A program made the translations under genes and the position numbers. Under the pieces are notes generated by a model, which did not search any database, had not been told where the DNA came from, and saw nothing but the letters and a program-made list of their open reading frames with translations. Below are positions 1 to 28,592 of a stretch of DNA of 28,592 nt, piece by piece. Positions within the stretch are counted from its first letter, which is position 1; every line of letters begins with the position of its first letter. The stretch comes from Aestuariivirgaceae bacterium (GTDB lineage: Bacteria; Pseudomonadota; Alphaproteobacteria; Rhizobiales; Aestuariivirgaceae), in the NCBI GenBank assembly GCA_036554625.1, contig DATBMX010000456.1, forward strand, positions 1 through 28,592, written 5' to 3'.

Positions 1-252
1 AAGCGACAGAAGCCGCTTGGCGGTGAGCACGGCGCGCTCCCTCAAGCACCGGAAGGTGAGGACGTTGGTAAGCACGCCGCGCGAAGAATAGAAATTGAAT
101 CCAGTGTCTCCGCGCGCTGCATAGTCGAGCGCTTCCCATAGCGTGGGAAAGTCGCCCAGCCGCTGCGGCAGCGAATCATTGTTCCGCGGCGTGAGTGAAA
201 GTTCGTCGGTGGTGAGGTGGCCCCCGCCACCCATGGTCGCTTCAGCTCGCAC
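1..252 (-). CDS. Fatty acyl-AMP ligase / long-chain acyl-ACP synthetase, 5' part only (runs off the left edge)
   Basis: Not in the ORF track. Hand translation from GTG 252 (AAGGAG 6 nt upstream; alternative ATG 234) gives ...LTPRNNDSLPQRLGDFPTLWEALDYAARGDTGFNFYSSRGVLTNVLTFRCLRERA..., the N-terminus typical of alphaproteobacterial FAAL-type ligases. Frame is open to base 1. Confidence 0.75.
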   Translation of the reverse strand, partial: MRAEATMGGGGHLTTDELSLTPRNNDSLPQRLGDFPTLWEALDYAARGDTGFNFYSSRGVLTNVLTFRCLRERAVLTAKRLLSL

Positions 253-506
253 AAGTAACTCCTTACCGATCGAGTTATGTTCACGGCAGGCTTGTCGTCG
301 CTGCTCTGTCCTCGCTTGGTGCCTCGGCCAAGCAGAGTGTCCCCTCAGACCTCCAAGGCGTACCAGCGCGCCGGAAGGCGTTGAAATCAAAACATATTGC
401 AGAATGTAACGGCCCCGAGACTCGCGTTTTTCCTGGAAGAATCGCCAGCGCCCCTCAGGGAGCGGGTTCAGAGCGTGATTCGGAGCGGCAGCCTCATCGC
501 CGCGAA

Positions 507-1301
507 TCAGTTCCGTCCCCGGAAAGGCCGCGCGATCAGCGACAGGAACGGCCTGTCGCTTTCCTGCTCCACGCCGATCCTGAGGTCGGGCGTCCTGATC
601 GTTGCGCTTCTGCTGGCAAAGAGGTGATCCCACACCGACAGGATGGTCGCATAGTTTGAATCCGTGTCGCGGCGAATGGCGTGGTGATGCACCCAGTGGA
701 TGGAGGGCGTCACCACCAGCATTGACAGGGCCCGCTCCAATCGTCCCGGCAGCTTCACATTCGAATGATGGAACATCGTGGCGAGCAGGAGCAGCGTTTC
801 GAACGCAACGACGCTCGTCAGGGGGATGGCGAGAGCGACAATGACGCCCGCCCGCACCACGGCCGACATCAGCACTTCGCCGAGATGGAAGCGCACGCCC
901 GAGGTGACGTCGAGAAACTGATCGAGATGATGCACCTCGTGAAACCGCCACAGGAACGGCACCTCGTGATTGGCGCGATGCCACCAATAGACCCACAGGT
1001 CGAGCAGGAGGAGATCGAAGGCAAGCCCTGCCGCGCCGTTGAGCCACAAGGGCCGCCAGTCGAGCGCCCAATCGCTTGCCGCCGCCGTGACGGGGATGAC
1101 GATGAGGGGAGAGAGAATGGCGTTAATTGCCGCGAAGCTCAAATTCTTGGCAAGCCTCAGCGCCCGCGCCAGGGCCTTCTCTGCGAGGCGTCCCAGAAGC
1201 GGCCTTGCCGCCGGGAACAGCCGTTCGAGCGCGAACAGCGCGGCGAAGGCGAAGAGCACGCCGCCCGCCTTGCCGGAGAGCATCTCGCTCAGCTGTTCCA
1301 T
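507..1301 (-). CDS. Sterol desaturase / fatty acid hydroxylase family membrane di-iron enzyme
   Basis: His boxes YWWHRANH, RFHEVHH, FHHSN, HWVHHH and NYATILSVWD. Start trimmed to MEQLSEML (1301), overlapping the AbrB stop by 13 nt. Confidence 0.9.
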   Translation of the reverse strand: MEQLSEMLSGKAGGVLFAFAALFALERLFPAARPLLGRLAEKALARALRLAKNLSFAAINAILSPLIVIPVTAAASDWALDWRPLWLNGAAGLAFDLLLLDLWVYWWHRANHEVPFLWRFHEVHHLDQFLDVTSGVRFHLGEVLMSAVVRAGVIVALAIPLTSVVAFETLLLLATMFHHSNVKLPGRLERALSMLVVTPSIHWVHHHAIRRDTDSNYATILSVWDHLFASRSATIRTPDLRIGVEQESDRPFLSLIARPFRGRN

Positions 1302-2326
1302 CCGCCGCTGCTTCTCCAAATCCGTTCCAGCGCCTTGCTGATGATCGGCAGCAGGAGGGAGATGCCGACATAGCGCGCGATCTGCATGGCTCCCACATAG
1401 GCTGGATCGAGATCGAGGGCAAAGGCCATGATCGACATGGCTTCGAGCCCGCCTGGCGCGAAGGCAACGAGCGTGAGCGCCAGGGGAAGGTCGGAAAGCT
1501 GGTGTGCCGCCACCGCGCCGGCGAAGGCAAGGATCATGGCAATGACGAAGCCCGTGATTCCCGCCCCAAGCAGCCGGGCGATCCATGCAGGTTCGAAGCC
1601 GAGAAATCGTGCGCCGATCATGGCGCCGAGCACCACATAGGCGGGGAGCAGCAGCGCATCCGTGAGGGGTCCTTGAACGACGCCGCTGATCTTGACCAGG
1701 GCGCTTGCCATCATCGCGCCAAGAATGAGCGCCGCCGGCAGCCTTGCCTTCTGGGCGAGGAAAGCCCCGGCGCCTCCCGCCGCCACCAGAATTGCCGCAT
1801 CGCGAAGGCTCGGCGGTGCGGTAGCCGCAGCCACGGCGTCTCTACCGTCGCCCGCCATGTCGATCACGAGGGGCAGAACGGCGACGAGGAAGAACAGCCT
1901 GATGCCTTGCACGATGCTGACGCGCGGCATGTCGGCGCGCGCCTGATCGGCAAGAAGCAGCGTGAGCGACAAGGCGCCCGGCACGCTGCTGAACAGCGAT
2001 GTCGCCCGGTCCCAGCCGTGAATCCGCCTGAAGAACCAGTAGCCGCTCCATGTGACGGCAACGACGGTAAGGCTCAGGATCGCGAGGCTTTCCGGCCAGT
2101 TCGCCATGCGCTGCAGCGTGTCTTCACCGATGCCGCCGCCGATCTGGATGCCGAGGATGATGAACACCGCCGTGCGCGCTGGATCGTAGATGGCGGCCGG
2201 AAATCGCAGGAGCACCGCCGTCGTCACTGCCACCATGGAGCCTGCGAGCCACGGCGCCGGCAGCCCCATGAGCGCAAACACCGCGCCCCCCGCCCCGGCG
2301 AGGATGAGAGTCAGAATCACGTGCAT
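1289..2326 (-). CDS. abrB: AbrB-family (AidB regulator-like) membrane protein
   Basis: Duplicated hydrophobic halves with LPAPWLAGSM / LPAALILGAM, SSVPGAL and FAPGGLEAM motifs; 345 aa. Confidence 0.88.
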   Translation of the reverse strand: MHVILTLILAGAGGAVFALMGLPAPWLAGSMVAVTTAVLLRFPAAIYDPARTAVFIILGIQIGGGIGEDTLQRMANWPESLAILSLTVVAVTWSGYWFFRRIHGWDRATSLFSSVPGALSLTLLLADQARADMPRVSIVQGIRLFFLVAVLPLVIDMAGDGRDAVAAATAPPSLRDAAILVAAGGAGAFLAQKARLPAALILGAMMASALVKISGVVQGPLTDALLLPAYVVLGAMIGARFLGFEPAWIARLLGAGITGFVIAMILAFAGAVAAHQLSDLPLALTLVAFAPGGLEAMSIMAFALDLDPAYVGAMQIARYVGISLLLPIISKALERIWRSSGGWNS

Positions 2327-2391
2327 GGAAGCACTTCAGTGCGTTCCAAACTTCGTCATTCCAGCGACGAGAGAGGTGGCAACGAACACCC

Positions 2392-3156
2392 TCATTCAGA
2401 CGCCGTTCTACGAGCGGACCGCGCCCGCCGCTTCGCCCGCCGCGTCAACAGATTGAGCATCTCGATGAAGGTTGAGAACGCCATCGCCGCATAGATGTAG
2501 CCCTTGGGGATATGGGCGCCGAAACCTTCCGCGATCAGCGCCATGCCGATCATCAGGAGGAAGCCCAGCGCCAGCATGACGATCGTCGGATTGGCGTGGA
2601 TGAAGCGCGCCAGCGGCGCCGAGGCCACGAGCATGGCGATCACCGCCACCACGACGGCGATCATCATGATCGGAACGTGATCCGTCATGCCCACCGCTGT
2701 GATGATGCTGTCGATCGAGAACACGAGGTCGAGGGCGAGGATCTGCGCGATGGCCGAGCCGAAGGTGAGCCCGACCGTCTTGCGGTCGAAGAGATCGGGG
2801 CCGGGATCGGGATCGACATTGTGATGGATTTCCTTTGTCGCCTTCCACACCAGGAACAGCCCGCCGGCGATCAGGATCATGTCGCGCCACGAGAAGTCCA
2901 CTCCGCCGACCGAGAACACCGGCTGTGTGAGCTGCACGATGAAGGCGACCATCCCGAGGAGCGCGAGCCTCAACACCAGCGCCAGCGCTATGCCGAGGCG
3001 CCGGGCGCGGTCGCGTGAGGTTTCGGGCAGCTTGTTGGAGACGATGGATATGAAGATCAGATTGTCGATGCCGAGCACGACCTCCATGGCGATGAGCGCG
3101 ATGAGCGCGCTCCACGCGGTCGGATCGGTGGCAAGGGCAAGAAGACTCTCGGGCAT
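2392..3156 (-). CDS. TerC-family integral membrane protein
   Basis: [30 protein letters not shown] and [13 protein letters not shown] signatures. Confidence 0.93.
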
Positions 3157-3222
3157 GTGCGGATTTCGCTCGAAGCTGTTGTCGTTGGGAGGGTGCCGGA
3201 CCTGACCATGCTTTCGAGCGTC

Positions 3223-3927
3223 TTACAAGCGCCGCCGCTGCAGGATGCGTTCCGCCACCATTTCCTGCAACCGCCACAGATAGTCGTCTCTGATGCCGGA
3301 AGCCGCCAGTGCGAGCACCGTCCGCCGCAGATATTCGGCGCAGCTGCCCCAATGGCCGCACGCGACCGAGAGAACGTCGGCGATCTCCTCCATCCCGAGG
3401 GTGCCGGCGTAATTCGGCCGCTCCCAATCGACGGTAAAGGCGATGGCGGTAACGGGTCCCCCTGGTCCCTCGACGGAAATCCAACGTGGCATATTGCCGG
3501 GCGGCTTCATGGTCATCTCGCGACGCCACAGCTTTGCGAGTTCGCTTCTCTCCCTTTCCACATGCAGGCGTTGCAGAAAGCCTTCGCAGCGGCCGCCCCT
3601 GTCGATCGCCATCATCAAACCCGGCTGTTCGCTCGTTCCGCGAAAACGCCGGATGCGCAGGCAGAAGGATCGCCGCCACCCTTCCGCTACGGCCCTCGTG
3701 CTGCCGGCATGTTCGAAGGCGGGTTTCCAGATGAGCGACCCATAGGCGAAGACGTGAAGCGCCCCCGGTGGCCGCTCGCGCAGGAAGTGGTCGAGATGCG
3801 TCTCATAGTCGCTCTCGCTGAAGACCTCTGTTTCGCTGTCATAGCCCTGGTCGGGAAGGTCGCGATGGACACAGCGCACCAGCTCTTCCGTGAGCCGCAA
3901 AGGCACGTCGACGTCGCTCATGCTCAA
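3223..3927 (-). CDS. chaC: ChaC-like gamma-glutamylcyclotransferase
   Basis: VFAYGSLIWKP, FRGTSEQPGLMMAID, LWRREM and GHWGSCAEYL motifs. Start is TTG 3927 or ATG 3921. Confidence 0.88.
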   Translation of the reverse strand: MSMSDVDVPLRLTEELVRCVHRDLPDQGYDSETEVFSESDYETHLDHFLRERPPGALHVFAYGSLIWKPAFEHAGSTRAVAEGWRRSFCLRIRRFRGTSEQPGLMMAIDRGGRCEGFLQRLHVERERSELAKLWRREMTMKPPGNMPRWISVEGPGGPVTAIAFTVDWERPNYAGTLGMEEIADVLSVACGHWGSCAEYLRRTVLALAASGIRDDYLWRLQEMVAERILQRRRL

Positions 3928-4031
3928 TCGTTAGCGACGGCTCGCCTGCGTCGCAAGCCGACAATGAAGAACCACCGCGGACGGCTTGGCAGCCGTTCGC
4001 GATGGCTTGATTGCGAAACTGGTCCCGTATT

Positions 4032-4307
4032 CTACGGCTGGGTGGTGCCAGTCGTCGAACCGCTCGGCTCCGGCTGCTCCGGCTGCGCCTGCGGTGCGGC
4101 TTCAGGAGCCGGCGCCGTTTCCGTCGTTGTCGTGGTCGTGCTGTTGTCGGGCGTGTTCACGGTCACGTTGTCAGCCCCGTTGGGACCCCATCCGAGACCC
4201 CATACGCCCACGCCGAGCAGCACCACAACGACCAGAATGATGCCGAGCACCATGCCGATTGTGGCATTGCCGCCGCCGTCACCAGGGTTGTTGATGTTTG
4301 TGGCCAT
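4032..4307 (-). CDS. Small single-pass membrane protein with Thr/Pro-rich tail (91 aa), hypothetical
   Basis: Start MATNINN at 4307 with GGAG upstream. One TM segment (IGMVLGIILVVVVLLGVGVWGLGW), then TTTTTTETAPAPEAAP tail. EcfG-type promoter directly upstream. Confidence 0.75.
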   Translation of the reverse strand: MATNINNPGDGGGNATIGMVLGIILVVVVLLGVGVWGLGWGPNGADNVTVNTPDNSTTTTTTETAPAPEAAPQAQPEQPEPSGSTTGTTQP

Positions 4308-4341
4308 TTCTTTCGCTCCAGCTGTTACGTCGCTGCTCCAA

Positions 4342-4366
4342 AACGCTTCTGCCCCGCTCAAGTTCC
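4342..4366 (-). promoter_or_regulatory. EcfG/sigmaT-type promoter for the 91-aa membrane protein
   Basis: Minus strand GGAAC-ttgagcggggcagaag(16)-CGTT. Confidence 0.75.
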
Positions 4367-4451
4367 CTGGCTGCCGAACTCGCTTTACGGAAACCTCTCG
4401 GCTAAACCGTTGTTGTTAACCATGGAATCCAAACCGTGAGCATCTTCCCAT

Positions 4452-4530
4452 CGTCACTCCCTCGAAATCCGGAATCCAGCTTCGCTTTGCCAATGCTCAA
4501 AGCTGGACCCTGACTTGCGTCAGGGTGACG
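4452..4530. repeat. REP/REPIN-like palindromic element, copy 1
   Basis: cgtcactccctcgaaatccggaatccagcttc...aaagctggaccctgacttgcgtcagggtgacg; terminal cgtca/tgacg and inner ccagctt/aagctgg arms. Matches the reverse complement of 9695-9772. Confidence 0.75.
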
Positions 4531-4613
4531 ACAAAGGGCAGATGGCTCCACTGATAGACTTGATCCGGCCGTTTCTCTCCCTCATAGAATGACTCCAAGC
4601 AAGGACCGCCGCG

Positions 4614-4886
4614 ATGCTCCAACCTGGCACACAGCAGGCGATCGATCAGTCTCAGCTCGATAAGCTCCTCGATCTGATCGCCAAGGAAGGGATGGTCGAC
4701 CGCGCCAAGCTGTCGATGGACGCCACGATGGAGAGCCTGGGCCTCAAATCCTCCGACCTCCTCATTGTGCTGATGGCCGTGGAGGAGCAGTTCGGCGTCT
4801 ATATTCCCGTCGACGACAGCCTGTCCGACGCGCGCACGCTGGGCGATCTCGTCAACGCTCTCGCGGGCCACCTGCCGCATGGCTGA
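4614..4886 (+). CDS. Acyl carrier protein (NodF/AcpP-like) with atypical LGLKSSD motif
   Basis: 90 aa, acidic, LGLKSSDLLIVLMAVEEQFGVYIP and TLGDL helices. Stop overlaps the ketosynthase start (ATGGCTGA). Confidence 0.88.
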   Translation: MLQPGTQQAIDQSQLDKLLDLIAKEGMVDRAKLSMDATMESLGLKSSDLLIVLMAVEEQFGVYIPVDDSLSDARTLGDLVNALAGHLPHG

Positions 4887-6102
4887 CGGCGCGCACCGTC
4901 GCTGCGTCATTTCGGGGCTCGGCTGCGTCTCCGCCGCCGGCCATGGCGTGGCGGCCCTGTGGACCAAGGTGCGCGCCGGCGAAAGCGCCGTGAAGCCGCT
5001 ATGCCTGCCGCGCCTAGAGCATCAGCAGGTGAAGACGGCGGCGCACTTCCCCGGCTTCGATGCCGCATCCTGCCTCGACAAGCCGCTTGCCGATAGCACC
5101 GACCGCTTCACGCAATTCGCTTTGCTGGCCGCTGCCGAAGCGATAGGGCAAGCCCAGGCGCAAGCACCGCTCGTCTTCGGCGATCGCATGGGCGTGATCA
5201 TCGGCTCGGGGATAGGCGGCGCTGTCACCTCCGATGATCAGCACTACAAGTTCTACGTCGCCAAGACGCGCACCGACCCGATGACCATACCGCGCGTCAT
5301 GCCCAACGCCGCCGCATCTCACATCAGCATGCGTTATGGCGCCACCGGCCCCTGCTTTGCCGTGTCCAGCGCCTGTTCGTCGGCCTCACAGGCGATCGGC
5401 CTGGGCCTCCAGATGCTGCGCGCGCGACTGATCGACACTTGCATCGTCGGCGGCAGCGAGGCGCTGCTCGCTCCCGCCTTTTTCAGGGCCTGGGAGTCGC
5501 TTCGCGTGATGACGAGCACACTGTGCCGGCCCTTCTCGCGCAACCGCAACGGCATGGTTCTGGGAGAAGGGGCCGGTGTCCTGGTGATTGAAGCGGAAGA
5601 TGCCTGCCTGGCGCGCGGCGCACAGCCCCTGGCCCTTCTTGCGGGCTATGGAACCTCGAGCGATGCGCAAGACATCGTGCGCCCCGATGCGGAAGGCGCC
5701 GCGCGCAGCATGGCGCTTGCCTTGAGCGACGCCGGCCTCGAACCGCACGAGGTTGACTATGTCAATGCCCACGGCACGGGCACCATTCTCAATGACTCCT
5801 GCGAGAGTGCCGCCTTGACGAAGGTGTTCGGCCCCGGGTTGCCGGGCATCGCTGTCTCCTCGACAAAGCCCATCCATGGCCACACATTGGGCGCGGCCGG
5901 CGCCATCGAGCTGATCGTCGCGATTTGTGCGCTCCGAGAGCAGCTGGCGCCGCCGACGATCAACTGGCTCGAGGCCGATCCTTCTTGCATCGCCGATCCC
6001 GTTCCCAACGCTGCAAGGCCCCGCTCCATCGCCGCGGCTCTTTCAAATTCCTTCGCTTTCGGCGGCATCAATGCCTGTCTCGCCGTGACCGCCTATGCAT
6101 GA
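4879..6102 (+). CDS. Beta-ketoacyl-ACP synthase (FabF/NodE-like)
   Basis: Cys-His-His triad intact: SSACSSA, VNAHGTGT, KPIHGHTLGAAG. AWESLRV/CRPFS and NSFAFGG motifs recall the NodE subgroup. Confidence 0.93.
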   Translation: MADGAHRRCVISGLGCVSAAGHGVAALWTKVRAGESAVKPLCLPRLEHQQVKTAAHFPGFDAASCLDKPLADSTDRFTQFALLAAAEAIGQAQAQAPLVFGDRMGVIIGSGIGGAVTSDDQHYKFYVAKTRTDPMTIPRVMPNAAASHISMRYGATGPCFAVSSACSSASQAIGLGLQMLRARLIDTCIVGGSEALLAPAFFRAWESLRVMTSTLCRPFSRNRNGMVLGEGAGVLVIEAEDACLARGAQPLALLAGYGTSSDAQDIVRPDAEGAARSMALALSDAGLEPHEVDYVNAHGTGTILNDSCESAALTKVFGPGLPGIAVSSTKPIHGHTLGAAGAIELIVAICALREQLAPPTINWLEADPSCIADPVPNAARPRSIAAALSNSFAFGGINACLAVTAYA

Positions 6103-6490
6103 ACACAGGACGCCTGACACGTCTGAGACGCTGGGGTGCTTTGCGGTGACGGTGATCGCCGATGAGGTGGAAGCCTTCTGCGCGAGTCTTGCCTTGCCGC
6201 CATCGCCCGTGCCCCTGACCTTCGATATGTCCTTTCTGGCGAGAGAAGAGATCGCATTGGCCCTCCGCCAAAACCTGCCGCGTGACGGCATTGTCATCCA
6301 CCGCGCGCAGCGCTTCCGCGCCCATGCGCCGCTCGAGGTCGGCCGCGCCTACAAGCTCCAACTGCTGCGCCACGGCGTGAGGCCGCATGAACCCGTGATT
6401 CACGGCCGGATGCATGATGCGCAAGGCGCGCTGGTTCATGAGTTCTGGGCCACTCTCATGCTGCGTTCCCGCGATGAAGAACCTGCGTAG
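6095..6490 (+). CDS. Hot-dog fold protein (MaoC_dehydrat_N / HadA-like accessory dehydratase subunit)
   Basis: IHRAQRFRAHAPLEVG resembles the H-x-x-Q-x-F...P-L-x-x-G segment of MaoC N-type hot-dogs. Coupled to both neighbours (8-nt and 17-nt overlaps). Confidence 0.6.
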   Translation: MHEHRTPDTSETLGCFAVTVIADEVEAFCASLALPPSPVPLTFDMSFLAREEIALALRQNLPRDGIVIHRAQRFRAHAPLEVGRAYKLQLLRHGVRPHEPVIHGRMHDAQGALVHEFWATLMLRSRDEEPA

Positions 6491-6872
6491 CGACACAGGC
6501 GTTGCGCCCCTTTGCTTGGGCCCGATCACCCTCGATCAGCTTCATCGCTATGCGCAGGCCTCGGGCGATCGCAATCCCATCCATGTAAGCCCCGCCGCCG
6601 CCGCCGAGGCCGGCCTCAGGGCGCCCATCGCCCATGGCATGTTCATCCTCGGGCAGTTCGAGAGGCTCATTCGCCAATGGCGGCCCGCCTGCCGCATCGA
6701 AAGTTTGAACGCTCATTTCCTGCGCCCGCTCTATATTGGCGATTCGCTTGTGGTAGGCGCGCGTCGAGCCTCGCGTGACACTGGCATGACTTGCGCTTTG
6801 CGGCTTATCGCCGAGAATTCGGCGGGGGAGATCGTTGCAATCGGTGAGGCGACGATCGTCGGCGGAGGCTGA
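6474..6872 (+). CDS. MaoC-like (R)-specific dehydratase (HadB-like catalytic subunit)
   Basis: Hydratase-2 motif RYAQASGDRNPIH...IAHGM and FLRPLYIGD. Start trimmed to ATG 6474. Confidence 0.88.
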   Translation: MKNLRSDTGVAPLCLGPITLDQLHRYAQASGDRNPIHVSPAAAAEAGLRAPIAHGMFILGQFERLIRQWRPACRIESLNAHFLRPLYIGDSLVVGARRASRDTGMTCALRLIAENSAGEIVAIGEATIVGGG

Positions 6873-6883
6873 AGGAGAACAAC

Positions 6884-7699
6884 ATGCGTTTGTCCGGCAA
6901 GATCGCTCTCGTCACGGGAGGAAATTCGGGCATCGGCCGCGGCATCGTTCATCGCTTCATCAGGGAGGGAGCAGAGGTCGCTTTCGTCGGCCGGGACGCC
7001 GGAAAATGCGAGCGCGTCGCCGAGGAGGCGAAGGTGCTGGGCGGCAAATCCTGCTTCTTTGTCCTCGATCTCGGCGATGAAGGCGCCGTCGCGCAGCTGA
7101 TCGATGATCTGGGCCGCCGCTTCGGCCGTCTCGACATTCTCGTCAACAATGCCGGCCTCGGCAGCAGGCGCGCCGAGATTGCAGCGTCTGACCGGCCGGG
7201 CAAGCGATGGGACAAGCTGCGCGCGCCCAATCTTGACTCCGCCTATTTCACATCGGCCTATGGCCTGCCCTTGCTCAAAATGTCGAGGAAGGCTTCGATA
7301 GTGAATGTCTCGTCGACAGCCGCGCTGCATGGCAACTGGGGCCTTTATGGCGTCGCCAAGGCGGGCGTCGAGGCTCTGACCCGCGCGCTTGCCGCGGAGG
7401 GCGCACCGCACGGGATCCGCGTCAATTGCGTAAGCCCCGGCTGGATCGGCACGGACACTGACGCGGTCGAGCCTGCGTCCGGCACGCCGACGGGCGAATG
7501 GCGGCTGCCGCCTTCCCTCTTGGGCCGCATCGGCGCTCCGGAAGAGATTGCCGCGGCTGTGCTCTTCCTGGCGAGCGATGACGCGAGCTTCGTCACGGGC
7601 CAGACGCTCATCGTCGACGGCGGCCTGAGCATCACGGACTACACCTCCCTCCCCCTCCTTTCCCGGATGGGTGCCAAGCTCTTCTCGGGCGCGGTTTGA
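6884..7699 (+). CDS. Classical SDR oxidoreductase (FabG-like, probably NADP-dependent)
   Basis: TGGNSGIGRG, NNAG, NVSS, YGVAK, NCVSPG and GQTLIVDGG motifs. AAGGAG RBS; 11 nt after the MaoC gene. Confidence 0.92.
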   Translation: MRLSGKIALVTGGNSGIGRGIVHRFIREGAEVAFVGRDAGKCERVAEEAKVLGGKSCFFVLDLGDEGAVAQLIDDLGRRFGRLDILVNNAGLGSRRAEIAASDRPGKRWDKLRAPNLDSAYFTSAYGLPLLKMSRKASIVNVSSTAALHGNWGLYGVAKAGVEALTRALAAEGAPHGIRVNCVSPGWIGTDTDAVEPASGTPTGEWRLPPSLLGRIGAPEEIAAAVLFLASDDASFVTGQTLIVDGGLSITDYTSLPLLSRMGAKLFSGAV

Positions 7700-7707
7700 T
7701 GGAGGTT

Positions 7708-7809
7708 CGTCATCGCGGCCTTGCATCCGGCCGTCTCGTGCCACATGCGAGAGATCACCAGGTCAAGCCCGGTGATGACGATCAACAACCGGGGCTTGAC
7801 CCGGCCATC
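7708..7809. repeat. Degenerate REP-like palindromic element (GGCTTGACCCGG family)
   Basis: Decayed left arm 7708-7737, right arm gagatcaccaggtcaagcccggtgatgacg 7751-7780, extra left arm ccggggcttgacccggccatc 7789-7809. Confidence 0.65.
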
Positions 7810-7873
7810 TTCCCAAAATAGCCAGTGCCGTTCCGGCGCTTTCATGAGTCGCGCCCAACAGTCGGAATGGAAC

Positions 7874-9655
7874 ATGAGAATCGGCAAGAGGTTCACAACG
7901 ATTATCCCCGATTTGTCCGCCACCCTGGCCCGTTTCCCCGGTCCCGCGGTTGCGTCTCTCATCATGTGCGTGGTTGCCAATCTCGCAGTCGCAGAAGAGA
8001 ATTTCGCCGACGACCAATTTTACAGTGATGCTCTGTGGGGTGGGGCCGCCGCCTTCATCGCGAGTGGGTCAGCACATCTGTTTGCCGAGTCCAGGGGTTG
8101 GACAGCGAGCAGAAACAATACTTTCAGCCTTCTGACCGGCCTCGCAGCAGCAGTCATTTTTTTGCTTCACCGCGAATTGGGTGTCGACCGATGGTTCTCG
8201 ACGGTCGGGCTCGTCCTTCTGTTGATGACAGCAGCCTATCTGCGCCCCGGGGCGAGCCAGGCCGCCTTTTGGCTGTTCAACCTGCGACTTGGGTTGGCTG
8301 CCATCCTCGCGGGTCTTGTGACGGCCGCCGCCTGTGGTGGCGTTTCTGCCATCCTGGCCAGCCTGGAGTTTTTGTTCGAGATCAAGATGCATGGCGATCT
8401 CTATCAGCATGTGTGGTCCACCGGCGTGACCTTGCTCGGGCCGATTTATGGATTGGCGCTCACGCCAGCCGTTCTCGATGAAGAGGTTGACCTCGACAAC
8501 TATCGCGACTCCCTGCTCGAGCGCGGCGTATCCGTGCTTCTCACCTATATCCTGATACCGCTCGTCCTCATCTACACCGCCATCCTCTATGCCTACGCAG
8601 CCAGAATCGCTCTCGCCTGGACCTTGCCGAAGGGCCAGATCGCGACTCTCGTGACGCTGTTCGCTCTCGCCGGCACAGCCGCCTATCTGATCTCCTATCC
8701 TTGGCGAAGCCGTGGAACGGCACTGCTCAGGATGTTTCGGTCCGCCTGGTTTCCACTGACCATCATACCTGTTGTACTCCTCGTCATCGGCACTTGGCGG
8801 CGGATCCATGACTATGGGATCACGCCTGAGCGTTATGCTTTGGTTGCCATCGCTGCCTGGCTCATTGGCTTGATTGTCGTCTTCGTCCACCGGCGGCGCT
8901 CGATCGACATCAGGTATATCGTCGCAAGTTTCGGCGCGGTGGCGCTTGTAACGTCCATCGGCCCCTGGGGCGCACGCACGCTATCCATGACCGATCAGTT
9001 TGGCCGGTTGGAGACGCTGCTCAGCAGGCATGGGTTTCTGATAAACGGCAGGATCCCCGATACGACGCCTCCTCCCGCCGCCATGGCCGACGATGAACGC
9101 GAAACAGCGGGTTCGATCGTTCATTTTCTGGTCGACCGGGAGGAGCATGAACGTTTTCGGCCATGGTTTGCAGGACGCATGGCCGATCCATGGAAAAGAA
9201 GTGACTTTAAACCGTCTTTTGTCGCTGAAACTCTGATCAGCATCGTCGGCTATCGACATAGGGAGACGCCGGGCAACAATCAGCAGGTGAGTTTTGACGC
9301 CTCGGTGCCCCTGACCTTCTCGCCTGCGGCGGGAAATGTGATTGCCGGGCCCATCAAATTGCGTCGTGGGACCAGGCAGCAGCTTGAACAGTCTCCTCGC
9401 GTTCTCGGCATCGAGAATAGGGGGTCCGCCTTGGCCATACTTCATGGCGACCGCACATGGCTGATCAAGACGAGCGACCTCTTGGCGCAGGCCGTCGATG
9501 TTGACGCGTTGCCTTCCTCCCGGCCTCCATTGTCGATCACGCTTGGCGAGCCTCCCGAACGGATGACGTTGATTGTGGACCAGCTGTACGGCGAGTTCGA
9601 TCGAGGACAAGCCAAGGTTCATTCTGGACAGTTTTGGCTGGTACTGCCGCAGTAA
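7874..9655 (+). CDS. DUF4153-family multi-pass membrane protein
   Basis: About 11 TM segments with YILIPLVLIYTAILYAY and RRIHDYGITPERY motifs, then a soluble C-terminal domain. Start trimmed to ATG 7874 because the ORF-track start lies inside the REP. Confidence 0.8.
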   Translation: MRIGKRFTTIIPDLSATLARFPGPAVASLIMCVVANLAVAEENFADDQFYSDALWGGAAAFIASGSAHLFAESRGWTASRNNTFSLLTGLAAAVIFLLHRELGVDRWFSTVGLVLLLMTAAYLRPGASQAAFWLFNLRLGLAAILAGLVTAAACGGVSAILASLEFLFEIKMHGDLYQHVWSTGVTLLGPIYGLALTPAVLDEEVDLDNYRDSLLERGVSVLLTYILIPLVLIYTAILYAYAARIALAWTLPKGQIATLVTLFALAGTAAYLISYPWRSRGTALLRMFRSAWFPLTIIPVVLLVIGTWRRIHDYGITPERYALVAIAAWLIGLIVVFVHRRRSIDIRYIVASFGAVALVTSIGPWGARTLSMTDQFGRLETLLSRHGFLINGRIPDTTPPPAAMADDERETAGSIVHFLVDREEHERFRPWFAGRMADPWKRSDFKPSFVAETLISIVGYRHRETPGNNQQVSFDASVPLTFSPAAGNVIAGPIKLRRGTRQQLEQSPRVLGIENRGSALAILHGDRTWLIKTSDLLAQAVDVDALPSSRPPLSITLGEPPERMTLIVDQLYGEFDRGQAKVHSGQFWLVLPQ

Positions 9656-9694
9656 ATGCACTCCCGTCGCCGCCCCGCGTTCGTCAGATCCATT

Positions 9695-9772
9695 CGTCAC
9701 CCGACGCAAGTCGAAGTCCAGCTTCGGGCGGCTGCACACTGAAGCTGGATTCAGGCTTTCGCGGGAATGACG
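9695..9772. repeat. REP/REPIN-like palindromic element, copy 2 (inverted relative to copy 1)
   Basis: Reverse complement cgtcattcccgcgaaagcctgaatccagcttc...gaagctggacttcgacttgcgtcgggtgacg aligns arm-for-arm with 4452-4530. Confidence 0.75.
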
Positions 9773-9851
9773 AAGGGTGCAGCGCGTCTCGCGCTCCACT
9801 CTCCTTCGCCCGAAGCCTGCACGGCCGGCCGGTTCTTCGACGTGCTCCACA

Positions 9852-10766
9852 CTAAATATTGTGCCGCGTATATTGCGCCACATAGTCGAAACCGCCCAGC
9901 CGCTGCTTGTAGCCCTCCGACAGCGCGCGCGTGACCGGGCCCCAGGCGCCCGCCGACATGATCTTTCCGTTGATCGATTTCACCGGCACGAGGCACCAGC
10001 TCGTCGAGGTGATGAAGGCTTCCTCCGCAACATAGGCATCGTAGAGATCGATGTCGGCCTCGCGCAGAGGCACGCTGAGATCGCCGGCGATCTCCATGAC
10101 CGTCTGGCGCGAGAGACCCGCGAGCACATAGCGCTCATGCGGGGTCAGCACTTCTCCGTCGCGGACAATGAAGATGTTGGAGCCGAGGCCCTCGCACAGA
10201 CAGCCGCGGGTATCGAGCAGCACGCAGGTGGCCCCGGGTTTCAGCGCCTGCACCTCGACATCGCCGGCCACCAGATTGCCGTAGCTCAGCGATTTGTAGC
10301 GCGGGCTGATGGCCTCGGGCGGCGTGCGGCGAATGCCGCCCGGCGTGATCACCTCGAGACCCTCCTGCATGCCGCGCGCCCGCGCCTTGAGCGGCAGCGG
10401 AGAGCATTCGATGATGACCGTGGGAGCGCCCTCTGCCGAGGTGCGCGCAAGCGAGCGCACTCCGCGCGAGATCCATTGCGTCAGCCAATAATCATCATGT
10501 TCCGCGAGCAGCGGCAGGTTGCGCTCGAAAACCTCGAGCGTCAGATCGAGCATCTGCTTCGCCGACAGCCCCGGATCGAGTCGCAGATAGGCAAGCGACT
10601 TGTAGAGGCGGTCGATATGCTCGCGAAACAGAAAGGGCTTGTGGCCCGCGGAGCGCGCCGTATCGAAGGCGCCGTCGCCCACCGAAAACCCGTAGTCCCG
10701 GAACGACACCCGCACCTGGCTCTCCGGCACGATGCCGCCGTTGAAATATGCAACACGCTCATCCAT
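9852..10766 (-). CDS. PLP fold-type IV enzyme (branched-chain/D-amino acid aminotransferase or ADC lyase family)
   Basis: GDGAFDTAR, EHIDRL, catalytic Lys in YKSLSY, EGLGSNIF, LAGLSRQ, EEAFITST and GPVT motifs. Confidence 0.9.
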   Translation of the reverse strand: MDERVAYFNGGIVPESQVRVSFRDYGFSVGDGAFDTARSAGHKPFLFREHIDRLYKSLAYLRLDPGLSAKQMLDLTLEVFERNLPLLAEHDDYWLTQWISRGVRSLARTSAEGAPTVIIECSPLPLKARARGMQEGLEVITPGGIRRTPPEAISPRYKSLSYGNLVAGDVEVQALKPGATCVLLDTRGCLCEGLGSNIFIVRDGEVLTPHERYVLAGLSRQTVMEIAGDLSVPLREADIDLYDAYVAEEAFITSTSWCLVPVKSINGKIMSAGAWGPVTRALSEGYKQRLGGFDYVAQYTRHNI

Positions 10767-10781
10767 CCTGTTTCCCCAGAT

Positions 10782-11417
10782 CTACGCTCGCGCGCGCATC
10801 GACATTTCAAGCTCGCCATAGCCCGTGTAACGGTATTCATAGGCGAGCCTAAGCTTCTTCGCCGCCGCCATGGCGCGCTTGGCCAGCTCCTCATCGCGCG
10901 TCTGCGCCAGATAGACGAGCTTGGTGTAGTTGCCGAAATAGTCGGGCAGAAGCTCGGGGTGCTCCTTGAGGCCCAAGCCTTCCCAGATCAGCTTTTCGAA
11001 ATGACGGGCGAGATAATCGGTGAGGAAGAAGGCGGTGACGTCCGCTTCCGAGGTGCGCGAGAAATCGTCGTTGCCGCTGTAGAACGCGTAGCAATGCGGA
11101 CCATCGATGCGCTCCACGCCCTCCTCGGCCAGCATCTTGTCGAGCAGGCCCCCTGTGCCGCAATCGCCATAGACGACGAAGATTTTCTTGTAGTTCGCCC
11201 GGGCTTCGCGAATTTTGGCCCGCACGCCTTCCGCGATCAGCTGAGGCGTATTGTGCCACTTGGCGGGGAGACAGGCGACGTCGAACACCGTCCAGCGGTT
11301 GCGCTCGATGAGGGCGATGATTTCGCGCGCGAGTGCGCCGCAGGCGATGAGCAGAACATCGCCCTGGCCATTGCTGAAGGTGAACTCCTCCGAAGGACGC
11401 AGATCGATTTTCGTCAT
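10782..11417 (-). CDS. DUF1638-domain protein (implicated in cobalamin reactivation of split methionine synthase)
   Basis: IACGALARE, CLPAKWHNTP, VYGDCGTGG, GPHCYAFY and YTKLVYLAQ motifs. Directly follows the corrinoid protein. Confidence 0.88.
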   Translation of the reverse strand: MTKIDLRPSEEFTFSNGQGDVLLIACGALAREIIALIERNRWTVFDVACLPAKWHNTPQLIAEGVRAKIREARANYKKIFVVYGDCGTGGLLDKMLAEEGVERIDGPHCYAFYSGNDDFSRTSEADVTAFFLTDYLARHFEKLIWEGLGLKEHPELLPDYFGNYTKLVYLAQTRDEELAKRAMAAAKKLRLAYEYRYTGYGELEMSMRARA

Positions 11418-11429
11418 AAGTCCTGTCTG

Positions 11430-12131
11430 TCAGCCGGCGGCGGCCAGCTGATTGTGCTTGCGCGTCATGAAGCTCTTGGCCGTCTCCACCGCCACCGCGG
11501 CATCGCGGCAATAGGCGTCGGCGCCGATCGCCTTGGCGAACTCCTCGTTCAGGGGAGCACCGCCGACGAGCACGACATAATCGTCGCGCATGCCCTTCTC
11601 TCTCAGCGTGTCGATCACGACCTTCATATAGGGCATGGTCGTAGTGAGGAGCGCTGACATGCCGAGAATGTCCGGCTTGTGTTCCTCGATGGCGGCCAGA
11701 TATTTCTCCACCGGATTGTTGATGCCGAGGTCGATAACCTCGAAGCCCGCCCCTTCCATCATCATGCTGACGAGATTCTTGCCGATGTCGTGAATGTCGC
11801 CCTTCACCGTGCCGATGACCATCTTGCCGACGCGGGGAGCCCCGGTCTCGGCGAGCAGCGGCTTGAGAATGGCCATGCCGGCCTTCATGGCGTTGGCGGC
11901 AAGCAGCACCTCGGGCACGAAAAGGATGCCGTCGCGAAAATCGATGCCGACGATGCGCATGCCCTCGACGAGCGCTTCGGTCAGCACCTTGTAGGGCGCC
12001 CAGCCGCGCTCCAGCAAAATATGGACACCGTCCTCGATCTCCTCCTTGAGGCCATCGTAGAGATCGTCATGCATCTGCTGGGTCAGCTCTTCATCATTCA
12101 GCGACCTGAGATCGAGTTCGTCACCGCTCAT
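11430..12131 (-). CDS. Corrinoid (B12-binding) protein, cap + cobalamin domains of a split MetH
   Basis: GTVKGDIHDIGKNLV, LSALLTTT-like MSALLTTTM and VGGAP motifs. Start trimmed to MSGDELDL (12131). Confidence 0.93.
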   Translation of the reverse strand: MSGDELDLRSLNDEELTQQMHDDLYDGLKEEIEDGVHILLERGWAPYKVLTEALVEGMRIVGIDFRDGILFVPEVLLAANAMKAGMAILKPLLAETGAPRVGKMVIGTVKGDIHDIGKNLVSMMMEGAGFEVIDLGINNPVEKYLAAIEEHKPDILGMSALLTTTMPYMKVVIDTLREKGMRDDYVVLVGGAPLNEEFAKAIGADAYCRDAAVAVETAKSFMTRKHNQLAAAG

Positions 12132-12274
12132 TATCCATCGTCTCCAAAACGCCGGCTCCACAGCCTTTATAAAGGCAACCCGTCAAAATATTCCTTCCCC
12201 GGGCGACGCCCATCTGCGCGATTGCGACTTTTAGCGGCTGCCGGCGGAATTTGCCACCGGGGGACGAAAAACCA

Positions 12275-12300
12275 TCACCCCGGCCGCGAAGCCGGGGTGA
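12275..12300 (-). terminator. Rho-independent terminator of the YciF-like gene
   Basis: 10-bp perfect stem TCACCCCGGC-cgcgaa-GCCGGGGTGA, followed on the minus strand by TGGTTTTT. Confidence 0.8.
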
Positions 12301-12326
12301 GGGCCAGGCATCAGCCACGCGTCTGG

Positions 12327-12815
12327 CTATGCCGCCTTGCGGTTGACGTCGGATTCGGCGATTTCCGTCAGCATCTTGTCGGTCTCTTTCTCCTCATCCA
12401 GGGTTTCGCTCAGAACAGGCTCGGCGTCGTTCAGTCCGAGTTGCTTCGCCCAGGCAATCAAGGTGCCGTAGCGGGTGATCTCATAGTGCTCGACTGCTTG
12501 TGCCGCCGCGAGGAGGCCCGCGTCGAGAACCTCCGGATCCTTTACGTCCTTGAGCAGCTCCTGGGTTTCCTCCAGAAGCCCGTCGAGCGCGGGGCATTGC
12601 TCGCCGCGCGGCTTAAGATCAGCCATTTCAAACACCTGCTCGAGGCGAGCAAGCTGCTGTTCGGTCTGCGCCGCATGTTCCTCGAAGGCGCGCCGCAGTT
12701 CCGGGTTGTTTGCCTTTCTCGCCATGCGCGGCAGCTCCGACACGAGCTTCCTCTCGACGTAGAAAATGTCTCTGAGCGTGTGTTCGAACAGGTCCTGCAT
12801 CGATTGTATGGCCAT
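12327..12815 (-). CDS. yciF: YciE/YciF (DUF892) ferritin-like stress protein
   Basis: LRDIFYVERKL, FEEHAAQTEQQLARLEQVF, AAAQAVEHYEITRYGTL and TLDEEKETD motifs; AGGAG RBS. Confidence 0.92.
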   Translation of the reverse strand: MAIQSMQDLFEHTLRDIFYVERKLVSELPRMARKANNPELRRAFEEHAAQTEQQLARLEQVFEMADLKPRGEQCPALDGLLEETQELLKDVKDPEVLDAGLLAAAQAVEHYEITRYGTLIAWAKQLGLNDAEPVLSETLDEEKETDKMLTEIAESDVNRKAA

Positions 12816-12851
12816 CGTTATCTCCTGATTTGCCGGGTTTCGTCGCTCGGC

Positions 12852-12876
12852 AACGCCAGCTGCAAACGGGGGTTCC
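12852..12876 (-). promoter_or_regulatory. EcfG/sigmaT-type promoter for yciF
   Basis: Minus strand GGAAC-ccccgtttgcagctgg(16)-CGTT. Confidence 0.8.
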
Positions 12877-12942
12877 CTATGCCCTTATGCATTCGAAATA
12901 TCGCATGTCGTCTTGTCTTGCCGCGACAAACCCGCCGCTCAA

Positions 12943-12968
12943 GGAACCATTAACGATGCACGGGCGTT
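12943..12968 (+). promoter_or_regulatory. EcfG/sigmaT-type promoter for the PRC-barrel protein
   Basis: GGAAC-cattaacgatgcacggg(17)-CGTT. Confidence 0.8.
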
Positions 12969-13033
12969 GGTCGCCGGGAGCTCGCGGGGCCCCCTCGTCT
13001 CCGCGCGCTGTCTTGCCAAGGAAGGAAAGATCC

Positions 13034-13951
13034 ATGAACAAGCTAATCATAGCCAGTGCGGCGGCTGCCCTTATGATGGGCGCCTCCGCATCTGCTTTTG
13101 CACAGGCGACGCAACAAGATTGTCAGTCCATGTTCCAGAAGGCGGATGTGAACAAGGACAGCTCTCTGCAGGCTGAAGAAGCCAAGGTGTTCCTCGACGC
13201 GATGAACCAGGCGCAGGTTCAGCCGAAGGATGCCTCCCTGGTGACGCAGGACGAGTTCATGCAGGCATGCCAGAAAAATGCCTTCGCGAACATCGATCCC
13301 AACACCATAGGCACGGCTGCCGCGACGGGCACGGCAACCACGACCACCGACCAATCGGCGACGGCGACCACTACGGATCCGGCGGCGAGCGGCACGGCAA
13401 CCACGACCACCGACCCGGCGGCTGAAACGGCGACCACCACCGATCCGGCCGCGAGCGGCACCGCGGCGACAGAGACGACAGATCAGTCGGCGACGGGCAC
13501 GACCGCCACGACCGATCCGGCTGCCACGGGCACGGCGACTACCGACCAGACCGCATCAACCGATACAACCGGTCAGGCCGAGCAGCCGAGCGGTGAACAA
13601 GCTCTTGCCGCGCCGTCCGGTTTGCTGGCGTCCAACATCATCGGCACGACCGTCTATTCGCAGGACAATCAGTCGATTGGTGACATCAACGACATTATCC
13701 TGTCCCAGGAGGGTCAGCCGAGCCAGGTCATCGTCGGCGTGGGCGGCTTCCTCGGCATCGGTGAAAAAGACGTCGTTCTTGATATGAACAAGCTGCAGAT
13801 CGCCGCAACGGATGATGGCAACGTCAAGATCGTGGCTCAGACTTCTCAGGAAGAGCTGAGAAACATGCCGGCTTTCATGCGCCAGGGCGAGGCTGCGAGC
13901 GGAGGCGAGCAGCCACAGCCGGATCAGCAGCAACAGCAACAGCAGCAGTAA
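13034..13951 (+). CDS. Secreted protein: signal peptide, EF-hand-like domain, Thr/Ala repeat linker, PRC-barrel, poly-Gln tail
   Basis: MNKLIIAS...ASAFA signal; DVNKDSSLQAEE loop; PRC-barrel LLASNIIGTTVYSQDNQSIGDINDIIL...VIVGVGGFLGIGEKDV. AAGGA RBS before ATG 13034. Confidence 0.88.
   Translation: MNKLIIASAAAALMMGASASAFAQATQQDCQSMFQKADVNKDSSLQAEEAKVFLDAMNQAQVQPKDASLVTQDEFMQACQKNAFANIDPNTIGTAAATGTATTTTDQSATATTTDPAASGTATTTTDPAAETATTTDPAASGTAATETTDQSATGTTATTDPAATGTATTDQTASTDTTGQAEQPSGEQALAAPSGLLASNIIGTTVYSQDNQSIGDINDIILSQEGQPSQVIVGVGGFLGIGEKDVVLDMNKLQIAATDDGNVKIVAQTSQEELRNMPAFMRQGEAASGGEQPQPDQQQQQQQQ
13310..13565 (+). repeat. Imperfect intragenic tandem repeats encoding (G)TATTTD(P/Q)(A/S)A units
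   Basis: Seven TTD(P/Q) units, e.g. ggcacggcaaccacgaccaccgac occurs twice. Confidence 0.8.
13925..13948 (+). repeat. CAG/CAA run encoding eight terminal Gln
   Basis: CAG CAG CAA CAG CAA CAG CAG CAG TAA. Confidence 0.85.
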
Positions 13952-13979
13952 GCCTCCCCGCCTTTACTGCTGAATGAGA

Positions 13980-14011
13980 GAGCCGGGAAGGCCTTGAGGC
14001 TTTCCCGGCTC
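13980..14011. terminator. Hairpin terminator between the convergent PRC-barrel gene and ligD
   Basis: GAGCCGGGAAGGCC-ttga-GGCTTTCCCGGCTC followed by CTTTCT. Confidence 0.75.
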
Positions 14012-14015
14012 CTTT

Positions 14016-16514
14016 CTACTTCCTGGGGGTTCTGCCTTTGCCGCGCAGATAGTCGAGCACGTTAGGGTCAATGCGTTGGCGCGTTCTGAAGAAATCTGAA
14101 AGCCAGGGATCCTTGCGTCGCGGCGCGGTCTCCAGCGTGAATTCATCGGCGCTTTCGAGCTTCTTCAGCTCCGTCCATGACACCGGCACGGCCACGCTGG
14201 CATTGGGCTTGGCGCGCAGCGACCAGGGAAGTATGGCGCTTGCCGTCAGCCGATTGCGAAGCCAGTCGATGTAGATTTTTCTCTTCCTCTTCTCCTTCGA
14301 TGCGGTGGCGATGAAGCGCTCGGGGTCGGCTTCGGCAAGCCCGCGCGCGATGCCGGAAGCAAAATCGGTGATCTCATCCCAGCCTTGGCTTGCGTCGAGA
14401 GGAATGATGACGTGAACGCCCTTGCCGCCGGTGATCAGCGGAAAGCTCTCGAGCTCGATCCCGCGCAGCAGCTCGCGCAGTTCGAAAGCCGCGTCGCGCA
14501 CGGCGGCGAATTTTACGGCGGGATCGGGATCGAGGTCGAGGACCACGCGGTCGGGATTGTTGAGCTTCGGCAGGCGGGCGCCCCAGCCATGAAGCTCGAT
14601 CACGCCGAACTGGGCGGCCGTCGTGAGGCCATCGGCGCCGTGGAGAGCGATGAAATCCTTATGCTCGCCTTCTGGGTCGGGCACCCGCCTGATGCCGGCG
14701 CTCATGCCGGGCAGCTGGTGCCGCTGGAAGAACGTCTCTCCCTTGAGGCCTTCTGGCGCGCGAACGAAGCTGATGGGCCTGTCCTGCAGGTGCGGAAGGA
14801 TGCGATCGGCGACGGCAAGGTAATAGGAAGCGGAATCGCCCTTGGTGAAACGCGGCTTTGGAAAGATGATCCGCTCTGGATGGGTGATGGAGGACGGAAC
14901 GGGCGGCAGCGCCTGCGAACGGCGGGGCTTCGTCACATTCTTTGCGCTTGCGGCTTTCCCTTTCGCCTTCGCCCCTGTCATCGTTTCAATTCCTTGCGTG
15001 CGGTCCTCTCGCCACCCCAGGAAACGCGCCTGCCGGAGCTGGCCGTCGCTGGTCCAGCCCTGGAACTCAACTTCGGCCCGCATTACGGGCTCGACCCAGC
15101 GCGATTTGCGCGGCGCCTTGTCGAGGCGGCGGACGGGCGGACGCGAGCTGCGCTTGAGCGCATTCAGCTTATCATAGGTCTTCTCGAGCTCCTCGCTGCC
15201 GAAGCCCGTGCCGACGCCGCCGACGAACTTCAGCCCTTCGCTGGTTTCCGAAGCGGCGAGTAGAGACGAGAATTGGCGGCGTTCGGATGGCTTGTAGCCG
15301 ATTATGATGAAATCCTCGCGGCGGGCCGTCTTGGTCTTGACCCAATTGGGCGAGCGACGCGATTCATAGAAAGAGGATGTGCGTTTCGAAACGATCCCTT
15401 CCGCGCCGAGAGCGGCGGCCTTTTCGAACACCAGCGGGCCATCTGCCTCGATGAAGGAGGAGAGTCTGATCGCCCGCCCGTCTGCCTCGCGCAGCGTCTC
15501 CTCGAGTTCCTGCTTGCGCCGGGAAAGCGGCAGCCCTCGCAGATCCTTGCCGTTGCGCATCAGAATGTCGAAGACGACGTAGCTGATCTCCCCCCTCTTG
15601 TCCTTGAGAGCCTGAACGAGGGCCGCGAAGTCAGTGAGGCCTGCCTGGTCGAAAACCACGGCCTCGCCATCGAAAAGCGTCTTGCGAAAGCCAAGTCTCG
15701 CCAGATGTTCGGCAACGGTGGGGAACCGTGCCGTCCAGTCCAGCCCCTCGCGCGTGTAGAGGCGAACACTCTGTGCGTGCAGCGCGGCTTCGAGACGATA
15801 ACCATCGAGTTTCGTCTCATGCAGCCATCCTTCTCCCGGCGGCGGGCGCTTATGCAGCTCGCACATCATGGGAGAAACGAAGAGGGGCAAGGCTTTCGCA
15901 GGAGTCTTCCTGACGGGCCTCGGCGGCGCCTTGCGGCGCTGCGCCTTTCGCGGCGGTTTGCCTTTCTCGATTTCGGCCTTGGAACGTCCGGTAGAGACGC
16001 TGGCTGAAAACGTCTCGATCAAGGGCTCCTTGGCGGCAAAAGCGTCGCGCTCCTTGATCAGAAGCCAATTCTCGCGCCTCTCCTTGCCCTTCATCAGGAC
16101 CAACGCCCAGTTCCCCTTGAGACGATCGCCGTGAAGGGTGAACTTCAAGGATCCTTCTTTGAGGCCGCGGCGGGGATCCTCATTCGGTTCCCATGTGCCC
16201 CTGTCCCACAGCATGACAGTGCCTGCGCCATAATTGCCTTCTGGAATCACGCCCTCGAAGTCGGCATAGGACAGGGGATGGTCTTCGGTGCGCACAGCCA
16301 GTCTCTTGTCGGCGGGATTGAAGCTCGGACCGCGGGTGACGGCCCAGCTCAGCAGCACGCCGTCGAGCTCGAGGCGAAAATCATAATGTTCGCGCGTTGC
16401 CCAATGATGCTGAACGACGAAACTGTTGCCGCGCCGCGCGCCCCCGATGCGCGGTTCTGGAGTCTTGGAGAAATCTCGCTTCGCCTTGTAAGTCGAAAGC
16501 GACCGTTTGGCCAT
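14016..16514 (-). CDS. ligD: NHEJ DNA ligase D (phosphoesterase - ligase - polymerase)
   Basis: PE domain FVVQHHWATREHYDFRLELDGVLLSWAV, ligase ETKLDGYR and EGIVSKR, polymerase ITHPER, DLDP and GGKGVHV. Confidence 0.97.
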   Translation of the reverse strand: MAKRSLSTYKAKRDFSKTPEPRIGGARRGNSFVVQHHWATREHYDFRLELDGVLLSWAVTRGPSFNPADKRLAVRTEDHPLSYADFEGVIPEGNYGAGTVMLWDRGTWEPNEDPRRGLKEGSLKFTLHGDRLKGNWALVLMKGKERRENWLLIKERDAFAAKEPLIETFSASVSTGRSKAEIEKGKPPRKAQRRKAPPRPVRKTPAKALPLFVSPMMCELHKRPPPGEGWLHETKLDGYRLEAALHAQSVRLYTREGLDWTARFPTVAEHLARLGFRKTLFDGEAVVFDQAGLTDFAALVQALKDKRGEISYVVFDILMRNGKDLRGLPLSRRKQELEETLREADGRAIRLSSFIEADGPLVFEKAAALGAEGIVSKRTSSFYESRRSPNWVKTKTARREDFIIIGYKPSERRQFSSLLAASETSEGLKFVGGVGTGFGSEELEKTYDKLNALKRSSRPPVRRLDKAPRKSRWVEPVMRAEVEFQGWTSDGQLRQARFLGWREDRTQGIETMTGAKAKGKAASAKNVTKPRRSQALPPVPSSITHPERIIFPKPRFTKGDSASYYLAVADRILPHLQDRPISFVRAPEGLKGETFFQRHQLPGMSAGIRRVPDPEGEHKDFIALHGADGLTTAAQFGVIELHGWGARLPKLNNPDRVVLDLDPDPAVKFAAVRDAAFELRELLRGIELESFPLITGGKGVHVIIPLDASQGWDEITDFASGIARGLAEADPERFIATASKEKRKRKIYIDWLRNRLTASAILPWSLRAKPNASVAVPVSWTELKKLESADEFTLETAPRRKDPWLSDFFRTRQRIDPNVLDYLRGKGRTPRK

Positions 16515-16518
16515 CGGT

Positions 16519-17388
16519 CTAGCGCCGGCGAGAGGCTGCTCTGGCGGGTTTCTTCCGCGACGCGGGCTTCGTCTCGCGGGCAGCAGCGCGCGACGACCCT
16601 GCCCTTTCGACGGAACGCTTCAGGGCGTCGGTGAAGTCGATCACCTTGCCGCGGCTCTCTTCGAGTTCATCCTCGCCGACCTCGACGCCCTTGCCGCCCT
16701 TGAGCTTGGAGCGCACAAGCTCGCGCAGCGCCTCGGCATAGTGATTTTTGTACTCGGTGGGATCGAAGGGAGAGGCCCGCTGGCGTATCAGGTCCTTGGC
16801 CATATGGATCAGATCCTGGCGCAGGCGCGAGCCGCCCACATCGGCAAACACCTTGTCGGCATCCTTGATCTCCTCGGCGTAGCGCAGGGTTTCGACCATC
16901 ATCCCCTTGCCGCTCGGTTTCAACGCAACCAGGTTCTCGCGGCCGCGCATGGTCAGCTGGCCGATGCCAACCTTCTTCTCTTCGCGCAGGGCATCGCGGA
17001 CCACGCGGAAACCCTCATCCGCGTCCTCGCCGTCCGGCAGCACAAAATACGGCCGGTCAAAATAGAGAGGGTCGATCTCGCAGGCGTCGACGAACTGAAC
17101 GAGCTCGATCGTGTGCCGCGTCGCAAGCTTCAGATTGTCGAGTTCTTCATCCTCGAGCAGGACATATTCACCGGGCTCCACCTCATAGCCGTGCACGATC
17201 TCTTCCTTGTCGACGGGGCCCACGCCTGGCGCCACTTTTTCATACCGGATGCGCTGCTTCGATTCGCGATGCACCTGGTGGAAACTGATATCCTTCTCCC
17301 TTTGCAAGGCGGTGAGCAGGCGCACGGGGATCGATACGAGCGCCAAGCGCAGGTGGCCTTTCCAGAATGTCCTGATGCGCTGTGCCAT
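16519..17388 (-). CDS. ku: NHEJ Ku protein
   Basis: WKGHLRLALVSIPVRL, IDPLYFDRPYF, YKNHYAEALRELV and KVIDFTDALKRS motifs; basic C-terminal tail. Confidence 0.97.
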   Translation of the reverse strand: MAQRIRTFWKGHLRLALVSIPVRLLTALQREKDISFHQVHRESKQRIRYEKVAPGVGPVDKEEIVHGYEVEPGEYVLLEDEELDNLKLATRHTIELVQFVDACEIDPLYFDRPYFVLPDGEDADEGFRVVRDALREEKKVGIGQLTMRGRENLVALKPSGKGMMVETLRYAEEIKDADKVFADVGGSRLRQDLIHMAKDLIRQRASPFDPTEYKNHYAEALRELVRSKLKGGKGVEVGEDELEESRGKVIDFTDALKRSVERAGSSRAAARETKPASRKKPARAASRRR

Positions 17389-17442
17389 GAAACCCTCTCA
17401 GACTCCATCTCGCTCCAGGCAGTCTCTACGCGGCTGAAAACC

Positions 17443-17625
17443 TCAGGATTTGCGCTGGGGGAGGCCTTTGCGTTTCGTTGACGCGAATTCTTCAAGCTGC
17501 TTTTCCGACATGGAGGCGACCATGTGCCGGGAGGCGCCCTTGAGCCGGGATTTGGGCTGCTCGCCGCGCTTGGCCGCCAACGCGGCGCCTGCGGCTTTCT
17601 GCTGGGCTTTCGATCTTGCTGGCAT
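17443..17625 (-). CDS. DUF3008-family small basic protein
   Basis: MPARSKAQQKAAGAALAAKRG...SMSEKQLEEFASTKRKGLP is the family signature. Confidence 0.92.
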   Translation of the reverse strand: MPARSKAQQKAAGAALAAKRGEQPKSRLKGASRHMVASMSEKQLEEFASTKRKGLPQRKS

Positions 17626-17654
17626 GGAGCAAACTTTCGGTTGCGACGCAATTC

Positions 17655-17680
17655 AACGTCGATATCCGCCTTCGAGTTCC
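17655..17680 (-). promoter_or_regulatory. EcfG/sigmaT-type promoter for DUF3008-ku-ligD
   Basis: Minus strand GGAAC-tcgaaggcggatatcga(17)-CGTT. Confidence 0.8.
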
Positions 17681-17689
17681 GGCGGCCGC

Positions 17690-17714
17690 GGAACCCAAGC
17701 CGCGGCGAAGCGTT
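17690..17714 (+). promoter_or_regulatory. EcfG/sigmaT-type promoter for the stress SDR
   Basis: GGAAC-ccaagccgcggcgaag(16)-CGTT. Confidence 0.8.
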
Positions 17715-17742
17715 GGCGCTGACGCCGTTACGCGAATCCGCC

Positions 17743-18600
17743 ATGTCGAAAAATCCCAAAAAGTTTCCGCCGCAATCCCAACAGCGCCAGCCCGGGCGCG
17801 AACATCTCATGCATCCCGAGCCGGACTGCCAGCCGAAATTTCCGGGCTGCGGGCGCCTGAAGAACAAGGTGGCGCTGGTGACCGGCGGCGACAGCGGCAT
17901 TGGGCGCGCCTGCTGCGTGTTGTTCGCGCGCGAAGGCGCGGATGTCGCCTTCGTTTATCTCGAGGAGGAGAAAGATGCGCGGACAACGAAGGAGCTCATC
18001 GAGCAGGAGGGCAAGAAGGCGCTTCGCATCAGGGGCGATGTGAGATCGCTCGCCTTCTGCAAATCAGCCGTTGCCCGATGCTTCGATCGCTTTGGCAGGC
18101 TCGACGTGCTCGTGAACAACGCCGCCGAGCAGCACACGCAGGAAGAGCTCGTGAAGATCGCGCCGGATCAGCTGAAACGAACCTTCGAGACCAATGTGTT
18201 CGGTTATTTCTTCATGACGCAGGCGGCGCTGCCGCATTTGAAGAATGGTGCAAGCATCGTCAACACGACCTCCGTCACCGCATACCGCGGCAGCCCACAT
18301 TTGATCGACTACAGCGCAACGAGAGGTGCGATCGTGACTTTCACGCGTTCGCTTTCAAAGTCGCTCGCCGGCAAAGGCATAAGGGTGAATGGCGTTGCGC
18401 CTGGGCCGATTTGGACACCGCTCATTCCCTCGAGCTTCAGCGCCGGGGAAGTGGCGAAGTTCGGACAGGACACCCCCATGGGCCGAGCCGGCCAGCCCTA
18501 TGAGGTGGCGACCTGTCATCTGTTCTTGGCGTCGGCGGAATCATCCTACATGAGCGGACAGGTGCTGCATCCCAATGGCGGAGAAATGGTGAACGGCTGA
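17743..18600 (+). CDS. General stress SDR oxidoreductase (YdaD/YghA-like)
   Basis: FPPQSQQRQPGREHLMHPEP N-terminus, TGGDSGIGRA, NNAAEQ, YSATRGA (Arg where SDRs usually have Lys) and GPIWTPLIP. Start trimmed to ATG 17743. Confidence 0.92.
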   Translation: MSKNPKKFPPQSQQRQPGREHLMHPEPDCQPKFPGCGRLKNKVALVTGGDSGIGRACCVLFAREGADVAFVYLEEEKDARTTKELIEQEGKKALRIRGDVRSLAFCKSAVARCFDRFGRLDVLVNNAAEQHTQEELVKIAPDQLKRTFETNVFGYFFMTQAALPHLKNGASIVNTTSVTAYRGSPHLIDYSATRGAIVTFTRSLSKSLAGKGIRVNGVAPGPIWTPLIPSSFSAGEVAKFGQDTPMGRAGQPYEVATCHLFLASAESSYMSGQVLHPNGGEMVNG

Positions 18601-18605
18601 ATCGA

Positions 18606-18782
18606 TCAGCCGAACACGGCGACATAGACGAGCACGAAACCCAGAACCACTCCTGCAATCCCCAGGATCAGGACATAGCGCACATTGTGGCCGGTCACGC
18701 CCTGGCGTGCCTTGTTCGTTTCTGTGCGCGCGAAATCCTCAGGGTCCTGTGGCGAGTAATCCGAGCTTGGATCAGCAGTCAT
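18606..18782 (-). CDS. 58-aa C-terminally anchored membrane protein, hypothetical
   Basis: ARQGVTGHNVRYVL followed by one TM segment. AAAGG upstream of ATG 18782 and an EcfG promoter upstream. Confidence 0.8.
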   Translation of the reverse strand: MTADPSSDYSPQDPEDFARTETNKARQGVTGHNVRYVLILGIAGVVLGFVLVYVAVFG

Positions 18783-18846
18783 CGTGCGGGCCTTTCCTAT
18801 CGGTGCTCGCAGGCAACGCAAGTCCTGCCGCCGCGGACGAGGGTGG

Positions 18847-18871
18847 AACGCAATTGGTTTCGCAAAGTTCC
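18847..18871 (-). promoter_or_regulatory. EcfG/sigmaT-type promoter for the 58-aa protein
   Basis: Minus strand GGAAC-tttgcgaaaccaattg(16)-CGTT. Confidence 0.75.
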
Positions 18872-18907
18872 CCGCGGGCCCAGGCAGCGACCAGCAAGAG
18901 CCAAGCC

Positions 18908-18932
18908 GGAACCTCACGTCAGTGATGGCGTT
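18908..18932 (+). promoter_or_regulatory. EcfG/sigmaT-type promoter for smORF + lytic transglycosylase
   Basis: GGAAC-ctcacgtcagtgatgg(16)-CGTT. Confidence 0.8.
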
Positions 18933-18958
18933 TGCCCTCCAAGGACGGAGGAGCACCC

Positions 18959-19063
18959 ATGTTGATCGTGCCGATTGTTTTGGCCTTCGCCATCGCCTTT
19001 GCCGCGGCCTTCCTTTACAAGCCGCAGCCGCAAGCAATCAGGATCAGATCACGACGGCGCTAG
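18959..19063 (+). CDS. 34-aa membrane smORF (MLIVPIVLAFAIAFAAAFLYKPQPQAIRIRSRRR)
   Basis: Not in the ORF track. GGAGGAG RBS 5 nt before ATG, promoter 26 nt upstream, TM helix plus Arg-rich tail, stop 11 nt before the next gene. Confidence 0.72.
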   Translation: MLIVPIVLAFAIAFAAAFLYKPQPQAIRIRSRRR

Positions 19064-19074
19064 CGGGGGACGTT

Positions 19075-19557
19075 ATGCTGAAACAGCTGGTCGTGCTTGT
19101 CTGCCTCGCGGGGTTGCTGACGGGGGATGCTTCTTCGACCTACGCGGATAATCGCACTCTCGTTGTTGCCGCCGCGCAGCGCCATGGCGTGCCGGTCGAT
19201 CTCGCCCTGCGCGTAGTGCACATCGAAAGCAGCAACAATTGTTTCGCCCGCGGCACGCAAGGCGAGCTCGGACCGCTGCAGATAAAACCGGCAACAGCGC
19301 GGCTGCTCGGCTACCAGGGCCCCGATTGGGCGCTGCAATCTTGCGGCGCCGGTCTTGAATGGGGCATGAGACATTTGGCGCTGGCGCTCCAGCGCGGCGG
19401 CGTGTGGAAGCACAATCAGGGGCTTTGGGCGAGGCAGAAGAGTGCCAATGGCGCGAAATATGAGAAGATCATCCTCATGACCTACATCGCGAGCCGGCTC
19501 GCGCCGCGAAACCGGAAGCTGAGCATGATCGCCCGCGCAACATCGGGCGACATGTAG
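19075..19557 (+). CDS. Secreted minimal lytic transglycosylase (SLT domain)
   Basis: Signal peptide, catalytic IES, GPLQIKPATAR, LEWGMRHL and HNQG. GGGGGA RBS before ATG 19075. Confidence 0.85.
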   Translation: MLKQLVVLVCLAGLLTGDASSTYADNRTLVVAAAQRHGVPVDLALRVVHIESSNNCFARGTQGELGPLQIKPATARLLGYQGPDWALQSCGAGLEWGMRHLALALQRGGVWKHNQGLWARQKSANGAKYEKIILMTYIASRLAPRNRKLSMIARATSGDM

Positions 19558-19585
19558 CCCCTTCGCAGGTTGTGCGGGCAGCCAA

Positions 19586-19611
19586 GGAACAAGCAAAGCG
19601 CGGTCCACGTT
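19586..19611 (+). promoter_or_regulatory. EcfG/sigmaT-type promoter for the Gly-rich protein
   Basis: GGAAC-aagcaaagcgcggtcca(17)-CGTT. Confidence 0.8.
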
Positions 19612-19646
19612 CCTTGTGCAGTGAGGTCCTTTCATAGGAGAGACAT

Positions 19647-20261
19647 ATGCATCGCAATGATCACTATGGGCGCGGACGCGTTGGCCGCGACCGCGACGAT
19701 GAACGACGCTATTTCGAGGGCCGTCGGGGTGAACGCGCGCGAGGCGGCGGTCAGGGTTTTGGTGGCGAGGACTATCGCGGCATGTCGCGTGGCGGCTATC
19801 CCGGCTATGGCGCGGGAGACGCCGGATGGGGCGGAGGTTATCCCGGCTATGGCGACGAGCAAGCTGCTGTGTTTAGCCGTGGTCAGCATGGCTATGCGCA
19901 GGCCTTTGGCGAGCATGGCCAAGGCTTTGAATCGGGCTGGCAGGGCGAATATAGCCAGGGCGCGCAAAGCGGCTGGCAGGGCAGCCAAGCTCGAGGTTTC
20001 GGAAGCCACGGTCAGGGCCGCCGAGGCGGCTGGGGCGAGGGCGGATACCAGGGCGAGCATGGCCACGAAGACCGCCGCTTCGATGACGACTACCGGCATT
20101 GGCGCAGCGAGCAGCTCAAGAAATTCGACCAGGATTATGAGGCCTGGCGAAACGAGCGGCGGCAGAAATTCAGTGAAGAATTCGACAAATGGCGCGCTTC
20201 GCGCCCGGAAAGGACTGAAGGGTCAAGGGTCACGAGCCAGTCCGATATGCGAAACAAATAA
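19647..20261 (+). CDS. Gly/Tyr/Arg/Gln-rich low-complexity protein with C-terminal DDDYRHWR...FDQDY...FSEEFDKWR helical motif
   Basis: AGGAGA RBS. The C-terminal motif resembles that of SWFGD-type alphaproteobacterial stress proteins (recalled). Internal GGYPGYG repeat at 19791-19811 and 19833-19853. Confidence 0.8.
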   Translation: MHRNDHYGRGRVGRDRDDERRYFEGRRGERARGGGQGFGGEDYRGMSRGGYPGYGAGDAGWGGGYPGYGDEQAAVFSRGQHGYAQAFGEHGQGFESGWQGEYSQGAQSGWQGSQARGFGSHGQGRRGGWGEGGYQGEHGHEDRRFDDDYRHWRSEQLKKFDQDYEAWRNERRQKFSEEFDKWRASRPERTEGSRVTSQSDMRNK

Positions 20262-20269
20262 ACGAAATT

Positions 20270-20301
20270 CTGCGGAACCGAATCAATTGGCCGCAGTTTT
20301 T
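20270..20301 (+). terminator. Possible terminator after the Gly-rich gene
   Basis: CTGCGG...CCGCAG stem followed by TTTTT. Confidence 0.5.
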
Positions 20302-20346
20302 AGCCTGTGGGCGGTGCCTTCCCCCTCCCCGCCCCTAAGACTCAAG

Positions 20347-20369
20347 GGCCCAACCCTCGTGGTTGGGCC
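20347..20369. terminator. Hairpin between convergent genes
   Basis: GGCCCAACC-ctcgt-GGTTGGGCC followed by TCTTCTTT. Confidence 0.6.
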
Positions 20370-20382
20370 TCTTCTTTGAGCC

Positions 20383-20616
20383 TCAGGATCTCTTCGCAAC
20401 CTCGCGCAGCACAGCCCACTTGATCTCTTCCGGCGTCATTCCGGTCTCGCCATAGGCAAGAATATGGCGGGCAAGTGCCGTGCGCGTGGCTTCGGCATGG
20501 ACATACTGGGCAAGCGGGCTTCCGCTCGTGACCAGATCCTCCCATGCACTGTCGAAAATATTCTGAAACTGGAACACTCGCTGGGGCGAGTAGAACTCAC
20601 TACGCATCATTACCAT
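20383..20616 (-). CDS. 77-aa hypothetical helical protein
   Basis: GGAGG RBS 7 nt upstream. The YSP...FDSAWEDL...RTALARHILAYGETG pattern recalls a widespread small rhizobial family. Confidence 0.65.
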   Translation of the reverse strand: MVMMRSEFYSPQRVFQFQNIFDSAWEDLVTSGSPLAQYVHAEATRTALARHILAYGETGMTPEEIKWAVLREVAKRS

Positions 20617-20708
20617 TGGGCGGCCTCCCCAAAAGCATTCTAGCCGATCAGAGGGTGAAGGGAAATCACCAATATCTGACGCTTTTATGACGGGGAGCGA
20701 AACGAGGG

Positions 20709-21728
20709 CTATTCGCGGGCGCGGCGGCGCTCACGCTTCGCCCCAGCGGCAGCGGCCGCATCAATGCCCTTTGCCAAGGCCGAAACGCTGCCCAGCCGCT
20801 GCTCGACGAATTCGATGGACGGTCTTTCGCCCTTCTCATGCGCCTCAAGCGCCGCCCGCATGGCCCGAAGATGCTGGGGCGTGGTGCCGCAGCAGCCGCC
20901 GATGATCCGTGCGCCGGCATCAAGCGCGATACAGGCATATTCGGCCATGAGCTCGGGTGTGCCGTCATAATGGATATGGCCTTCGACATACTGCGGGATG
21001 CCGCAGTTTCCTTTTGCCACGACGATGGCGTTGGGATCGGCGGCGGTGATGCCGAGGATGGTGGCGATGAGCTCGGACGCTCCGACGCCGCAGTTTGCGC
21101 CGATCGCTGCCGGCTGCTTCGGCAACGTCGTTGCAAGCGTGGCAAAAGCGCGGGGCGTGATGCCCATCATTGTTCGCCCGTTCGTGTCGAAGCTCATGGT
21201 TGTGACGATGGGCAATTTCGCCGTGCTTGCGCCTTCAACCGCCGCGCGCAGCTCCTCCTCCGATGACATGGTCTCGATCCACAGCACGTCAACTCCGCCT
21301 TCCTTGAGCGCGGCGGCCTGCTCGGCGAATGCCGCCACGCCTTGTTCATTCGGCAGCGTGCCCACAGGCTCGAAGAGCTCCCCTGTCGGGCCCATGGATC
21401 CTGCCACGGCCACGGGGCGCCCGGCCGCATCGGCTTCGGCGCGTGCATTGCCGGCCGCCGCCATGTTGATGGCGCGCACGCGATCCTGGGCGTCATGGAG
21501 CTTGAGGCGATAGCGATTGCCGCCGAAACTGTTGGTGAGAATGATGTCGGCGCCCGCCTCTATGAAGCCGCGATGCAGCTGACGCACGCGCTCGGGGTGA
21601 TCGAAGTTCCACATCTCCGGAGCGTCGCCCGAAGTGAGCCCCATGTGGAACAGATTCGTGCCTGTCGCCCCATCGGCCAGGAGCCAGGGCTTCGTCTCCA
21701 GCAAATGCAGAAAGTCGGTCTTGCTCAT
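20709..21728 (-). CDS. bmt: Homocysteine S-methyltransferase (Bmt; stand-alone Hcy-binding module of split MetH)
   Basis: LADGATGT, TNSFGGN, ETMSSEEE, Zn ligands GANCG and IGGCCGTTP. Start trimmed to MSKTDFL (21728). Confidence 0.9.
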   Translation of the reverse strand: MSKTDFLHLLETKPWLLADGATGTNLFHMGLTSGDAPEMWNFDHPERVRQLHRGFIEAGADIILTNSFGGNRYRLKLHDAQDRVRAINMAAAGNARAEADAAGRPVAVAGSMGPTGELFEPVGTLPNEQGVAAFAEQAAALKEGGVDVLWIETMSSEEELRAAVEGASTAKLPIVTTMSFDTNGRTMMGITPRAFATLATTLPKQPAAIGANCGVGASELIATILGITAADPNAIVVAKGNCGIPQYVEGHIHYDGTPELMAEYACIALDAGARIIGGCCGTTPQHLRAMRAALEAHEKGERPSIEFVEQRLGSVSALAKGIDAAAAAGAKRERRRARE

Positions 21729-21754
21729 GATAGCTCCGCTGCAGGGGGATATAA

Positions 21755-21778
21755 TCACATAAAGATATCTTTATGTGA
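21755..21778. promoter_or_regulatory. Perfect 24-bp palindromic operator over the bmt promoter (SahR-like box)
   Basis: TCACATAAAGAT|ATCTTTATGTGA. It fills the spacer of a minus-strand TTCACA(21779-21774)-N17-GATTAT(21756-21751) promoter. Confidence 0.75.
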
Positions 21779-21785
21779 AGACCCA

Positions 21786-22730
21786 TCATGCCGTGGGCGA
21801 GCCATAATACAGGCTCGAGACGTGCTGGGCCTCGGCAAAAAACAGCCAGCGCTCGATGAGCGCGGCCAGGACGGCGCACAGCAGTCCCGCAATCGCCAGC
21901 GCCAAACCGAAACCGCCGGGAACGATGGCGCCGGACAGTGTCAGGGCTGCCGAGAAGAACAGGCCGGCGAAAACATAGCGCCGCAACTGGTCGCGATGCT
22001 TGCGCGCCACGCGGTAGCCCATCTCGCGCATCACGAAATTTTCCGCCGTATGGGGCGCCTCCCATTGGCGCACCACGCCTTGCGCCCCAAGTCCCGTCGC
22101 CTGCTCGATCGTATATGCGACAGGGAGCGCATCGATCATTCGCCAGTAGCTCCACTTGCACAGAGCGACGGAGACCAGGAAGAACGCCGATATGCGGCCG
22201 AGCGCCGGCGCATTCACGCCGAAAGCTGTGCTCAGGACCACGAGCAGGACCGAGCCCGTGGCAAGCGCCCACAGGAAATAGCCTGCATCGACCAGGGGAT
22301 GATGCCATTGGCGAATGGTTGAGAGCGAGGAATAGATCTTGGCCGTGCAGTAGAGGCTCGCCATGCACATCAGCAACGTGCCGAGAGCGGCCAGCGAAAG
22401 CAGGCGCGGGCTTGCAACCAGTCCCGCCCACAGAAGCGCAAAGGCAATGGCCAGAGGGAACACCGCAAGCGCGGCCAGGGCTTCGCGCGAAAGCCAGGAC
22501 GAGCGCCATTGTGTGAAGGCTCGCCAGGCGCGTTCCGGCCGCCCCAGGTGAAAGGTCGAAGCCATGAGACCGAAGCCGATGAGAATGACTGCCGTAGCGC
22601 AGGCGATTGCTGCGAAACGCCAGTCTGACGCTTGCCCATGGAGAAGTGCAGCTAGGGTGAGCCACATGAGAAGGCCGAAGCCCGCGCCCGAGACGGTGGT
22701 GAACAGGATGACCGAATAGGCTGGGTGCAT
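21786..22730 (-). CDS. soeC: DmsC-like membrane anchor of sulfite dehydrogenase
   Basis: MHPAYSVILFTT, HLGRPERAWRAFTQWRSSWLSRE and ERWLFFAEAQH; eight TM segments. Confidence 0.9.
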   Translation of the reverse strand: MHPAYSVILFTTVSGAGFGLLMWLTLAALLHGQASDWRFAAIACATAVILIGFGLMASTFHLGRPERAWRAFTQWRSSWLSREALAALAVFPLAIAFALLWAGLVASPRLLSLAALGTLLMCMASLYCTAKIYSSLSTIRQWHHPLVDAGYFLWALATGSVLLVVLSTAFGVNAPALGRISAFFLVSVALCKWSYWRMIDALPVAYTIEQATGLGAQGVVRQWEAPHTAENFVMREMGYRVARKHRDQLRRYVFAGLFFSAALTLSGAIVPGGFGLALAIAGLLCAVLAALIERWLFFAEAQHVSSLYYGSPTA

Positions 22731-22743
22731 GAGGGCGCGGATA

Positions 22744-23508
22744 TCAGCGCGTCAACATTCTGTCGGCCCAGGCGAACAGGCGCTCGGACAGGCTGCTGCC
22801 GTAAGCTGCGCGGCGCTCGAGCGGTTCGGCCCCGCTCTCCTCCCAGCTTCGCCGGCGCGGGCGCGGCGGCAAATATTTGTTGACCGGGCGATAGCCGATC
22901 TCAGGCAAGAGATCATAGCCGCCGCGCTCGGCGACCAGCCGCGAAACGGCGCTGTTCGGATCCCCGAGATCGCCGAAATGGCGGGCGCTCGTGGGACAGG
23001 CGCGCACGCAGGCAGGCTGCCGGTCCTCGGGTGCAAGATTGTCGTTGTAGATTCTGTCGATGCACAGCGTGCACTTCTTCATCACGCCATCGTCATAGTC
23101 ATATTCGCGGGCGCCATAGGGGCAGGCCCAGGAGCACAGCTTGCAGCCGATGCATGTCTCGGGATCGACCAGCACGATCCCGTCCTCGGCGCGCTTGTAG
23201 GAGGCGCCGGTCGGGCACACCGTTACGCAAGCCGCATCCTCGCAGTGAAGACATGAGCGAGGGAAATGCACGATGTGCGTTTCCCCCGCGCCTGCCTCCG
23301 AAATTTCATAGGAGTGGATCCGGTTGAGCCATGTTCCGGTGGGTTCCGGCCCATAGGCATCGCGATCACCGAGCGGTGCGGAATAGCCCTGCGCATTCCA
23401 CTCCTTGCAGCTCGTGGCGCATGCGTGGCAGCCGACGCATGTGTCGAGATCGATGACGAGGCCAAGCTTCTTCTGGCCGGGCGCGCTGGTGTCCGGGAGC
23501 GAGGTCAT
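22744..23508 (-). CDS. soeB: 4x[4Fe-4S] subunit of sulfite dehydrogenase
   Basis: CVGCHACATSCKEWN, SCLHCEDAACVTVCP, CIGCKLCSWACP and CTLCIDR...CVRACP. Confidence 0.93.
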   Translation of the reverse strand: MTSLPDTSAPGQKKLGLVIDLDTCVGCHACATSCKEWNAQGYSAPLGDRDAYGPEPTGTWLNRIHSYEISEAGAGETHIVHFPRSCLHCEDAACVTVCPTGASYKRAEDGIVLVDPETCIGCKLCSWACPYGAREYDYDDGVMKKCTLCIDRIYNDNLAPEDRQPACVRACPTSARHFGDLGDPNSAVSRLVAERGGYDLLPEIGYRPVNKYLPPRPRRRSWEESGAEPLERRAAYGSSLSERLFAWADRMLTR

Positions 23509-23565
23509 GATCCACCCCTCTCTCTTCCATCTCTCTCGCGGGGGGAGGGTTGATTTGACTTGGCC

Positions 23566-26382
23566 CTAGTTTCGCGCATGACCGCTTCTCGCCTTGAGCG
23601 GTGGAAACTGCGGCAGTGTCAGTCCCTGCTCTGCCTCCGCCTTCTCCAGCCGAACTTTCACATCATACCAGGCAGCCTGGCCGGTGATCGGATCCGAATT
23701 GGAATAGCGATAGCCGCCTTCCCGTTCGGGCAGGAGCTCGCCGATGATGTGGTTGAGCAGAAATCCCTGGCGCGCCTCGGGCGCATCGGCCGCAAGCGCC
23801 CATGACCCCGCCCGCTTGCCGATCGCGTTCCACGTCCACAGCGTCCGCGAATTGACTCCGCTCATGCGTTTCACCTGAACCTTGATGCGGCCATGCGGGC
23901 TCATGACCCACACCCAGTCTTCGTCCTCGAGATCGAGCTCATCGGCAAGCCCATGACTGAGATAAAGCCAGTTGCGGGTGATGATCTGGCGCAGCCAGGC
24001 GTTCTGGGCGTGCCAGGAGTGATACATGATCATGGGCCTCTGTGTTACCGCATGGAGCGGAAACTCGGCCGCGCTCGTGAGCTCTTGCTCGAGAGGCTCA
24101 TGCCAATAGGGTATGGGATCGAAGTATTTGGCGATGCGCGCGCGATGGCGTTCGGGCGGCAGATGCGTGCCGAGGCCCTCGCCCGCCAGGCGAAACTTCT
24201 GCAGAATCTCGCTGTAGAGCTGGGTGATGATCGGTCGCGCATTGGGAAGAAAGCCGAAGCCCGTCGCCCATTCCAGATAGTCGCGATTGGCGAACCGATA
24301 AAAGCGCATGTGAGGGGGCAGCTCCTCTCGCCAATGACAGCCATTGGCGATGTAGCGCTCGAGCTGGCGGGGATTTGGTTCGCCCTTGCCCGTGCTGCCG
24401 CCGTCACTGCCTCGCCAGCCTGCAAGCGGGCCCACGCCGGGGGCGCGCTCGTGATTGACGATGTAATCCGCATAGCCGCCGGGATAGCGCGGCTTGCCGT
24501 CGGCCGTCGTCATGCCGGGAAGCCCCAGCCTTGCTCCGAGATCGAGAAGCACCGACTGGAAAGGACGGACATCGCGGTCAGGCTCCGCGACCGGCTGTCT
24601 TATGGCGTCGGCAGGCGCATCGGCGTCCGAAATTGGCCGATCGAGCAGCGAGATGCAGTCCCAGCGTTCGAGATAGGTCGTGTCCGGGAGGACCAGGTCG
24701 GCATAGGCCACCATTTCGGACATGTAGCTGTCGGCATAGATGATCTTGGGGATGACGTATTCGCCCGTCTCATGATCGCGGGCGGTGAGCCCAGCAAGCG
24801 TGTCTGGAACGTTCATCGCCGAATTCCAGCTCATATTGGCCATGTAAAGAAAGAGCACATCGATGGCATAAGGGTCGCGTTTGGCGGCGTTGGCGATAAC
24901 CGTATGAATCAGACCGTGCGCAGCGAGCGGCGCTTCCCACGAATAGGCCTTGTCGATGCGACAGGGATTGCCGTTGGCATCCACGAGCAGATCCTCAGGT
25001 CCGGTGACGAAGCCAAGGGGCGGGCCGGCGAGCGGCGTGTTGGGACCCACGTGTCCAGGCTTGCCGGCAGGCCGGATCGCCGGCGGAATGGGGCGCGGGA
25101 AAGGGGGCTTGTGGCGGAAGCCGCCCGGCACGTCGATCGAGCCGAGCAGCGTCTGCAGTAGATGCAGAAGCCGGCAGGTGTGAAAACCGTTGGAATGAGC
25201 GGAGATGCCGCGCATGGCATGCATGGAAACTGGCCGTCCCACGGTCTTGTGGTGACGGTGCCCCGCCCAATCGGTCCAGGGAACGTCGAGCACGATTTCT
25301 TGCCGGAAGGCGGCGTCGGCAAGCTCGGCCGCGATGCGGCTGATGGCTTGGGCGTCAATGCCGCAACGCGGCGCAACGGTGCTCGGAGCATATTGCTCGT
25401 TGAGAAAGCGGCGCGCGAGAAGCTCGAAGACGGGCCGCGCCGCCCGCCCGTCATCAAGGATGACCTCGCCCGTTGCGCGCGGCGAAATGCCGGCCTCGGT
25501 CGCATCGACAACGGAATTCTTGAGCTTGTCGAAGGCAAGCGGATTGCCGCTCTCATTGCGCGCAAAGAGGCCGTTGCCAAGCGCGCCTGGCGCGTCGATG
25601 ACGAGCCACGGCGCATTGGTGTAGCGCAGAAGATAGTCGAGATCGATCGCATCCGCCTTCATGAGTTCATGGATGAGGCTTGCAACGAACAGCCCATCCG
25701 TGCCGGGCGTTATTCCCAGCCATTCATCGGCAATGGCCGAGTAGCCGGTCTTGACGGGATTGATGGAGACGATCTTCACCCCCCGCTTCTTGAGCTGCGA
25801 AAGGCCGATCTTGATCGGGTTGGATGCATGGTCCTCCGCCACGCCGAACAGCATGAAATATTTGGTGCGCGACCAGTCCGGCTCGCCGAACTCCCAGAAT
25901 GAGCCGCCAATGGTGTAGAGCCCGGCGGCGGCCATGTTCACGGAGCAGAAGCCGCCATGCGCGGCGTAATTGGGCGTTCCATATTGCGAGGCCCACCAGC
26001 CGGTCAGCGCTTGCGATTGATCGCGGCCCGTGTAGAAGGCGAGCTTCTTCGGATCGGAATTGCGCGTCTCGGAAAGCCAGAGGGTGGCCGTGCGCAGAGC
26101 CTCCTCCCACTCGACTGCGCGGAATTCGCCCGAGCCGCGCGGGCCCACTCTGATCAGAGGCTTCGTCAGCCGCGCGGGTGAGCGATGCTGCATGATGCCG
26201 GCAGCTCCCTTCCCGCAGATGACGCCCCGGTTCACGGGATGGTCGCGGTTGCCCTCGATGTAGGTCACCGTCCCGTCCTTGAGATAGACCTTTATCCCGC
26301 AGCGGCAGGAGCACATGTAGCAGGTGGTCGTCCGGGTCTCGTCCCAGCTTTTGGGCGAGGTATCGATGACAGGCTCAGCCAT
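23566..26382 (-). CDS. soeA: Molybdopterin catalytic subunit of cytoplasm-facing sulfite dehydrogenase
   Basis: TTCYMCSCRCG...CGKG, HGGFCSVNMAAAG, AHAMRGISAH-like SMHAMRGISAHSNG and MYHSW; no Tat signal. Start trimmed to MAEPVIDT (26382). Confidence 0.92.
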   Translation of the reverse strand: MAEPVIDTSPKSWDETRTTTCYMCSCRCGIKVYLKDGTVTYIEGNRDHPVNRGVICGKGAAGIMQHRSPARLTKPLIRVGPRGSGEFRAVEWEEALRTATLWLSETRNSDPKKLAFYTGRDQSQALTGWWASQYGTPNYAAHGGFCSVNMAAAGLYTIGGSFWEFGEPDWSRTKYFMLFGVAEDHASNPIKIGLSQLKKRGVKIVSINPVKTGYSAIADEWLGITPGTDGLFVASLIHELMKADAIDLDYLLRYTNAPWLVIDAPGALGNGLFARNESGNPLAFDKLKNSVVDATEAGISPRATGEVILDDGRAARPVFELLARRFLNEQYAPSTVAPRCGIDAQAISRIAAELADAAFRQEIVLDVPWTDWAGHRHHKTVGRPVSMHAMRGISAHSNGFHTCRLLHLLQTLLGSIDVPGGFRHKPPFPRPIPPAIRPAGKPGHVGPNTPLAGPPLGFVTGPEDLLVDANGNPCRIDKAYSWEAPLAAHGLIHTVIANAAKRDPYAIDVLFLYMANMSWNSAMNVPDTLAGLTARDHETGEYVIPKIIYADSYMSEMVAYADLVLPDTTYLERWDCISLLDRPISDADAPADAIRQPVAEPDRDVRPFQSVLLDLGARLGLPGMTTADGKPRYPGGYADYIVNHERAPGVGPLAGWRGSDGGSTGKGEPNPRQLERYIANGCHWREELPPHMRFYRFANRDYLEWATGFGFLPNARPIITQLYSEILQKFRLAGEGLGTHLPPERHRARIAKYFDPIPYWHEPLEQELTSAAEFPLHAVTQRPMIMYHSWHAQNAWLRQIITRNWLYLSHGLADELDLEDEDWVWVMSPHGRIKVQVKRMSGVNSRTLWTWNAIGKRAGSWALAADAPEARQGFLLNHIIGELLPEREGGYRYSNSDPITGQAAWYDVKVRLEKAEAEQGLTLPQFPPLKARSGHARN

Positions 26383-26424
26383 GAGAGCGGGGTTTTCCCT
26401 TTTTCTGCGGGGATGATTGGGCCT

Positions 26425-26460
26425 ATCATAGTGCCAGAAACAGCCCATCGGAAGATCCAG
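26425..26460 (-). promoter_or_regulatory. soeA promoter with two TauR-like direct repeats
   Basis: Minus strand CTGGATCTTC (26460-26451) and CTGGCACTAT (26437-26428), 23-bp period. TTCCGA-N17-TATGAT promoter overlaps them. Confidence 0.55.
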
Positions 26461-26473
26461 AGAGGGTCAGACC

Positions 26474-28009
26474 ATGCGCGACTGGCTGGTGCACATCAGA
26501 AAAACGGATGCAAGCCTGCAGGCGCAGATTCGCGAAGCGCTCGTCTCGGCCATCCTCGACGGGCAGCTTGCGCGCGACGAAGCCATTCCCTCGACGCGGC
26601 GGATGGCGAAGCAGCTCGGCGTCTCGCGCAACACGGTCGTTCTCGCCTATCAGGGGCTGCTCGATGATGGTTATCTCATCGCCAGGGAGCGCTCGGGTTA
26701 TTATGTGAGCGAAAAGGCGCTCGATGCGTCGCCGCAGATCAGCCTGCCCCTGCCCAAGCCGAGGCTCGCGCCGGTGAAGAAAGCCGCCGGCCACTCGCAA
26801 GACTGGAGCGACCGGCTGGTGATCGACCCCGCCCGGCAGGAGAATATCTCCAAGCCCCTCGACTGGATGAGCTACCAATATCCGTTCATCTATGGCCAGG
26901 TGGATCACAAGCTGTTCCCCATCGCCGAATGGCGCGATTGCGCACGTCAGGCCTTAGGCCGGCGCTGGTTCGGCGCATGGACCAATGACACCTGGGCCTA
27001 CGACGATCCCCTTCTGGTCGAACAGATTCGACGGCGCATCCTGCCGCGGCGAGGCATCATGGCGTCGGACTCGCAGGTGCTCATCACCCTTGGCGCGCAG
27101 AATGCGCTGTATCTGCTCGTCGCACTGCTCATGCGCAGAACGACGGCGGCCGTGATGGAGGACCCGGGATTTCCCGACATGCGCAATCTGTTCTCGCTCA
27201 CGACCGACCAGCTGTCGCTTGTGCCGGTCGACGAGCGCGGCCTCGATCCCGCGTTGCTCCCGAAACGCTCGGATGTCGTTTTCGTGACGCCGAGCCACCA
27301 GTTTCCCACGACCGCCACCATGCCCCTCGAGCGGCGCATGGAGCTTCTCAGGCTGGCGAGCGAGCGAGACTTCATCATCATCGAGGACGATTACGAATTC
27401 GAGACGAATTATGTCAACGAGCCCTGCCCCGCGCTCAAATCCCTCGATGACGAGGGGCGGGTGATCTATGTCGGGTCGCTTTCGAAAACCTTCTTCCCCG
27501 GTCTCCGACTTGGGTTTCTCGTCGGACCGGAAAAGCTCGTTGAGCAGGCACGCGCCTTGCGGCGCCTCATGGTGCGCCACGCGCCCAACAACAATCAACG
27601 CACGGCGGCGCTTTTTTTGTCGCTTGGTCATCATGACATGCTCATCCGCCGCTTGCACCGGGCCTATCGCGCCCGCTGGGAGATCATGGGCTTGGCCCTG
27701 CAAAAACATCTGCCCAAATCGACGACCATTCCGAGTTTCGGCGGCACGAGCTTCTGGGTAAAAGGCCCCGACTGGCTCGACAGCGAGGCTTTGGCGCGCG
27801 ACTGCGCCGCGAAAAGCCTGTTTATCGAGCCGGGACGCATCTATTTCGGCGGTGCGGACCAGCCGCGCAACTGCTTCCGCCTCGGTTTCTCCTCGATCGA
27901 CGAAAAGAAGATCGAACCCGGCGTCAAGCTCCTGGCGGAGGCAATCGCCGACGCGGATCGACCTCAGGAGGCAGCACCGCTCAAGACGGCACGGGCTTCG
28001 ATGATCTGA
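26474..28009 (+). CDS. tauR: MocR/GabR-family regulator (GntR HTH + PLP aminotransferase domain), TauR-like
   Basis: PSTRRMAKQLGVSRNTVVLAYQGLLDDGY, VTPSHQFPT, IIEDDY and SLSKTFFPGLRLG. Divergent from soeABC. Confidence 0.85.
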   Translation: MRDWLVHIRKTDASLQAQIREALVSAILDGQLARDEAIPSTRRMAKQLGVSRNTVVLAYQGLLDDGYLIARERSGYYVSEKALDASPQISLPLPKPRLAPVKKAAGHSQDWSDRLVIDPARQENISKPLDWMSYQYPFIYGQVDHKLFPIAEWRDCARQALGRRWFGAWTNDTWAYDDPLLVEQIRRRILPRRGIMASDSQVLITLGAQNALYLLVALLMRRTTAAVMEDPGFPDMRNLFSLTTDQLSLVPVDERGLDPALLPKRSDVVFVTPSHQFPTTATMPLERRMELLRLASERDFIIIEDDYEFETNYVNEPCPALKSLDDEGRVIYVGSLSKTFFPGLRLGFLVGPEKLVEQARALRRLMVRHAPNNNQRTAALFLSLGHHDMLIRRLHRAYRARWEIMGLALQKHLPKSTTIPSFGGTSFWVKGPDWLDSEALARDCAAKSLFIEPGRIYFGGADQPRNCFRLGFSSIDEKKIEPGVKLLAEAIADADRPQEAAPLKTARASMI

Positions 28010-28081
28010 GGTCGAGGAGGAACGCTCGCTGAGGCTGCCGGCGCCGCTTGGCACAAAATGACAGTAACGTGAAAAAAGTCC

Positions 28082-28110
28082 TTGACAGCGTGACGCTGCA
28101 AAGGCATGTT
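28082..28110 (+). promoter_or_regulatory. sigma70-like promoter upstream of the DMT gene
   Basis: TTGACA-N17-CATGTT, with an A-rich tract upstream. Confidence 0.45.
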
Positions 28111-28233
28111 CCCGCCACGCTCCACAAGTGGGCGGGCAATCAGACAGTGAAGTGAATTGCAGATGGCCGGGTCTTCGCCAAGTCACGCGGGCGGAACAGC
28201 TGCGTCATCGCCGGAATCGATCCAATCAGCCTC

Positions 28234-28592
28234 ATGAAAGCGAATGCTGCAGCCGACAATCGCCTGGCCGGCGTGTTGAACCTCTGCGCCGGCGTGGCCA
28301 TCGCATCGACGCTCGATGCCCTGACCAAATATCTATCCGGCACCTACCCGGTGCATGAGGTGATGGTGGTCCGGTGTCTCGCGAGTCTTCCCTTCTTCGT
28401 CGTCATGATGGCCTATGAGCGCAGCTTTGGCGGACTCATTCCCAAGCATTTCGCTTGGGTGACCTTGCGCGGCGTCATCCTGGCATCCGCCAATCTCAGC
28501 TTTAATCTCGCGATCGCCGCCATTCCGATTGCGGATGCGGTGGCCATCTATTTCACGATGCCGTTTTTCGTCGCAGCCCTGGTGGCGCCCAT
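28234..28592 (+). CDS. DMT/EamA-family transporter, 5' part (runs off the right edge)
   Basis: Not in the ORF track. MKANAAADNRLAGVLNLCAGVAIASTLDALTKYLSGTYPVHEVMVVRCL...IPIADAVAIYFTMPFFVAAL is a typical EamA repeat. Confidence 0.88.
   Translation, partial: MKANAAADNRLAGVLNLCAGVAIASTLDALTKYLSGTYPVHEVMVVRCLASLPFFVVMMAYERSFGGLIPKHFAWVTLRGVILASANLSFNLAIAAIPIADAVAIYFTMPFFVAALVAP

Follow-up and report, generated by a model that had tools for sequence, protein, structure and literature searches.

A NodFE-related acyl-chain operon near sphingolipid genes in an Aestuariivirgaceae bacterium

What acyl chain would a bacterium make with five additional genes of fatty-acid type, and which lipid would receive it? 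The question is raised by an ACP-KS-DH1-DH2-SDR operon in a stretch of 28,592 nucleotides, here called the window, from an Aestuariivirgaceae bacterium. The source genome is a MAG and is 84% complete. On balance, we lean towards a dedicated type II acyl-chain module, related to NodFE, that feeds a lipid acyltransferase; here this would likely be the ceramide synthase bCerS, for the N-acyl chain of ceramide.

Only recently were the core enzymes that make sphingolipids in bacteria identified. The questions in this field that are touched here are the source of the second (N-acyl) chain, and whether the donor used by bCerS is an acyl-CoA or an acyl-ACP.

The five genes of the operon run in the same direction (Table 1). 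ACP and KS overlap by 8 nt, as do KS and DH1, while DH1 and DH2 overlap by 17 nt and a gap of 11 nt separates DH2 from SDR. The gene coordinates reproduce exactly the coupling given in a first-pass annotation of this DNA. That annotation also reported no enoyl reductase, chain-length factor (CLF) or acyltransferase in the operon, and the Pfam and NCBIfam annotation of the window's genes agrees: none of these is present, nor is a second KS. A sequence scan found no sigma-70 promoter and no clear terminator for the operon. The sole EcfG-type motif nearby (4342-4366) points toward the opposite gene.

Table 1 Features of the window discussed in the text.
Feature	Positions	Strand	Evidence or remark
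AasR, N-terminal 78 residues	1-234	-	51-55% identity to reference AasR
Fatty-acid hydroxylase family membrane enzyme, 264 aa	507-1301	-	PF04116, His boxes
ChaC	3223-3927	-	gene upstream of operon
109-aa ORF	4032-4361	-	gene upstream of operon
ACP	4614-4886	+	PF00550 PP-binding, 30.7 bits
KS	4879-6102	+	PF00109 + PF02801 (ketoacyl-synt N and C domains)
DH1	6095-6490	+	no Pfam match; hot-dog by model and profile
DH2	6474-6872	+	PF01575 MaoC_dehydratas, 69.8 bits
SDR	6884-7699	+	PF13561 adh_short_C2, 203.9 bits
DUF4153 membrane protein	7721-9655	+	PF13687; 21 nt downstream of SDR gene

Going upstream from the operon, the 109-aa ORF, ChaC, TerC, AbrB and the fatty-acid hydroxylase all lie on the minus strand. 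A 420-aa ORF on the plus strand (3157-4419) was rejected as spurious; the true genes there are ChaC and the 109-aa ORF. Downstream, the DUF4153 gene is outside the conserved cassette, and it is missing at this position in relatives of 91% and 74% identity.

The ACP has 90 aa and a pI of 4.3. In an alignment to E. coli AcpP and NodF, its Ser46 falls on the phosphopantetheine serine of the DSL motif, which reads KSS here. The protein scores under every NCBIfam ACP cut-off, and an ACP homologue is found 5' of the KS in all related loci. It is predicted to be the dedicated carrier of the operon.

The KS has 407 aa. Cys166, His298, His335, Lys330 and the FAFGG gate all align with E. coli FabF, and by these residues the protein is classed as an elongating enzyme of the Cys-His-His type (thiolase fold). 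It does not reach the cut-off of the FabF equivalog TIGR03150 (392, cut-off 493.75), or that of any other NCBIfam KS equivalog. Its scores are also below the cut-offs of PRK06501 (237 against 629), PRK06519 (40 against 320), PRK09116, PRK09185 and PRK07103. Identity to NodE is 41-45%; to the FabF proteins of Alphaproteobacteria it is 35-42%.

In the KS tree, the window's KS falls inside a cassette clade with support of 100/99. This clade, NodE and other acyltransferase-linked ACP-KS pairs together form a superclade (100/100), and in both KS trees the FabF rows fall outside it. The NodE proteins of three rhizobia make up their own 100/100 clade, which is not sister to the cassette clade. The KS had earlier been called NodE-like; this holds as far as the shared superclade, and does not extend to membership of the NodE clade itself. 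Phylogeny had been proposed as a check against housekeeping FabF, and the KS does not group there; by tree and scores it is judged not to be a housekeeping FabF. The comparison with ApeO and FabF-XL was made through NCBIfam cut-offs instead of the tree.

The first-pass annotation counted DH1 and DH2 as two dehydratases, and this has to be revised. DH2, read from the ATG at 6474, has 132 aa, and its counterpart in the 91%-identical relative is equally long. It carries the hydratase-2 motif YAQASGDRNPIH, including the catalytic Asp and His. Its PDB matches are PhaJ, the C-terminal half of HtdX, and HadB, and it has weak matches to the NCBIfam models for HadB and for fused HadA/HadB. DH2 is therefore predicted to be a catalytic subunit of the MaoC, or hydratase-2, kind.

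DH1 has 131 aa and is without this motif. Its AlphaFold2 model (pLDDT 91.5) finds HadA (4rlt_A) as the best Foldseek match, followed by HadBC (5zy8). The DH1 family profile matches residues 13-112 of HtdX, which is the N-terminal half, with an E value of 3e-7. A natural DH1-DH2 fusion protein exists (P0140). With the DH1 HMM, a copy was also located between KS and DH2 in loci of nine other lineages. The family is rare, with only 32 representatives among 1.8 billion. Model and profile suggest that DH1 is a non-catalytic hot-dog partner that corresponds to HadA or to HtdX's N-terminal half. Together, DH1 and DH2 are predicted to form one heterodimeric, split double-hot-dog (3R)-hydroxyacyl dehydratase of the HtdX/HadAB type.

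The SDR (271 aa) has TGxxxGIG, NNAG and Ser144/Tyr155/Lys159, and at its C-terminus extends into a tail of about 20 aa. It is 36-37% identical to E. coli FabG and to the genome's own FabG, and 33% identical to the FabG in the NodG position of M. huakuii. Against the FabG models of NCBIfam it remains under the cut-offs (187 against 332, 174 against 297.75). It is probably a classical, FabG-like 3-oxoacyl-ACP reductase. The place of the gene is kept in the 74%-identical relative, and in a 75%-identical one the gene is fragmented. In the 91%-identical relative, a gene of the same size, for which no Pfam matches are recorded, lies 3' of DH2.

The operon is an extra set: a complete housekeeping FAS II is encoded at other places in the genome, by fabD-fabG-acpP-fabF (on contig C224), fabA-fabB-fabI and fabZ.

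A search for conservation of the cluster had also been proposed. About 12 loci, spread over roughly 10 lineages, keep the order ACP-KS-DH1-DH2, and because it recurs in this way, the arrangement is not due to chance. In eight other loci (L001, L003, L004, L006, L083, L085, L087 and L088), a bCerS homologue lies directly 5' of ACP-KS. In three of these eight genomes the cassette-linked copy is the sole bCerS homologue. GT21 and Spt-like genes are found near the bCerS-linked cassettes.

The protein beside these related cassettes is of GNAT type. In 300 alphaproteobacterial genomes its profile coincides with that of Spt: it occurs in 42 genomes, Spt in 41, and both in 40. The gene and Spt also usually share a contig, at a distance of 1-17 kb. 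Because of this matching profile and usual sharing of a contig, the protein is identified, by homology and genome context, as a bCerS homologue.

The same 300 genomes were tried for co-occurrence of KS relatives with Spt. A KS of 43-51% identity is present in 21 of them, of which only 2 have Spt. These 21 genomes carry another cassette however, mostly LpxD-like-ACP-KS, and the window's cassette is in 0 of the 300. Since the KS relatives come from a different cassette, and this one does not occur in the sample, the sample says nothing on it. The set includes one unpublished genome (G040), which adds one FabF-level match to the tallies and nothing else.

The destination of the chain had been left unknown, and this can be narrowed by what adjoins the operon. 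The minus-strand fragment at the left end of the window matches the N-terminal segment of AasR from three reference Spt clusters (E 1e-16), and no Pfam match is found in its 78 aa. The matched segment lies exactly upstream of the part to which an AasR fragment on contig C303 aligns. That contig holds the rest of the gene, followed by CerR, AcpR and Spt; the Spt scores 595 bits against the NF047599 cut-off of 500. The order AasR-CerR-AcpR-Spt, together with the operon, is also found on the contig of the 74%-identical relative.

A comparison of the ends of C303 and C276 found no overlapping sequence. The adjacency of C303 and the window is drawn from the AasR gene being split between the two, and from synteny in the 74%-identical relative. 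By this alignment the split gene is taken to encode AasR, which serves the sphingolipid pathway as its acyl-ACP synthetase. Given that the left end of the window is the AasR N-terminus, the operon lies 4.4 kb from the Spt-AcpR-CerR-AasR core. In three members of the window's subclade the operon adjoins the Spt core. The fatty-acid hydroxylase adjoins AasR here and in the 74%- and 91%-identical relatives; it has weak similarity to OlsE and is a probable lipid-tailoring enzyme. What marks a proteobacterial sphingolipid locus is found here: Spt, AcpR, CerR and AasR are contiguous with the window, and a bCerS homologue is in the genome, on a different contig (C335).

Because the operon adjoins sphingolipid genes and is joined to bCerS in relatives, its probable product is an acyl chain made specially for the sphingolipids of the membrane. 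The dedicated ACP would be malonylated by FabD, after which the KS would condense an acyl chain from FAS with the malonyl-ACP. The SDR would reduce the 3-oxo group, and dehydration by DH1/DH2 would give a trans-2-enoyl-ACP. Either this 2-enoyl chain would be used directly, or FabI would first act to give an elongated chain, and a membrane-lipid acyltransferase would take it. In the window's organism the acceptor would most likely be bCerS, adding the N-acyl chain of sphingolipids. The product may be a 2-enoyl, an elongated or a 3-hydroxy chain. Counting against this role, Caulobacter makes its ceramide without any such cassette (PMC11324152), the bCerS homologue of the window's genome is on another contig (C335), and in L032, from the window's own subclade, sugar-nucleotide genes are upstream of the cassette instead. 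The intervening genes and the tree position given below count against it as well.

A wider scheme can be put forward tentatively. Some Proteobacteria might set the ceramide N-acyl chain with a NodFE-like ACP/KS unit, where accessory genes fix the state of the beta-carbon and bCerS takes the chain from a dedicated acyl-ACP, not from acyl-CoA. A KS alone would then leave a 3-oxo or 3-hydroxy group and a KS with an SDR a 3-hydroxy group, while a KS with the split dehydratase, with or without an SDR, would give a 2-enoyl chain. If this is true, the window's organism makes sphingolipids with alpha,beta-unsaturated or extended N-acyl chains.

It is also conceivable, if unlikely, that a PlsC-type acyltransferase passes the module's chain to a glycerolipid or to another membrane lipid that is not sphingoid, and that the proximity to sphingolipid genes is a coincidence. 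Stappia, Aestuariivirga, L033 and L077 have the order PlsC-ACP-KS-DH1-DH2, often with genes for CDP-alcohol phosphatidyltransferase, inositol-1-phosphate synthase and Frag1. In the KS tree these PlsC-linked cassettes are the closest ones beyond the window's own subclade, and the bCerS-linked cassettes branch off more deeply. Four or five seemingly unrelated minus-strand genes (AbrB, TerC, ChaC, the 109-aa ORF) also separate the operon from AasR. The window's genome however has a single PlsC homologue, located away from the operon. Stappia, by contrast, is without a bCerS homologue and has an extra PlsC paralogue directly 5' of its ACP-KS. The closeness to the Spt core in the window's subclade likewise speaks for sphingolipids.

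Quite improbable is a variant in which the module supplies Spt with the acyl-ACP to be condensed with serine, so that it would set the long-chain base and not the N-acyl chain. Given acyl-ACP and acyl-CoA, proteobacterial Spt does prefer the former (PMC9386255), Spt-AcpR-CerR-AasR lies beside the operon, and in the bCerS-linked loci examined no AcpR/AasR homologue was detected beside the Spt-like gene. But the window's genome already has a dedicated AcpR/AasR pair for Spt, and in the eight loci named above ACP-KS is directly behind bCerS, not Spt.

It would be surprising if a NodFE-like or polyene pathway made a polyunsaturated chain here for a secreted signal or pigment. The superclade shared with NodE, the lack of an enoyl reductase in the operon and the comparable ACP-KS-KR layout of nodA-nodF-nodE-fabG in Mesorhizobium fit such a pathway. 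As the first-pass annotation stated, there are no nod genes however: no NodA, NodB or NodC homologue was found at E 1e-3 in the 84%-complete genome, or in the window. The polyene product suggested there gains no specific support, with one KS, no CLF, and housekeeping FabI, FabZ and FabA complete. Membrane-lipid genes moreover adjoin the cassette in all lineages.

That these are redundant paralogues of housekeeping fatty-acid synthesis with no dedicated product can practically be dismissed: all five proteins do come from FAS II-type families, but the KS is outside FabF with full support, the ACP is under all AcpP cut-offs, FAS II is complete elsewhere and DH1 is rare.

For the ceramide reading, an ACP-KS-dehydratase unit in one operon with bCerS homologues is a concrete and testable source of the N-acyl chain. 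On this reading, soil and marine Alphaproteobacteria are predicted to contain ceramides whose acyl chains are unusual. A literature search found no description of an ACP-KS-DH1-DH2-SDR cassette, and the operon is apparently undescribed, as had been proposed.

Several known systems are related to parts of it. Aryl-polyene and type II PKS systems differ in that the operon has one KS and no CLF-like second KS; other PKS-type genes are absent from the window. The AcpXL cluster for very-long-chain fatty acids of rhizobial lipid A similarly pairs a dedicated ACP and KS to place a special chain through one outer-membrane lipid acyltransferase. Unlike it, the operon has no FabZXL, second KS or LpxXL, its dehydratase is MaoC-type and not FabZ-type, and its KS is far under PRK06501 and PRK06519. 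No FabZ, LpxXL or second KS is found anywhere in the window. NCBIfam scores and gene content thus bear out the earlier remark that the layout is neither that of AcpXL nor that of aryl polyenes.

Mycobacterial HadAB/HadBC and HtdX (Rv0241c) combine a catalytic MaoC hot-dog that has the hydratase-2 motif with a non-catalytic hot-dog partner, as is predicted for DH1/DH2. Identity is 12-20% however, the host here is proteobacterial, and DH1/DH2 are coupled to a NodE-like KS and ACP, not to KasA/AcpM.

With the bacterial sphingolipid core (Spt, AcpR, AasR, bCerS, CerR) of Caulobacter and other Proteobacteria the relation is one of neighbourhood. The window runs into such a cluster, and related cassettes share an operon with a bCerS homologue and have GT21 and Spt-like genes nearby. 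The described sphingolipid clusters are without KS or dehydratase genes, and a dedicated N-acyl-chain module is not reported in them (PMC11324152, PMC9386255, PMC11087976).

NodF/NodE(/NodG) of rhizobia is also a dedicated ACP followed by an overlapping Cys-His-His KS, from the same superclade. In some rhizobia a gene for a FabG-like reductase follows (nodA-nodF-nodE-fabG). NodFE likewise lacks its own enoyl reductase. Its product is passed to a partner N-acyltransferase, as is proposed for the operon. The operon differs by a KS from a separate clade, the lack of nodABC, a split MaoC dehydratase of its own, and cassette partners that are lipid acyltransferases resembling bCerS or PlsC, not NodA. 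In a broader view, NodFE looks like a single branch within a larger family of acyltransferase-ACP-KS units that tailor single acyl chains of envelope lipids. NodA, an LpxD-like protein, bCerS-like proteins, PlsC and a GNAT are the partners seen in it here.

The operon comprises genes for an acyl carrier protein (ACP), a ketosynthase (KS), two dehydratase subunits (DH1, DH2) and an SDR. All five gene positions in the first-pass annotation, with overlaps of 8, 8 and 17 nt and a gap of 11 nt, were reproduced exactly. DH2 starts with an ATG, giving 132 amino acids, the same length as called in a 91%-identical metagenomic relative. Domain searches bear out that an enoyl reductase is missing from the operon, and Pfam and NCBIfam annotation places no second KS and no acyltransferase inside it. 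The nod genes were rightly said to be missing: the 84%-complete genome has no homologues of NodA, NodB or NodC. Housekeeping type II fatty acid synthesis is complete elsewhere in this genome, as fabD-fabG-acpP-fabF (contig C224), fabA-fabB-fabI (C130) and fabZ (C61), so the operon is an additional set.

Features of the window (nt, with strand where given)
Feature	Position	Strand	Remark
AasR N-terminus	1-234	-	part missing from contig C303; 51-55% identical to the matching segment of three reference clusters
Fatty-acid hydroxylase	507-1301		adjoins AasR
ChaC	3223-3927	-	real gene under a spurious ORF
Membrane protein, 109-aa ORF	4032-4361	-	real gene under the same spurious ORF
ACP	4614-4886	+	PP-binding (Pfam/NCBIfam)
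KS	4879-6102	+	ketoacyl-synt N and C domains
DH1	6095-6490	+	no Pfam match
DH2	6474-6872	+	MaoC_dehydratas
SDR	6884-7699	+	adh_short_C2
DUF4153 membrane protein	7721-9655		starts 21 nt past the SDR gene

A 420-aa plus-strand ORF at 3157-4419 was rejected as a gene. It is without homologues, overlaps the real minus-strand genes and is a high-GC artefact. An exact EcfG-type motif (GGAAC-N16-CGTT, minus strand, 4342-4366) overlaps the start region of the 109-aa ORF and points away from the ACP operon; the window holds 8 such motifs, with 0.5 expected by chance. Relatives at 91% and 74% identity lack the DUF4153 gene at this point, which suggests a recent insertion.

The ACP is acidic (pI 4.3), and its Ser46 aligns with the phosphopantetheine-bearing serine. 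By alignment, the KS retains Cys166, His298, Lys330, His335 and the FAFGG gate, as in FabF-type elongating synthases. It scores under the cut-off of all NCBIfam KS models, for example 392 against 494 for fabF. The SDR shares 36-37% identity with FabG and carries Ser144, Tyr155 and Lys159, but its scores stay below the FabG NCBIfam cut-offs.

DH1 and DH2 were initially read as two dehydratases. They are instead predicted to form one split double-hot-dog dehydratase, because DH1 is probably a non-catalytic partner of DH2. DH2 holds the hydratase-2 motif YAQASGDRNPIH; its PDB matches are PhaJ, HadB and, in mycobacterial HtdX, the C-terminal half. DH1 is without this motif. Its confident alignment-based AlphaFold2 model (pLDDT 91.5) has a hot-dog fold, for which Foldseek returns HadA first and then HadBC. 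In HtdX, it is the N-terminal half that the family profile hits (E 3e-7). A naturally fused DH1-DH2 homologue also exists (P0140, 280 aa). The DH1 family is rare, with 32 representatives matched among 1.8 billion proteins. Its HMM places a DH1 ORF between KS and DH2 in loci of nine other lineages and detects no further copy in the window's own genome.

The gene set is conserved. The order ACP-KS-DH1-DH2 recurs in the metagenomic relatives at 91%, 75% and 74% identity, in Stappia and Aestuariivirga, in several Hyphomicrobiales, Rhodobiaceae and Methylocella MAGs, and in further metagenome contigs. Behind DH2, the 74% relative has an SDR gene, the 75% relative a fragmented one, the 91% relative a same-sized gene without recorded Pfam matches, and the Methylocella locus a distant SDR-like match. 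The accessory set varies among loci (L-numbers): KS alone in L001 and L083, KS with SDR in L085, L088 and L090, KS with DH1/DH2 in L003, L004 and L006, and KS with DH1/DH2 and SDR in the window and L005.

A KS tree of 70 rows (IQ-TREE, LG+C20, with a quick version also built) places the window's KS in a clade of cassette-linked KSs (ultrafast bootstrap/SH-aLRT 100/99). This clade sits inside a superclade (100/100) with NodE, a large group from LpxD-like-ACP-KS cassettes, a Xanthomonas sacchari plasmid KS and a second ACP-linked KS of the window's genome. Housekeeping FabF, both the genome's own and that of E. coli, falls outside. The KS is thus NodE-like in the broad sense and not a FabF, but it is not NodE proper, which, represented by sequences from three sym plasmids, forms its own clade (100/100).

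The recurring unit of the superclade is an acyltransferase (NodA, LpxD-like, bCerS-like, PlsC or GNAT) followed by ACP and KS. Most simply, every such ACP-KS pair would make a single special acyl chain, on a carrier of its own, to serve one acyltransferase. Among 300 alphaproteobacterial genomes, the best non-FabF KS match was examined in 21. A cassette of LpxD-like N-acyltransferase, ACP and KS is present in 16 of these and on Paracoccus chromids (L031, L034-L052, L069); the remaining 5 have ACP-KS with no LpxD-like gene detected. Its KS belongs to NodE's superclade, and it is without a dehydratase, which fits a 3-hydroxyacyl donor. We know of no description of this cassette. The second dedicated ACP-KS pair of the window's genome (G000 contig C427, L026:137-4535) has a KS 42% identical to the window's and the genome's best NodF match as its ACP; a divergently transcribed long-chain AMP-binding enzyme gene adjoins. 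The closest non-cassette KS (52% identical) is in the Xanthomonas sacchari plasmid pair (L029, NZ_CP010410.1, 441994-443514). Genes for a GNAT, an arginase-family protein, two aminotransferases and EamA transporters surround this pair, so that the cluster may serve an N-acyl amino compound.

The destination of the product had been called unknown, a view that missed the sphingolipid context at the window's left end and in bCerS-linked relatives. Spt, AcpR, a CerR-like reductase and AasR are encoded together on contig C303 of this genome, with AasR broken off at the contig end. Spt reaches 595 bits with the NCBIfam serine palmitoyltransferase model, whose cut-off is 500. The 74% relative continuously shows Spt-AcpR-CerR-AasR, a fatty-acid hydroxylase, TerC and then ACP-KS-DH1-DH2-SDR. 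Given this order, and AasR split over C303 and the window, the operon lies 4.4 kb from the sphingolipid core.

In eight loci (L001, L003, L004, L006, L083, L085, L087, L088) a 372-aa GNAT-type protein is encoded immediately 5' of ACP-KS, co-directionally, at 60-120 nt. The window's genome has a homologue on contig C335. Across the 300 genomes, including one unpublished genome (G040) that adds only a FabF-level match, the profile of this homologue matches that of Spt (42 and 41 genomes, 40 common), and the two are usually on one contig, 1-17 kb apart. By this co-occurrence with Spt and proximity to it, the GNAT behaves like the bacterial ceramide synthase bCerS as described (PMC11087976, PMC11324152) and is taken as a probable homologue of it. 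The cassette-adjacent copy is the sole bCerS homologue in three genomes. Genes for GT21, a ceramide-glucosyltransferase family, and Spt or Spt-like genes are in or near bCerS-linked loci.

Three soil metagenome contigs (L085, L088, L090) carry a variant operon, bCerS-like-ACP-KS-SDR-GT21; in L088 and L090, Spt follows it, encoded on the other strand. The operon has a reductase and no dehydratase, which suggests 3-hydroxy N-acyl glycosphingolipids. A Methylocella MAG (G304, C34 and C8) has two separate pairs of alpha-oxoamine synthase and bCerS-homologue genes, one sharing a 14-kb contig with the cassette.

As the operon is placed near the sphingolipid core and no PlsC is dedicated to it, that pathway is on balance the likeliest consumer of its acyl chain, with bCerS more likely than Spt to take it. 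A PlsC-type lipid acyltransferase is the alternative to be weighed. In Stappia, Aestuariivirga, L033 and L077, a PlsC-family gene holds the upstream slot that bCerS has elsewhere, and, beyond its own subclade, the window's closest relatives among the cassettes are those linked to PlsC. Several such loci also have Frag1 and/or CDP-alcohol phosphatidyltransferase, and two (Aestuariivirga, L033) inositol-1-phosphate synthase. No bCerS homologue was found in the Stappia genome, which has an additional PlsC paralogue. Unrelated genes between the operon and AasR, and a bCerS on another contig, also speak against the sphingolipid reading. The one PlsC homologue of the window's genome is located away from the operon.

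Two PlsC-linked cassettes (L024:6854-14603, L033:4951-17456) belong to islands that also encode inositol-1-phosphate synthase, CTP_transf_1 and an SDR. The L033 island further encodes CDP-alcohol phosphatidyltransferases, PgpA, a fatty-acid desaturase and an LptF/LptG paralogue. Such islands appear to serve an envelope lipid that contains inositol.

The window's operon has a complete set for beta-carbon processing, minus enoyl reduction. FabD would put malonate on the dedicated ACP, and the KS would elongate a FAS-derived chain. The SDR would reduce the 3-oxo group and DH1/DH2 dehydrate the product, after which the 2-enoyl-ACP, or the elongated chain after FabI, would be handed on.

Full-text searches and papers on bacterial sphingolipid genes yielded no description of an ACP-KS-DH1-DH2 cassette. 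As a dedicated type II acyl-chain system the operon is like NodFE and AcpXL, and its specific, testable link is to ceramide N-acylation. The described Caulobacter sphingolipid cluster has neither KS nor dehydratase.

Follow-up and report, generated by a model that had tools for sequence, protein, structure and literature searches.

Block genes and their promoters

The window, meaning the whole stretch of 28,592 nucleotides that was analysed, belongs to the metagenome-assembled genome (3.02 Mb, 84% complete) of an uncultured soil alphaproteobacterium of the family Aestuariivirgaceae (Hyphomicrobiales). Between positions 12327 and 20616 it holds a compact block of genes preceded by exact copies of GGAAC-N16/17-CGTT, and all seven copies named in the original prediction were recovered: 12852(-), 12943(+), 17655(-), 17690(+), 18847(-), 18908(+) and 19586(+). 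Each is intergenic and oriented toward a start codon, the distances from the -10 box being, in coordinate order, 36, 65, 29, 28, 64, 26 and 35 nt, exactly the predicted range of 26-65 nt. The claim that these promoters serve nearly every gene also holds, since 10 of the 11 ORFs in 12327-20616 lie behind them, the exception being the 77-aa gene at 20383-20616. An eighth exact motif, at 4342(-), falls outside this range. The features are as follows, with promoters predicted from the motif; G001 and G002 are sister species, which together with the host supply the three genomes of its genus.

4032-4307 (-): membrane-anchored Thr/Pro-rich protein, 91 aa, behind the motif at 4342
4342..4366 (-): eighth EcfG-type promoter, exact, preceding the 91-aa gene; in each of the four metatranscriptomes the RNA contigs stop at 4321 or 4322
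12300-12275: terminator hairpin after the DUF892 gene (terminator scan)
12327..12815 (-): DUF892 (YciE/YciF-like ferritin-like) protein, 162 aa; Pfam PF05974, E 3e-58
12852..12876 (-): EcfG-type promoter of the DUF892 gene; exact GGAACC-N16-GCGTT, 36 nt before the ATG at 12815
12943..12968 (+): EcfG-type promoter of the secreted PRC-barrel gene; exact motif, with AAGGAACCATT invariant in three species
13034..13951 (+): secreted 305-aa protein with an EF-hand-like segment (weak match), a Thr-rich spacer and a PRC-barrel (Pfam PRC, E 2e-12)
13980-14011: terminator after the PRC-barrel gene (terminator scan)
14016..16514 (-): LigD, 832 aa, with phosphoesterase, ATP-ligase and primase-polymerase domains; Pfam LigD_N, DNA_ligase_A_M/C, LigD_Prim-Pol
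16519..17388 (-): Ku, non-homologous end-joining (NHEJ) end-binding protein, 289 aa; Pfam Ku, E 6e-50
17443..17625 (-): DUF3008 small basic protein, 60 aa; Pfam PF11450, E 1e-28
17655..17680 (-): EcfG-type promoter of the DUF3008-ku-ligD unit; exact, GTTCC invariant in three species
17690..17714 (+): EcfG-type promoter of the SDR gene; exact, GGAAC and CGTT invariant in three species
17743..18600 (+): short-chain dehydrogenase/reductase (SDR), 285 aa; Pfam adh_short_C2, E 6e-60; NCBIfam NF005214, 415.7 bits against a cut-off of 413
18606..18782 (-): 58-aa protein (TM58) with one C-terminal transmembrane helix; 54-59% identity to its G001 and G002 counterparts
18847..18871 (-): EcfG-type promoter of the 58-aa membrane protein gene; exact, as is the motif before the G001 and G002 orthologs
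18908..18932 (+): EcfG-type promoter of the microprotein-transglycosylase unit; exact, with exact motifs in G001 and G002
18959..19063 (+): 34-aa membrane microprotein (mp34); strong GGAGGAG ribosome-binding site, 53% identical in G001, covered by RNA contigs
19075..19557 (+): secreted SLT-like lytic transglycosylase, 160 aa; Pfam SLT, E 5e-4, 20.0 bits, just below the cut-off of 21.3
19586..19611 (+): EcfG-type promoter of the Gly-rich protein gene; exact, the G002 homolog also lying behind an exact motif
19647..20261 (+): 204-aa protein rich in Gly, Tyr and Trp, probably disordered, its charged C-terminal segment conserved; RNA contigs 19677-20094 and others
20274-20298 (+): near-consensus promoter GGAAC-N16-aGTT, preceding the candidate sRNA
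20305-20378 (+): candidate sRNA of about 75 nt; hairpin with a C-rich loop, intrinsic terminator at 20346-20370
20383..20616 (-): 77-aa protein; no EcfG motif even with one mismatch, so that it lies inside the range but is wired unlike the rest

The largest unit encodes double-strand-break repair. Ku and a three-domain LigD are specified on one strand by genes 4 nt apart, the arrangement by which a bacterial NHEJ operon is recognised, and the DUF3008 gene stands at their head. The DUF3008 protein is 82% identical in G001 and was not found in G002, and a PDB sequence search returned no solved relative. The promoter of this unit lies back-to-back with that of the SDR gene, 9 nt separating their -35 boxes. 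An SDR of the same type adjoins Ku-LigD in several other orders, DUF3008 and SDR recur beside Ku-LigD in three alphaproteobacterial orders, and many Hyphomicrobiales and Rhodobacterales loci have the exact motif ahead of Ku.

Among the smaller proteins, those of 58, 34, 204 and 77 aa matched no Pfam or NCBIfam family; the 91-aa protein matched nothing in Pfam and gave only weak NCBIfam matches, far under the cut-offs. The SLT-like transglycosylase is 62-69% identical in G001 and G002 and is covered by RNA contigs. For the Gly-rich protein there are only 14 homologs, 13 from metagenomes and one from a Brevundimonas MAG, none of them functionally named. An antisense ORF at 19632-20099, which a crude gene caller chose over this gene, was rejected: homologs of the plus-strand protein reach E 1e-45, and its ortholog in G002 lies behind a motif.

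Motif enrichment, conservation and soil RNA

One reading is that the motif matches are functionless chance occurrences in GC-rich DNA. Some observations do lean toward chance: about half of the 81 exact matches in the genome are intragenic and probably accidental, and the reversed pattern is equally frequent in raw totals (92 vs 81), as it is in relatives. We therefore rejected raw genome-wide totals as a measure of enrichment; only intergenic, correctly oriented counts discriminate. By that measure the genome holds 37 exact sites as scored by the crude gene caller, plus 2 that the caller missed, whereas reversed, scrambled or wrong-spacer control patterns give 1-6. The window itself contains 8 matches against 0.32 expected, a 25-fold excess (100 dinucleotide-preserving shuffles; largest 2). 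When 39 sites were placed at random 20,000 times, seven never fell within 6.8 kb; the most that did was 5, in a single placement. Promoter-like sites also share extended features, namely C/T and then T after GGAAC and G/A before CGTT (never C in the window), and the remaining, mostly intragenic matches are without them. No sigma-70-like promoter was found before the block genes.

Conservation runs against chance in the same way. GGAAC and CGTT are invariant or nearly so amid intergenic DNA that is only about 60-70% identical in the two sister species. Exact or one-mismatch motifs precede the PRC, SDR, TM58 and mp34/SLT orthologs in both G001 and G002; the motif of the ku unit stands before DUF3008-ku in G001 and directly before ku in G002, which is without DUF3008. 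The DUF892 and Gly-rich genes occur, among the sisters, only in G002, each behind an exact motif.

Transcripts from four soil metatranscriptomes provide a further line of evidence; these are unstranded assembled contigs, whose ends give 5' limits and not exact start sites. At four of the eight promoters (12943, 17655, 18908 and 4342) an RNA contig ends 16-26 nt past the -10 box, and no motif is crossed by any contig among those listed, a further 154 contig pieces falling outside that list. By the PRC-barrel promoter, the contig starts are 12992 and 12994, and at 12994 the sequence runs straight into Illumina adapter; this gene has the top RNA depth in the stretch, although its Thr-rich repeats may attract contigs of other organisms. 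The contig 17362-17639 bridges DUF3008 into ku and stops 16 nt beyond the -10 box of the ku unit. At the microprotein promoter, contigs begin at 18950 (two runs) and 18960 (third run) and continue into the next gene. Ku, LigD and SDR have low RNA depth only, and RNA is about zero over the neighbouring ACP/KS operon and DmsC gene.

Elsewhere the contigs say less. Among those listed, none covers the TM58 gene, and the sole one at DUF892 fits partly, with 3 mismatches; RNA depth over DUF892 is 9-14 in two runs. Two promoters thus have no direct RNA support and a third has depth only. For the Gly-rich gene, the closest listed contig begins 66 nt beyond the -10 box, a distance that is uninformative on its start. 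The 77-aa gene is expressed from its own 5' end (contigs 20384-20616, 20307-20643 and 20304-20621). The original prediction had named a lack of transcription starts downstream of the motifs as what would count against it, and this is answered in part: the soil RNA contigs that begin just downstream of four motifs fit what is expected of such starts. Taken with the shuffles, control patterns, clustering and conserved footprints, these RNA ends effectively rule out a chance origin, whose probability we regard as negligible.

Regulators, published regulons and a candidate small RNA

The block contains no regulator, and no sigma factor gene was found in or beside it. The regulatory locus lies on a different contig, C430, in the canonical order of HWE kinase and PhyR, then divergent promoters with the same motif, at 17012-17036(-) and 17067-17091(+), and then NepR and EcfG. 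Domain matches comprise NepR (PF18557, 53.6 bits), a PhyR_sigma-like plus receiver domain, an ECF sigma and an HWE kinase. Neighbouring CsbD, PRC-barrel, DUF72 and M50 genes have motifs of their own, and the cluster includes a Dps-type ferritin gene without an exact motif of its own; altogether there are 7 motifs in 11 kb. Each part of the EcfG reading that was open to test held up, beginning with the host itself, which encodes PhyR, NepR, EcfG and the kinase, and in which this motif also marks the autoregulatory promoters.

Which sigma factor reads the block is a separate question, in that the motifs could be real ECF-type promoters used mainly by another ECF sigma, and the block would then answer to a signal narrower than general stress. 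The genome does encode an ECF sigma paralog on contig C321, 41% identical to EcfG, and a second NepR-like ORF, which could read some or all of the sites, and EcfG paralogs with overlapping specificity are present in many alphaproteobacteria (PMC3892343, PMC7083833). We consider this unlikely. The canonical nepR-ecfG and phyR promoters share both the exact motif and the extended features with the block sites, no sigma gene adjoins the block, and the block gene families match canonical EcfG regulons. The attribution to EcfG also finds agreement in the boxes conserved in sister species and in published targets (ku/ligD, PMC6379672; Ku and PRC-barrel, PMC6599016). We infer that the block promoters are read by EcfG itself.

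This wiring has precedents. In S. meliloti, ku3-ku4 and ligD4 depend on RpoE2, and an EcfG box precedes a ku gene in about 90% of the alphaproteobacteria that carry ku (PMC6379672). The S. meliloti RpoE2 (EcfG) regulon comprises 76 motif-preceded genes and includes sRNAs, and most RpoE2-dependent genes are without predicted function (PMC3616915). Our system resembles that regulon (Sauviac 2007; Schlueter 2013, PMC3616915; Dupuy 2018, PMC6379672) in the GGAAC-N16/17-CGTT motif, in ku/ligD and a candidate sRNA predicted to be under the sigma factor, and in the autoregulated nepR-ecfG and phyR homologs. It differs in that the host is an uncultured Aestuariivirgaceae MAG, and in that the block packs seven units in 6.8 kb with a DUF3008 gene heading the ku-ligD operon. 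In Sphingomonas melonis Fr1, Ku and PRC-barrel genes are likewise EcfG-dependent with the motif <100 bp before the start, but there the -10 box is less strict (GTT), and targets are published as a gene-by-gene table (PMC6599016). Canonical general stress response (GSR) clusters, in which phyR is divergent from nepR-ecfG and flanked by targets like csbD and dps, show similarly dense and often divergent EcfG promoters, as on C430 here and in G009, which has 8 motifs in 12.8 kb; unlike them, the block is without a regulator gene and is on another contig than the regulatory locus.

A small RNA may belong to the same set. The element behind the near-consensus promoter has a 27-nt core that is invariant in three species and a fold z-score of -3.2, and RNA contig ends fall nearby at 20304 and 20307. 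At the Rfam gathering threshold nothing in the whole window matched, and at a permissive threshold there was only a sub-threshold match of this element to MmgR (RF00519), 28.7 bits over the full model length against a gathering score of 41; the genome's canonical MmgR copy, on C262, scores 68.9 bits. With MmgR/alpha-r8 (RF00519) the element shares a length of about 75 nt, a C-rich CCUCCC tract, a UA(A)GACU motif and an intrinsic terminator, and with GsrN-type EcfG-dependent sRNAs (PMC5869019) a position behind an EcfG-type box and a C-rich loop. Its 5' hairpin differs from that of the C262 copy, and its -10 box departs from the consensus at one position (aGTT or tGTT). Judged from these sequence features, it is probably an EcfG-driven MmgR-like small RNA, a candidate of alpha-r8-like or GsrN-type-like character that is not assignable as a member of RF00519.

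Origin of the block and its possible role

The block sits at the junction between homocysteine methyltransferase (HcyMT) and B12-binding genes, and the 77-aa gene is kept next to HcyMT in G001 and G002. One possibility is that the block was horizontally acquired as a genomic island, a single unit with its EcfG promoters already in place that serves as a dedicated desiccation or dormancy cassette. Its distribution is compatible with this: among the genomes examined at the junction, only the three of the host's genus hold the block there, the junction being tight in G007, G008 and G018 and occupied by unrelated motif-less genes in nine other genera examined. Against acquisition as a unit, block GC (0.60-0.63) equals that of the genome (0.61), no integrase or transposase Pfam domains occur among the block proteins, and the window contains no tRNA and no flanking direct repeat pair. 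Genes have been gained and lost piecemeal among the three species, and in G009 the LigD-Ku-SDR-DUF892 genes lie elsewhere, beside the phyR locus, which speaks for a rearrangement of native genes. We hence reject a mobile island and view unit acquisition as improbable; of the predicted "island", the genus-specific placement at a conserved junction stands and the signs of mobility do not. The block looks like native DNA gathered by rearrangement.

An RNA joint linking 11899 to 21039 in all four runs was considered as an allele without the block and rejected: only 21 nt match on each side, followed by unlike sequence, and the likeliest source is another organism's transcript.

Our principal conclusion is that the block very probably consists of seven compact transcription units, each with an EcfG (ECF15)-type promoter, together with a probable sRNA-encoding eighth. 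EcfG, the alphaproteobacterial general-stress sigma factor, would turn on the seven units together, so that the DUF892 ferritin-like protein, the secreted PRC-barrel protein, the DUF3008-Ku-LigD operon and the SDR oxidoreductase would be induced along with two small membrane proteins, the SLT-like transglycosylase and the Gly-rich disordered protein. From co-location and shared promoters only, we infer a single functional module, whose genes would act jointly in the survival of non-growing cells. A more specific proposal is that this is a lineage-specific, soil-expressed survival cassette in which uncharacterised members partner Ku-LigD (e.g., DUF3008 and SDR as stress-induced end-joining accessories) and the sRNA at 20305-20378 forms a dedicated EcfG-driven post-transcriptional arm; we hold this to be improbable.

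No new mechanism is revealed, as EcfG control of ku/ligD is already published and dense EcfG promoter clusters are common, two other genera of this family having them as well. The locus provides a clean, internally consistent example of a general stress regulon in an uncultured soil lineage and, unusually for a MAG, one in which several genes, including those for the 34-aa microprotein and the 60-aa DUF3008 protein, have direct evidence of transcription in soil from just downstream of their predicted promoters. The Ku-LigD-linked DUF3008 and SDR, the Gly-rich disordered protein, the two tiny membrane proteins and the MmgR-like sRNA are candidates for studies of stress survival.

Promoter motifs and gene layout of the block

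A pattern search for exact GGAAC-N16/17-CGTT returned seven sites in the block at 12327-20616, at 12852(-), 12943(+), 17655(-), 17690(+), 18847(-), 18908(+) and 19586(+), in agreement with the original prediction, which had assigned them to the general-stress sigma factor EcfG. The computed distance from -10 box to start codon is 26-65 nt at each site, precisely the spacing proposed, and the observation was confirmed in every detail. Three divergent pairs account for six of the promoters; within them the -35 boxes are 66, 9 and 36 nt apart. The claim that nearly every gene is served also holds, since the only open reading frame in this range lacking a motif is the 77-aa gene (none upstream, one mismatch allowed). 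Terminator-like hairpins were found by a terminator scan 3' of the DUF892, PRC-barrel and Gly-rich genes.

Genes of the block, from sequence reading and Pfam and NCBIfam scans
12327-12815, -, DUF892 protein
13034-13951, +, secreted EF-hand-like, Thr-rich, PRC-barrel protein
14016-16514, -, LigD, on the same strand as Ku and DUF3008
16519-17388, -, Ku
17443-17625, -, DUF3008 protein
17743-18600, +, short-chain dehydrogenase/reductase (SDR)
18606-18782, -, 58-aa membrane protein
18959-19063, +, 34-aa microprotein, followed by the transglycosylase gene
19075-19557, +, SLT-like transglycosylase
19647-20261, +, 204-aa Gly-rich protein
20383-20616, -, 77-aa protein of no family, adjoining the homocysteine S-methyltransferase gene (HcyMT) and kept in all three species of the genus

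An eighth exact motif lies outside the block, at 4342-4366(-), and precedes the gene of a 91-aa membrane-anchored Thr/Pro-rich protein (4032-4307, in a unit spanning 4032-4366).

YciE/YciF, CsbD, Dps and SDRs of the YdaD/YghA type also figure as classic members in the general stress regulons of sigma-S and sigma-B. The Salmonella DUF892 protein YciF is described as an iron-binding stress protein (bioRxiv 10.1101/2023.01.20.524870). Both ku3-ku4 and ligD4 of S. meliloti require RpoE2, and an EcfG box precedes a ku gene in about 90% of ku-bearing alphaproteobacteria (Dupuy et al. 2018, PMC6379672); in S. melonis, one Ku gene and one PRC-barrel gene are EcfG-dependent and preceded by the motif (PMC6599016). 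Transcription start sites with an RpoE2 motif are reported for 76 S. meliloti genes and the motif at 23 small RNAs, and 150 of the 202 RpoE2-dependent genes are without predicted function (PMC3616915).

Enrichment of the motif and the encoded regulators

Dinucleotide-preserving shuffles gave a mean of 0.32 motif matches per window and a maximum of 2, against eight in the real sequence. The assembly (3.02 Mb in 500 contigs, estimated 84% complete, 61% GC), of which the window is one whole contig (C276), contains 81 exact matches; because the pattern read backwards is equally frequent (92), and the control in relatives behaves alike, raw totals are a poor measure of enrichment. The informative count is that of intergenic sites aimed at a gene start no more than 250 nt away: the true motif has 37 of these, along with two in the window that the crude gene caller overlooked, as opposed to 5 for the reversed pattern, 1, 5 and 2 for three scrambled patterns, and 1 and 6 for two with wrong spacers. 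The motif exceeds both shuffles and control patterns.

These promoter-like sites also have biased flanking bases, with C or T after GGAAC in 72% and then T in 54%, and with G or A before CGTT in 80% and C in 5%; the remaining 42 matches show none of these biases. The sites of the window follow the promoter-like pattern, having G or A before CGTT in eight of eight and C or T after GGAAC in seven of eight. Fifteen of the 39 sites are concentrated on two contigs, C276 and C430, and seven sites within 6.8 kb occurred in none of 20,000 random placements.

Contig C430 carries a textbook general-stress regulatory locus (L001, 6300-18200), comprising an HWE/PAS histidine kinase, PhyR (sigma-like domain plus receiver), NepR (PF18557, 53.6 bits) and an ECF sigma factor. 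A divergent promoter pair of the same motif, 17012-17036(-) and 17067-17091(+), separates the PhyR side from the NepR-EcfG side. Given this content, the sigma factor invoked for the block is present in the genome, and its own promoter matches those of the block; the encoded regulators and their self-promoters support the assignment to the PhyR-NepR-EcfG response. The locus has seven exact motifs in 11 kb, and the neighbors they precede encode CsbD, PRC-barrel, DUF72 and M50-CBS proteins and a 75-aa open reading frame; a Dps-type ferritin gene in the same cluster has no exact motif directly before it. An ECF sigma paralog 41% identical to EcfG (C321:71-535) and a second NepR-like open reading frame (C282:2864-2959, locus L003), both on short contigs, may constitute a paralogous EcfG/NepR pair, and any given site may be read by either EcfG-type sigma factor.

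Conservation and placement in the family

Judged by Ku, the nearest public relative is G001, an Aestuariivirgaceae MAG whose Ku is 78% identical; in this and a second sister species of the genus, G002, the block lies beside the same flank of HcyMT, DmsC, an Fer4 protein and a molybdopterin oxidoreductase. Exact motifs occur at orthologous positions in both species before the SDR gene, the 58-aa gene and the microprotein/transglycosylase unit; G002 has them also before the PRC, DUF892 and Gly-rich genes, and the G001 site before PRC has one mismatch. In intergenic alignments GGAAC/GTTCC and CGTT are invariant or nearly so, in surrounding DNA that is about 60-70% identical.

Among more distant relatives, many Hyphomicrobiales and Rhodobacterales loci have an exact motif directly 5' of Ku or of a short gene that precedes it. 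The Sphingomonadales Ku loci compared have no exact motif upstream, consistent with the published Sphingomonas -10 box, which is looser (GTT). An SDR ortholog adjoins Ku-LigD in Sphingomonadales, Rhodobacterales and other Hyphomicrobiales (L026, L040, L052, L053, L072, L082, L097 and L103), in some loci together with DUF3008 or DUF892, and this recurring neighborhood is a hint that these genes are functionally linked to stress-induced end-joining.

HcyMT (20709-21728) and the gene of a B12-binding-domain protein (11430-12131) keep their order and strand across the family (L104-L117), and the junction between them is a variable spot. In the three genera represented by G007, G008 and G018 the two genes directly adjoin each other; in the nine other genera examined, they are 1.4-5 kb or 11.5 kb apart, with unrelated genes and no motif in the gap. 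Only the three genomes of this genus, among those examined, have the stress block at this junction, with distances of 8.6 kb in the window, 16.2 kb in G001 and 19.6 kb in G002 between the two genes. The three versions differ piecemeal: in G001 the DUF892 and Gly-rich genes were not found, a 2440-aa open reading frame lies past the PRC gene and a 220-aa one occupies the Gly-rich position; no DUF3008 gene was seen in G002, where DUF892 and the PRC gene lie an additional 8.8 kb apart.

The original prediction spoke of an island, and the genus-specific filling of the junction agrees with that term. The idea of a mobile island was rejected, since the GC content of the block is native and mobility genes, tRNA and flanking repeats are lacking. 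A scan of the family shows such clusters to be ordinary: G009 has LigD-Ku-SDR-DUF892 a few kb from its own phyR locus, which contains 8 motifs in 12.8 kb, and in G013 8 motifs fall within 11.4 kb. The block most likely grew as native regulon genes gathered at a permissive junction, rather than arriving as a mobile cassette.

Two features of G001 stand apart. Its 220-aa open reading frame (L104, about 1918-2577, -) appears, as judged by eye, to have an HD-type (RelA/SpoT-like hydrolase) motif. Its LigD beside Ku (L004, 10879-12445) is without the ATP-ligase core and is split into a 238-aa phosphoesterase and a 320-aa polymerase open reading frame, such that either another gene supplies ligation or end-joining is decaying in that genome.

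Soil transcripts and a candidate small RNA

Up to a quarter of the 31-mers of the block are present in soil metatranscriptome runs. We placed Logan contigs from four such runs on positions 3500-23000 and report zero-mismatch ends; these contigs are unstranded, and the statements below hold among the contigs listed (154 further pieces lie beyond the list). The most reproducible contig of the stretch ends at 4321 or 4322 in all four runs (-10 end 4342). Ends at 12992 and 12994, the latter fused directly to Illumina adapter, lie past the PRC promoter (-10 end 12968); an end at 17639 (-10 end 17655) belongs to a contig spanning DUF3008 into ku; and ends at 18950 (two runs) and 18960 (a third), past the -10 end at 18932, belong to contigs that cross the 34-aa open reading frame into the transglycosylase gene. 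No contig among those listed crosses a motif. At four promoters out of eight these ends, 16-26 nt past the -10 box, fit transcript starts downstream of the motifs and, at the low resolution of unstranded contigs, favor the original prediction over its own refuting case of no start site there. The offset is the expected loss of thinly covered transcript ends by a k-mer assembler and does not mark exact start sites.

Because RNA depth is about zero over the ACP/KS operon (4802-6103) and the DmsC gene (21728-23000), DNA carry-over is not the source of the signal. Depth is low over Ku, LigD and SDR, and none of the contigs listed covers the 58-aa gene; DUF892 has a depth of 9-14 in two runs, with one partial fit (3 mismatches) among the listed contigs. 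In all four runs, one contig joins 21 nt of the B12-binding gene (11879-11899) to 21 nt of HcyMT (21039-21059) with one extra T; its sequence is unlike the window beyond both matches, and the transcript probably comes from another organism.

A near-consensus EcfG box, GGAAC-N16-aGTT, lies 3' of the Gly-rich gene at 20274-20298(+), and after it come a hairpin whose 14-nt loop is C-rich (UGCCUUCCCCCUCC; CCUCC) and an intrinsic terminator, the element being about 75 nt long. RNA contig ends at 20304 and 20307 fall 6-9 nt past the -10-like box. A 27-nt core (TGGGCGGTGCCTTCCCCCTCCCCGCCC) is invariant in all three species while its flanks vary, the terminator stem has one compensatory pair across them, the 76-nt candidate RNA folds with z = -3.2, and the element is retained in G001 despite replacement of the upstream gene. 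Its best Rfam match, aligned along the whole model, is RF00519 (suhB/MmgR, alpha-r8) at 28.7 bits, under the gathering score of 41, whereas the canonical MmgR of this genome, on contig C262, scores 68.9 bits; the two have CCUCCC, UA(A)GACU and the terminator in common but differ in the 5' hairpin. Small RNAs of the GsrN type, EcfG-dependent and bearing C-rich loops, are predicted to occur widely (PMC5869019). Alternatively, the element at 20274-20378 may represent the 3' UTR of the 77-aa gene, which converges on it and whose soil transcripts clearly begin at a 5' end of their own (about 20616-20643). On balance, we consider it probable that the element is an EcfG-driven small RNA of the alpha-r8/GsrN type.

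A literature search returned no paper describing such EcfG promoter clusters as islands; the mechanism and most of their gene families are already well known. Within the reach of sequence, comparison and public RNA data, the EcfG interpretation of the block is supported, and to it we add transcription in soil, genus-specific placement at a variable junction, and a candidate small RNA.
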